Positions 1 to 48,402 of a stretch of DNA of 48,402 nucleotides are shown one piece after another (the first letter of the stretch is position 1; each line of letters starts with the position of its first letter). The stretch covers positions 1 to 48,402 of the forward strand of contig DASQXV010000082.1 of the NCBI GenBank assembly GCA_035639595.1. The letters run 5' to 3'. The stretch is from Thermoplasmata archaeon (GTDB lineage: Archaea; Thermoplasmatota; Thermoplasmata; RBG-16-68-12). The position numbers were made by a program, and so were the translations under genes. Below the pieces are notes generated by a model. That model was not told the DNA's origin. It did no database searches and saw nothing but the letters and a program-made list of their open reading frames with translations.

Positions 1-32
1 CGCAGGACGTCGTCCACGCTGATCGCAGCCAT
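1..32 (-). CDS. 5' end of an unidentified ORF leaving the window
   Basis: ATG at 32..30 on the minus strand, 4 nt after the stop of the upstream MFS gene. Reads MAAISVDDVL. Only 10 codons are visible. Confidence 0.15.
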   Translation of the reverse strand, partial: MAAISVDDVL

Positions 33-36
33 CGCG

Positions 37-1440
37 CTACGGATCTTCCGTCGCGTCGTCGAGGCCGATTCCGCCCACCGCGGTCGGCGGATCCGGATCC
101 GGCACGCCCACCGGCGGTCGCGGGACGGACGATGCCGCGGCGGCAGACGTGACGCGCACCGCAACGAGGATCGATGCGAGCATCAGGACGGCGGCGAGGA
201 AGAACACGAGGCCCGGAAGGACGATCGGACTGGTCGGCTGGATGGACGCCGCATAGACGAGCCCGTAAAGGACGGGACCGATCACGAGGGTGATGCCGTT
301 GATGCTCGCATTCGCCCCCTGCAGCTGCCCCTGTTGAGACGGGCTGACGTAGCGGGTCATGAGGCTCTGGAGCGCGGGCTGCACGAGGCCGATGGGCGCG
401 AAGACAAAGATTGCTATGATGAAGAGAATCCACGTTGACGCCAGCCCCCAGGTGACGAAGGCGGCGACCCCGAAGGCGATCCCCACGAACAGGGCGATCC
501 GTTCGCCGTATCGCTTGATGAACCGTTTGACGAGGAGCCCCTGGACGGTGATGTTGAGCGCCCCGACCACCGTGAGCGATAGGCCGACTTCCACATAGCC
601 CCACCCGATCCGGTAGTTCGCGTAGATTGTGAAGATGCTCGGAAGGACCTGAAACGCAAGGTACTGAACAAAGATCACGGCGCCGAGACCGAACAGGAGG
701 CGGTTCGAGCGAAGCAGGATGAGGGAGCCGATGGGGTTGGCTTTCTTCCACGCGAACCGTTCCCGATGCTCCGCCACCAGGGACTCGGGCAAGAGGAACA
801 GGGCGTAGGCAGCGCTGGTGAGGGAGCACGCGGCCGCGGCCCAGAACGGGTAGCGCGGGCCGAGGAGGCCCGCGAATCCTCCGAAGGCAGGGCCCACGAT
901 GAAGCCGACGCCCCACGCCGCGCCGACCAACCCGAATGCCGCGGCCCGCCGCTCCGGAGGCGTGACGTCCGCGACGTAGGCGCCCGCCGCCGCGAAGCTC
1001 GAGGCGGTGATCCCGGACAGGATCCGCCCGAGCAGGAGCCACTCGAGATTCGGAGCCAGGGCCATGATCATGTAGTCGCCGCCAAGGCCGAACGCGGAGA
1101 GGATGAGGACGGGGCGCCGACCGTACCGGTCGGAGAGCGCTCCCAGGACGGGCGCGAACAGGAACTGCATCAAGCCGAAGATCGTCAGGAACAGCCCGTT
1201 GATCGCGCCGGCCGCCGCCGAGTCTCCCGCAGTGAAGTCCTTGATCAGGAGGGGAAGGGTCGGGATCGTGATGCCGAAGCCCAGGGTGTCCAGGATGATC
1301 GTGACGAAGATGAACGCCAGCGCGGCCTGCCGGTGGCGGGATGTGCTGGAGGATGGTGTGAAGGTCAAAGCCCGCGGCGATACAGAGCGCGGTTTATCAA
1401 GATTGGGGGGAGAGGTCGGCGAAGATGAACATGTATGCAC
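37..1440 (-). CDS. MFS transporter (DHA1/TetA-like)
   Basis: Long hydrophobic multi-TM ORF with MFS motifs [14 protein letters not shown] and [13 protein letters not shown]. The maximal ORF starts at GTG 1440. An in-frame TTG at 1368 lies ~27 nt downstream of a TATA-like TTGATAAACC (1391-1400, minus) and may be the real start. Confidence 0.85.
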
Positions 1441-1445
1441 TCTCG

Positions 1446-1730
1446 CTATCGGGACGCGCTCCAGAGCATCGCCCCGAGGCCCACGGCCTCGAAGCCTCCA
1501 ATCGCGAGCAAGTACGGGTCCAGGGCGTTCGGCACGATGGACATCATCGTGACGAAGGAGTAAACGACCAGGGCGTTCTGGGTCAGGAAGGCCGCCGCGA
1601 AGACGAGGAGCGCCAAGGTGAAGGGGGCTTTCGTCCGCGCATAAACGCCGCGGTAGACCACGAGGAGGAGAGCGGCAAGGACGATATTCACCAGGCCGAC
1701 AACGATGCTCGCCGTCATCATGTCGCTCAT
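1446..1730 (-). CDS. small integral membrane protein (3 predicted TM), hypothetical
   Basis: ATG at 1730 (MSDMMTASIVVGLVNIVLAALLLVVY...) preceded by GGGAGG. The remainder of ORF 1446..2030 upstream of this Met is Arg/Ser/Thr-rich and non-protein-like. Sits between the wHTH gene and the MFS gene on the same strand. Confidence 0.6.
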   Translation of the reverse strand: MSDMMTASIVVGLVNIVLAALLLVVYRGVYARTKAPFTLALLVFAAAFLTQNALVVYSFVTMMSIVPNALDPYLLAIGGFEAVGLGAMLWSASR

Positions 1731-1782
1731 CGCGTCCGGCCCTCCCGTACCGCGACGAAGCCCATGGATGTATCCCCCCTTG

Positions 1783-2094
1783 TCAAGTGTGTTCTCCCGG
1801 TGCCCGCGGCATTCGGCGGCGAACCTCTTCGAATATCCGGTAGTTTCCCTCGAGGTAGGGGGTGAGGAAGTACGGGGCGGCGTACTCCCTCCCCGCGGGC
1901 TGTTTGAGGAGTCCGTTTCGTTCGAGCAAGTCCAGGTGGTGCCGGATCGTCCGATAGTCGAGCCCGAGGATCTCCGACAGCTGGTGCGCGTTGCACGGCC
2001 GCTCGCGGAGCGTCTCGATAATCCTCGCACGGTTCGGACCGCCTCGCGTGCCCGCGATAAGGAACCAGAGCAGCTGCCGCAGCTCGGCGCTCAC
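1783..2094 (-). CDS. winged helix-turn-helix transcriptional regulator (ArsR-like)
   Basis: 103 aa, GTG start. RARIIETLRERPCNAHQLSEILGLDYRTIRHHLDLLERNGLL is a typical ArsR/wHTH recognition segment. Confidence 0.8.
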   Translation of the reverse strand: MSAELRQLLWFLIAGTRGGPNRARIIETLRERPCNAHQLSEILGLDYRTIRHHLDLLERNGLLKQPAGREYAAPYFLTPYLEGNYRIFEEVRRRMPRAPGEHT

Positions 2095-2143
2095 GGTCGA
2101 CCGCGCGCGGTACCGGGCCGCGGTCTAAAGAGGGTGTCGTGTC

Positions 2144-2980
2144 TCAACTCACCACGGGGCAGTTCACATGGATCGTCGTCGTCTCGATCGTGAGTTGGCC
2201 CGCATCTCGCGCGGCGAGGATCGAACGAGCATCCTGGAGGGTGTTGGCCATGTACGACGGCCCCACGATGACTTTCATGACGTTCCACAGATCACTGTAA
2301 CCGGGCGACCCAGGCAGGACATCGATGACGTTCCGCTGGCCGGCGACAGGGGTCCCGTCCGCATGGAAGAAGGCGTAGATCGGCGCGTCCTGGATAATCC
2401 AACCGGCTGCGGGCGACCTCGTCCCTTCGTCGAAGTACGAGACCTCGCGGTCCCGATACCAACCCAAGGTGAGCGAGCCGCCTCCGCCTCCTAGCGTCGC
2501 GTTCGGATTCACCACGGGGCAGTTCACGATGATGTCGGTCGCTTCGATCGTGTACCCGGAGGCGACGGCGTCCGCGAAGGACCGGATAGTGTTGGGAACA
2601 TACCCGCTCGGGACGAGGACCTTGTGGACCCGCCAGAAGTCGCTGTATCCGGGCTGCCCGGGGATCGTGTCGATAATGTTCCGCTGACTCGCGACGGACG
2701 CCGTTGGCGAGGACGCTTGGAAGAACGCGAGGATCGGGACGGCCACGTTGGGTTGGGGACCAAAGTCCAGGTAGGTCACGGAGGCGTTCCGGAACCAGCC
2801 ATCGACCCGCGGGATGGTACTCGTCCGCGCCAGGTGGTTAACAGGCCCTGGAGGCGTTGAGGCGGCGGGACGTCCGAGGATGTAGCCTGCCGCGATTCCC
2901 GCCAGGAGGAGGGCAATCGCAAGGATCGCGAAGAGGACATTCAACCGGCCCTTGTGCGGCGCAGCGTTCGGCGGATCCAT
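2144..2980 (-). CDS. N-terminally membrane-anchored or secreted protein made of two tandem ~110-aa repeats, function unknown
   Basis: ATG at 2980 gives MDPPNAAPHKGRLNVLFAILAIALLLAGIAAGYIL (signal anchor). Two repeats share W(F/Y)R..V.Y.D.G...AFF...QRN(I/V)ID..PG.PGYSD(F/L)W.V.KV...NT...TIE.T.I.VNCPVV. The maximal ORF extends to TTG 3007. Confidence 0.75.
   Translation of the reverse strand: MDPPNAAPHKGRLNVLFAILAIALLLAGIAAGYILGRPAASTPPGPVNHLARTSTIPRVDGWFRNASVTYLDFGPQPNVAVPILAFFQASSPTASVASQRNIIDTIPGQPGYSDFWRVHKVLVPSGYVPNTIRSFADAVASGYTIEATDIIVNCPVVNPNATLGGGGGSLTLGWYRDREVSYFDEGTRSPAAGWIIQDAPIYAFFHADGTPVAGQRNVIDVLPGSPGYSDLWNVMKVIVGPSYMANTLQDARSILAARDAGQLTIETTTIHVNCPVVS
2149..2527. repeat. internal tandem duplication within the CDS
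   Basis: The exact 19-nt string tcaccacggggcagttcac occurs at 2149-2167 and 2509-2527, exactly 360 nt (120 codons) apart. It encodes the VNCPVV ends of the two protein repeats. Confidence 0.9.
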
Positions 2981-3179
2981 GCGGCAATGAGCCGGCAACG
3001 AGGTCAAGTGGCTATGTCAGAATTCGACCCGAATTGGATGATCCGGATCGTGTGGTCGGTCAGCGCTTCCATTTGGTGTTCGGCTAGGAAGCTTGTCGCC
3101 ACCAGCCGTTCGATTGTCCACGGTCCTCTCGCCCACCCCGCGTGAACCTCCTTAACCTCACGACGCATTCCTTTGCCCC

Positions 3180-3608
3180 ATGGCGAAAGGGCCGCGAGCA
3201 TCCCGCATCACCGGCATCGGAGGCATCTTCAAGGCGAAGGACCCGGACGCCCTCGCCCGGTGGTACGACCGGCACCTGGGGATTGGCGCGGAGAACCGGA
3301 TGGTGCTCTTCTCCTGGCGGAGCGGGAAGGACGGCAAGGCCCATGGCCACACCGTGTGGTCGATCTTTCCGGCGGACACCGAATACTTCGGGGACAAGGG
3401 ACCCTCGTTCACGATCAACTTCCGGGTGAAGGACTTGGACACGGTGCTGAAGTCCCTCCGCCGGGAGGGAGTCGACGTCGAGCGGGAGGTCCAGGACAAG
3501 GACAACGGCCGGTTCGGCTGGATCACGGACCCGGAGGGCAATCGGATCGAACTGTGGCATCCGCCGGCGGGGAGTCGCCCGCCCGAAGCGTCCTTCGAGA
3601 TGGAGTAG
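3180..3608 (+). CDS. VOC (glyoxalase/bleomycin-resistance/dioxygenase) family protein
   Basis: 142 aa. GIGGIFKAKDPDALARWY...GRFGWITDPEGNRIELW matches the paired beta-alpha-beta-beta-beta VOC pattern. Confidence 0.8.
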   Translation: MAKGPRASRITGIGGIFKAKDPDALARWYDRHLGIGAENRMVLFSWRSGKDGKAHGHTVWSIFPADTEYFGDKGPSFTINFRVKDLDTVLKSLRREGVDVEREVQDKDNGRFGWITDPEGNRIELWHPPAGSRPPEASFEME

Positions 3609-3615
3609 GGGACCG

Positions 3616-4179
3616 ATGGCCGAGATCCGCGATTGGACACGGATGAGGGACATGTCCGCCCGCCTCCTCGAGGAGCGGACGGGCCTGGGCGTGGCCGACT
3701 GGAACGAACGAATTCGCAAAGCGAGACCCGAGGACGAAGCGGCCTTGCGCAAATGGCTGACGAGGCAAGGGGTCATCGGCTATGCCCAGAGCCTCCTCGT
3801 GATGGAGACGTTCGGATACCCGGACTTCCTGAGGGCGACCGCGAAGGAGCTGATCGACGGACAATATGCGGACCGACCGCACCTCCGTCCCATCCTCGAT
3901 GCGGTCCTCCAGGCGGCCGAGTCTCTCGGCGATGTCACGATTCAGGCGCGGAAGACGTACATCTCGCTTGTCTCAGGCCGCAGGACATTCGCCCGAGTTC
4001 AACCGACGAAAGACTATGTGGCGATTGCCCTCCGCCTCGAAGACCCGAAGCCCGGTGGCCGCCTCCGGCCGTCAAGGATCCACGAAAGTATGCGGGTCCA
4101 GGTAGAACTCTCATCGGTGAAGGATTTGGATGCCGACGCCAACCGCTGGCTCCGTCGGGCCTACGCCGAGAATCGCTAG
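3616..4179 (+). CDS. DUF5655 domain protein with DUF4287-like N-terminus
   Basis: 187 aa, 7 nt after the VOC gene. The C-terminal half (LRPILDAVLQAAESLGDVTIQARKTYISLV...FARVQPTKDYVAIALRL...WLRRAY) fits my memory of the DUF5655 pattern. Confidence 0.55.
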   Translation: MAEIRDWTRMRDMSARLLEERTGLGVADWNERIRKARPEDEAALRKWLTRQGVIGYAQSLLVMETFGYPDFLRATAKELIDGQYADRPHLRPILDAVLQAAESLGDVTIQARKTYISLVSGRRTFARVQPTKDYVAIALRLEDPKPGGRLRPSRIHESMRVQVELSSVKDLDADANRWLRRAYAENR

Positions 4180-4194
4180 TTGCGACCTGGGAGT

Positions 4195-4992
4195 CTAGAA
4201 GGCGATTCGCCGGCCGTCGCGATAGAATCCGCCCGTCGCGTCCGGTGGGAGCTTCACGGCGAGGAGGATGGAGCGCGCGCCGACCGGCACGCTGCGGGAG
4301 GCGCCGGGACCACCCATGTCCGTCCGCACCCACCCCGGGCAGACGGAATTGACGGTGATCCCTTTCGCGGAGAGATCGCGTGCGAGGATCCGGGTCAAAG
4401 CATTGATTGCGATCTTGGAGACGGAATAGGAGGACGGCCAGCCCTCGCCCTTCGCCTTTCCCACCTCCAGCGCGGAGAGGTAGGAGGCGACGAAGGCGTC
4501 GAGGGCAGGCCTCGCCAGGGAGGGGTCCTCGAACTTGGCGCGAAGTTCCTTGCCGAGGTAGGAGAGCTCGCCCAGTCCGCTTGACACGTTGATGATGCGG
4601 CCCCCGCGGCGGAGGAAGGGGACGAGAGCGTCGGTAACGTCGCGCGTCCCGAAGTAGTTCGTCGCGATCGTCTGGGCCCCGAGGCGACGATCGCCTCCCC
4701 AGGAGCCGATCCCCGCGTTGTTCACGAGGACGTCCAGGCGAGGGACGAGCCCTGGGAGGTCTCGGGCCAAGGCCGTGATGCTCTTCCGATCCGTAACGTC
4801 GAGCTTGTGGTACTGCACCGCTCGCCCCCCGGCATCGAGTTGTTGTGCCGCGGCGATCCCCTTTGCTTCATCGCGGCTCGTCAGGACGACCCGATACCCG
4901 TCGGCGAGGAGCTGGCGGGCCGTCTCCAGGCCCAGGCCGCGGTTCGCCCCGGTGACCAGGGCGATGGGCCGCTCCGAGGTCTCGTCGACCAT
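4195..4992 (-). CDS. SDR family oxidoreductase (carbonyl-reductase-like)
   Basis: TGANRGLGLETARQL Rossmann motif, NNAG, and YSVSK (YxxxK) catalytic motif. Confidence 0.9.
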   Translation of the reverse strand: MVDETSERPIALVTGANRGLGLETARQLLADGYRVVLTSRDEAKGIAAAQQLDAGGRAVQYHKLDVTDRKSITALARDLPGLVPRLDVLVNNAGIGSWGGDRRLGAQTIATNYFGTRDVTDALVPFLRRGGRIINVSSGLGELSYLGKELRAKFEDPSLARPALDAFVASYLSALEVGKAKGEGWPSSYSVSKIAINALTRILARDLSAKGITVNSVCPGWVRTDMGGPGASRSVPVGARSILLAVKLPPDATGGFYRDGRRIAF

Positions 4993-5066
4993 CGAAGACG
5001 TCTAACGAAACCGTCAGGGATGTCGTTTTGCTCCGTGCGAGCCTCGCTCGTTGGGCGTCCCGAGGA

Positions 5067-6113
5067 TCAGCGCGAGACGCGATGGCCGAACTCGTTGATC
5101 GTGAGGATCATCTCGTTCAGGCGACCCGCGCGCCCTTGTCGGTAGGCGAAGACGATCCGCGGCTTCGTTCGCAAGGTTGGCTCGTCCTCCTCTTCCGGGA
5201 GGGCGGACGTCTTGGCGATCCTACCGGACGCCACGATATCCGAGAACCGTTCGTTCAGCTCCGCGATCTGATCCTCGGAGAGTTCCTTCTCGAGCCGGAT
5301 GACGAGACGATTTCCGACCTGGCGGATCGAGTGGTAGGTCGAGTAATAGGAGGCGATCCAGTCCGCCGCCTGCTCGGGCGAGCGGACGATCCGGTAGAGA
5401 CTGAGATCCTCAGGGGAGATGAAGCCGCGGGCGAGCAGCTGTCCCCGTACGAACTGGTCCCAGGTCTCCCAGTAGTCTTCCCCCGGAAGCTCGATCAGGA
5501 CCACAGGCATGGGCGGGGACTTGCCCGTTTGCAGGAGGGTCAGGACCTCGAACCCTTCATCGTGAGTGCCGAACCCACCGGGGAACAGGGCGACGCCGTC
5601 GGCCTCCATGACGAAGAACACCTTGCGGGTGAAGAAGTACCGGAAGTTGATAACCTTGGGATCGTCCGCTATGAGCCTCGTCGGGCCTTTCTCGTAGGGC
5701 AGCAGGATGTTCACTCCGAAGCTGTTCTCCGGTCCCGCACCTTCGATCCCCGCCCGCATAATCCCCTCGGCCGCTCCCGTGATCACCATGAACCCCTTCT
5801 TCACCAGCGAGCGGCTGAACTCCACCGCGAGGTCATAGTAGGGATTCCCCTTCTGCGCCCGGGCCGTCCCGAAGATGGAGACCTTACGCACGCCGCGGTA
5901 CGGCTTGAAGACCCGCGCCGCATACTGAAACTCCGCCACGGCCCGGTTGATAATCTTGAGGTCGAGGATGTCGAGCTCGTCCCTCTTGGCCTTCAGCGCG
6001 TTCAGGAGGATGTCCCGGTAAAGCTGGGACCGCAGGTCCTTATGATCCGAGGTGAGAATTTCTTCCGCCGCGCGCAGCGCGTCCTCGATGTTCTCCGATT
6101 TCCGACCGGCCAT
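5067..6113 (-). CDS. LOG/TIGR00730 family protein (nucleotide 5'-monophosphate nucleosidase type) with N- and C-terminal extensions
   Basis: VSIFGTAR..., GAAEGIMRAG and the PGGFGTHDEGFE (PGGxGTxxE) motif. 348 aa, longer than minimal LOG proteins. Confidence 0.8.
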   Translation of the reverse strand: MAGRKSENIEDALRAAEEILTSDHKDLRSQLYRDILLNALKAKRDELDILDLKIINRAVAEFQYAARVFKPYRGVRKVSIFGTARAQKGNPYYDLAVEFSRSLVKKGFMVITGAAEGIMRAGIEGAGPENSFGVNILLPYEKGPTRLIADDPKVINFRYFFTRKVFFVMEADGVALFPGGFGTHDEGFEVLTLLQTGKSPPMPVVLIELPGEDYWETWDQFVRGQLLARGFISPEDLSLYRIVRSPEQAADWIASYYSTYHSIRQVGNRLVIRLEKELSEDQIAELNERFSDIVASGRIAKTSALPEEEDEPTLRTKPRIVFAYRQGRAGRLNEMILTINEFGHRVSR

Positions 6114-6247
6114 CCCTTTTCCCCCTGGGCGCGGGTTTTCTCAGCGAACCGTACACATCCCGGTCTCTTCAAGGGCATCCCCGTGGTTCTCAGGATCATC
6201 GAGGCCTCCGTGCCGGCGGCCACATCCCGCAGCGATCGTCGGACCGC

Positions 6248-6526
6248 TCAGGGCTGGGCTTTGGCTTGGAGACCGTTTCCTCCTCGAGCGAGGAGGCCGA
6301 TTGCGAGGCCGATGACGCCCCCCGCGGAGAAGCCGAGCAGACCCCACATCGCCGATTCCACGTCTCCGGTGCCCCAGAGCACGAGCAACTGGGAGAGCAC
6401 CCCGGTCCCTAGCAGGCCGGACACGAAGGCCTTACCTGTTCCCGGACTCTTGCTGAGGCCCGCTCCGAGGCCCACGAGGAGCCCGAACGCGAAGGAGGCG
6501 AGGAAGATGAGGATGAAGTTGGTCAT
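6248..6526 (-). CDS. small Gly-rich membrane protein, hypothetical
   Basis: 92 aa, three hydrophobic segments, GGAGG 8 nt upstream of the ATG at 6526. Confidence 0.55.
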   Translation of the reverse strand: MTNFILIFLASFAFGLLVGLGAGLSKSPGTGKAFVSGLLGTGVLSQLLVLWGTGDVESAMWGLLGFSAGGVIGLAIGLLARGGNGLQAKAQP

Positions 6527-6666
6527 TACCCGGACCTCCTACTGTCATGGCCGGAACCGACCGATAACGATTGCGGGCCGCGAACCCTTGACAAACCGTC
6601 GCCACGTTTGCGGTAGGGGCGACGCGAGGTTTATCCCCGGTCCCAGCCCTCGCCGCCCGCGAGACC

Positions 6667-7053
6667 ATGATTCAGCGCATCGATCCCCCCACTGCATCAG
6701 GGCCGCCCTATTCTGGAGTGGTCGTCGCCGGACCGTTCGTCTTCGTCTCCGGGCAAGTCGGCACAGATCCGAAGACCGGGACGGCCCCGTCGGGGTTCAA
6801 GGCGCAGACTCAGAACGTCCTCGCGAACATCGCGGCCAAACTCTCGAAGGCGGGCTGTACCTTGAAGGACGTCGTCAAGTCGACGGTCTTCCTCTCCGAC
6901 ATCCGCGGCTTCGACGAGATGAACGAAGTGTATCGCGCGACGTTCGCGCCCGACTTCCCGGCGCGCTCGACGCTCGAGGCCCGCCTCGCCCGTCCGGAGT
7001 TCCTCGTGGAGATCGAGGTCGTGGCGTATCGGCCCGCGGGCAAAGAGAAGTAG
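6667..7053 (+). CDS. ridA: RidA/YjgF family reactive-intermediate deaminase
   Basis: 128 aa. YSGVVVAGPFVFVSGQVG...DVVKSTVFLSDI..F..MNEVY...F....PARST.......EIEVVA is the canonical YjgF/RidA pattern. Confidence 0.9.
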   Translation: MIQRIDPPTASGPPYSGVVVAGPFVFVSGQVGTDPKTGTAPSGFKAQTQNVLANIAAKLSKAGCTLKDVVKSTVFLSDIRGFDEMNEVYRATFAPDFPARSTLEARLARPEFLVEIEVVAYRPAGKEK

Positions 7054-7082
7054 CCTCGGGTCGGGGCGGCGAATCAGTTGCC

Positions 7083-8462
7083 TTACGGCGGCCGGATCGC
7101 GTCGGCGGCCTCGGCGAGGATGTCCGCCCCTCGGTCAATCTGATCCTCGGTCGTGACCAGAGGAGGGAGCAGGCGGAGGACGTTTCCAAACCGGCCCGCC
7201 TTCCACACAATCAAGCCGCGGCGCAGGCACTCGAGCTGCAAGGCCTGCACCCCCTCCTTCCAAGGTTCCTTCGTCCGGCGGTCCTTGACCAGCTCCATGC
7301 CGAGCATGAGGCCTCGGCCTCGGACATTGCCCACGTATTCGTGCTCTTCCGCCAGCTCCGCCAAGCGTTTTCTGAGGCGTCCGCCCATTTCCTTGACGTG
7401 GTCCAAGAGCCTCTCCTGCTCCAGGAACTGGAGCGCGGCGAGGCCCGCGGCCATGCCCACGAGGTTCCCGCGGAACGTCCCCACATGGGCGCCCGGTTCC
7501 CACGCGTCCAGGTCCGGCCGGACCACGAGGGCGGAGAGCGGGAGGCCGCCCCCAATCGATTTCGCGATGGGCATGAGGTCCGGCGTGATGCCCGCGGCCT
7601 CGCAGGAGTACAGGTCTCCCGTCCGGCCGAGGCCCGCCTGGATCTCGTCGACGATGAGGGGGATCTCGCGCTCCTCCGTGATCCGTCGGACCTCCCTCAG
7701 GAACTCGACGGGCGCGTCGACGATGCCCCCCTCCCCTTGCACGGGCTCGAGGATGACGGCCGCGGGCTCCGGAACGCCGCTGTACGGGTCATCGAGGATC
7801 CGCTCCAGGTTCCGCTCGGGTTCCATGCAGCAGCCGTTCCCGCCGTCCGCGCCCTTGCCGAAGGGGCATCGGTAGCAGTACGGATATGGGAGGAAATGGG
7901 TCTCCGCCACGAGGGGTGGGAGGCTCGTCTTGGGCCGGGACTGGGAGCCGACCGCCAGGCTGGCCGCCGTCTGTCCGTGGTACGCCCCCTCGAACGAGAT
8001 GACCGCATAGCGGTTGCGGTGATGCCGCGCGAGCTTGAGGGCCGACTCGACCGCGTCCGACCCGGTCGGGCTTCCGAACAATATACGAGAGGCGTTCCGA
8101 AGACGGCCGGGGGCCGTCTCGATTAACGCGCGGATCAGCTCGAGCCGCGCCTCGTGCGGGAAGTCGAGGGAGTGCGCGAGCCGTCGAAGCTGGGCCTCCG
8201 CGGCCTTCAGGATCATCGGGTTCGCGTGCCCGAAGTTCAGGACGCTGATGCCCGCGTAGAAATCCAGGAACAGGTTCCCATCGACATCCTTGACCGTGCT
8301 GCCCTTCCCTTCCGCGAGGGCCAGGGGGAGGGATTTCGGATAGAGCACGGCCGCGCTCTCGTATTTTTCTTGCAGTTTTAGGAGGGCGGTGGCCTTCGGA
8401 CCCGGGGGCTCCACGACCATCCGGGGTGCCCCCGGAAAGTGGAGGTCCGCGAACCGGGTCAT
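7083..8462 (-). CDS. class III PLP-dependent aminotransferase (4-aminobutyrate/putrescine/ornithine aminotransferase type)
   Basis: Start ATG at 8462 (MTRFADLHF) overlaps the upstream permease stop as ATGA. Motifs GSDAVESALKLAR, DEIQAGLGRTG and the PLP-Lys motif PIAKSIGGGLPL. The longer ORF 7083..8945 is an out-of-context N-terminal extension. Confidence 0.9.
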   Translation of the reverse strand: MTRFADLHFPGAPRMVVEPPGPKATALLKLQEKYESAAVLYPKSLPLALAEGKGSTVKDVDGNLFLDFYAGISVLNFGHANPMILKAAEAQLRRLAHSLDFPHEARLELIRALIETAPGRLRNASRILFGSPTGSDAVESALKLARHHRNRYAVISFEGAYHGQTAASLAVGSQSRPKTSLPPLVAETHFLPYPYCYRCPFGKGADGGNGCCMEPERNLERILDDPYSGVPEPAAVILEPVQGEGGIVDAPVEFLREVRRITEEREIPLIVDEIQAGLGRTGDLYSCEAAGITPDLMPIAKSIGGGLPLSALVVRPDLDAWEPGAHVGTFRGNLVGMAAGLAALQFLEQERLLDHVKEMGGRLRKRLAELAEEHEYVGNVRGRGLMLGMELVKDRRTKEPWKEGVQALQLECLRRGLIVWKAGRFGNVLRLLPPLVTTEDQIDRGADILAEAADAIRPP

Positions 8463-9385
8463 GCATCCTCCGCATGCAAGAGGACGGTCGCGGTCGATTT
8501 CCTCCGACGGGGGAAACCCATTCGTAGCTTGCCGGTCTTCTTTTCGGCGGACTTCGCGACCCGCCCGACCATCGTCAGGTAGATGGTCGCGACGGCGATC
8601 AGGCTGAGGGAAAGGATCACCGTGAGGGCGGACAGGGCGAAGATCTCCGGCGTAATGGAGACCGTGATCTTGTTCCATACATACGTCGGGATCGTCTGAC
8701 CGAGGCCTTGCAGGTAGTACGTCCGGCTGAACTCGTTGAACGACAGGACGAAGGAGAAGATCGCGGCGCTCGTGATCCCGGGCTTGATGATCGGGTACTC
8801 GATGTCTTTGAAGGCCCGCCACTCGTTGGCCCCGAGGTCCATCGCGGCTAGGACCGTCTCCCGGTTCACCGCGGACATGCTCGTGAGGATCACGAGGAAG
8901 GCAAACGGGAGGGCCCAGAGCACATGCCCGACGAGTTCCGTCCACATGCTCCGCTGGAGGCCCGCGAATTCCGTCAAGAGGATGCTCAGGCTGAACCCCT
9001 GGATCAACCCCGGCAGGAAGATCGGGAGGATCATGATCGCGATCACGAGGGTCTTGAAGCGCGTCTTGCGGTATCCCAGGGCGGTCTGCAGGGCGAGCAC
9101 GGTCGTGACGGCGGTCGTCAGGAACGCCAGGAGGATCGACTTGACGAGCGCGTCGATCAGGGGTTTCGTCTGGATCATGACGTTGTACCAGACGAGGCTG
9201 AAGCCCCTAGGGACCTGAACCCTGCCGGAGGGGTTGAAGGAGACGGCGACGAGCAGGAGCGGCGGCAGGAGGATGTAGAGGACGAAGAAGCCGACGAAGA
9301 TCCACCAGATCTGAGACCCGTGCGTCTCGAGGAAGACCTCGAGCCGTCCGCGCCGGATCGTAGCAGCGAGGTTGTTCGCTCTCAT
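8459..9385 (-). CDS. ABC transporter permease (PotC-like)
   Basis: Six-TM profile, binding-protein-dependent transport inner-membrane signature region (AAMDLGANEWRAFKDIEYPIIKPG), ATGA overlap with the upstream permease at 9382-9385. Confidence 0.9.
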   Translation of the reverse strand: MRANNLAATIRRGRLEVFLETHGSQIWWIFVGFFVLYILLPPLLLVAVSFNPSGRVQVPRGFSLVWYNVMIQTKPLIDALVKSILLAFLTTAVTTVLALQTALGYRKTRFKTLVIAIMILPIFLPGLIQGFSLSILLTEFAGLQRSMWTELVGHVLWALPFAFLVILTSMSAVNRETVLAAMDLGANEWRAFKDIEYPIIKPGITSAAIFSFVLSFNEFSRTYYLQGLGQTIPTYVWNKITVSITPEIFALSALTVILSLSLIAVATIYLTMVGRVAKSAEKKTGKLRMGFPRRRKSTATVLLHAEDA

Positions 9386-10314
9386 ACCTCACCGATTTTC
9401 TTGAGTCCGAAAATCTTCTCCCACGCGAGGATAAGGCCGATGGCCATGAAGAGGATGACGGAGGCCATCGCCGCCGCGAGCGAATACTGCTGGCCGCTCA
9501 CCGCCTGGTCGATCAAGCCCGCGACGAGGATGCGGCTGCTGTCCGGAGAACCGCCGAGGAGTTGGGGGACGACGCTGTCCCCGAGGACGCCGACGAACAC
9601 GAAGATGCAGCCGATCAGGATGCCGGGAAGGGTGAGGGGGATGACGACTCGGAAGAGGGTGTCCCGGGGCCTCCCGCCCAGGTCCGCGCTCGCCGCCAGG
9701 ACGTTTCGATCGATCCGACTCATCGCGAGCCATACCGGGAAGACCATGAACGGAAGGTAGGTCGACAGGAGGCCCACGTGGACCGCGAACTCGGAAAACA
9801 GGAGCCACGTCACCTCGCCCCGGACGAGGCCCGTGGCTTGAAGGGTCGTATTGATCAGGCCCTCCACCCCCAAGACCATGTACCAGGATAGGGTGCGAAG
9901 GAGATAGCTGGTCAGAAAGGGGACCGCGAACAGGAGGAGGAGGGGCAGGGTGTACTTGCTCCCTCGCATCCGAATCCCGACGAAGTAGGCGATTGCGAAT
10001 CCCAGGACCATCGCGATGGCCGTCTGGGTCACCGCGATTCGTAGGGTCTTGAGGAAGATGTCGAAGCGCCAACCTGGCGCGCCGATGCCGAGGAATTGCG
10101 TGTAGGCGCTCACGGAGAACCCGGGGACGAGCCGGTTGTTTTGGACCGTCCAGAAGCTCCACGCGAATATGGAACCCAGCGGGACGAAGACGAACGTCAG
10201 GACGAAGAGGAGCGGTGGGGCGATTTGGAGATAGAACAGGGCGCGGCGGTGTTCGGCGAGGAACTCGGCGAGGCGGTCGAAAAGGCCCGAGCGTTTCCCC
10301 GCCGCCATCCGCAT
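9382..10314 (-). CDS. ABC transporter permease (PotB-like)
   Basis: Multi-TM, EAA-type loop (ASADLGGRPRDTLFRVVIPLTLPG), directly downstream of the binding-protein gene. Confidence 0.9.
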   Translation of the reverse strand: MRMAAGKRSGLFDRLAEFLAEHRRALFYLQIAPPLLFVLTFVFVPLGSIFAWSFWTVQNNRLVPGFSVSAYTQFLGIGAPGWRFDIFLKTLRIAVTQTAIAMVLGFAIAYFVGIRMRGSKYTLPLLLLFAVPFLTSYLLRTLSWYMVLGVEGLINTTLQATGLVRGEVTWLLFSEFAVHVGLLSTYLPFMVFPVWLAMSRIDRNVLAASADLGGRPRDTLFRVVIPLTLPGILIGCIFVFVGVLGDSVVPQLLGGSPDSSRILVAGLIDQAVSGQQYSLAAAMASVILFMAIGLILAWEKIFGLKKIGEV

Positions 10315-10335
10315 TCCTGCCGCCGCGGGACCTTG

Positions 10336-11571
10336 CTACGCGGTGACTTCGGTCCACGTGTCCTGGTACTGTTGAATGTTGGGTGGGGCCTGGTTCCCGT
10401 ACACGCTCACGCCATCGGAGAACTTCGCCTTGACGAGCGTATGCCGAGACTGGATGAAGTCCGCCTTGTAGGGTCCTCCTCCGGCGTCCGGGTTCGCCTG
10501 CGCGAACGAAATGGCGTCTGGTGTCGCGGTCAGATATCCGCGGATGGTCGTGATTCGGGCTCCATACCATCCCTGTAACGTCCACTCCATCAGGTGCAGG
10601 CATCGATCCAGGGTCGCGCTCTGGCCCCGCGGGGTCATGTAGAGCGGGATATTCCAGAGGTAGTACCCTTCCTTCGGGGCCATGTACCACGCGTTGACGG
10701 GAGGTTGCCGGTCCCTCAGGGCGAACACGACGGGTTCCCAGGTGTCCATCGCGACGACTTCATTCGTGGCGAGCAAGTTGACCGCGGTGTTCCAACCGGT
10801 CCAAAAGGTGCGGAACTGACCGGAGGCCTTCTGGGCCAGCATGAAGGACTTGATCTTGTTCAGGTCGTCCAAAGACAACGTCTCGAGGCTTGAAAGGGTG
10901 TCGAGGTTGTTCCTCTGAAGGTAGTTCGCGACTTTGTAGACCGCGCACGCCCAAGACGATTCCATGGCGGTCTTGCCGTTCCACGTGTCGTCGAATAGCA
11001 GTCCGTAGGTGTCCCCTCCTTGCCCAGGTTGTGTCGTGCCGACTCCCCAGAGAGCGTCGAGATTCATCGCCACGGAGTCCCCATTTTGGACGATCGGGAC
11101 GCCGACGATTTGACCCGTCGACTGGACGGTGATCGTCGGATTGTTCGTCCGGAGCTCGGGATAGATTTTGCTCCAGCTCGGGAGGACTTCCTCGGGATTG
11201 AAATCCACGATGGAGCCATCATTGAAGAGCGGATCGTCCAGGGTCCCCGCGTTGGAGATCACGTCGTAGATGTTCCGGCCGTCCGCTTTCATTTTGTTCA
11301 AGACCGGCACGGGATCCCAGGCGGCGTCCGTGAAATCGACTTCGTCGCCGAGACCGTCCCAACGTTCCGGGTTTCCTGTCCCGACGCCCCACCACTGCAG
11401 TCTCGGTCGCGACGGGGTGGAAAGATACGACAGGGCGCTGTAGCCGGCGATCCCTGCTCCCGCGACCACGACGGCGCCCAAACCTGCGTACTTCAGAAAG
11501 CGGCGACGTGACATCTGACCCCCTTCGGACACAGCCTCACGGCCCTCAGGCTTCTCCTCCATAGGCCCCAC
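10336..11571 (-). CDS. extracellular solute-binding protein (PotD/PotF-like) with twin-arginine signal
   Basis: MSRRRFLKYAGLGAVVVAGAG Tat-type signal. The Met of this signal is at 11514 and may be the true start. First gene of the SBP-permease-permease-aminotransferase operon. Confidence 0.85.
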   Translation of the reverse strand: MGPMEEKPEGREAVSEGGQMSRRRFLKYAGLGAVVVAGAGIAGYSALSYLSTPSRPRLQWWGVGTGNPERWDGLGDEVDFTDAAWDPVPVLNKMKADGRNIYDVISNAGTLDDPLFNDGSIVDFNPEEVLPSWSKIYPELRTNNPTITVQSTGQIVGVPIVQNGDSVAMNLDALWGVGTTQPGQGGDTYGLLFDDTWNGKTAMESSWACAVYKVANYLQRNNLDTLSSLETLSLDDLNKIKSFMLAQKASGQFRTFWTGWNTAVNLLATNEVVAMDTWEPVVFALRDRQPPVNAWYMAPKEGYYLWNIPLYMTPRGQSATLDRCLHLMEWTLQGWYGARITTIRGYLTATPDAISFAQANPDAGGGPYKADFIQSRHTLVKAKFSDGVSVYGNQAPPNIQQYQDTWTEVTA

Positions 11572-11700
11572 CTCGAAGAGCGACCGTGTGAATCGTCAGC
11601 ACGCTACTTAAGCGTTCTGGAGCCGGCCGCTTCCGCGTTCAAACGACGGCCGGTTTCCCGGAGCATTCGACGAGAAACGTGTCAATTCCTCGAAAGTTAT

Positions 11701-11934
11701 TCAATGGAGCACCGCAAGGACCTGACCCGCCTGGACCACGTCGTTCTCTTTGACGTGGATCGCGGCGACCCGCCCTTTCCCGGGAGCGGGGACCTCCATC
11801 TCCATCTTCATCGCTTCCATGATGAACAGCGCATCGCCGGGCTTCACCTCGTCTCCCGCTTTCACCTTGACCCGGACGATCATCCCCGGGATGTCCGCGG
11901 TGACGTCCACAGCCTTTCCCCCGGTCCCGATCAC
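11701..11934 (-). CDS. biotin carboxyl carrier (biotinyl/lipoyl-attachment) domain protein
   Basis: 77 aa, EAMKMEMEV biotinyl-lysine motif. GTG start overlaps the pxpA stop (GTGA at 11931-11934). Confidence 0.9.
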   Translation of the reverse strand: MIGTGGKAVDVTADIPGMIVRVKVKAGDEVKPGDALFIMEAMKMEMEVPAPGKGRVAAIHVKENDVVQAGQVLAVLH

Positions 11935-12704
11935 AAGAGCTTGAGGATGTTCGCGCGCTCGATGCCCTCTCGGGTCATCGCGGCTTCGAGGGCCTTCAGG
12001 ATCTCCGGCGTGTTCGGCGCGTCCCCATGGACGCAGACGCTCTTCACCTTCTGCGGAATCGTCTCGCCGGTGACCGTCGCAACCGTCCCCTCCTTCAGCA
12101 GGCGCACGAAACGCCGGGCGACCTCCTCAGGATCCCAAGCCTTCTTGGCCCGCTCGAGCGCGAGGGAGCCGTTCGGGAGGTAGTTCAGCTCCACGAACCC
12201 CTCCGGGACGACCGGGAGACCGCGTCTCTCCGCGATCTTGTAGGTGAGGGAGTTCGGCATGGCGAACAGGAGTAGCTCGGGATCGTATTCCTGGATCCCC
12301 TCGACGATCCCTTCGGACAACTCCTCGTCATTCACAGCGACCGTGTACATGGCGCCGTGCGGCTTCACGTGCTGGAGCCTCATCCCGTTCGTCTTCAGGA
12401 ATCCCGCGAGGGCGCCCACCTGGTAGATGATGTCGTCCTTCAGCTCGTCCTTCGTGACCTGGATGTACCGCCGTCCGAACCCTTCGCGGTCCGGGAAGCC
12501 CGTGTGGGCCCCGACGCCGACGCCGTGCTTCTTCGCGAGCTGGACCGTCTTGCGCATCACGTGCGGGTCGCTCGCGTGGAATCCGCAGGCGATGTTCGCC
12601 GACGTGACGAAGGGCATGACCTCTTCGTCCCGCCCCAGTCTCCAGATGCCATAACTCTCACCCATGTCGCAGTTCACGTCCACTTGCACGACCATGCTCC
12701 TCAC
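11931..12704 (-). CDS. pxpA: LamB/YcsF family protein, 5-oxoprolinase subunit A type
   Basis: VDVNCDMGESYG...ANIACGFHASDP...HGVGVGAHTGFPD are characteristic LamB/YcsF motifs. Confidence 0.9.
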   Translation of the reverse strand: MRSMVVQVDVNCDMGESYGIWRLGRDEEVMPFVTSANIACGFHASDPHVMRKTVQLAKKHGVGVGAHTGFPDREGFGRRYIQVTKDELKDDIIYQVGALAGFLKTNGMRLQHVKPHGAMYTVAVNDEELSEGIVEGIQEYDPELLLFAMPNSLTYKIAERRGLPVVPEGFVELNYLPNGSLALERAKKAWDPEEVARRFVRLLKEGTVATVTGETIPQKVKSVCVHGDAPNTPEILKALEAAMTREGIERANILKLL

Positions 12705-13684
12705 CTGCCCTGTTCGATCGATGACTCCGTCAGGAGCCGCTCCCGCTCCTCCCAGGCGCGGTACCCGGCCTCGACGCTCACCGACTTGAAATGCGCGACG
12801 TCGCCCGTCTTGCTCTGGCCCACGCGGTCCAGGTCCACCGTGACCACGGTCCCGATCGTCGCGAAGCCGCCCCCGCTGACCGCGTCATTCGGCAGGAGGA
12901 TTGGCTCGACGCCAGGTCCGGTCGTGTGCACGCTTCCCACCGGATACCCCGAGTCGACGACGTTCGTCGGGTCGGAGCCCGCCCCGAACGGCGGGGTCCG
13001 TTTCACGCACTCGAGCTGGGGTCCCGTGTAGCGGTACCCGACCCGGTCGATCTTGCTCGACACCTGCCAGTCCGCCGTGAGGAAGGTCTTGATCCCGGCG
13101 TCCGTGTACACGTAGCTCTCGATCCCGACAACGATTCGCAGTTCCCAGCGGTTCGAGTACCGCGGGACCCGATCCCGTTTGACGCGGCGGCCGACCAGGT
13201 CATCCGCGGGAGATCTTGATTTCCCGACCCGGAGCACGTCCCCCTTCCGAAGGGGCCGGCCCTCGTGGCCGCCGATCTCCCCACGGGCGTACGTGGCCTT
13301 GCTGCCGAGGACCTCCGGCACGTCGATCCCGCCCGCCACCGCGAGGTAGGCGCGGCAGCCGTTCTCGATCCTGCCGAACGTCAGGAGGCTCCCGGGCTGG
13401 ACCGCGACGCTCTCCCACATCGGGGCCGGCGCGCCATCGATCTTCGGCGAGAGGTCGCCTCCCGTGAGGGCGATCGTGTGTCCGTCTTGGAATCGGATCT
13501 GCGGGCCCAGGAGGGTGATCTCGATCCCCGCCTCGTTCTTGTCATTCCCGACGAGGAGGTTCGCGAGGCCGAGGCTCGTTCCGTCCTGCGCGCCGGAGGG
13601 CGGGATTCCCTGAGAGTAGAAGCCCGGCCGACCGTACAGGTCCTGCACGGTCGCCTCGATCCCGTGTTGGACGACCTCGAGCAC
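12701..13684 (-). CDS. pxpC: KipA/AHS2-type protein, 5-oxoprolinase subunit C type (biotin-dependent carboxyltransferase family)
   Basis: 327 aa. TVQDLYGRPGFYSQGIPPSGAQD and downstream cyclophilin-like-fold pattern typical of AHS2/KipA. Start overlaps or abuts neighbouring genes. Confidence 0.85.
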   Translation of the reverse strand: MLEVVQHGIEATVQDLYGRPGFYSQGIPPSGAQDGTSLGLANLLVGNDKNEAGIEITLLGPQIRFQDGHTIALTGGDLSPKIDGAPAPMWESVAVQPGSLLTFGRIENGCRAYLAVAGGIDVPEVLGSKATYARGEIGGHEGRPLRKGDVLRVGKSRSPADDLVGRRVKRDRVPRYSNRWELRIVVGIESYVYTDAGIKTFLTADWQVSSKIDRVGYRYTGPQLECVKRTPPFGAGSDPTNVVDSGYPVGSVHTTGPGVEPILLPNDAVSGGGFATIGTVVTVDLDRVGQSKTGDVAHFKSVSVEAGYRAWEERERLLTESSIEQGR

Positions 13685-14560
13685 TCAGCTGCCTCCGAGG
13701 TGAGCCTGCGTGTATCCTCGCGGGTCGCGGAGGTAGGCTTCCGGTTCGACGCTGACCGGCCGGATGCCGAAGCGGTACGTCCCGTCCTCGACCCCAGCCC
13801 AGATCCGGTCGTACTCTTCCCGGGTCACGGACCGCCACTTCAGGATGTCCCCGGGCTTGAGCAGCACCGGATTTTCCTTGAAGTCCGGATGCGCCTGGCG
13901 CGGGTCGTAGATCGGGTTCGTCGTGCGGCCGAGGAGCTGGTAGCCTCCGGGGTTCCGGACGGAGTAGATCGCGAGGAAGGCGCCCCCGAGGCCGACCGCT
14001 CGGTCCGGCGTCCAGGTCCGCGGGCGGTTGTACTTCGGCGCTTGGATCGCCTCCTCGTTGCTCACTCCGAGGGGATAGAGCCACGGGAGGCCCGGCGTGA
14101 AGCCGACCATGACGGTCCAGTAGGGAGTGGCGCACAGCGCCTTGATGAAGGACTCGCGGTCCTTGTAGCCGTTCACCTCCGCCACGAAGTCGATGTTCGG
14201 GACCTGCCCCGTGTTGTGGTGGGACTTGAAGGCTTCCGCGCACTCCGTCGTCCACGGGTCCGCGAAGAGGATCGGGAAGTCGATGATCCGGGTCGGGATC
14301 TCCGTGAGCTGGGTCATCGACCCCTCAATCTCCTTGAGGCGGCCGATCAGGGAGTCCGCGTGGATCGTCGAGCGGTCGTACTCCACGAGCATGGAACAAA
14401 TCGACGGGATGACCTCCACGATCCCCGGGATCTGCGCCTGCTTGATCGCCTCCGCCATGGAGAGCGTCTTGAAGTTCTCCGCGAGGGCCATGTCGATGCT
14501 GAACTCTACGAAGACGTATCGGTCGCCACCGTAGTCGTACCGCGCACTCTGATGCGCCAC
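13685..14560 (-). CDS. pxpB: KipI/AHS1-type protein, 5-oxoprolinase subunit B type
   Basis: 291 aa, GTG start with GGAGG upstream. YGGDRYVFVEF...IPSICSMLVEYD pattern of AHS1/KipI. Its stop abuts the pxpC start. Confidence 0.8.
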   Translation of the reverse strand: MAHQSARYDYGGDRYVFVEFSIDMALAENFKTLSMAEAIKQAQIPGIVEVIPSICSMLVEYDRSTIHADSLIGRLKEIEGSMTQLTEIPTRIIDFPILFADPWTTECAEAFKSHHNTGQVPNIDFVAEVNGYKDRESFIKALCATPYWTVMVGFTPGLPWLYPLGVSNEEAIQAPKYNRPRTWTPDRAVGLGGAFLAIYSVRNPGGYQLLGRTTNPIYDPRQAHPDFKENPVLLKPGDILKWRSVTREEYDRIWAGVEDGTYRFGIRPVSVEPEAYLRDPRGYTQAHLGGS

Positions 14561-14631
14561 CCCATTCCTCCCGTCCCAAGGGATCTTTGCCCGGGGATGA
14601 CGGACTGATTCGACGAGAAAGGGGGTGGACG

Positions 14632-15555
14632 CTATTTATCCTTATTCGTGCGGCCCTCGTCGGTTCGGTGGGATGCGGTCGACTTCGAAGTTCCTTCGAG
14701 TCGACGGCCTCTCTTTCGCAAAACGAGCAAGCTTATCGCGACCGCGGGCACCACCGCGGCGATCGAGACGAACGGGAGGATCTTGCCGAGGGTTGACGAG
14801 GCCGGCCGGACGAACCCTCCGGGGATGACCCCGAGGTTCACGCTGTGCGTGAGGTTGTCGAGGTTCGTCCACCGGACCGTGGTCCCGGCGGGAATCCGGA
14901 GGACCTCCGGATGGAAGTCCATGTGCCGGATCGTCACGTTGACGGTGCGGGAGGAGCCGTCCGAGGGCACGACCTCGACGATGCCCGTCATGTCGACGTG
15001 GGGCAGGCAGTGGTAGACGTAGACCGCGGGCGCCTCGAAGGTCCTCTCCCACGAATCGCTGCCGTTCAAGGGCGGGGATGCGGCCGCGATTGTGAGGTTC
15101 CAATCCGGTCCCGGCGGCTGCCCCTGCCACCGTCGCCAGTCGATGTCGGCGTAGATCGACCAAGTCACCTGGACGTTCGCAGGTCCCGAGTTCCGCAGGA
15201 CGAGGAAGTACGGGAGGTCTCCCGTCAGGCCCGCCATCCGCTGGGTCCCGTCGGGGACGGACAGGAGCGGATCCAACAGGGGCTCCGACCCCTGCCCGTC
15301 TCGGAAGGCCTCGAAGCCCGCCAGGTCGAAGAAGAGGACGTCGACACGCCCGGGCGGATCGACGTAAACCTCCCACCAGATGTCCCCCGTGTAGGTGAAG
15401 AAGTCGCTCCGCAGCCATACGAAATGGGCCTCCCAGGAGCCCGGATTCAGGGAGTCCGCGCTCCCCTTGTAAAGGGGCTTGTGAGAGGCGGAGGCGGGGA
15501 CGGCGCTCGCCAGGAGCAGGAGAATGAGCAGCCCCGCGGTCCCCCAACGCCGCAC
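14632..15555 (-). CDS. secreted, C-terminally membrane-anchored cupredoxin-like (type-1 copper) protein
   Basis: Signal peptide MRRWGTAGLLILLLLASAVPASA. YVYHCLPHVDMTGIVEV is the plastocyanin-type C..H..M ligand loop. FHPEVLRIPAGTTVRWTNLDNLTHSV is the N-terminal cupredoxin half with the His ligand. C-terminal TM helix plus basic tail. Confidence 0.75.
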   Translation of the reverse strand: MRRWGTAGLLILLLLASAVPASASHKPLYKGSADSLNPGSWEAHFVWLRSDFFTYTGDIWWEVYVDPPGRVDVLFFDLAGFEAFRDGQGSEPLLDPLLSVPDGTQRMAGLTGDLPYFLVLRNSGPANVQVTWSIYADIDWRRWQGQPPGPDWNLTIAAASPPLNGSDSWERTFEAPAVYVYHCLPHVDMTGIVEVVPSDGSSRTVNVTIRHMDFHPEVLRIPAGTTVRWTNLDNLTHSVNLGVIPGGFVRPASSTLGKILPFVSIAAVVPAVAISLLVLRKRGRRLEGTSKSTASHRTDEGRTNKDK

Positions 15556-15647
15556 GGGAGTTGCATGCCCCGGCCGCGATAACTAATTTTCCTCCCGACC
15601 TGGCGTGGGCTGAAAGGCTTTAGGAGCGACGGACGTTCCGCCGGAGG

Positions 15648-16988
15648 ATGTTCAACCGCGTCCTGGTCGCCAACCGGGGGGAGATCGCGGTGAGGGTGAT
15701 CCGGGGATGCCGCGAGCTCGGCGTCCGGACCGTCGCCGTGCATTCCGATCCGGACGCCGGGAGCCCTTTCGTCCGCCTCGCCGACGAGTCTGTCCCGCTG
15801 CCCGGCGCGAAACTTTCCGAGACCTATCTGGACATCCGGAAGATCCTCGACGCCGCCGCGAAGACGGGCGCGGAGGCGATCCACCCGGGATACGGACTGC
15901 TCTCGGAGAACCCGGCCTTCGCGGACGCCTGCCGACAGGAGGGGATCGTCTTCATCGGTCCGCCTGCGGCGTCCATGCGGGCGATGGGGGGCAAGGCCCC
16001 GTCCCGGGATCTCGTGAAGTCCCTCGGCCTCCCGACGATTCCCGGGAGCGAAGGGATCGTCCCGCGGGCCGAGGACGCCCTCGCGGTCGCCGATCGCCTG
16101 GGCTACCCGGTCCTCGTGAAAGCCTCCGCGGGCGGCGGCGGAATCGGGATGAAGATCGCCCATGGCCCGGACGAGTTGAGGACCGCCTTCGAGACGACCC
16201 AGCGGCTGGCCGTCGCCTCGTTCGGCGACGGACGGCTGATCGTGGAGAAGAACCTCGAGGAGCCGCGGCACGTGGAGATCCAGGTCGCGGCCGATGGTCA
16301 CGGTCGCACGGTCCATCTGTTCGAACGGGAGTGCACGGTCCAGCGCCGGTTCCAGAAGCTCCTCGAAGAGACCCCGTCGATGGCCTTGACGGACCCCCTC
16401 CGAGAGGCGATGGGGGATGCCGCGATCCGGATCGCGAGCGCGGCGGGCTACGTGAACCTGGGAACGGTGGAGTTCATCGTCTCGAAGGGTCGCTTCTACT
16501 TCCTCGAGATGAACACGCGCCTCCAGGTGGAGCATCCGATCACGGAGGTGACGACCGGGCTCGACCTGGTCCACCTCCAGTTGCAGATCGCGGCCGGCGA
16601 GGCCGGCCTCCCCGCCCAGGCCGAGATCGGACGCCGCGGGCACGGGATCGAGTGCCGCATCAACGCGGAGGACCCCGCGAAGAACTTCATGCCGAGTCCG
16701 GGGACAATCACGACATGGGTCGAGCCCGGAGGACCCCACGTCCGAGTGGACGCGGGGGTCACCGCCGGGCATACGGTCTCCTTCCTTTACGATCCTCTCC
16801 TCGCGAAACTCATCGTCTGGGCCGGCACGCGGGATCTCGCGATCCGCCGGATGGCGAGGGCCCTCTCGGAATTCCGGGTCGAGGGAGTGAAGACGACGAT
16901 CCCGTTCCACCGGGCGCTCCTCGAAAATGCGACGTTCCAATCGGGGCGCTATACGACCGCGATCGCGTCGGAAGTCAAGGTCGGTTGA
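15648..16988 (+). CDS. accC: biotin carboxylase (ATP-grasp) subunit
   Basis: MFNRVLVANRGEIAVRVIR..., HPGYGLLSEN, GYPVLVKASAGGGGIGM, EMNTRLQVEHPITE: full-length canonical biotin carboxylase. Confidence 0.95.
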   Translation: MFNRVLVANRGEIAVRVIRGCRELGVRTVAVHSDPDAGSPFVRLADESVPLPGAKLSETYLDIRKILDAAAKTGAEAIHPGYGLLSENPAFADACRQEGIVFIGPPAASMRAMGGKAPSRDLVKSLGLPTIPGSEGIVPRAEDALAVADRLGYPVLVKASAGGGGIGMKIAHGPDELRTAFETTQRLAVASFGDGRLIVEKNLEEPRHVEIQVAADGHGRTVHLFERECTVQRRFQKLLEETPSMALTDPLREAMGDAAIRIASAAGYVNLGTVEFIVSKGRFYFLEMNTRLQVEHPITEVTTGLDLVHLQLQIAAGEAGLPAQAEIGRRGHGIECRINAEDPAKNFMPSPGTITTWVEPGGPHVRVDAGVTAGHTVSFLYDPLLAKLIVWAGTRDLAIRRMARALSEFRVEGVKTTIPFHRALLENATFQSGRYTTAIASEVKVG

Positions 16989-17068
16989 GTCGCTCCGCGG
17001 CCCCGCCCCCTCGTCGGTCATTAGAATTATATCGGGTCCGGATATTCGGGCCGGCGGGTGAGTGGAGG

Positions 17069-17794
17069 TTGGCGGCGGGAGCCACGATCACTCGAGTCCG
17101 AACGGCCACGTACCATTTCTATCGATGGCGGTATGAGAGCGCGTTCCTCGTGAACCTCGGCTTGGCCGGGCTCTTCGCGTGCCTCACGGGATTCGGAGCG
17201 CTCGTGAAGGTGTACCTTCCTTGGACGCCGGTACCTATCACGGGCCAGCTCTTCTTCGTCCTGGCCTCCGCCGTCGTGCTTGGAAAACACTTCGGCGGCC
17301 TGAGCCAGATCCTGTACGCCCTCGTGGGTGTCCTCGCGGTCCCATGGTTCGCCGGACCGAACACGAATCCCCAGCCACTCTTCGACGGCGTCCCAGGTCT
17401 GTACCGCGGCGCCGGCGGCGTGGCGATCATTTCGGGGCCGACCTTCGGGTACATCCTCGGGTTCATCCTCACCGCGACGGCCATCGGCTGGGCGGTCGAT
17501 TCCCGGGTCCGGTATCGCCGCCCCGCGTCCCTTGGCCTCCTCCTCCTGGCGGGTATCGGGCTCGTCTATCTCCTCGGAGCCGGGTGGTTCTACGCTTGGT
17601 GGACGACCGGATTCGGCCTCGCGGCATCGAGGGGCGGCCTGTCCTTCGGCGACCTGATGGTGCGCGCGGTCATCCCATTCGTCCCCCTGGACCTCGTGAA
17701 GGCGGGAATCGTCCTGGGGATCGGGAGCCTCATCCTCCCGAACCGGCCCTTTGCCCGGGAGAAGGACGCGGGCTCCGCGGAACCCACCGTCTAG
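17069..17794 (+). CDS. bioY: BioY family biotin transporter (S component)
   Basis: The in-frame tail of ORF 15707..17794 becomes hydrophobic here. PVPITGQLFFVLASAVVLGKHFG and GPTFGYILGFIL match BioY. There is no ATG; the first in-frame start is TTG 17069 (GTG 17150 is the alternative), so the start is uncertain. Confidence 0.75.
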   Translation: MAAGATITRVRTATYHFYRWRYESAFLVNLGLAGLFACLTGFGALVKVYLPWTPVPITGQLFFVLASAVVLGKHFGGLSQILYALVGVLAVPWFAGPNTNPQPLFDGVPGLYRGAGGVAIISGPTFGYILGFILTATAIGWAVDSRVRYRRPASLGLLLLAGIGLVYLLGAGWFYAWWTTGFGLAASRGGLSFGDLMVRAVIPFVPLDLVKAGIVLGIGSLILPNRPFAREKDAGSAEPTV

Positions 17795-18294
17795 GTCGTG
17801 ACGACGGAGATGTCTTCCTTCAGGCGCTCGATCACGATCCGGGTATCGGAGCGCTCGATGTCCCGCATCGAGATGAGCTTGTAGACGATCCGATTCAGGT
17901 CCGCCCGGTTCTTCGCTCGGATGAGGATGACGTAGTCGGTATCTCCTAGGAGGAAGTAGCACGCCCAGACCCCCGGAATGCGGGGGAGCGCCTTGCTCAG
18001 CCTCTCATACGACTTCGGGTCGTATCGCGACCGGACGAAGCTCACGGCGAGGATGTCGTATCCGAGCTTGCTTGGATCGACCACCGCGGTGTAGCCCTTG
18101 ATCACCTGCTCGTCTTCGAGTCGCTTGATCCGATAATGGACCGAGGAGGAGGCGAGCCCGGTCATCTTCGCGAGGGCGCTCAGGTTCATCTTCGCGTCTT
18201 TCTGGAGACGTTCCAGGATGATCCGGTCCGGCCGCTCGATCTCGTCCGGCAGTTTCGGCGCCGTCCTCCGGCGCCGTCGCACCGAGACCGCCAT
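17791..18294 (-). CDS. Lrp/AsnC family transcriptional regulator
   Basis: ATG at 18294, 1 nt after the upstream dehydrogenase stop. ILERLQKDAKMNLSALAKMTGLASSSVHYRIKRLEDEQVIKGYTAVVD plus a C-terminal RAM-like domain. Confidence 0.9.
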   Translation of the reverse strand: MAVSVRRRRRTAPKLPDEIERPDRIILERLQKDAKMNLSALAKMTGLASSSVHYRIKRLEDEQVIKGYTAVVDPSKLGYDILAVSFVRSRYDPKSYERLSKALPRIPGVWACYFLLGDTDYVILIRAKNRADLNRIVYKLISMRDIERSDTRIVIERLKEDISVVTT

Positions 18295-18295
18295 C

Positions 18296-19189
18296 TCATC
18301 CCGCCTTCGCGAGTCCGTCGTAAACCTGGACGATCGCGGAGAAATCGCGGTCGCCCAGGCCCGCCGCAATCGCGGCCTGATGCAGTTCGTTGATGAGGGA
18401 GGTCAGGGGCATCGGCGCCTTCACGTGGTCCGCCGTCGAGAGGGCCAAGGTAAGGTCCTTCCGCATCAGGCGAAGGGCGAACGTCGGGACGAAATTCGCG
18501 TCCACGATCGCCTTCCCCTTGAACTCGAGGAGAGGGCACCGGGCCGATCCCTGCAGGATCACGTCGAGCATTGCCTTCGGGGAAAGGCCGGCCTTCTTCC
18601 CGAGGACGAGCGCCTCCGAGAAGCCCGCGAGGGTCGCCGCGAGGACGACGTTGTTCACGAGCTTCATGTGGCATCCCATCCCGTTGGGGCCCATGTGGAT
18701 GACGTTCTTCGCCATCGCCTGCAGGACGGGCATCACCGTCTCGAGGACGGCGGGGTCGCCGCCGACGATCACGGTCAGGGCGGCGTCTGCGGCGGCCTTC
18801 GCGCTGCCGGACACGGGGCAGTCGAGCATGACGATGCCGTGCCCCGACAACTCCCGCGCGATCGCGATGGAGTCCGCGGCCGAGATTGTGCTCATCTCGA
18901 GCACGCGGAGTCCAGGCCGAGCCGAGGCGGCCACGCCCTCCGGGCCCAGCAGGACGGCTCGGACGGCCGACGCATCGGCGAGCATCGTGATCACGACATC
19001 CGACTTCTCCGCGAGCTGCCGCGGACTATTCGCCCAGACGGCCCCTCTCTCGAGAATCGGCTTCGCCTTCGCCTCGGTCCGGTTCCACACGACGACTGAA
19101 AATCCGGCCTTCAGGACGTTGCTCGCCATGGGCATGCCCATGTTCCCGAGGCCGACGAACCCGACAACTTTCGTTCCCTCCACCTCCAT
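18296..19189 (-). CDS. NAD(P)-dependent beta-hydroxyacid dehydrogenase (3-hydroxyisobutyrate dehydrogenase family)
   Basis: VGFVGLGNMGMPMASNVLKAG dinucleotide fold. The ATG at 19189 lies ~30 nt downstream of a TATA-like GGTTTTTAGTG (19214-19224, minus). The maximal ORF reaches 19216. Confidence 0.9.
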   Translation of the reverse strand: MEVEGTKVVGFVGLGNMGMPMASNVLKAGFSVVVWNRTEAKAKPILERGAVWANSPRQLAEKSDVVITMLADASAVRAVLLGPEGVAASARPGLRVLEMSTISAADSIAIARELSGHGIVMLDCPVSGSAKAAADAALTVIVGGDPAVLETVMPVLQAMAKNVIHMGPNGMGCHMKLVNNVVLAATLAGFSEALVLGKKAGLSPKAMLDVILQGSARCPLLEFKGKAIVDANFVPTFALRLMRKDLTLALSTADHVKAPMPLTSLINELHQAAIAAGLGDRDFSAIVQVYDGLAKAG

Positions 19190-19315
19190 CACCGGAACTC
19201 GAACCGCCCGTCTCACTAAAAACCATTCGCCTGCGGGATGCCCCCGCCGCGGAAGGTTCGAACGAACGCGGATCGCTTCGATTGCCGGTCGAAGCTCGCC
19301 TATGGTTTCTTATAT

Positions 19316-19374
19316 CCTGGCGTGAATGGTGCTACGGCAGAAATCAACGCCTGGCCTCGGTGGACGCCAGGCGT
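19316..19374 (+). promoter_or_regulatory. three copies of a GCC(A/T)GGC-centred palindromic motif in the leader of the ABC ATPase gene
   Basis: CCTGGCGT 19316-19323, ACGCCTGGC 19347-19355, ACGCCAGGCGT 19364-19374. They lie downstream of TATA-like TTCTTATATCC (19307-19317) and upstream of the ATG at 19388. Confidence 0.4.
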
Positions 19375-19387
19375 CGGGGAAGGGAGG

Positions 19388-20473
19388 ATGGAACCCGGTC
19401 AGGAACCTCTGGTCCGGATCCGCGATTTGTCGAAGACGTTCCCGGGGGACGTGAAGGCGCTCAAGGGGATCTCGCTCGACGTTCGGGCCGGGGAGTTCTT
19501 CACCTTGCTGGGCCCAAGCGGGAGCGGAAAGTCGACCCTCCTGAAGATTCTCGCGGGCCTCGAAGAGCCCGACTCCGGACAGGTCGTCATCGCGGGGAAG
19601 GACATGACCCGCGTGCCGCCTTATCGGCGGAACACGAGCCTCATTTTCCAGGAGTATGCGCTGTTTCCCCATATGACCGCGGAGGAGAACGTCGCGTACG
19701 GGCTCAGGGTCCGTGCCGTGCCGACCGCCGAGCGCAAGCGCAAGGTCGACGAGATGTTCCGGTTCGTCAACCTGGACGGGAAGCAAAAACGCCGCGTGTG
19801 GGAGCTGTCCGGAGGCGAACGCCAGCGGGTCGCGATTGCCCGCAGCATGGTCATCGCCCCCGAGGTCCTCCTGCTGGACGAGGTCCTGAACACGTTGGAC
19901 GAAAAACTCCGGAAGGAGATGCAGATCGAGCTGCGGCGGTTCCAACACGAGCTGAAGAAGACGTTCATCTTCGTCACCCACAGCCAGGAAGAGGCGCTCA
20001 CGATGAGCGACCGCATCGGCGTCATGAACTTCGGCGTGCTCGAGCAGGTCGGGACGCCCCTCGAGCTGTACCGGGCCCCGAAGAACCGGTTCGTCGCGGA
20101 CTTCATCGGGATGAGCAATCTGTTTTCCGGCGAGGTCGTGGCCGCGGGCGGCGGGCGGCTCACGGTGGACTCGGAGGGCCTCAGGGTCGAGCTCACGTCG
20201 AATGCGACGGCCCTGGCGCCCGGAAATTCCGTCGCCTTCTTCGTCCCGGACGAGCGACTTGAGCTCGGCCCACCCGCGGACCGGATGACGAACCGGTTTC
20301 CCGGAGAGGTCAAGGACGTGATCTTCAAAGGGCCGTATGTGCACTACGAGGTCGCCCTCGGGGACGGCCGCCTGATCCGAGCGAAGAAGATGGGAGAACG
20401 CGAGCTGTTGACCCGCGGCGAACGCATCCAGGTCGGATGGGACGCGGGGGACGCGACGCTCCTCCACGACTAG
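19388..20473 (+). CDS. ABC transporter ATP-binding protein (PotA-like, with C-terminal TOBE-type domain)
   Basis: ATG at 19388 (MEPGQEPLVRIRDLSK). Walker A GPSGSGKST, signature LSGGERQRVAIAR, Walker B LLLDE. Confidence 0.9.
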   Translation: MEPGQEPLVRIRDLSKTFPGDVKALKGISLDVRAGEFFTLLGPSGSGKSTLLKILAGLEEPDSGQVVIAGKDMTRVPPYRRNTSLIFQEYALFPHMTAEENVAYGLRVRAVPTAERKRKVDEMFRFVNLDGKQKRRVWELSGGERQRVAIARSMVIAPEVLLLDEVLNTLDEKLRKEMQIELRRFQHELKKTFIFVTHSQEEALTMSDRIGVMNFGVLEQVGTPLELYRAPKNRFVADFIGMSNLFSGEVVAAGGGRLTVDSEGLRVELTSNATALAPGNSVAFFVPDERLELGPPADRMTNRFPGEVKDVIFKGPYVHYEVALGDGRLIRAKKMGERELLTRGERIQVGWDAGDATLLHD

Positions 20474-22152
20474 TCCGACTCGCCGTGCGGGGTCGCCGAA
20501 CCCTCCGTCCGGTCTTTCGTTTCGCTCGGAGCAGGTCGACGGGACACCTTGTGGAAATCGTCCGCGCGCAAGATCGTGCAGGTCGCTTCGACCGCCCGCC
20601 TCCAGGCGGCGACCTGTGGAGCGAGCGGCTCCCAAAACAACCCGTGGGCGCGATCCGCGGGGCCTTTCGCCTCCGCGAGGAGTCCGGCTTCCGGGTTCCG
20701 TGTGCAAACGGCCCGGAGGGCCAGGACGGAGTCCCGGGGGTCGAGGCCTAGGTTCGCCGCGAGGCACGCGACGATGTCCTCGAGGGCCCGGCCAAACGCG
20801 TCGACGGCGAGCTGCTCCCGTCCCTCGACCCCATCGGCGGCCCGCCGCACGCGGAGGGAGGCGGCCATCTCGGCTCCCGCCCCTCCGGGAACCACCCGAG
20901 GGTCCTCGATGACCGCGGCGACCGCCGCGATCGCCTTTCGGGCCAGGGTCTCATACGGTTCCGCCGCGGCGTCCCCTGGAGCGGAGAGGAGGAGGCTCAC
21001 GACCTTCGGGTTCGCGCAGCGGTCGATGACCAGGCATTTGGAACCCCCGATCTTTCGTTCCTCGACCAGGCCCGCGTGGCCGAGGAGGTCCGGGCTCACC
21101 TGGCGGAAGTTCTTGATCAGCGCGGCTCCCGTCGCCCTGGCGATATCCTCCATGATGGCGGTCCGCATGATCCGCCGAATCCCCAGGATGCCCGCCTTCG
21201 CGAGCAGCTTGTGACCGTAGTCGGAGATGCCGAGGCGGCAGAGGACGACGGTCGCCCCTGAGCGCCGCAATCCTGCGACGATCTCCTCCGTGTACGTCTC
21301 ACCGAAGGACGCGTAGGCCTCGGCCTCCGAAGGGCTCTTGAGCCGGATCGCCGTGTCGCCGATCCAGCGCAGCCGCGATTCGTGGATGCCGGCCTTTCCG
21401 CGGATTGGAGCGGCGTCGAAGAGGGCGATTCGGGCGTCCTCGATCCGCGCGGGCAAGGTCGCGTCGTCGCGGGACCGATCGAGGACATAGCCATCGATCC
21501 GTTGCACGGAGAACCCGCCCCTCCCCTTGGCGGAGACGTGGATGTCCCGTCGATCGCACCGCCACCCAGGGCCTGCGGGGATCGCGACCTGCGTCGCCGC
21601 CCGCACGATCTCGTCAGCCAGCCGTTGCCGAGGACTCGCCTCGAGCCAGCCGCCGAGGGAGCCGCCCGCGACCTCGACGAGGAGCCCGGCCTCGAAGGGA
21701 TCCCTGCGCGGGGCGATCGCCGTGAGGGCCTCGATCGCCCACTCCAAGCCGATCTCATATCCCCGGACGATCCGCGCCGGACGAACGCCGCGGTCGAGCA
21801 GCGCCCCGGACCGCCGCAGGAGACGGAGGGCGAGGAGGGCGGCGAGCTTCGTGCCGTCCCGCCATTGTTCGTCCTGGGCGGCGGCAATCCCCGCGACGAT
21901 CTTGCCCACCGGATGCGGGGACTCGAGGAGGGTGAGCATGCGGGCGCCGTCCGTCGTGGGCACCGCCTTGCCCTTCGCATCGAGGAACAGCTTCGCGCGG
22001 CCTCCGGGGCCGTACGTCGGCGCGAGGAATTGCTCCAGGGCCGAGGCCATGCCCAGGTTGTGCCTCAGGAGGTCGAAGTCGGCCCGCTTGCCTCCCGTCC
22101 CCATCGTCTCCCTGGGTCGCTCCAAGGCCGTGGCCATCGCACGGACCATCAC
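20470..22152 (-). CDS. divergent group II chaperonin (thermosome/TCP-1) family protein
   Basis: Colinear with thermosome motifs, but these are altered: TYGPGGRAKLF (for LGPKGMDKM), TTDGARML (for NDGATIL), WRDGTKLAALLA (for GDGTTTAV), VVPGGAGAEMA (for VPGGGAxE). 560 aa. GTG 22152 or ATG 22149 start. Confidence 0.75.
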   Translation of the reverse strand: MMVRAMATALERPRETMGTGGKRADFDLLRHNLGMASALEQFLAPTYGPGGRAKLFLDAKGKAVPTTDGARMLTLLESPHPVGKIVAGIAAAQDEQWRDGTKLAALLALRLLRRSGALLDRGVRPARIVRGYEIGLEWAIEALTAIAPRRDPFEAGLLVEVAGGSLGGWLEASPRQRLADEIVRAATQVAIPAGPGWRCDRRDIHVSAKGRGGFSVQRIDGYVLDRSRDDATLPARIEDARIALFDAAPIRGKAGIHESRLRWIGDTAIRLKSPSEAEAYASFGETYTEEIVAGLRRSGATVVLCRLGISDYGHKLLAKAGILGIRRIMRTAIMEDIARATGAALIKNFRQVSPDLLGHAGLVEERKIGGSKCLVIDRCANPKVVSLLLSAPGDAAAEPYETLARKAIAAVAAVIEDPRVVPGGAGAEMAASLRVRRAADGVEGREQLAVDAFGRALEDIVACLAANLGLDPRDSVLALRAVCTRNPEAGLLAEAKGPADRAHGLFWEPLAPQVAAWRRAVEATCTILRADDFHKVSRRPAPSETKDRTEGSATPHGESD

Positions 22153-22165
22153 GGTCCAAAAGGCC

Positions 22166-23356
22166 TTAAGCTCTCCTTTCTCGGCGACCCGTCTCCGGGA
22201 GGAGGAAGACCACGAGGGTCGTGACCAGGGACAGGGACGCGAAGGCGATCACCGCGGCGTCGAGGGTCCCGAGCAGGTCCACCGCAAGCCCCGACCCGAG
22301 GGGGCCCAAAAGAGCTCCGACGTAGGCGATCGAGACCACGACGCCGCCCGCCCGGCCCACGTCCTCCCGCGGGAAGACATCGACGGGGAGGAGCAACGCG
22401 AGGGCGAAGATGGCCATCTCCGAGAAGCCAAGGCCCACGGACACGAGGGGGACGGCCGCGAGGGGGACCGTCGGCAGGAGGAGGAGCAGCGCCGCGATCA
22501 GGGCGTGCGGTCCCCACACGAAGGGTCGTCGAACCCGGGCCCGATCCGAGAGGATGGGAGCCAGGAAGATCGCGGGGACCCCGACCGCGATCAGGAGGGC
22601 GAGCTGCGCGGTCGACGCGTCCGGAGGGAGGCCGCGGACGGTCAGGATCTGCGGGTACGCGCCGACGAGGAAGAAGTAGCTCGCGTTCCCCGATGCGAAC
22701 AGGAAGGCGAGGATCCAAAGTTCCCGGCGGCGGAGGAGGGGACCGTATCCGAGCTGCGGGCCCTGGGCGGGGACCGGTTCCCTCCGGAGCAGGAGGCCCC
22801 ATGCCGCGACCACGACGATCCCGAGGAAGGCCCAGGCGAGGAGGGCGGCTCGCCACCCGCCGATCACGGACGCGATCGGGCCCGTGGCGTAGACCCCGGT
22901 CACGCTCCCGCTGATCAAGCCGGTCGAATAGACGCCGGTGGCGAGGCCGCGATTCTTCCCGTACTGCATACCGACGAGCTTCGGCAGGTTCGGGATTACG
23001 ATGCCCAATCCCGCTCCGAAGATCGACGCCGCGACCAGCAGGAGGGCGGGAGGACCGGGGACGGCTCGCAGGCCGGCTCCAAAGCAGGCGACGGCGCCTC
23101 CTAGGCTCACCGTGCCGTGGATGCCCAGGCGGTCCGCCAGGTACCCGCCCGGGATCGCCGAGGCGGCCATGGAGAGGAACGGGAGGGCGAGGACGAGGGA
23201 GCGGACCGTGTACGAGAGGCCGAGCTCCGCCTGGATCGTTGGAAGGAGCGCGTTGACCGCGAGGAGGAGGCCCCACATCGCGAATCCGACCGCCCATGCG
23301 AGGGCGAGTTTCCCGCGAACGTTCGGCCGGGCGGACGACCGCCGGATCGAGGCCAT
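22166..23356 (-). CDS. MFS transporter
   Basis: ATG at 23356 (MASIRRSSARPNVRGKLALAWAVGFAMWG...), 12-TM-like profile, GGYLADRLG motif. The upstream part of ORF 22166..24334 is antisense to the amidohydrolase gene and not protein-like. Confidence 0.85.
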   Translation of the reverse strand: MASIRRSSARPNVRGKLALAWAVGFAMWGLLLAVNALLPTIQAELGLSYTVRSLVLALPFLSMAASAIPGGYLADRLGIHGTVSLGGAVACFGAGLRAVPGPPALLLVAASIFGAGLGIVIPNLPKLVGMQYGKNRGLATGVYSTGLISGSVTGVYATGPIASVIGGWRAALLAWAFLGIVVVAAWGLLLRREPVPAQGPQLGYGPLLRRRELWILAFLFASGNASYFFLVGAYPQILTVRGLPPDASTAQLALLIAVGVPAIFLAPILSDRARVRRPFVWGPHALIAALLLLLPTVPLAAVPLVSVGLGFSEMAIFALALLLPVDVFPREDVGRAGGVVVSIAYVGALLGPLGSGLAVDLLGTLDAAVIAFASLSLVTTLVVFLLPETGRRERRA

Positions 23357-23438
23357 GGGTGGGACGTCAGCGGGTAACGCGGCGGGACGGAAAGCGCCTC
23401 CTGCGCCGTTCGGGCTATCCATTAAGCGGGGCGGTGCG

Positions 23439-24677
23439 ATGCCGGGTGCGATGGCCATCTCCCGCCCGACCCTGTACCGAGATGCGGCCCTCGCGGACGG
23501 GAGCCGACCGACCCTGCGGAAGGGCGTGAGCCTCCTCACCGACGCGGGTCGCATCGTCTGGATCCGCGACACCTCCGACGAAGGAGATCTCCCCGAGGGC
23601 GTCCACATCATCGACGCGGGCGGTTCCGCGATCGTCCCCGGGATGGTCGACGCGCACAGCCACGTCACGCTCCCCGGAGGCTCGCACTGGATCGATCGAG
23701 GCTTCGACTCGCCCGACGAGCTGCTCAGCGTGGCGGAGCACAACGGAGACCTGCTCGGACGCGCCGGCGTGCGCTGGGCGCGCGATGTCGGTTCGCCGGC
23801 CGCCGAGGATCCGCGGGATGGGCGCAGGCAAGCCCTCGCCCTCCGGGTCCGCGAGCGATGGCGCTCGAATCCCGCCCGGCCCAGGGTCCGCGTCGCCGGG
23901 ACGTGGATCGCGCACAGCGGGATCCTGCCGCCGGGGTTGCCCGTCGAAGCGGACGACGGCCCTGCCCTCCTAGCCGCTGCGAAGGTCCAACTCGATGCCG
24001 GCGCGGACTTCCTCAAGCTGTACCTGGATGGCCCGGGCAAGGAGGAGGCGGCGCCGTGGTCGACGGAGGACGTGCGAGCCGTCGTCGAGATGGCCCACGC
24101 CCGCGGGGCGAAGGTCACCGCGCATTCCGGATACCTCGTCGGCGCGCGGGTCGGGATCGACGCGGGCGTCGACTCGCTCGAGCATGGCTTCGAACTCGAC
24201 TCGGAGGCCGTGGCCGCGATGGCCCGTCTCGGCACGTTCCTCGTGAGCACGCTGGCGGTCTTCCGGTCGTGGTCGTCCTTCTCCCAGACGACGACGATCC
24301 CGCGGTTCGTCGGAGACGAGGGGAAGGAGCGCATGGAGCGTCGACGGGAACGGGCCCTCGAGTCCGTGCGCCTCGCCCACCGGGCTCAAGTGCGAATCGC
24401 GGCGGGCACCGATTTCGGCGGCGGATCCCTGCGAGCCAACCACTTGGCGTGGGAGGTCGAGGCTCTCGTCGAGGCGGGCCTCAAGCCCTGGGAGGCCCTC
24501 GCCTCCGTGACGATCCATGGCGGCGAGCTGCTCGGTCAGGTCGATGCCGGTTCCATCGTCGCGGGGGGGCCCGCCGACTTCTTCCTCGTCCACGGCGACC
24601 CGACCACGGATCCCACGGCGCTCTGGAGAGTCTGGAGGGTCGCCTGGCTGGACGATTCCGGGCTTCCCGGATCCTGA
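23439..24677 (+). CDS. amidohydrolase family metallo-hydrolase
   Basis: ATG 23439 (or 23451). IVPGMVDAHSHV metal-binding HxH motif, KVTAHSG, and AGTDFG near the C-terminus. Confidence 0.85.
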   Translation: MPGAMAISRPTLYRDAALADGSRPTLRKGVSLLTDAGRIVWIRDTSDEGDLPEGVHIIDAGGSAIVPGMVDAHSHVTLPGGSHWIDRGFDSPDELLSVAEHNGDLLGRAGVRWARDVGSPAAEDPRDGRRQALALRVRERWRSNPARPRVRVAGTWIAHSGILPPGLPVEADDGPALLAAAKVQLDAGADFLKLYLDGPGKEEAAPWSTEDVRAVVEMAHARGAKVTAHSGYLVGARVGIDAGVDSLEHGFELDSEAVAAMARLGTFLVSTLAVFRSWSSFSQTTTIPRFVGDEGKERMERRRERALESVRLAHRAQVRIAAGTDFGGGSLRANHLAWEVEALVEAGLKPWEALASVTIHGGELLGQVDAGSIVAGGPADFFLVHGDPTTDPTALWRVWRVAWLDDSGLPGS

Positions 24678-24740
24678 CGGGAAGCCCATTGAGGCCCAAG
24701 GGGCCTGACCTTCGGGGATTGGCGGCTGCTTTGCGCCGAT

Positions 24741-24760
24741 ATACCTCTAAATAGAGGTAT
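24741..24760. promoter_or_regulatory. AT-rich perfect inverted repeat (candidate operator/TATA) upstream of the HTH_10 regulator
   Basis: ATACCTCTA-AA-TAGAGGTAT, 9-bp perfect arms, 93 nt upstream of the ATG at 24853 and 64 nt downstream of the amidohydrolase stop. Confidence 0.45.
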
Positions 24761-24852
24761 GGTCGGACGGCACACCGGCACACCTGTCCGCCCGCCCGTC
24801 GTGGAACGGCCCAATCGTTAAGTCGCCGCACTACGCTGGCCGAGGGATCCCC

Positions 24853-25650
24853 ATGGCCGTATCCGAGACCGCCGAGCGCGGATTGTACGCCGCCTCGATG
24901 GAGGTGCGTCACGATTGCTCCGTGGGCAATCTGTCCCGCAAGTTGCCCGATCTGCGGATCCTCCAGTGGTCCATGAGCCACCGGGAGATCTTCCAAGCTA
25001 CCGGGCCGGAACCGCAGCTTCAGGCGTTCCGGGACGCCGTCGTGTCCCAGTTCGGCGGACGGCACATGTACTCGACTCCGGAAGGGATGGTCCTCGTGAC
25101 CGAGGAAGCGTGCCACGCCTGGTCCGAGGAAGGGACGACGATCAGCTCGATCCTTTCCTCCGTCGGCGTCTGGGACATCCCGCCGATCGTGTACCGGGAC
25201 GGCTGGGAGTCGTGGCGGGTCATCGCGTGGAGCGATCGGTCGATCCGAGAGATGTTCGCCGAGATCCGCAAGATCGGAGAGCTCCGCCTCGGGTCCCTCC
25301 GCCCGATCGAGAACCTGGAGACGGAGCAGATGATGCTCATGCCCGCGTCGGATGTCTTCACCGGCCTCACGGACCGGCAGTCGTCCGCCCTCCTCCTCGG
25401 CCTCCGGCATGGGTACTACTCGGTCCCGAGCGAGACGGACATCCGACGTCTCGCGGACGGAGCGGGGCTCTCCGCATCCACGTTCAGCGAGCACCTTCGG
25501 AAGGCGGAGGCCCGAATCCTGCAAAACCTCCGGCCGTATCTCGAGGCGTACGCGATGCGGACACCGGGCGAATTGGCGGTGGCGGAAGTGCGCGCCGTCC
25601 CCGTGTCCCGCAGCCGCGAACGAGACACCGCCGTGTCATCGGGCCCCTAG
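24853..25650 (+). CDS. HTH_10 (bacterio-opsin activator-type) transcriptional regulator
   Basis: LTDRQSSALLLGLRHGYYSVPSETDIRRLADGAGLSASTFSEHLRKAEARIL is the archaeal HTH_10 signature. Confidence 0.85.
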   Translation: MAVSETAERGLYAASMEVRHDCSVGNLSRKLPDLRILQWSMSHREIFQATGPEPQLQAFRDAVVSQFGGRHMYSTPEGMVLVTEEACHAWSEEGTTISSILSSVGVWDIPPIVYRDGWESWRVIAWSDRSIREMFAEIRKIGELRLGSLRPIENLETEQMMLMPASDVFTGLTDRQSSALLLGLRHGYYSVPSETDIRRLADGAGLSASTFSEHLRKAEARILQNLRPYLEAYAMRTPGELAVAEVRAVPVSRSRERDTAVSSGP

Positions 25651-25757
25651 GCCCAGGGAAGGGCAGGTTTCGCCATTCGCCTTCGCATCACGCATGGTTC
25701 CCTGAAATCGGTCCCCTCCGGGTCTGTCGGTCCCGGTCTGAGCGCCCAGCGTCCAGT

Positions 25758-26357
25758 TCAGGCGGCCAACAGCGTGTCGACGACCAACCAGACACCGGCG
25801 ATGAGGAACAGTCCCGCACCGACGAGTTCGAGCGACTTACTCGCGAGAGCTCGGGCTAGGCCTTTCCCAATCATGACACTCGTCACCGCGATCAGGGTCT
25901 CGGCCAGGCTCGCACCGGCAAAGATGGAGATTGGGGCTGCATAGGTGGCCGCGAGGATGATGACCGCGATCTGCGTCTTGTCCCCGATTTCAGCGAGGAA
26001 GAGGAGTCCGGCGGCCTCGACGAAGGCGTTTCGGTTTCCGGGATGCGAAGGTTTCGTTTCGGGTTCGTCTCGGCGGCCCCGAAGGGCGCGGAACGTAGTC
26101 CACAGCCCGAGCGCGACAAAGAGAAATCCTCCCGCGATTCGGATGACGGACAGCCAGCCGGTCAGGGCTGCCGTCATTAGGCCTCCGATCGCGGCTCCGA
26201 TCGAAGTCGCCGCGGTGAGCCCGGTAGCCGCGCCTCCGAGGACCGCCATGGGAGGTCGTCGCGTGGCGAGCGAGATTGTGGCGAGCTGCGTCTTGTCCCC
26301 GAGTTCCAGAAACGCGATGAGTCCGAGGGCGGCTCCGAACGCCAGGAGGCTCTCCAT
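25758..26357 (-). CDS. GDT1/TMEM165 (UPF0016) family cation transporter
   Basis: Two copies of the E-x-G-D-K-T motif (LELGDKTQL and AEIGDKTQI) within a 6-TM protein. Confidence 0.9.
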   Translation of the reverse strand: MESLLAFGAALGLIAFLELGDKTQLATISLATRRPPMAVLGGAATGLTAATSIGAAIGGLMTAALTGWLSVIRIAGGFLFVALGLWTTFRALRGRRDEPETKPSHPGNRNAFVEAAGLLFLAEIGDKTQIAVIILAATYAAPISIFAGASLAETLIAVTSVMIGKGLARALASKSLELVGAGLFLIAGVWLVVDTLLAA

Positions 26358-26549
26358 CCCTGGGTCGGAAAGAATGGCGACTGTATCACGATTTCGTGGG
26401 TTCTATCGAAGGGATGGGTGAAACCTTCGCCACCTTTGGACGACCCAGGTTTTCGACACAGTCTTATCTTCCTCCACGTTGCCCGGCCCACGACGCAAGG
26501 CGCCGCGAATTCCGGGCCATCCGTCGGCATTCGTCCCCTGATCCCGTGG

Positions 26550-27347
26550 ATGCGATGGCTCCTGTACGCGGCCAGCCTCCTCGTGTTCCTCGCGGGATTC
26601 CAGCTGACCGTCTTCTCCGAGCAGACCGCGACCTACTTCGCGTGGACGATCGCCCCTCCCTTTCTGACCGCGGCGTTCCTCGGGGCGGCGTACTGGTCCG
26701 CAGTCCCCGTCGAGGTCCTCGCCGCCCGGCAATCCACATGGGCGCAGGCCCGCGTCGCGGTCCCCGCCATCTGGCTCTTCACGACCCTCACCCTGGTCAT
26801 CACCCTCGTCCACTTCGACCGCTTCCACTTCTCGAGTCTCATCGCGAGTGCGCAAGGGTCCGCCTGGTTCTGGCTCGCGATCTATGCCGGCGTCCCGGTC
26901 GCGATGCTCCTGATCGGCTGGATTCAAATTCGCGAGCCTGGAGGAGACCCTCCTCGCGGTCCCGCGGCGCCCGCTTGGATGCGGATCGCGGTCTCCGTTC
27001 AAGGCGGGTCCATGCTCGTCCTCGGCGTGGGGCTCCTCTTGGCGCCGACCGTCGTGGGGTCGGTCTGGCCGTGGACCCTGACCGCCTTGACCGGCCGGGC
27101 CATGGGGGCGTGGTTCGTCGGAATCGGTTTCGCGGCATTGCATGCCCTTCGCGAGGGCGACCTCTCGCGGATCCGTCCGCTGGGGGGCGGATACACGATC
27201 TTCGCGCTCCTCGAACTCGTCGCGCTGGTCCGATATGCCGCAGACGTAAATTGGGGACCCGGCGCGTGGCTCTACGTCGCCTTCCTCTTGAGCATCCTGC
27301 CGATTGGGATCCTCGGATGGTTCGGGCACCGCCGCGAGGTTGCGTAA
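26550..27347 (+). CDS. polytopic membrane protein, hypothetical
   Basis: About 8 hydrophobic segments starting at MRWLLYAASLLVFLAG (ATG 26550). The maximal ORF begins at GTG 26418, so the start is uncertain. Confidence 0.6.
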   Translation: MRWLLYAASLLVFLAGFQLTVFSEQTATYFAWTIAPPFLTAAFLGAAYWSAVPVEVLAARQSTWAQARVAVPAIWLFTTLTLVITLVHFDRFHFSSLIASAQGSAWFWLAIYAGVPVAMLLIGWIQIREPGGDPPRGPAAPAWMRIAVSVQGGSMLVLGVGLLLAPTVVGSVWPWTLTALTGRAMGAWFVGIGFAALHALREGDLSRIRPLGGGYTIFALLELVALVRYAADVNWGPGAWLYVAFLLSILPIGILGWFGHRREVA

Positions 27348-27408
27348 GGGCGCCACGATCCTGGTCCGAGGAGAGAGGTTGTATAGTGGACCTGCCTCAA
27401 TCGCCGCG

Positions 27409-27786
27409 ATGACGTCGCGGGATGGGGGGACCGACTCATTCCGTCCCTTCGTCGACGGGGGGATCACCTGGTCCTTCTACTTCCGGAGGTCCGAGGTCCC
27501 GCGGATCGAACTCGAGACGATCGCGCGGGCCGAACGCGCGCGGTTCCTCCGCCTCGCAGTCACGTTCGGATCGATTGATCGAAGGGGGGTGTATCGGAGC
27601 GAGACGATTGTCCATCTGTGGCAGATCAACCGGCTCCCCGAAGGGGTGAGTTGGCGGCAGGTGTTCGTCCACATCTTCAGCCACGAACCGCTCCACCACG
27701 CGATCGGCAGGTGCCTCGCGGAGATCGAGGCATGGGGCGATCAGGAATGGGCCATCGGCCGATTGGGCGATGGGCGCTGGTGGTAG
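27409..27786 (+). CDS. small HExxH-motif protein (possible minimal zincin), hypothetical
   Basis: The ATG at 27409 lies ~26 nt downstream of TATA-like TTGTATAGTG (27379-27388). Contains FSHEPLHHAIG (HExxH). Confidence 0.45.
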   Translation: MTSRDGGTDSFRPFVDGGITWSFYFRRSEVPRIELETIARAERARFLRLAVTFGSIDRRGVYRSETIVHLWQINRLPEGVSWRQVFVHIFSHEPLHHAIGRCLAEIEAWGDQEWAIGRLGDGRWW

Positions 27787-27870
27787 ACCCTCCCGACCGG
27801 CGCGTCCGAAGAGTAAGGACGGTATCCTTATGGCCCGGGGCCTCGATGTCCGGGCGAGGGGGTCTGCAAG

Positions 27871-28143
27871 ATGCAGCAAGAGGCACAAGGCTCGCAGGAA
27901 GCGTGGACGACCGGTATGCCGAGGCGTATGATGACCGGAATGCGTTGGCGTACGACCACGTCGATCGTCATCGGATTCGGGTGGGTGGTCTTCATCCTGC
28001 TCTTCGCGGGATTCTGGTCCGGCGGGTTCTCGATCTTCCAGAACATCATGATCTTCTTCGCGTCGATCGTGACGGCCATCGGCATCCTCGCCACGATCTG
28101 GGCGGGATGGGGCATGCGCTGGGGCGGTTCCTGGGCTCACTGA
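27871..28143 (+). CDS. small two-TM membrane protein, hypothetical
   Basis: 90 aa, GAGGGGG 8 nt upstream of the ATG, two long hydrophobic segments and a Trp/Gly-rich end. Confidence 0.5.
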   Translation: MQQEAQGSQEAWTTGMPRRMMTGMRWRTTTSIVIGFGWVVFILLFAGFWSGGFSIFQNIMIFFASIVTAIGILATIWAGWGMRWGGSWAH

Positions 28144-28634
28144 CTCTTGTGCCCCGTACCGGGATGACTGCGCTTGTAGTCCCGTTCCATCGCGGCTCCG
28201 AAGCGTTTCCACGCACGAAGGGTGGACGCCTCTCGCTGCGCCTTGGTAAGAGGCTTCGTGAGCTGCATTCGAGGCCGGCGCCTCCATCGGAGGTCCAATT
28301 CGGTCCGGCCGTCCGGTAGCCTCGTCAGGCGATAGTCGGCGGTCACGTCGGCGCGGCTCCCAAAACCGTCCATGTGCCATCGGTTCGGGGGACGGAGCGT
28401 GACCGTATCTCGGGACCAGATCCAACCCTCCTTCGTCTCCTCGAGGTCCTCGAACACGACCCGGCGGGCGGTCCGAGAGAGGATCTTGCGCTCGTATGCC
28501 TCGCCCCCGAGTTTCGCGTCTCCTGGCGTGTAGTCCGTGCACCAGGCGAACGCGAAGCCGAGGGGGACTCGGAAGGAGACTCGGATGTGGTATTCCGGGT
28601 CCTTCGCTTTCGCACGACGTCTCCGAGTAGGCAT
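28137..28634 (-). CDS. SRPBCC (START/polyketide-cyclase-like) family protein
   Basis: 165 aa. The beta-rich pattern FRVPLGFAFAWCTDYTPGD...WIWSRDTVTLRP...TADYRLTRLPDGRTELDLRW resembles SRPBCC proteins. The call rests on pattern only. Confidence 0.5.
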   Translation of the reverse strand: MPTRRRRAKAKDPEYHIRVSFRVPLGFAFAWCTDYTPGDAKLGGEAYERKILSRTARRVVFEDLEETKEGWIWSRDTVTLRPPNRWHMDGFGSRADVTADYRLTRLPDGRTELDLRWRRRPRMQLTKPLTKAQREASTLRAWKRFGAAMERDYKRSHPGTGHKSQ

Positions 28635-28674
28635 GTTTTCCCTTCCCGCGACCGGTTCCGACCGCGGCCCCGGT

Positions 28675-29091
28675 CTAACGCACCGTCGTCAGGATGATGG
28701 CCATGACGATCATCGCAACGACGTGTTGCCCTTGGACGATCGCGAACACGGCGCGGGAACCTTTCGCAAAGAGGATGCTCGGTAGGCTCGTGAGCATGAT
28801 GAAGGCGAACCAGATGAGGAGCGCCACCTCAATGCCTTCGACCGCGTTAGTCGCGTTCGCGATCCCGAGAACCCATCGGAGAACGATTGCCCCGATGATC
28901 GCGATGACCAAGGCGCCGACGAAAGCCGGGGCCGGGTTCCCCGTCTGGGTGATGTTGAGGGCCGCCATCCATCTCTTGCCGAAGACGGGCGGTGAGAACC
29001 AAATGGCGCCGACGATCCATGCGGCGACCCCCGCGAACACGATCGCAATCCAGTTGAAACTCGACACGTCGAAAGACACCAACGCCTCCAA
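28675..29091 (-). CDS. DUF1761 family membrane protein
   Basis: NWIAIVFAGVAAWIVGAIWFSPPVFGKRWM is the characteristic DUF1761 N-terminus. 4 TM. TTG start. Confidence 0.7.
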   Translation of the reverse strand: MEALVSFDVSSFNWIAIVFAGVAAWIVGAIWFSPPVFGKRWMAALNITQTGNPAPAFVGALVIAIIGAIVLRWVLGIANATNAVEGIEVALLIWFAFIMLTSLPSILFAKGSRAVFAIVQGQHVVAMIVMAIILTTVR

Positions 29092-29179
29092 CCCCCGGCT
29101 GGGACCGCGGTCTGAGCCAAATACGTTCTGGTATGGTTCGCGGCCCTCACGGGAGCTGTCGGCCCTCGTCCGTTGCTTT

Positions 29180-29983
29180 TCAGGCTTTCTTGCGCGAGGG
29201 AGGCGGGAGGATTCGGAGCCTCGCGTCGCGATCCAGGTCGTTGAACGCGTTCGGTCGTTTCGCTTTTTCGAGCAAGGAGAAGTCGAGCGACTTCACCAGG
29301 ACCGCCTCCTCGCCCTCGAGGCATTCGAGCTGCCCCCATGGATTTGCCAGGCTCGACTGGCCGGGGAACCGCGCACCCCGCTCGACACCGGTTCGATTCA
29401 CGACCGCGACGAAGATGCCATGAGCGAACGCGGAGCCGATGGCCAAGTGATTGTACGGTTGGAGCCCGTGGGACGGAGCGTATGGCTCCTCGGCCCACGC
29501 CGTAGGCACGAGCAGGAGCTCCGCACCCTTGCGGGCGAGGAACGCGGCGAGTTCGGGAAACTGGAGGTCGTAGCAAACCTCGAGCCCGATGGGATGACCT
29601 CGGAATCGGAGGAGGACAGGTTCGGTCCCCGGCTCGAAGATCACCGTCTCGCGGTTCCAGAGGTGGATCTTCCGGTACACGATTGTTCCGTCGGGCCCAG
29701 CCGCGAAAGCGGAATCATAGAAAACGCCTTCCGCGTGCTCTGAGAAGCCGCCTACGATCAGGCGTCCTGTGGCATGGGCCACTTCTTCGATCGGTTTGAG
29801 GGCCGAACGTGAGTCGGCGTAGGGTCCGGCGTCCTTGCGGTCCTCGTACATGTAGCCGCAGCTGGCCAGTTCCGGGAACACGAGGATGTCCGCGGGGACG
29901 CTCTCCGCCCAGTGGTGCATCCGCTCCCAGTTTGGGGCCGTTGCCCTGAATGTCGGCTCGAATTGGACCAATGCGATTTTCAC
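29180..29983 (-). CDS. carbon-nitrogen hydrolase (nitrilase superfamily)
   Basis: Glu-Lys-Cys triad context: LVFPELASCGY, YRKIHLW, GLEVCYDLQFPE. GTG start ~28 nt downstream of a TATA-like GTTTATGTG (30007-30015, minus). Confidence 0.9.
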   Translation of the reverse strand: MKIALVQFEPTFRATAPNWERMHHWAESVPADILVFPELASCGYMYEDRKDAGPYADSRSALKPIEEVAHATGRLIVGGFSEHAEGVFYDSAFAAGPDGTIVYRKIHLWNRETVIFEPGTEPVLLRFRGHPIGLEVCYDLQFPELAAFLARKGAELLLVPTAWAEEPYAPSHGLQPYNHLAIGSAFAHGIFVAVVNRTGVERGARFPGQSSLANPWGQLECLEGEEAVLVKSLDFSLLEKAKRPNAFNDLDRDARLRILPPPSRKKA

Positions 29984-30179
29984 GAACCGGAGGAACCGCG
30001 GAACGCCACATAAACGCGCGGGACGAGTTCAGGGAGCTGAGTCCATCGTGACCGCGAGGCCGCTCGCAAAGTCTAATATCCCGCCCAACCTCCCCGCGCA
30101 GTGGGTTGGGGGGCCTTCGCCTCCGGCGTAAGAGGAACGGTATCGGGTCCGGACGGGCCTGGTTCCAAAACCCGTCGAG

Positions 30180-31835
30180 TTGGAAGGGAGGCGTGATTCA
30201 ACGGCGGAGGCGACTGTGGGAGCGGAGGTCGAAAAGTCAGTCTTTGCTCGCAAGACGAGCGGGCTTGTGAAGGAACTCGGGGCGTTCGAGTCCTTCTCGA
30301 TCAACCTGATTTCTCTCGGACCGGGGCCGGCGTACGGCCTGTTCCTCATCATCCTGCTCTTCGTGACCGGCGCGAACCTGATGCAGGCCACGCTGTTCGC
30401 GGCCCTGGCGGGGATTCCGGTCATCCTCGCCTACGCGATCCTGGCGATCGAGATGCCACGGTCCGGCGGCGAATACGTCTACGCGTCCCGACAGCTCCAC
30501 CCGTACCTGGGCTTTGTCGGAGGCATTTCGCGGATTCTGAATGCCGCGATATACGCCGCGATCCTGCCGTATTGGTTCGTCATCCTTTCCCTCGGTCCGG
30601 GCCTCGCGAGTTGGGGGTCCGTCGTAGGCGATGCCGGCCTCACGAACCTAGGAACAGGCCTCACGACGAACACGACCTGGATTGTCGCCATCGGCGAAAT
30701 CCTGACGCTCGGGCTCATGGGCCTTTGGATCGTCATGAAGCCCCGCCTCGCCTTCCGCATCTTCTCCGCCCTACTCTTTCTCGAGCTCGCGGGCCTCGTC
30801 GTCGCCCTCGGGCTTCTCTTCGCGGCCGGCCACAACGGGTTCGTCAACGCGGTGAACGCGTTCATGTCTTCTCAGGGGTACTCGGGCAACTATTACAATG
30901 ACGTCGCGGCGTACGGCGCGACCAACTGGGGACCGTACGGCTCGAATTTCACGAATACCGTGGTCTTCGTCCCGCTGGTTTTCGCCTTTTACTACATGTT
31001 CGGAGGGGCGCCGTCCTACATCGCGGGCGAGTTCCGACGAACCGCGAAAAGCGTCGGCCAAGGCATGGCCGTCTCGTTTGGCCTCGCGGTTGCCTTCGCC
31101 GCCGCAATCGTGTCCGCCTTCGAGTCGGTCGTTGGGACGGATTTTCTCAACGGCTCGGTCGCTCTTTCTACGTACTTGCTTGGAGGGTCCGGCGACCCGC
31201 CACCGCTTCCGTTTGCATCGGGCCTCACGTCCCTTCCCAACCTCGTCGCGGGCCAGAATCCGGTCCTCCTGGGGATTATGTTCCTGGGGTCCGTCTCCTG
31301 GTACGTCCTCTGGCTCATCTTGGGACTCTACATCTTCTCCCGCTACTCACTCAGCTTCTCCCTGGACCGACTCTTCCCGATGTGGATGAGCAGCGTCACG
31401 CGGCGAACGCACCAGCCGTGGACGGGGATCGTCGTCGTCTCCTTGATCGGAGCCATCCTGCTTCCGTTGATCACCTTCTACTACACCGCGGCGTACTATC
31501 CGCTCGTCTTCCTACTCTTCTTCCTGCCAATGGTCACCGTGGCCCTCTCCTCCCTTTCGCTGGTCCGTCTGGGGATGCAGAAGCATCGCCCAGGCCACGC
31601 AATCGTGGGCGTCATCTCGTTCCTCGTGACTGTAGTGTCCGCATACCTCGTGTCGACCTTGCCGATCCTGGGGGAGGCCGCCGGGTTCACGTTGTCGAAC
31701 CAACTCACGAGCTACGTCACGATCATCTTGGTCTTCGTCGGCAGCGCGGTATGGTACTTTGTGGCGCGTTCGTTCCACCTCCGGCGGCACGGGGTCGACA
31801 TCTCGATGGCGTTCAAGGCCCTACCTCCGGACTGA
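30180..31835 (+). CDS. APC superfamily amino acid/polyamine permease
   Basis: 551 aa, about 12-14 TM, N-terminal region FSINLISLGPGPAYG typical of APC permeases. TTG 30180 is the first start; GTG 30213, preceded by GGAGG, is an alternative. Confidence 0.85.
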   Translation: MEGRRDSTAEATVGAEVEKSVFARKTSGLVKELGAFESFSINLISLGPGPAYGLFLIILLFVTGANLMQATLFAALAGIPVILAYAILAIEMPRSGGEYVYASRQLHPYLGFVGGISRILNAAIYAAILPYWFVILSLGPGLASWGSVVGDAGLTNLGTGLTTNTTWIVAIGEILTLGLMGLWIVMKPRLAFRIFSALLFLELAGLVVALGLLFAAGHNGFVNAVNAFMSSQGYSGNYYNDVAAYGATNWGPYGSNFTNTVVFVPLVFAFYYMFGGAPSYIAGEFRRTAKSVGQGMAVSFGLAVAFAAAIVSAFESVVGTDFLNGSVALSTYLLGGSGDPPPLPFASGLTSLPNLVAGQNPVLLGIMFLGSVSWYVLWLILGLYIFSRYSLSFSLDRLFPMWMSSVTRRTHQPWTGIVVVSLIGAILLPLITFYYTAAYYPLVFLLFFLPMVTVALSSLSLVRLGMQKHRPGHAIVGVISFLVTVVSAYLVSTLPILGEAAGFTLSNQLTSYVTIILVFVGSAVWYFVARSFHLRRHGVDISMAFKALPPD

Positions 31836-31850
31836 TCGGGTCGTGGATGG

Positions 31851-32810
31851 GTGACCGAGCCGCTAGACGGTGCGTCATCGCCCCGGTTCGCGCAGGTCGC
31901 AACGTTCGCCAGGCTCCCAGTCCGACGGGACGCCGTGGGGGCGAAGAGCGTGTTCCTAGGGATCCCCTGGGACGATGCGACCTCATATCGCAGCGGTGCA
32001 CGCGAGGGGCCGTCCGCGATTCGAAATGCCTCTCGCCTAGTTAGGCCGTACAACATGTTCGCGGACGTGTATCCTTTCCGGATCCTTGACACCGTGGACG
32101 CGGGCGACATCGATCCGGTCCCGGGCTATACGGAGGACACATTCGTCCGCATCGAATCGGCCCTCCGGCCACTCTTCGCTGCCGGCATCGTCCCGTACGT
32201 CGCGGGCGGAGACCATTCCGTGACCCTGCCCGTGCTGCGGGCGCACAAAGCCGCGCGGAACGAGGTCGTCAGCTTGCTCCATTTCGACGCCCACTTCGAC
32301 ACCTGGGAGGCGTATTGGGGCGACAAGCGGTACACGCACGGTACTTGGGTCAAGCGGGCCTACGAAGAAGGGCTCGTACGCCGCGGCCACGTCTTCCAAA
32401 TTGGGATCCGCAGCTCCCTGTACTCCCATGAGGACATCCGCAACAACGCGAGCATCGCGGAGCGTACCTTCACGTCGGAGGACGTCGATTCCCAAGGATA
32501 CCGCCCCATCATGGACCATGTGCTCGAGGCCGTGGCGGACGACCCTCTCTATGTGTCCGTGGACATCGACGTCCTGGATCCCGCCTACGCTCCGGGCACG
32601 GGTACCCCGGAATCGGGGGGTCTCACGAGCCGCGAGATGATTCATTTCCTCCGCGAACTGCACCGGGCGAACCTCGTCGGGTTCGACCTGGTCGAAGTCG
32701 CGCCTCAGTACGATCACATGGGACAGGTGACGGCGCTCGCGGCCTCGAACCTGATTTACGAGGCCATGTGCGCGTTGGCTCGGCATCGATCACTGGGCGG
32801 ACGTCGCTAG
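31851..32810 (+). CDS. speB: agmatinase / ureohydrolase (arginase family)
   Basis: GGDHSVTLPVL, HFDAHFDT, SVDIDVLDPAYAPGTGTPESGGLT: the complete Mn-binding ureohydrolase motifs. Specificity (agmatine versus other guanidino substrates) is not resolvable by eye. Confidence 0.9.
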   Translation: MTEPLDGASSPRFAQVATFARLPVRRDAVGAKSVFLGIPWDDATSYRSGAREGPSAIRNASRLVRPYNMFADVYPFRILDTVDAGDIDPVPGYTEDTFVRIESALRPLFAAGIVPYVAGGDHSVTLPVLRAHKAARNEVVSLLHFDAHFDTWEAYWGDKRYTHGTWVKRAYEEGLVRRGHVFQIGIRSSLYSHEDIRNNASIAERTFTSEDVDSQGYRPIMDHVLEAVADDPLYVSVDIDVLDPAYAPGTGTPESGGLTSREMIHFLRELHRANLVGFDLVEVAPQYDHMGQVTALAASNLIYEAMCALARHRSLGGRR

Positions 32811-33583
32811 CGGACCTCGTCCACCGGCTCGTACCACAACTCCTTCGTGCCCTTCGCCCGGCGTTTTTCCCACCGCCGTGTCTTGGGGCAATCGCGGAGG
32901 TACGCCCGATACTCTCGGAGGCGCTCCAGCAAGTGGCCGCGGTCCGACGGACCCAGGGCGCCCGGAAAGGCGCGAATCAAGTCGGCGCATGCGCTCAGGT
33001 TGAGATCGGCGTCATACCAGAGACCCCAGTCATCGCCGAAGAGACTCGACAGGTAGCTCCGGTCGAGCTGCGCCAGGGGGATGGCGGCGACGAATGAGGC
33101 GAGGTCGACGAGGTCCTTCCGCAGAGGGGCATGGATCTGGACCTTCCCGAGGAACAGGTCTTCCGGCGGCAACGTGACGCCCGGGCCGAGGCGGTCTTTG
33201 ATCGGGATCTCGTGGTTGAACCGCAATGTGTCGTAGAACACATCGATTTGAAACTTCGGATGGTAAAAGATGTTCCGGAAACTGCCGAACAGGGCGTTCG
33301 TCTCCCGGTCTTCTCGGTATCCGAGTTCCTTCACGAACAGACGGTAAATGGCTGAGGCGTTCTTTTCGCGAGCGGCCAGATCGAGATCCTTGAACGAGAC
33401 CCGTGGGTTCTCCATGCCATTGCGGAACGCATAGAGTCGCGCCGCGAATTCGTCGTCGCGGACGGCGCGATAGATGCCGACGCTTCCGCAGACTCGGATC
33501 GGAACGCCACGGGTCCCGGCGACGGTGACGAGCCGATCCGTCTCGCTCATGAACTCCTCCAGGGGCAAGAGCACCTCGGTCAT
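32807..33583 (-). CDS. hypothetical protein, possible nucleotidyltransferase-fold
   Basis: 258 aa, 5 nt downstream of the phosphoesterase gene. CGSVGIY...FKDLDLAA loosely resembles the G[SG]...D.D minimal NTase motif. Weak call. Confidence 0.4.
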   Translation of the reverse strand: MTEVLLPLEEFMSETDRLVTVAGTRGVPIRVCGSVGIYRAVRDDEFAARLYAFRNGMENPRVSFKDLDLAAREKNASAIYRLFVKELGYREDRETNALFGSFRNIFYHPKFQIDVFYDTLRFNHEIPIKDRLGPGVTLPPEDLFLGKVQIHAPLRKDLVDLASFVAAIPLAQLDRSYLSSLFGDDWGLWYDADLNLSACADLIRAFPGALGPSDRGHLLERLREYRAYLRDCPKTRRWEKRRAKGTKELWYEPVDEVR

Positions 33584-33588
33584 GGCCC

Positions 33589-34545
33589 TCAGCCGGTGAC
33601 GAACAGGTGGCTCGCGAGATCGCCCTCCCGCATGTCGAGGAGGACGCCCTGGAGGTTTCCGCTGAAGTACGCGCTGCCCGGGTTCACAATCGGCGTCGGG
33701 CCAATTGCGTCGATTGCCTTGCTCTCATGGATGTGCCCGTGAAGGCCCATCGCCGGCTGGAGGTTCTCGATCAATGTGCGGACGGATGACGACCCGACGT
33801 GCTCGAGCAAGACCTGTCCGCCAACTGTCCGCGGCTTCAGGCTCGCGTCCAGCTGGGGCGCCAGGTCGAGCGCGGTCCCGCGGGGCGGGGCGTGGATGTC
33901 TAGGATAGTCTTCCGTGGATTGCCGATGCGTCCCGAGGTGCGGTCGAGCACCTTTCGGAGTTCGGCCTCCTCGAGATCTCGCGCGCACCGCCAGGGGGTC
34001 ATGTTTGCATAGCCGCACCCGAAAATCTCGTACGGTCCGGCTTGGACTACGTCACCCTCAGGGATCAGGACGTTCGACGGACTTTCCTTCCGCAGGATGT
34101 CGAGTATGTCGTCCGTGTCGTCGTTCCCGACGTTCAAGACCAACGGAGTAGCATTGGGGGTGAGGCGCTCCTCGATCAGCCTGAGCCACGCACGCACACG
34201 GTCCCGTCCCAGTCGGAGGGCGATCTGCTCGGCAGCATTGCGGTCGCGCTGGAGCTCGGCCCAGCGTTCCGGCGTCACTGTGGTTGAGTATCGGCCCTGG
34301 TCTGCGATCTGGCGCTCCACTTTCGGCAGATTTGCGGCGAGGAATCGGACGCGTCTCTCCCCGTTCGGATACCAATGGTAGCGGTCTCCACCCTCATCGA
34401 AAAGGGGTACCAGGATTTTCCCAAGGATGTCGCCGCCGTAGACGAGAAGGTCCGGATGGTAGGCGTCGACGGAATTCAGGAATTTCCGAAAACATGTCTC
34501 GGAACCGTGCAGGTCGCTCACGAAGAAAATCCGGTAGGTTCCCAC
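33589..34545 (-). CDS. metallophosphoesterase (calcineurin-like)
   Basis: GTG start at 34545 (VGTYRIFFVSDLHGSE). Motifs DLHG, GGDILGK, VGNDD, DIHAPP, LHGHIHES. The upstream part of ORF 33589..35001 is antisense to the cyclophilin gene. Confidence 0.8.
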   Translation of the reverse strand: MGTYRIFFVSDLHGSETCFRKFLNSVDAYHPDLLVYGGDILGKILVPLFDEGGDRYHWYPNGERRVRFLAANLPKVERQIADQGRYSTTVTPERWAELQRDRNAAEQIALRLGRDRVRAWLRLIEERLTPNATPLVLNVGNDDTDDILDILRKESPSNVLIPEGDVVQAGPYEIFGCGYANMTPWRCARDLEEAELRKVLDRTSGRIGNPRKTILDIHAPPRGTALDLAPQLDASLKPRTVGGQVLLEHVGSSSVRTLIENLQPAMGLHGHIHESKAIDAIGPTPIVNPGSAYFSGNLQGVLLDMREGDLASHLFVTG

Positions 34546-34570
34546 GGTGAAACAGTGTAGGGTCGCGGAG

Positions 34571-34644
34571 GATATAGTTTCTCGGAAACGGGTTCCGCGA
34601 TCGAGGGGATCGTGGTTCGGGGTCGGGAGAATAGCCTTTACATA
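34571..34644. promoter_or_regulatory. divergent promoter region with two TATA-like boxes
   Basis: AAACTATATC (34571-34580, minus) is ~30 nt from GTG 34545. TTTACATA (34637-34644, plus) is ~26 nt from ATG 34666. Confidence 0.45.
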
Positions 34645-34665
34645 CCGCGTGCGAATGGCGGGCCT

Positions 34666-35124
34666 ATGACGGTTGTTCTCCTCCAAACGACGATGGGCGA
34701 TGTGAAAATCGAGCTGTTCGACGATCGGATGCCGATCACCGCGGGGAACTTTCGAAAGCTCGTCCAGGAAGGCTTCTACGACGGGACGATCTTTCACCGC
34801 GTGATCCCCGGCTTCATGATTCAGGGCGGGGACCCGGAAGGCACGGGCTTCGGCGGCCCCGGGTACTCGATCAAGGACGAGCTCCCGCCCAGCAACCGGA
34901 ATGCCCGCGGGACGATCTCCATGGCCAACGCGGGTCCGAACACCGGCGGCAGTCAGTTCTTCATCAACGTCGTGGACAACGCACGGCTCGACCGCAAGCA
35001 CCCCGCGTTTGGTAAGGTCGTGAGCGGGATGGAGGTCGTCGACGCGATCAGTCGGACCGCCACGGACAACAAGGACCGCCCCCGCACGCCCGTCACGATC
35101 CGGAAGGCCCGCATCGCTCCGTAA
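34666..35124 (+). CDS. peptidyl-prolyl cis-trans isomerase (cyclophilin type)
   Basis: ATG 34666. FHRVIPGFMIQGGDP, GTISMANAGPNTGGSQFFI: canonical cyclophilin. Confidence 0.95.
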   Translation: MTVVLLQTTMGDVKIELFDDRMPITAGNFRKLVQEGFYDGTIFHRVIPGFMIQGGDPEGTGFGGPGYSIKDELPPSNRNARGTISMANAGPNTGGSQFFINVVDNARLDRKHPAFGKVVSGMEVVDAISRTATDNKDRPRTPVTIRKARIAP

Positions 35125-35176
35125 GGCGACCTTCGGGCCCGCGGGCTCGGTGGGCCTCCTGGGACTCGGTCTGACG

Positions 35177-35200
35177 AAAAGGACCTCGCGTCCGCGAGGT
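35177..35200 (-). terminator. hairpin plus T4 candidate terminator for the 35227-35634 gene
   Basis: ACCTCGCG-tc-CGCGAGGT (35183-35200). On the minus strand it is followed by CC and TTTT (35180-35177). Lies in the 102-nt gap between convergent genes. Confidence 0.4.
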
Positions 35201-35226
35201 AGCCCACCGAGGTGACTTCTCGCCGC

Positions 35227-35634
35227 CTAACGCTGGGCGAACACCTTCGCGACGAACTCCCCGGTCGTCTGGTCGTACGTCCCCTCGAATCGTCCCTTCG
35301 CGGAGTTCAGCCACTCCAGGCCTTTCGACATCGTCTGGTAGGTGGCCTCGCCTTCCGCATGGATCGAGGTCGGGCTGATCATCTTCCCGGTGCCCTTCGC
35401 GCGCACGAGGATGAGATCCCCTTCGCCCGTCTGGTCGATCCCCCGCGACTCGAATTCGTACACGCCATCCGGCTTGAACAACGCATCGACGGTCTCCATG
35501 TGGGCGGCATCGTATTGTCCCTTCACCGTCCCCTGGAGATTGTAGGTCATCCGCACCCCGCCGGGCGTGAACTCCCCGATCGTCACCGAGGTCGTCTTCT
35601 CCATTAGCTCACCCAAGAATTCCTCTTCCGGCAT
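35227..35634 (-). CDS. hypothetical beta-rich protein
   Basis: 135 aa, GGAGG upstream of the ATG at 35634, balanced composition. No motif recognised. Confidence 0.55.
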   Translation of the reverse strand: MPEEEFLGELMEKTTSVTIGEFTPGGVRMTYNLQGTVKGQYDAAHMETVDALFKPDGVYEFESRGIDQTGEGDLILVRAKGTGKMISPTSIHAEGEATYQTMSKGLEWLNSAKGRFEGTYDQTTGEFVAKVFAQR

Positions 35635-35700
35635 CCTCCGAACACCTCCATCCTCGGCCCCGCATGGGGTGACACGAGTAATAGAGATTCCTGAAGAAAC

Positions 35701-35866
35701 TCAGGGATGGCGTTCGATGTACTCCCGGATGGCCTTCTTCGCGAGGGCATACGCACTGAGCTTTTTTCGCTTGCAGAACGCCAGGATCACAGCGAATTCC
35801 TTGCGGCCGAAAGCGGTGACGACCCGCTGCGTGAAAAACCACCGTCCGGGGCCCGGATTCTGTCAT
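35701..35866 (-). pseudogene. ribbon-helix-helix (CopG-like) gene with apparent 1-nt frameshift near its 5' end
   Basis: The frame ending at TGA 35703-35701 reads RWFFTQRVVTAFGRKEFAVILAFCKRKKLSAYALAKKAIREYIERHP (strand-helix-helix pattern) but has no start codon. The only ATG (35866-35864) is one frame off and reads MTESGPRTVV before the G2T5 run. Too short for the ORF track. Confidence 0.45.
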
Positions 35867-35944
35867 GCCACATGAACCTATGCGAGTGAGTAGCACATAC
35901 GCAATGCACAGTAGTGTCTAGCTACCAATCGGTTGACCATTGCT

Positions 35945-35952
35945 ATATATAC
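35945..35952 (-). promoter_or_regulatory. TATA-box candidate (TATATATA) in an AT-rich island
   Basis: The strongest AT run in the window. Lies about 80 nt upstream of the ATG at 35866 on the minus strand. Confidence 0.4.
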
Positions 35953-36038
35953 CACTTGCTTTGGACAGTGCAGGCGATGGAATTGGCCTGTTCGTCGCAG
36001 CAATCCGCCACGACGATTCCCTGTTTACGATCCGGATA

Positions 36039-36458
36039 TCAGTGCGTGTGCGCGTGCCCGTGGCCGTGATGGCCCTCGTTCGCGTCGGGCGCCGCTTCGC
36101 CCTTCGGATTGAAGCTCTGGCCGCAGCCGCAGGTGGACCAGTTGTTCGGATTGCTGACGAGGAACCCGCTCCCCGCGACGCTCTCCGCGTAGTCCACGCT
36201 TGAACCGTCGAGGTACTCCTTGCTGTTTGCGTCGATGAGGACCTTAAGCCCGTGGACTTGGACGACCTCGTCGCCTTCCTGGACGTTCCGGTCCAGGGCG
36301 AGTCCGTACCGGAATCCCGAGCAGCCGCCGCCTGCGACGTACATGCGGAGGTAGGTGTCCTCCGGGGTCCCCAGGGGCTTGCCCGTCTCCGGGTCGTTCC
36401 TCTGGATGAGCTCCTTCACCTTGCTCGCAGCGGTCTCGGTCAGGGTAACCTGAATCAT
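36039..36458 (-). CDS. iron-sulfur cluster assembly accessory protein (IscA/HesB/ErpA type) with His-rich tail
   Basis: GGGCSGFRY and the C-terminal CGCGQSF cysteine motifs, followed by EGHHGHGHAHTH. Confidence 0.9.
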   Translation of the reverse strand: MIQVTLTETAASKVKELIQRNDPETGKPLGTPEDTYLRMYVAGGGCSGFRYGLALDRNVQEGDEVVQVHGLKVLIDANSKEYLDGSSVDYAESVAGSGFLVSNPNNWSTCGCGQSFNPKGEAAPDANEGHHGHGHAHTH

Positions 36459-36545
36459 GGTCTTCCCCGCGGTCTGTTTACACCATGACGCCGCTATTTA
36501 ACCCTTCGGACACGGTTCCGGCGACCCCGATTCGAACCCGCAGGC

Positions 36546-37004
36546 TCAGTCCAACCGCATCCCCATGTACCGCCGTTCAGACCGGAATCCGAGGGTCTCG
36601 TACACATGCCGGGCGCGTGCGTTGCCCTCCCCGACCTCGAGCTTGATCTTGTGGTGCCCGCGGGAGCGCGCCCACTCGCAGGCCCATTCGACGAGGGCCT
36701 TGCCAATCCCCTTGCCGCGGAAGTCCGGCGCGACCCAGATGTCGTACACGAAGGCGTGGGTCTCCGGGGTCAGGAAGCCGCTCTCCCCGAGGATCAGGTA
36801 GCCGAGGAACTCGCCGGCAGGGCCTTCCGCCACCCACCGTTCTGTGCGGTCCCCCTCGACGAAGGACTCGATCTTCCTGCGGAAGTGGCGCTCCCACGCG
36901 GCCCGGTCCAGCTGCCCCCGCTCGTCCGGCGGGAGGTCGTCCCAGACCGTCTGCAGGGTCGCCCGCCACATGATGGGCAGGTCCCCCCGCCGGGCCCGAC
37001 GCAT
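36546..37004 (-). CDS. GNAT family N-acetyltransferase
   Basis: ATG 37004. VAPDFRGKGIGKALVEWACEWAR acetyl-CoA binding motif (R/Q-x-x-G-x-G/A). Confidence 0.85.
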   Translation of the reverse strand: MRRARRGDLPIMWRATLQTVWDDLPPDERGQLDRAAWERHFRRKIESFVEGDRTERWVAEGPAGEFLGYLILGESGFLTPETHAFVYDIWVAPDFRGKGIGKALVEWACEWARSRGHHKIKLEVGEGNARARHVYETLGFRSERRYMGMRLD

Positions 37005-37094
37005 CCGGAGTTCCGCGATCCCACCGTCGCGGCCACCGATTCCCCAGCCGATGAAGGTGTCGGCCTCGCCGGCCCCCGGACGATTGTCCAATCC

Positions 37095-39791
37095 ATGAAT
37101 CGTTTCCCACAATTTATATTGGCCACCTCCCCTCCATTCCGCGTGATCCCCTCCCGGTGCGTCCGATGCGGCTCCGCGAGCCGGGATTTCCTGTGCCCGT
37201 CCTGCGTCGACTACCTGATCGCATACCACCCGCTCTGGCTCAACCCGGCCCTGCTGCCCGGCCCCTCCCTCCTCGACTGGGTCGCCCCGCGGGAGTCCCC
37301 CCTCCTTTCCGTCGATCTGGGGACCGTGGAGTGGACGGCCCTCCGATCGGAGCCGACCTCGGACGACGCCGCCAGGCTCGTCCGCCTCCTCGGCCTCGAC
37401 GAAGGCGAGCACCCGATCCTGAGCGTGGGAGACGCGGAGGTCCTCCACGGATTCCTCCGCGAGGCCCGTCGGTCGATGCCGTCGGATCCGGAGGCCCGGC
37501 AGGCCCTCGCGGCGACCTATCGATACCTCTCGACGTGCGGCTGGCTGCCCTCCCACCTGGCGTCCGAGTACCGGCTGCGAGCCAATCTCCTCGGTCCTGC
37601 GGGGTCCGAGCCCGAGACCGCGGCCGCGGCTGCACCCGAACCCCCGGTCCCCGAGGTTGTCGAGCCCGCTCCCGTTCCGCCCGCGCCGGGCCCGATCCAA
37701 GCCGAGCCGGCTCCGACCTCAGTGGACGAGGAACCGTCCGAGCCTCCGGCCGAACTCCCCGAGGCCGAAACGGATCTCGAGGACCTCGGCTTCGGTGAGG
37801 AAGGGATCGATCTCCCGGCTCCGGAGCCCTTTCCGCCGGAGCCCCTCCCCGGGCCGGAGCCGCCCCTCCCGATGCCGGAGCCGGTGCCGGGTCCCCAGCC
37901 GGAGCCCGAGCCTGAGCCGGAGCCCGAGGAGGACATCGACGAAGAGCGATGGCTCGAACTCGAGGCGATGAAGACCGCCCTCGAGCGGGAACGCGCGGAG
38001 CTGGAGTCCGCCTCCCACCTGAGGGCCGAGGCGATCCGGGCGAAGGAGAGCTCCCTCGAGCAACGGGAGCGGTCGATCGCGGCGAAGGAGCGGGAGGTGA
38101 TCGCGCAGGCCCAGGCCGCGACGGAGCGGCTGATCGCCCTCGAGAAAGATCAGGCCCGCCTCCAGGTCCTGCGATTCCTCGGGACAGTCCCGGGGATGGC
38201 GGAAGCCCAAGCGGACGTGATCGCGAGTGCGTTCCCGGACATGGCGTCCCTCCAGGCCGCGGACGCGAAGGCCCTGACCCAATGCCACGGCGTCACGGAG
38301 GCCCTCGCCCGCGCGGTCCGCTACGAGCTCGTGCCCGGGGAGGTCGAGGAGGAGCAGCACGCGATCCGCATCCGGGAGGAGGCCCAGGCCTTCCTCGAGG
38401 AAGGGGCCTACCAGGCCGCCCTGGACTGCTACGACCGGCTCCTGCGCGAGCGGCCCGAAGAGATCGGCCTCTGGTTCGACCGGGCTTCCGTCCTCGCGCT
38501 CCTGGACCGCCCCGCCGAGGCCCTGGATTGCTATCAAAAGGTCGTGGACCGGGAGCCGAACCATCGCCAGGCGTGGTTCGAGCGGGCGAACCTCCTGTTC
38601 GGACTCGGACGGCTTTCGGAGGCGATCGACTCGCTCCGCGAAGTCCTGCGGATCGCGCCGACGAAGACGGCGGACATCGCCCTGAAGGCGGAGCAACTTC
38701 GGCGTGACGGTCACCCGCACGAGGCCGCGATCCTCTACCAGGCGATCGTCGACGCGAACCCGGGGGACACGAGGTCCACCCTCGGGCTCGGGGATTCCCT
38801 GCTGAACCTCGGGGACGCGGAGGCCGCGGAAGCCCTGTTCTCCCGGGCCCTGGGGAAGAACCCGCAGAACGCGCCGATCCTCTTCCGCAAAGGGGAGTTG
38901 CTCGATCGGAAGGGCCGCTGGGGCGCCGCGATCCAGTACTACAATCGCGCGATCGCGCTCCAGTGGAACTTCCTGAGCCCATGGATCGCGAAGGGGTCGA
39001 TCCTCCTCGACCACAACCGCGCGCCGGAAGCCCTGGAGTGCTTCGAGAAAGTCCTCTCCTTCGATCCGAAGAACGTCGAGGCGTGGGCCGGAAAGGCCCG
39101 GGCCCACGCGGCCCTGGGTGACGTGGAGGCCGCCGCGAAGGCCCTCGAGCAGGCCTTGAGACAGGATCCGCAAAGCCGCTCGGTCGGGCGCGCGAGGGAG
39201 GCGGTTCAAGGGATGCCGCTCGCGCCCGCGCCTCCCGCGGCGCCGCCCGCGGCAGTGTCGCGGAAGCCCGTGAAGGAGCAGCGGGAAGAGAGTTTGGAAG
39301 AGCCTGTGGTGGGGGAGCGTTCGGAAGGGGCAAAGGAATCCACAGAAGACTGGACCGTCGAGCCGCCCGCGGCGGAGACCCCGCCCGATTTCAAGTCCCT
39401 CATCGAGGCGTTCGAGGAGATCGAGGAGGAGTCCCGCGAGGAAACCGAGCCCCCTCGGGATGGGCCCGCGCTGGGGGCGGACTTCCACAGCTTTGTGGAG
39501 TCCATCGAGCCCGACCAGGAGGACGTCCAGGTCCTGGTGCAGCTCGCGGAGCTGGCCCTCGAGGGCGGGGACCCGTCCATGGCCCTCGTCCGGTATGAGC
39601 AAGCCCTCCAGAAGGGGGAACGCAACGCGGATGCTTGGACGGGAAAGGGCATCGCGCTCCAGCAATTGGAACGGTACCGGGAGGCCCTCGAGGCGTACGA
39701 CCGCGCCCTCTCCCTCCGGCGGGACCACGAACTCGCCAAGAAGTGGCGGGCGACCGTCGTCCGCCACCTGGAGTCGGAGGGGACCCGATGA
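37095..39791 (+). CDS. Zn-ribbon / coiled-coil / helix-hairpin-helix / TPR repeat protein
   Basis: In-frame ATG 37095. GTG 37143 lies 23 nt after TTTATATT (37113-37120) and is my preferred leaderless start. CVRCGSASRDFLCPSC zinc ribbon, P/E-rich linker, heptad region, FLGTVPGMAEAQADVIASAF...CHGVTEALARAV HhH-like pair, many TPR-like A..AL..Y...L...P repeats. Confidence 0.8.
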   Translation: MNRFPQFILATSPPFRVIPSRCVRCGSASRDFLCPSCVDYLIAYHPLWLNPALLPGPSLLDWVAPRESPLLSVDLGTVEWTALRSEPTSDDAARLVRLLGLDEGEHPILSVGDAEVLHGFLREARRSMPSDPEARQALAATYRYLSTCGWLPSHLASEYRLRANLLGPAGSEPETAAAAAPEPPVPEVVEPAPVPPAPGPIQAEPAPTSVDEEPSEPPAELPEAETDLEDLGFGEEGIDLPAPEPFPPEPLPGPEPPLPMPEPVPGPQPEPEPEPEPEEDIDEERWLELEAMKTALERERAELESASHLRAEAIRAKESSLEQRERSIAAKEREVIAQAQAATERLIALEKDQARLQVLRFLGTVPGMAEAQADVIASAFPDMASLQAADAKALTQCHGVTEALARAVRYELVPGEVEEEQHAIRIREEAQAFLEEGAYQAALDCYDRLLRERPEEIGLWFDRASVLALLDRPAEALDCYQKVVDREPNHRQAWFERANLLFGLGRLSEAIDSLREVLRIAPTKTADIALKAEQLRRDGHPHEAAILYQAIVDANPGDTRSTLGLGDSLLNLGDAEAAEALFSRALGKNPQNAPILFRKGELLDRKGRWGAAIQYYNRAIALQWNFLSPWIAKGSILLDHNRAPEALECFEKVLSFDPKNVEAWAGKARAHAALGDVEAAAKALEQALRQDPQSRSVGRAREAVQGMPLAPAPPAAPPAAVSRKPVKEQREESLEEPVVGERSEGAKESTEDWTVEPPAAETPPDFKSLIEAFEEIEEESREETEPPRDGPALGADFHSFVESIEPDQEDVQVLVQLAELALEGGDPSMALVRYEQALQKGERNADAWTGKGIALQQLERYREALEAYDRALSLRRDHELAKKWRATVVRHLESEGTR
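37113..37120 (+). promoter_or_regulatory. TATA-box candidate for the TPR operon
   Basis: TTTATATT inside AATTTATATTGG. GTG 37143 lies 23 nt downstream of its end. Confidence 0.45.
37593..37946 (+). repeat. low-complexity Pro/Glu-rich coding tract
   Basis: 118 codons dominated by P, E and A, ending in PEPEPEPEPEPEE, encoded by CCGGAG/CCCGAG-type hexanucleotide iterations. Confidence 0.8.
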
Positions 39792-40705
39792 CCCTGTCCC
39801 CGGACGTCACGCACCGCTTCCTCCCGAGCGTGGACCGCCTTGAAGGCGCGATGCGGGCCGCCCGCCGCGCGCTCGAAAGGGGAGACCTCGAAGGCGCCCT
39901 CCGGGAGAACGACGCCGCGATCCAGTTGAAGCCGGAATACGACGCGGCGTGGCTCCTGCGGGCCCACATCTTCCGGAGGGACGGCAACATCCCCGGCGCG
40001 ATCGAGGCATTCGCCGCCGCCCTCAAGAGGAACGGGGAATCGGAGGAAGGCTGGCTCGGGCTCGCCTCGGCCCTGCACGATGTCGGGCGGTTCGTCGAGG
40101 AGGTCGAGGCGTACGATCGCCTCCTGGAACTCCACCCCCAGTCCGTGGAGGCTTGGATCAACAAGGGCGCCCTCCTCCACGAGCGCCAGGATTACCGCGG
40201 CGCGATCTCGTGCTACGACAAGGTCCTCGCGATGCGGCCGGAGCACGCGGGCGCCTGGAACAACAAGGGGGCCGCCCTCCTGCGCCTCGGGGACGAGGCG
40301 GGCGCCGCCCGATGCATCGAGGAAGCCCTCCTCCTGAATCCGGATTTCTACGACGCCCTGGCGAACCGCGCGGTCCTCGCGCGGAGGGCGAAGCGGCCCG
40401 GCGAGGCCGTCCTCTGGGCGGACCGCGCCCTTCGGATCCAGGAGGCCTCCTGGCTCTGGGTCGCGAAAGGGCAGGCCCATCTCGACCTCCAAGAGGCGAC
40501 CCTGGCCATGAAAGCCTTCGAGCGAGCCCTGGCGCTCGATCCCCGATCGCGGGCCGCCCGCGAGGGACTCGAGAGGGCGAAGGCGCAGCGGTCGAAACGG
40601 GACTTCTTTCGCGGCGTGTACGAGTGCTTCGGGACCTACCTCGCGGGAGACCCCGGCTGCGCGGAATGTGAGATCCGCATGCGGTGCACCCAGGTGAGCC
40701 CATGA
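39788..40705 (+). CDS. TPR repeat protein with C-terminal Cys4 motif
   Basis: ATG 39788 overlaps the upstream stop (ATGA). Seven or so TPR units. Ends in CFGTYLAGDPGCAECEIRMRC. Confidence 0.8.
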   Translation: MTLSPDVTHRFLPSVDRLEGAMRAARRALERGDLEGALRENDAAIQLKPEYDAAWLLRAHIFRRDGNIPGAIEAFAAALKRNGESEEGWLGLASALHDVGRFVEEVEAYDRLLELHPQSVEAWINKGALLHERQDYRGAISCYDKVLAMRPEHAGAWNNKGAALLRLGDEAGAARCIEEALLLNPDFYDALANRAVLARRAKRPGEAVLWADRALRIQEASWLWVAKGQAHLDLQEATLAMKAFERALALDPRSRAAREGLERAKAQRSKRDFFRGVYECFGTYLAGDPGCAECEIRMRCTQVSP

Positions 40706-41811
40706 GCGGACCGTCCCTGGCCGAAGTCGAGCACGCGGACTGGCCCTCTCTCCAACGGATGTGTTCGGACCTCGGGCTCAATCCGAAGGGCCGCAGCGCG
40801 GTCGTCCGGATGCGGGTGGCGGACCACGTCCGGCGGCGGTCCGCGCCCCCTCGGTGGCGGTCGACGCGGGAGCATCAGGCCGCTCTGCTACTGCGCCTCC
40901 ACCATCCGGACCTCGCGGAGCGGGCCTGGGAGTCGACCATCCAGCTCGACGCGCCCGCCCCCTGGGTCGGCCTCGGCCACGCGCAGCTCTCGGGCGGTCT
41001 CCTCCCGGAAGCCGCGAAGTCCTTCACCCGCGCGGCCGCGATGGGCGATCCGTCGGCGGACCTGCATCGCGCGGAGGTCCTCGCCGCGGGCGGCCATTTC
41101 GAGGGGGCCGGTCAGGCCTGCGAACGGTATCTCGCGGCTCACCCAGGCGATCTCCGCGGCTTGCTCTTGCAGGCGTCGTTCCTGAGACGAGCGGGCTTCG
41201 ACGCGGAGTCGGTCCGGGTCTTGCGGACGTCGGTGGATCTCCATCCGGACGTGCCCGGCATAGATCGGATGCTCGGCCGATCCCTCCTTCGGGCGGGTCA
41301 GCCCGCGGCCGCCGCGGAGGCTTTCGGCGAGGCCGTCCGAAAGGATCCCCACGATATCGCGGCCCTCGCGGACCAAGGAGCCGCCCTCCTCCTCGCGGGT
41401 CGGACGCGAGAGGCGATCGGCGTCCTCCGTGAAGCCCTTCGGCTCGATCCCCACCGGGCGGATGCGCTGAACAACCTCGGCGTCGCGTACCTCGCGATGG
41501 GCAATCATCGGTCGGCGTGCACGAACCTGGAGCGGGCCGCGAAGCAGGTCGAATCGGCGAGGATCCTTCTGAATCTCGGCAAAGCCTTGGAGGGCCTGGG
41601 AAAGACGGTGGGCGCGATGCGGGCCTACGAACAGGTCCTACGCATGCGTCCCGAAGATCCGGAGGCGATCGCGGGTCGCGAGCGACTCGCCCCCGGGGAG
41701 GAAAGGGGGTCGGGGAAACCCGCGAAACGCGCGAGACGGCCCGCCCGAAGGCGGAAGAAATCGGATCGCTCGCCGCCCGAGGCCCCGCCCACGGCTCCCG
41801 GGACGCCGTAG
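40702..41811 (+). CDS. SAP/HeH-like motif + TPR repeat protein with basic tail
   Basis: ATG 40702 overlaps the upstream stop (ATGA). WPSLQRMCSDLGLNPKGRSAVVRMRVADHV, TPR units, C-terminal KPAKRARRPARRRKK. Confidence 0.8.
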   Translation: MSGPSLAEVEHADWPSLQRMCSDLGLNPKGRSAVVRMRVADHVRRRSAPPRWRSTREHQAALLLRLHHPDLAERAWESTIQLDAPAPWVGLGHAQLSGGLLPEAAKSFTRAAAMGDPSADLHRAEVLAAGGHFEGAGQACERYLAAHPGDLRGLLLQASFLRRAGFDAESVRVLRTSVDLHPDVPGIDRMLGRSLLRAGQPAAAAEAFGEAVRKDPHDIAALADQGAALLLAGRTREAIGVLREALRLDPHRADALNNLGVAYLAMGNHRSACTNLERAAKQVESARILLNLGKALEGLGKTVGAMRAYEQVLRMRPEDPEAIAGRERLAPGEERGSGKPAKRARRPARRRKKSDRSPPEAPPTAPGTP

Positions 41812-41871
41812 CTTCATCGGATCCCGCGGCAGCCCAGAAGCCTCATTATCCGGGGTTCCATCGATGCATGG

Positions 41872-42534
41872 ATGGCGATCCGCCCGACGGATTGGGAGGG
41901 CGTCTCCACGGAAGGGCCGTGGCTTCTCACCCGGAATCTCGTGCCCGGCGTCTCGGTCTATGGAGAAGGCCGGCCCGTCGAGGGCGGCCCCGAATACCGC
42001 CGCTGGGACGCGAACCGGAGCAAGCTGGCGGCGTACCTGAAGTGCGGCGGCCGCGTGTGGCCTTTCCACGAGGACACGTCGGTCCTCTACTTGGGCGCGG
42101 GCAGCGGGACGACGGTGAGTCACCTCTCCGACGTGTGCGCGCGCGGGACGATTGCCGCAGTCGAGATCTCTCCACGGTCCTTCCGAGACTTGTTGAAACT
42201 GGCGGAGGCGCGGCCGAACGTCCTCCCGATCCTGGGCGACGCCGCCCGCCCAGAGGGCTACGGCAGCCGGGTGGGTCCCGTATCCGTCCTGTATCAGGAC
42301 GTCGCCCAGCGGGAGCAAGCGGAAATCTTCCGAAGGAACCTCGAGTGGCTTCGGCGTGGCGGGGTGGGCTTCCTCATGGTCAAGGCCCGATCCGAAGACG
42401 TCGCGGCGAAACCCGCGGACGTCTATGCGGCCGCAAAAGGCAAGCTCGCGAGCACGGGCCTGGACGTCCTCGACGTTCGTCCCCTCACGCCGTATCAGAC
42501 GGACCACGCGGCCATCGTCGTGAAGAAGTCATAG
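41872..42534 (+). CDS. flpA: fibrillarin-like rRNA/tRNA 2'-O-methyltransferase
   Basis: YRRWDANRSKLAAYL, VLYLGAGSGTTVSHLSDV, LYQDVAQREQAEI, FLMVKARSEDV: canonical archaeal fibrillarin. TATA-like TCATTATC sits 22-29 nt upstream of the ATG. Confidence 0.95.
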   Translation: MAIRPTDWEGVSTEGPWLLTRNLVPGVSVYGEGRPVEGGPEYRRWDANRSKLAAYLKCGGRVWPFHEDTSVLYLGAGSGTTVSHLSDVCARGTIAAVEISPRSFRDLLKLAEARPNVLPILGDAARPEGYGSRVGPVSVLYQDVAQREQAEIFRRNLEWLRRGGVGFLMVKARSEDVAAKPADVYAAAKGKLASTGLDVLDVRPLTPYQTDHAAIVVKKS

Positions 42535-42565
42535 CATCATCCCGGCACGCGAGGTTCCGCTCGGC

Positions 42566-43351
42566 GTGTCTCGGGCCCCTAGCACGATGTACGAACGGTG
42601 GGCACGATACTACGATGCACTCTATCATGGGGTCGTTGACTACGAGGGCGACGTCGATTTCCTCGAAGCGGTTTTTCGGCGATACCGCGCGACGCCGAAG
42701 CGCATCCTCGATCTCGGCTGCGGCACCGGCAACCACGACCTCCAACTCGCGGGCCGAGGGTATGACGTGACCGGCATCGATCGGTCCCCGCGCATGCTCT
42801 CGTTTGCCCGGAAGAAGGCGACTGGGATGAGGCATCCGCCCCGCTTCGTCCGAGCAGAAATGCAGTCCTTCCGCCTCGGATACCAATCCGACGCGGCAAT
42901 CTGCATGTTCGGCGGTTTCGGCTACTTGGTCCGTCGGTCCGAAGCGCTCCGATGCCTCCGCACCCTCCACGAACATCTCGTCCCCCGAGGCTTGTTCGTC
43001 TTTGAATATTGGCAAACGAGCGGGGTGCGCCCCGGTACCCAGTCGTGGCTGGATCGGTCGGACGCCGGGTTCGAAATCCTCCGCCTCTCGGAGGGGACGT
43101 TCGACCGAGTCCGGTCTCTCCTCGCGATCGATTTCTCTTTTCTCGTGCTCGAGGGCCGCAAGCTCGTGGAACGATTCACGGAACGCCATGTGATCCGAAC
43201 CTATGCGCGGTCGCAGTTGGGATCCCTCCTTCGGGAGTCGGGGTTCTCGCGGGTGGGCGAGTTCGCGGGGACCCCCGGTCGAAAACGTTTCTCTCCGGTC
43301 ACAGCCGGCGTGTTCCGCATCATGGCCGTCGCGCGTCGAAGCGAATCTTAA
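42566..43351 (+). CDS. class I SAM-dependent methyltransferase
   Basis: ILDLGCGTGNHDLQLAGRGYDVTGIDRSPRML (motif I plus the acidic post-I residue). GTG 42566 or ATG 42587 start. Confidence 0.85.
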   Translation: MSRAPSTMYERWARYYDALYHGVVDYEGDVDFLEAVFRRYRATPKRILDLGCGTGNHDLQLAGRGYDVTGIDRSPRMLSFARKKATGMRHPPRFVRAEMQSFRLGYQSDAAICMFGGFGYLVRRSEALRCLRTLHEHLVPRGLFVFEYWQTSGVRPGTQSWLDRSDAGFEILRLSEGTFDRVRSLLAIDFSFLVLEGRKLVERFTERHVIRTYARSQLGSLLRESGFSRVGEFAGTPGRKRFSPVTAGVFRIMAVARRSES

Positions 43352-43390
43352 ATACGTCCCCGCGGTATGCGAAGGCCCTTCGAGGAAACC

Positions 43391-43846
43391 ATGGCCCGCC
43401 TCCATGCACACCGCAAGGGCAAGAGCGGTTCGACCCGCCCCTTCCTCAAGGCCAACCCGAAGTGGGTCACGGCCGAGAAGGGGGAGCTGGAGGACACGAT
43501 CCTGCGTCTCCATCAGGAGGGGCTGTCAGCCGCGGCGATTGGCGTCCGCGTCCGGGACGGGCTCGGGGTGCCGAGCGTCCGCCTCGCGACGGGCCGCAGC
43601 GTGACCCAGATCCTGAAGTCGAAAGGCGCGAAGATCGCGATCCCGGACGACCTCGCGGGCCTGATCAAGAGGGCGACGAACCTCCAGACCCACCTCAAGG
43701 AACATGGGAAGGACCTGAGCAACAAGAGGGGCCTGCAGCTCATCGAGTCGAAGATTCGCAGGCTTTCGCGGTACTACAAGGACCGCGGGATCCTCCCCAA
43801 GAGCTGGGACTACGCCTCGAAGGAATCGGAGCTCCAAGTGAAGTAG
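43391..43846 (+). CDS. rps15: 30S ribosomal protein S15 (archaeal uS15)
   Basis: MARLHAHRKGKSGSTRP...IPDDLAGLIKRATNLQTHLKEHGKDLSNKRGLQLIESKIRRLSRYY matches archaeal S15P over its full length. Confidence 0.95.
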   Translation: MARLHAHRKGKSGSTRPFLKANPKWVTAEKGELEDTILRLHQEGLSAAAIGVRVRDGLGVPSVRLATGRSVTQILKSKGAKIAIPDDLAGLIKRATNLQTHLKEHGKDLSNKRGLQLIESKIRRLSRYYKDRGILPKSWDYASKESELQVK

Positions 43847-43854
43847 GTGGCCCG

Positions 43855-45222
43855 ATGGTGAAGCGCCTGGAAGACCTGGCGCCGCAGGGCCTCCTGGATC
43901 GCGCCCGGAAGGCGGCGGAGCTCGTCGATGGCGTCTCGCGGGTCCGCGTCTTCTGCCACTACGACCCGGACGGCACGACCTCCGCCTCGATCCTTGCGAG
44001 GGCCCTCATGCGCCGCGGGAAGAGGTTCCACGCATCGATGGCCCACGCGCTCGACCGCAATTCCGCGGCGCGGCTCAAGGAAGAGACGAACGAGCTCCTG
44101 ATCGTGAGCGACATGGGGTCCGCCCAGCTCGACCTCCTGGAAGGCCTCCCCTACCCCGTGATCGTCCTCGACCACCACAAGCCCCTGCGCGACTCGAGCA
44201 AGGTCGCCCACGTGAACCCGCACCTCGCGGGCGTCGATGGGGCGCGGGCGATGTGCGGGGCCACGACGACCTGGCTGTTCTCCCTCCTCCTGGACGACGC
44301 GAACTGGGACCTCGCGGGGATCGCCGCGGCGGGGGCGATCGGCGACAAGCAGGCTCTCGGCGGCTACACCGGCGTTAACGCCGCCCTGTTCGGAGAGGCG
44401 GTCGACCGCAAGGTCCTCGTCCCGGAGCGGCGGCTCGCGTTGCGGGATCTCCCGCTGAAGAAGGCGGTCGCCCAGTCCATCGAACCGTACTTCCGCGGGC
44501 TCTCCGGCCGGCCGGACGCCGCGGCGGACTTCCTCCGCGGCCTCGGCCTCGATCCCGAGACCGCGGTGCGGCAGCTCGGGCCCGAGGACCGTCGCAAGCT
44601 CACCTCCGCGCTCGCGCTGCGGCTCCTCGAGCAAGGGTCCGCGCCGGAAGCCCTCGAGGTCCTCGTCGAGGACCGCTACTGGATCGAGCCGAACCAGATG
44701 TACGCCCAAGACCTCGAGGCGCTCGTGAACAGCTGCGATCGGCTCGGGCAGGAAGGGCTCGGCATGGCGGTCTGCCTCGGCGACGGGGAGGCGCTCCGGA
44801 AAGCGGAGAAGCTCCTGGGGGACTACACGACGAACGTCCTCGGGGTCCTCGCGGGCCTCGAGTCGAAGGGGCTCTTCGCAAAGAAGCACATCCAGTTCTT
44901 CTACGCGGACGACGCGAGCCTCGCCGGATCGATTGCGGGGACCGGGATGCTCTTCTTCTTCGACCAGTCGAAGCCCACCCTCGGGCTGAGCGTCCTCGAC
45001 GCCGTGACGAAGGTCTCCGCGCGGGCGACGCGCGGGTTGGTCGCCGCGGGCGTGGACCTCGCGGTCGCCTTGCGGGACGCCGCGGCCGAGGTCGACGGGA
45101 ACGGCGGCGGGCACAACATCGCCTCGGGAGCGACGGTCCCCAAGGGGAAGGAGGACAAGTTCCTCACCCTGGTCGATGAAGGGATCGGCCGACAGCTCGC
45201 GGCCGCGTCGAAGCCTCAGTAG
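43855..45222 (+). CDS. DHH/DHHA1 phosphoesterase, archaeal RecJ-like (GAN/Cdc45-type)
   Basis: ATG 43855. VFCHYDPDGTTSASIL, SDMG, VLDHH and GGGHNIASGA motifs. The S15-RecJ-like adjacency is a common archaeal arrangement. Confidence 0.85.
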   Translation: MVKRLEDLAPQGLLDRARKAAELVDGVSRVRVFCHYDPDGTTSASILARALMRRGKRFHASMAHALDRNSAARLKEETNELLIVSDMGSAQLDLLEGLPYPVIVLDHHKPLRDSSKVAHVNPHLAGVDGARAMCGATTTWLFSLLLDDANWDLAGIAAAGAIGDKQALGGYTGVNAALFGEAVDRKVLVPERRLALRDLPLKKAVAQSIEPYFRGLSGRPDAAADFLRGLGLDPETAVRQLGPEDRRKLTSALALRLLEQGSAPEALEVLVEDRYWIEPNQMYAQDLEALVNSCDRLGQEGLGMAVCLGDGEALRKAEKLLGDYTTNVLGVLAGLESKGLFAKKHIQFFYADDASLAGSIAGTGMLFFFDQSKPTLGLSVLDAVTKVSARATRGLVAAGVDLAVALRDAAAEVDGNGGGHNIASGATVPKGKEDKFLTLVDEGIGRQLAAASKPQ

Positions 45223-45803
45223 GAGTCGAGGAGCCGGCTCACCTCGCGGGCCTCGAGGTCCGTCCGGAGGGCGGGGGACTCCAGGACCTTCAGGTTCCGC
45301 TCGAGCAGGGCGAGCTCCTTCTCCTCGAGGGTCTCCGGGCTCACCGGAAGGACGATGATCGCTCGGCGTTGCATCACGAACTCGTTCACATGCTCGACGA
45401 ACATGAGGGTCTGCAGGAACCCGTTGTTGATGATCAGGTACTCCAGGCCGTCCAGGAGGATGACGCCCTCGCCGTTGTTGTCCTCGATGAATTTCTGGAT
45501 CACCTTCGCGAGCGTCCCGATCGCGGTCGGGTTGTGGAAATCCTCGCCAGGCGTGTGACTGAGCCAGATCACGCGGACGTCTGACAGGCCGCGCTCCCGG
45601 CGCACCCTCTCCGGATACTGCCGCGTGATGCACAGCCCCGGGATCTTCTGGGCCACGAGGGTCTCGAAAAGCCGGTAGCTCAGCTCCGGTTTCTTCTCCT
45701 TCACGAGATAGCAGACGCCCTTCTCCATGTCGATGGGCATGCCCGTACGGGCCGACTCAGCCTCGGTGCCCATCGCCTGTTCCTGGGGTTGCACCCATCC
45801 CAT
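45216..45803 (-). CDS. DUF835 domain protein
   Basis: GLCITRQYPERV...VIWLS...VILLDGLEYLIINNGF...FVEHVNEFV fits my memory of DUF835. GGAGG 6 nt upstream of the ATG at 45803. 18 nt downstream of orc1/cdc6. Confidence 0.7.
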   Translation of the reverse strand: MGWVQPQEQAMGTEAESARTGMPIDMEKGVCYLVKEKKPELSYRLFETLVAQKIPGLCITRQYPERVRRERGLSDVRVIWLSHTPGEDFHNPTAIGTLAKVIQKFIEDNNGEGVILLDGLEYLIINNGFLQTLMFVEHVNEFVMQRRAIIVLPVSPETLEEKELALLERNLKVLESPALRTDLEAREVSRLLDSY

Positions 45804-45821
45804 CGTCTTCCTCCATAGAAC

Positions 45822-46991
45822 CTATCGCCGCTTCAAGCTTCGTTCGAGATTATCAGCCAAGGCTTTCGCCGGGATTTCCGGGAGGGAGATGAGGGTCGTC
45901 TTGCCGACCTCGCCCTTCCCGCTGAGCTTCGTGTCGATGAGTCCGAGGGCGTCGAGCTCCTTGACGTACTTCCAGAACTGCGTGTGGGCCCGCGGCTTCG
46001 CGTCGAACTCCTCGCAGACGACCGCGTAGGCATTCTCGGCGTCGCCCATCGTGATGTACGCCTTCTTCCGGCTCTTCCGCGCGATGGACAACAGGACGAG
46101 TTTCTTCGGGACGTCGAGGTTGCCCAGCCGCTCTTGGACGTCGATCGGGTGGACGTGGGCTTTCGCGCCGCGGACGTGTTCCGGCGCGACCTCCTCCGCC
46201 CCCTCTTCGTCCGCGAGCATCCCGGCCTTCTCCAGGAGTTCGATTGAGTACCGGGCGTCGCCGAACTCGGACGCGATGTCCGCGATCAGCTCGACGAGGT
46301 CCTCGTCCACGGTGCCCGGATGCATCGCGAGCGCGACCCTCGACCGGACGATGTCCTCGAGCTCCTTCCGATCGTACCGCGGGAACTCGACCACGTTCGT
46401 GCGCCGGAACGTGCTCAGGGCCGCCGCGTCCATGTACTCGAGCGCGTTCGGCCGCTGGGAGATCAGGATCATGGAGATGTTCCCCTTCGCCGCGGTCGCC
46501 TCCTCCGCGATGCGCGCGAAGGAATAGATCAGGTCCGCGCCGCTCTTCTTCAGGAGGGCGTCCACCTCGTCCAGGATCACGATGAAGTGGAGCTTGTGCT
46601 TCTCGAGGTGCTTCCGGAGGCTCTCCAGCTTCTCCGCGATCGAGAAGCCCCGCTCCGGGAAGTGGGAGTCGAAATGCTGGAGGAGCCGCAGGAGGACCGC
46701 GTCGTCGCCCATTCGCTGACGGCAATTGACGAGGTCCCAATCGACCGCGCGGTCCGATTCCCCCGCGTACTTCTTGAAGTCCAGGCAGAACCGCTTCGCG
46801 GTATGGGTCTTGCCCGTGCCGACGGCCCCGTAGAGGAAGGCGTTGCTCGAGGCCCCCGCTTCGACGATCGGCCGGAGCAGGCTGAACAGCCGCTGGGTCT
46901 GCGCCTCCCGGTGGACCATCTTGTCCGGAAGGTAGTCGAACGACAGCTTCCCCTGGTCTTTGAAGACCGAGGGGCCCGCATGGAACGACAC
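45822..46991 (-). CDS. cdc6: Orc1/Cdc6 replication initiator
   Basis: LSFDYLPDKMVHREAQ, Walker A YGAVGTGKTH, Walker B FIVILDEVD, C-terminal winged helix. GTG 46991 (MSFHAGPSVFKDQ) lies ~30 nt downstream of an AT-rich box (47016-47027). The maximal ORF reaches 47159. Confidence 0.9.
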   Translation of the reverse strand: MSFHAGPSVFKDQGKLSFDYLPDKMVHREAQTQRLFSLLRPIVEAGASSNAFLYGAVGTGKTHTAKRFCLDFKKYAGESDRAVDWDLVNCRQRMGDDAVLLRLLQHFDSHFPERGFSIAEKLESLRKHLEKHKLHFIVILDEVDALLKKSGADLIYSFARIAEEATAAKGNISMILISQRPNALEYMDAAALSTFRRTNVVEFPRYDRKELEDIVRSRVALAMHPGTVDEDLVELIADIASEFGDARYSIELLEKAGMLADEEGAEEVAPEHVRGAKAHVHPIDVQERLGNLDVPKKLVLLSIARKSRKKAYITMGDAENAYAVVCEEFDAKPRAHTQFWKYVKELDALGLIDTKLSGKGEVGKTTLISLPEIPAKALADNLERSLKRR

Positions 46992-47015
46992 GACCGATAC
47001 GAACGCACCAGTCGT

Positions 47016-47027
47016 GAATAATCTTTG
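47016..47027. promoter_or_regulatory. AT-rich box between divergent orc1/cdc6 and the J-domain gene
   Basis: GAATAATCTTTG. Its centre is ~30 nt from orc1 GTG 46991 (minus). On the plus strand it is followed by GGAGGGG and GTG 47074. Confidence 0.4.
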
Positions 47028-47073
47028 CCGTGCGGACCCGAAAGACCATCCGGAGGGGTTCCTTGGTGGCGGC

Positions 47074-47439
47074 GTGGCGGACCGGTTCTTCTGCTTCGCC
47101 TGCGGCCGCGACCACCGGGGCGGGACCGCGATCGGGCGGGACCACAAGCGGTACAGCATCGAGGGCGGCCACGAGTCCGGCGGGATCTTCTCCGACCTGC
47201 GGGAGTTCTACGTGCAAACGAAGGGAATCGCCGCCGCCCTTCGGATCCTCGGCTTCGAGGACGTCCGGGTCCAGCCGCCGCGCTTCGGCCGCGGCTGGCC
47301 CTCCGAGGCCGCGATCGAATCCGCGTATCGTGTGCGGGCGCGCCGATTCCATCCGGATCGAGGGGGCGACCCCGACGAGTTCCGGAAGGTCCAGTGGGCG
47401 ATCGAGGTCTTGCGGCGTTATCGACCTCCGGATCTGTGA
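47074..47439 (+). CDS. small J-domain protein with CxxC/His-rich N-terminus
   Basis: LRILGF...SEAAIESAYRVRARRFHPDRGGDPDEFRKVQWAIEVL has the J-domain helix II-HPD-helix III pattern (HPD at 47350-47358). GTG 47074 is preceded by GGAGGGG. The ORF opens at TTG 46960 and GTG 47014 is also possible, so the start is uncertain. Confidence 0.6.
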   Translation: MADRFFCFACGRDHRGGTAIGRDHKRYSIEGGHESGGIFSDLREFYVQTKGIAAALRILGFEDVRVQPPRFGRGWPSEAAIESAYRVRARRFHPDRGGDPDEFRKVQWAIEVLRRYRPPDL

Positions 47440-47607
47440 CCTGGGTTTCGCAAACTTTAATCGGCCTGAGAACCGTTCGATTCCGCCGGAGGGCCGCGCA
47501 CGCCCAACCAGGTCGAAAATGTTCTGTCCGTCCTGCCGGAGGATGTCCTCGCCGAGCTTGCCCGAGCCCGCGGCATCGACCCGGACGGCTACCGCGACCG
47601 CGGCTCC

Positions 47608-48402
47608 GTGGTGGCCGCGTTGGCGGCACTCCCGGATGCCGAGAACCTTGTGGCCGAGGCGGACCGGCGGCGCATCGCCTACCGCCTGGAGCAGCTACGG
47701 CCCCGGCAGCTGCGGGACCTCGGGGTGCGCCACGGGGTGAGCCTCCGCGGCCTGCGGCGGAAGTCGGACCTCGTCGACGCCCTTGCGACGGCTGCCGAAT
47801 CCCCCGCAATCCTTCTGGAACTCGAGGCGGGAGTCCGCGCGGCGCGGGACGCGAGCCGGATCCTGGACCGCGAAACGAGCGTCGACTTCGACCGCGTCGA
47901 GGACCTGCTGAACCAGGCGAGGCGGCGGTTCCAGGAGCGCCGCTTCGACGCCGCCTTGACGGCCGCGCAGGAGGCCTCGCGGATTGCCGAGCGGACGACG
48001 GAACAGTTGCGGCGCGCCTCCTGGTCGTACGCGGTCCTCGCGGCCCAAGGCCTCCTGGAGCCGTGCGACCCTGCGGACCCGGAGACCGCGGAGGCCCGGT
48101 CCCTGCTCGAGAAGGCACGGGAGGCGTTCTTCCACGGTTCCGTCGTCGACGATGCCCTGCTGCGGGAGCTCGTGCGGACCGCGGAATCGGCCCACCGCAG
48201 GGAGGCGGAACGGGTGCAGGAAGCCCTCGCCGTCACGCGAGATGCGATCCGGGAAGCGTCCAACCTCGGGGCGTCCGTCGCCTTCGCGGAAGATGCCTGG
48301 AGGCGGGGGACGGACTTCCTCGATCGGGACCGGCTCGCCGCGGCCCGCGAGAGCTTTGTCGAGGCCGGACAGCGAACCGAGGACGCCCGACGCCGGCGGC
48401 TG
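47608..48402 (+). CDS. helical protein with SAP/HeH-like motif(s), partial (runs off the right edge)
   Basis: The frame is open from 47470 to the window end with protein-like composition (LRPRQLRDLGVRHGVSLRGLRRKSDLVDALA, then long Ala/Arg/Glu helices). The first canonical in-frame start is GTG 47608. Not in the ORF track because no stop is reached. Confidence 0.6.
   Translation, partial: MVAALAALPDAENLVAEADRRRIAYRLEQLRPRQLRDLGVRHGVSLRGLRRKSDLVDALATAAESPAILLELEAGVRAARDASRILDRETSVDFDRVEDLLNQARRRFQERRFDAALTAAQEASRIAERTTEQLRRASWSYAVLAAQGLLEPCDPADPETAEARSLLEKAREAFFHGSVVDDALLRELVRTAESAHRREAERVQEALAVTRDAIREASNLGASVAFAEDAWRRGTDFLDRDRLAAARESFVEAGQRTEDARRRRL

Follow-up and report, generated by a model that had tools for sequence, protein, structure and literature searches.

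The window, a 48,402-nt stretch of DNA from a Thermoplasmata archaeon, contains three consecutive TPR-protein genes on the + strand (Table 1). The stop codon of each of the first two genes overlaps the next start codon in the tetranucleotide ATGA (39788–39791 and 40702–40705), which was verified directly in the sequence. TPR repeats dominate all three proteins (Pfam TPR_1 E-values of 4.6e-46, 3e-29 and 3.3e-20) and no enzyme domain was detected in any of them, as had been suggested in a preliminary description of the locus. Membrane segments were not found, as no 19-aa window in the three proteins exceeds a hydropathy of 1.0, and the products are predicted to be cytoplasmic.

Table 1. Coordinates of the operon, its sequence modules and its neighbouring genes in the window.
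Feature	Position	Strand	Details
IscA/ErpA-like Fe-S carrier	36039–36458	-	Pfam Fe-S_biosyn E 1.5e-15; ErpA E 2e-34
GNAT acetyltransferase	36546–37004	-	152 aa (translation); divergent from gene 1
TATA box TTTATATT	37113–37120	+	30 nt 5' of gene 1 GTG; yTTTATAt equally spaced in 20/20 related loci
Gene 1	37143–39791	+	882 aa, pI 4.7
Zinc ribbon C-x2-C-x8-C-x2-C	37158–37205	+	gene 1 aa 6–21
Helical N-domain	37206–37592	+	gene 1 aa 22–150, ~130 aa
Pro/Glu-rich spacer	37593–37946	+	gene 1 aa 151–268, ~120 aa
Charged alpha-helical segment	37947–38165	+	gene 1 aa 269–341
(HhH)2 domain	38166–38330	+	gene 1 aa 342–396
TPR block 1	38355–39212	+	gene 1 ~aa 405–690; Pfam TPR_1/2/16 stretches
Acidic linker	39213–39527	+	gene 1; conserved motif DFxSL..AFEEIE ... 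DFxSFVESIEP
C-terminal TPR block	39528–39788	+	gene 1; best TPR_1 stretch aa 829–862; conserved KWRxTCLRHL end
Gene 1/2 junction	39776–39791	+	GGAGGGG Shine-Dalgarno-like element; ATGA overlap (gene 1 stop/gene 2 start)
Gene 2	39788–40705	+	305 aa; TPR and C-terminal Cys4 tail
Cys4 metal-binding motif C-x10-C-x2-C-x5-C	40625–40687	+	gene 2; YECFG....GDPGC..CEI...C
Gene 2/3 junction	40691–40705	+	AGGTGA Shine-Dalgarno-like element; ATGA overlap (gene 2 stop/gene 3 start)
Gene 3	40702–41811	+	369 aa, pI 10.2; SAP/HeH-like N-terminus, TPR, polybasic tail
SAP/HeH-like helix-loop-helix	40735–40842	+	gene 3 aa 12–47
Lys/Arg tail KPAKRARRPARRRKK	41716–41760	+	gene 3
Fibrillarin (flpA)	41872–42534	+	Pfam Fibrillarin E 4.3e-64; 60 nt 3' of gene 3

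Two starts had been proposed for gene 1, an ATG at 37095 and the GTG at 37143. The GTG is conserved among 20 related loci, and in all 20 it has a TATA box at -30, while the ATG lies upstream of that box and was discarded. From 36 to 46 kb, the + strand has no other strong TATA-like motif. There is no T5 run before 42.6 kb, nor a further strong TATA motif in that stretch. A box at -30 puts the transcription start at or beside the GTG, which suggests that the gene 1 mRNA is probably leaderless. At both gene junctions, a GGAGG(T)G ribosome-binding site precedes an RTGA overlap, an arrangement that recurs in approximately 15 species-level Thermoplasmata genomes. At the gene 1/2 junction, RTGA (TGATG in two loci) with GGAGG upstream is kept in 17 loci, and at the gene 2/3 junction GGAGGTGA followed by RTGA is found in 14. 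This layout fits termination-reinitiation coupling, from which near-fixed subunit ratios would be expected.

The gene 1 protein consists, in order, of a zinc ribbon, a novel helical domain, a Pro/Glu spacer, a charged helix, an (HhH)2 domain and two TPR blocks separated by an acidic linker. The four cysteines of the zinc ribbon, which lies where it was originally placed, are conserved throughout the orthologue alignment and shared by distant relatives (P0221, P0224–P0228), and the ribbon has a sub-threshold match to Pfam DZR_2 (E 0.0076). The N-domain is all-helical in an AF2 model (pLDDT 80.3) and yielded no PDB fold match at E<1 and no PDB sequence match. The Pro/Glu linker and the split TPR blocks are present in the sequence as reported; the core of the spacer is conserved (PEPPLPLPEP...PEPEPEPE) and gave a TonB-like low-complexity match (E 1.8e-5), and TPR block 1 is the best-kept part of the protein in distant relatives (41% identity to L032). 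The segment after the spacer, previously called a heptad coiled coil, is better described as a charged helix (~45% charged residues). Its heptad signal is weak, the best 28-aa window reaching an a/d hydrophobic occupancy of 0.75 when Ala is included, and a coiled coil is possible there. The two helix-hairpin-helix motifs proposed earlier are well supported as an (HhH)2 domain. In the window protein, HHH_2 and HHH_5 match with E-values of 4.1e-5 and 5.2e-5, and among 14 gene 1 orthologues HHH_2 matches all 14 (best E 7.2e-7) and HHH_5 matches 13 (best E 2.5e-8). The distant relative P0221 clears the HHH_2 cut-off (32.8 versus 27 bits). Every PDB profile match of this region is an (HhH)2 domain (FAAP24, the L32e N-terminus, DisA, ERCC1, RuvA and Hef), and matches to single PDB sequences are marginal (E-values of 0.014–0.9).

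Gene 2 is retrieved in 147 clusters at E<=1e-20, with nearly all of the 120 listed being 303–307 aa long. Its C-terminal Cys4 motif (C280, C291, C294 and C300) was verified: the four cysteines are invariant in 15 orthologues, together with Y, F, G and DPG. The tail has no Pfam match and no PDB match. Comparable motifs are the iron-sulfur cluster loop of Endonuclease III/MutY (C-x6-C-x2-C-x5-C) and the WhiB/Cas4-type [4Fe-4S] sites (C-xn-C-x2-C-x5-C). The gene 2 tail presumably resembles these sites, as it shares the C-x2-C-x5-C core and a Pro/Gly before the second Cys, and an IscA-type gene is nearby. However, its first spacing is 10 rather than the 6 of Endonuclease III/MutY, it lacks an HhH-GPD or nuclease domain and a profile match, and the IscA-like gene also stays near the operon in clades without the Cys4 motif. 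The likeness is a lead only.

At the N-terminus of gene 3, the AF2 model has a helix (14–24), a loop (25–31) and a second helix (32–47) with pLDDT values of 85–92. The N-terminal motif of the preliminary description is present in the sequence and its predicted shape is SAP-like, but the SAP assignment is weak, with profile support below curated thresholds: Pfam SAP matches four of 12 gene 3 orthologues (best E 0.057) and Terminase_6 matches six. An hhalign comparison with manually entered SAP sequences aligned in register (P 4.9e-4, probability 32%), and there was no PDB sequence match. The Lys/Arg tail was found as claimed; its length varies between orthologues and it is basic in every one of them.

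The three overlapping TPR genes are a conserved, uncharacterised operon in one group of Thermoplasmata. A survey of related archaeal genomes revealed that the gene order and overlaps are conserved, so these are not scattered single genes; the order is kept in approximately 15 species-level genomes, all from uncultured soil and sediment Thermoplasmata. The family is tiny, with 32 representatives (listed for the gene 1 N-domain) among 1.84 billion (1.84e9) proteins. That the trio is not a random set of TPR genes, and not a described system, is thus upheld: overlaps and GGAGG(T)G sites are conserved with the unit, databases name the proteins only as "TPR protein" or "hypothetical", and a literature search found no paper on the operon. 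A reading of the operon as a defence system was checked and rejected.

Deeper relatives have a two-gene form consisting of gene 1 and a collinear fusion of genes 2 and 3. In L030 and L032, a single partner of 560–570 aa is collinear with gene 2 and then the TPR region of gene 3 (44.7% identity to gene 2 over aa 7–194, E 1e-45; E 2e-9 and 3e-12 to the gene 3 TPR). The existence of this fused gene argues that the products of genes 2 and 3 may act together. The fused relatives lack the gene 2 Cys4 motif. The L030 fusion ends in an HhH (HHH_5 E 1.6e-4) and a basic tail, in place of the SAP-like motif and basic tail of gene 3, which reads as a module swap that would preserve the same kind of activity. 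In a short-form sister clade, gene 1 lacks the charged helix and the HhH, and the partner has an unassigned N-domain in place of SAP, so nucleic-acid tethering is not demonstrably universal.

One interpretation of these modules, along the lines of the preliminary description, is a DNA or chromatin scaffold, which would hold chromosomal DNA through HhH and SAP while organising factors for repair, replication or segregation. We consider this quite improbable. (HhH)2 domains from DNA-repair proteins (FAAP24, ERCC1, RuvA, Hef and DisA) head the PDB profile matches of the HhH region, and gene 1 aa 342–396 aligns to them over both hairpins, but the same profile matches, with an equal E-value, the HhH extension with which haloarchaeal L32e binds rRNA. 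Unlike in these proteins, the gene 1 domain has a charged helix before it and a TPR solenoid after it, with no catalytic partner domain, and no nuclease, helicase or ATPase domain was found anywhere in the trio. Genes for RecJ-like and Orc1/Cdc6 proteins follow 2–4 kb downstream of the operon, but the pairing of RecJ with S15 is widespread in archaea and is therefore not specific to the trio, and the short-form clade is without the HhH altogether. FAN1 (UBZ zinc finger, SAP, TPR and VRR_nuc nuclease) likewise combines a zinc module, a SAP-type motif and TPR, with SAP directly N-terminal to TPR as in gene 3 (PMC4201288). The trio differs from it in having no VRR_nuc or other nuclease, in dividing the modules among three polypeptides, and in its canonical 34-residue TPRs; sequence homology was detected only in TPR.

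The operon's most constant neighbour is the GNAT gene, which is head-to-head with gene 1, with a common promoter region of ~140 bp in all clades. It is so placed in every related locus except L025, a rearranged locus that keeps the trio without a nearby GNAT. This raises the alternative of a NatA-like N-terminal acetyltransferase complex, in which the TPR proteins would be auxiliary subunits comparable to eukaryotic Naa15/Naa25, wrapping the GNAT and anchoring it to the ribosome through rRNA contacts of the HhH, SAP and basic tail. As in NatA/NatB, a small GNAT gene stands beside large TPR proteins with basic, nucleic-acid-binding-type segments. Archaeal Nat enzymes are not known to use auxiliary subunits. 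Weak Pfam NatA_aux_su matches were found in gene 1 (E 1.9e-4) and gene 2 (E 4.8e-5), but they span only one or two TPRs and score 21–23 bits against a cut-off of 33.3. The GNAT itself, whose identical copy in L001–L003 is annotated with Pfam Acetyltransf_1/3/7/10, has RimI as its top curated match (3.6e-12, below cut-off), also matches Naa20 (2.6e-7), and hits Naa20, Naa30 and RimI structures, but antibiotic and polyamine acetyltransferases match it equally well or better, making the similarity generic rather than specifically Naa10/Naa20-like. It is also on the opposite strand, outside the translational coupling. This alternative appears quite unlikely.

On the other side, wherever a locus extends far enough, fibrillarin is found downstream of the operon at a distance of 22 nt to 5.5 kb, with unrelated genes intervening in the short-form clade. 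In the archaeal nop5-flpA operon, which encodes the C/D box RNP core, nop5 is usually directly upstream of fibrillarin. Gene 3 occupies this place and has a basic C-terminal tail comparable to Nop56/58; however, it is a TPR protein without a Nop or NOP5NT domain, and other genes intervene before fibrillarin in some trio relatives. The proposed link to an information-processing block holds for fibrillarin, but GNAT and the IscA-like gene, the latter kept in both close and distant loci, are conserved as well. Apart from L025, the order IscA-GNAT-gene 1-gene 2-gene 3-fibrillarin is found in all related loci that span the region, and the entire stretch from IscA to Orc1 is syntenic. The neighbours may therefore reflect residual synteny and slow rearrangement rather than shared function.

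Such inherited synteny is also part of a third alternative, a protein-only TPR assembly factor or co-chaperone whose small modules are structural or protein-binding. TPR alone exceeds curated thresholds in the window proteins, the HhH is dispensable in one clade and the Cys4 and SAP modules in two, and (HhH)2 domains can also act in protein dimerisation, as in ERCC1-XPF and FAAP24-FANCM. However, nucleic-acid-binding-type modules appear independently several times (gene 1 has an HhH, gene 3 a SAP-like motif and basic tail, and the L030 fusion an HhH and basic tail), and gene 3 combines its high pI with a polybasic tail in each orthologue. We regard this alternative as unlikely.

Of the dedicated DNA- or RNA-associated scaffold originally proposed, the conserved unit and its (HhH)2 domain stand, while a firm SAP assignment does not. 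The claim that all accessory modules bind nucleic acids overreaches, as two of them (the zinc ribbon and the gene 2 Cys4) are predicted metal sites. We tentatively favour, at a little under an even chance, the interpretation that this lineage-restricted operon encodes subunits of one nucleic-acid-tethered cytoplasmic TPR adaptor. The three proteins would assemble together, given that genes 2 and 3 form one polypeptide in deeper relatives. The gene 1 (HhH)2 domain would tether the assembly to duplex nucleic acid, with gene 3 contributing its SAP-like motif and its polybasic tail. The Pro/Glu spacer would keep the zinc-ribbon/helical head of gene 1 at a distance, and the gene 2 Cys4 would be a structural metal site, either Zn or Fe-S. 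Client proteins would be recruited by the TPR grooves; the products of the constant neighbours, GNAT and fibrillarin, would be the likeliest clients, which is the weakest step of the model. The likeliest setting for such an adaptor in these Thermoplasmata would be the maturation and modification of the ribosome or its rRNA.

The window has a G+C content of 65% and its genes, which were called from frame-specific G+C and translation, are archaeal. Coordinates of the three overlapping TPR genes (genes 1 to 3) and of the genes flanking them are given in the table. Downstream of fibrillarin, and on the same strand, are a SAM methyltransferase, ribosomal protein S15 and a DHH/DHHA1 RecJ-like gene, followed on the opposite strand by DUF835 and Orc1/Cdc6 genes. 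Upstream, the operon is flanked by metabolic genes and by those for an IscA/ErpA-like protein and a cyclophilin. Searches for tRNAs and Rfam families gave no match in the whole window, and non-coding RNA was dropped as a candidate for this reason. A replication origin beside Orc1 was also rejected, as neither 33-37 kb nor 45-48 kb showed repeated ORB-like elements or an AT-rich unwinding region. Three long antisense ORFs, at 42485-43513 (-) (342 aa), 43810-45633 (-) (607 aa) and 37719-39767 (-) (682 aa), have no family matches and are by-products of high G+C rather than genes.

Coordinates of the TPR genes and the genes on either side of them
Feature	Position	Strand	Remarks
GNAT acetyltransferase	36546-37004	-	called from frame-specific G+C and translation
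Gene 1	37143-39791	+	882 aa, pI 4.7
Gene 2	39788-40705	+	305 aa
Gene 3	40702-41811	+	369 aa, pI 10.2
Fibrillarin (flpA)	41872-42534	+	downstream of gene 3

Several other features of the window were recorded. An ORF at 35227-35634 (-), encoding 135 aa, has a coding-type G+C pattern, and a gene has been called at the corresponding place in two related loci (L001 and L002); it has no match in Pfam or NCBIfam. The 400 bp that follow it (35.6-36.0 kb) are the most AT-rich stretch nearby (54% G+C). A PxpA/B/C-like 5-oxoprolinase set (LamB_YcsF, CT_A_B and CT_C_D; 11931-16988) adjoins a copper-binding-domain protein and a biotin carboxylase, with an ABC transporter operon upstream at 8.4-11.6 kb. At 24853-25650 (+), this Thermoplasmata-like contig encodes a regulator that combines HVO_A0563_N and HTH_10 domains, a kind known mainly from haloarchaea.

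The preliminary description of this locus had presented the three products as dominated by TPR repeats and devoid of enzyme domains, and both statements hold. Membership of the TPR family was defined as multiple 34-residue helix-turn-helix repeats matching TPR profiles above the gathering score. TPR_1 scores were 153, 100 and 71 bits for genes 1, 2 and 3, respectively, against a Pfam cut-off of 27.8, the TPR signal was likewise strong in NCBIfam, and a Foldseek search with a model of residues 1-150 of gene 3 returned TPR structures. Neither Pfam nor NCBIfam revealed an enzyme domain in the three proteins, and none of them has a membrane-spanning hydrophobic segment.

Gene 1 carries the largest number of accessory modules. 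The proposed zinc ribbon was judged on two CxxC knuckles that have a short beta hairpin between them and conserved cysteine ligands (e.g., Pfam DZR_2). Its C-x2-C-x8-C-x2-C motif is present, the four cysteines are kept in all close and distant relatives and the AF2 model places short strands at residues 5 and 12, but the match to DZR_2 (E 0.0076, 16.5 bits) lies under the cut-off of 27, and we refer to it as a putative Zn ribbon. The domain that follows is all-helical in the AF2 model (pLDDT 80) and has no Pfam match, no PDB sequence match and no PDB fold match at E<1. The 118-aa Pro/Glu linker is present as described. The segment first read as a coiled coil is a helix with approximately 45% charged residues; its heptad periodicity is weak, and we regard the coiled coil as putative. 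The helix-hairpin-helix region was assessed as two such motifs within approximately 55-60 residues with a profile match to Pfam HHH_2 or HHH_5. The gene 1 protein of the window scores slightly below the HHH_2 cut-off of 27 (24.1 bits), all 14 orthologues examined match HHH_2 (best E 7.2e-7; best E for HHH_5 2.5e-8), and the distant orthologue P0221 exceeds the cut-off (32.8 bits). PDB matches of this region are (HhH)2 domains without exception, and the profile matches the rRNA-binding extension of L32e no less well than DNA-repair domains. Profile evidence from the orthologues and the PDB thus backs the earlier assignment, and the (HhH)2 domain of gene 1 is a genuine one.

The C-terminal C-x10-C-x2-C-x5-C motif (Cys4) noted in gene 2 is present, and its form YECFG....GDPGC..CEI...C is invariant. 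It has no match among Pfam profiles or in the PDB. We take its C-x2-C-x5-C core to resemble the Fe-S sites of EndoIII, WhiB and Cas4. However, an EndoIII-type [4Fe-4S] loop has the spacing C-x6-C-x2-C-x5-C and follows an HhH-GPD glycosylase domain, whereas the first spacer here is x10 and the HhH-GPD domain is absent. Because the spacing differs, and because IscA stays nearby in clades without the motif, an Fe-S site is only a lead.

The N-terminal motif and the Lys/Arg tail quoted for gene 3 both occur in the sequence. We compared the former with the SAP/HeH fold (PF02037), a helix-extended loop-helix of approximately 35 residues with the pattern L..L...L...GL...G.K..L..RL. The motif is strongly conserved among orthologues, and its AF2 secondary structure, modelled with high confidence (helix 14-24, loop 25-31, helix 32-47), fits SAP/HeH, but Pfam SAP matches were weak (4 of 12 orthologues, best E 0.057) and no sequence match was found in the PDB. 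An hhalign comparison against seven SAP sequences aligned in register (P 4.9e-4), though with a probability of only 32%, and the Foldseek search mentioned above returned TPR structures only, swamping any SAP signal. The SAP assignment is plausible but tentative. The basic tail occurs in every gene 3 orthologue, with variable length and sequence.

Close relatives were sought by several routes. An exact copy of the gene 2 protein occurs on four metagenome contigs with identical gene order. The gene 1 N-terminal domain is very rare, with 13 matches when 5.8 billion proteins were searched by word index and 32 when HMMER was run exhaustively against 1.84 billion cluster representatives. Among species-representative genomes, 21 loci were found; every one of them lies in a MAG assigned to Thermoplasmata or 'Methanobacteriota', and soil is the source of many of these MAGs. 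Gene 2 orthologues form 147 clusters at E<=1e-20; nearly all of the best 120 of these are 303-307 aa long, and none of the matches listed bears a name other than 'TPR protein'. Wherever a contig was long enough, tblastn recovered the order IscA(-), GNAT(-), gene 1, gene 2, gene 3, fibrillarin, and the most divergent loci within the clade retain the trio and its overlaps. In the related genomes surveyed, the gene order, the overlaps and the linkage to flpA are thus generally kept. In locus L025 a STAND-like gene with AAA_16 and TPR_12 domains is inserted ahead of fibrillarin, and in L026 small ORFs occupy this place. The L025 insert (9431-12217, 928 aa) lies between gene 3 and fibrillarin, and at this locus the upstream IscA/GNAT pair is missing, with an ankyrin-repeat gene instead. 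An apparent 500-aa fusion of genes 2 and 3 in L022 (approximately 12.9-14.0 kb) is an artefact, because runs of N (masked sequence) interrupt both genes.

Two possible starts had been given for gene 1, an ATG at 37095 and a GTG at 37143. From 36 to 46 kb, the + strand has a single strong TATA-like motif, TTTATATT, at 37113-37120, 30 nt before the GTG, and yTTTATAt recurs at an identical distance from the GTG start in 20/20 related loci. The GTG was retained, while the ATG was rejected as it lies 5' of this conserved TATA box. The constant distance suggests that the mRNA is most likely leaderless, beginning at 37143. Both ATGA overlaps between the three genes are present in the sequence; at each junction the next gene begins with RTG inside RTGA, with GGAGG(T)G 7-9 nt upstream, in approximately 15 species-level genomes. 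The operon is conserved and translationally coupled as a unit, and it is under purifying selection. Transcriptional read-through from it into fibrillarin is possible, as there is no T5 run on the + strand before 42.6 kb (the first is at 42672) and CCTCATTA, approximately 30 nt before fibrillarin, is weak and partly conserved. Seven genes (genes 1 to 3, fibrillarin, the SAM methyltransferase, S15 and the RecJ-like DHH gene) occupy 37113-45222 on one strand with short gaps, and this stretch may be one long transcription unit with weak internal promoters.

The exhaustive search also recovered distant homologues of gene 1. P0221 (753 aa, locus L030) keeps the full gene 1 architecture; downstream of it come one 570-aa TPR protein and, after a further 22 nt, fibrillarin. 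The 570-aa protein is collinear with gene 2 (44.7% identity, aa 7-194, E 1e-45) and, in its second part, with the TPR section of gene 3 (E 2e-9); it has neither the Cys4 tail nor the SAP-like motif, and its C-terminal end consists of an HhH-like motif (HHH_5 E 1.6e-4) with a basic tail. A second group, the short-form clade, was defined by P0224, P0226 and P0228 (loci L029, L031, L032, L034, L035 and L037-L039). Its gene 1 (519-561 aa) comprises the putative Zn ribbon, the N-domain, a Pro-rich linker and TPRs, without the charged helix or HhH. Its 560-aa partner is collinear with gene 2 and then gene 3, and has in addition a conserved N-terminal domain of approximately 100 aa. This domain has no Pfam match at E<=1, and a guess from sequence patterns that it is restriction-endonuclease-like was dropped accordingly. 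The gene order in this clade is IscA(-), a small Ras/Roc-like GTPase(+), GNAT(-), short gene 1 and partner, with fibrillarin 1.4-5.5 kb beyond the partner and unrelated genes between. The GTPase gene (approximately 280 aa) always lies between the IscA-like gene and GNAT. Immediately upstream of fibrillarin in L032 (16270-18645 of a 510-kb contig) is a 791-aa protein with an N-terminal hydrophobic segment and an anchor-like C-terminal end; it has no Pfam or NCBIfam match.

Comparison of the trio loci with L030 and the short-form clade separates a constant core, in which GNAT is divergent from gene 1 and is followed by the gene 2/gene 3-type TPR partner(s) with fibrillarin nearby, from Cys4, SAP, the charged helix and HhH, which are clade-specific decorations. 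Genes 2 and 3 are split in the trio and fused in deeper relatives, which is classic 'Rosetta stone' evidence and suggests that their products work together.

The neighbours (GNAT, fibrillarin, the methyltransferase and S15) point loosely to the ribosome or RNA modification. Given these neighbours, and an HhH profile that matches the L32e extension no less well than DNA-repair domains, a ribosome- or rRNA-linked TPR adaptor ranks first among the candidate explanations, and its clients would be named with low confidence. A DNA or chromatin scaffold, to which the DNA-repair matches are relevant, ranks below it. The SAP-TPR architecture of FAN1 continues into a C-terminal VRR_nuc (PD-(D/E)xK) nuclease domain, whereas Pfam and NCBIfam detect no nuclease domain in genes 1-3 (E<=0.1). 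A NatA-like complex with GNAT also ranks lower. The best curated match of GNAT is RimI, and a Naa15-type subunit would match NatA_aux_su (PF12569) across the TPR superhelix with more than 33.3 bits, whereas genes 1 and 2 reach 20.9 and 22.9 bits, each over approximately 50 residues of the 515-position profile. A TPR factor acting purely on proteins is also among the lower-ranked explanations. Nucleic-acid-binding-type modules turn up repeatedly and in varying sets (gene 1 has HhH, gene 3 the SAP-like motif and basic tail, the L030 fusion HhH and a basic tail), and this recurrence argues against it and favours a nucleic-acid-tethered adaptor; the short-form clade suggests that such tethering would not be universal.

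In archaea, nop5 usually directly precedes flpA. Here gene 3 holds this position, separated from fibrillarin by 41812-41871, and neither the 48-kb window nor any of the related loci examined revealed a gene with a Nop domain. The trio differs from Nop5 (Nop56/58), which consists of NOP5NT, a coiled coil and a Nop domain, in that neither Nop nor NOP5NT is matched by genes 1-3 or elsewhere in the window. We give a rather small chance to a more specific prediction, in which a new platform of this Thermoplasmata lineage, acting in ribosome biogenesis or associated with the ribosome, would contact rRNA through HhH, SAP and the basic tail and would bring fibrillarin and/or GNAT to their substrates. 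It would be an archaeal counterpart of the TPR-anchored NatA-type complexes of eukaryotes or a form of Nop5-independent fibrillarin deployment; the operon sits at the usual place of nop5.

An anti-phage defence system, defined by a match to a PADLOC defence-system protein model, was rejected. The sole PADLOC match, of gene 1 to a PrimPol N-terminal region, is TPR-driven, and nothing was returned for gene 2, gene 3 or GNAT. The trio had not been recognised as a described system, and this agrees with database names that do not go beyond 'TPR protein' or 'hypothetical' and with a literature search that found no paper on such a system and nothing relevant except the FAN1 architecture. We class it as a multi-subunit TPR adaptor that is lineage-specific, uncharacterised and equipped with a novel N-domain, and whose function we infer. 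The family is firmly defined, and its genomic association is intriguing.

In eukaryotes, TPR proteins such as Naa15, FAN1 and APC/C subunits are familiar as adaptors that position enzymes on the ribosome or on chromatin; to our knowledge such adaptors are barely described in archaea. The co-translated TPR trio, or its two-gene version, is kept by an entire clade of Thermoplasmata that are abundant in soil and sediment and uncultured; it has swappable HhH/SAP modules and lies beside GNAT and at the usual place of nop5 before fibrillarin. The present value of the finding lies in a clean family definition and testable predictions about the function we infer. If the prediction is wrong, a well-defined orphan family with a new helical domain remains. 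If modification enzymes are indeed tethered to rRNA or DNA, adaptor logic of the eukaryotic kind would exist in archaea, and the operon would offer a way to study the organisation of fibrillarin or N-acetylation in this Thermoplasmata lineage.
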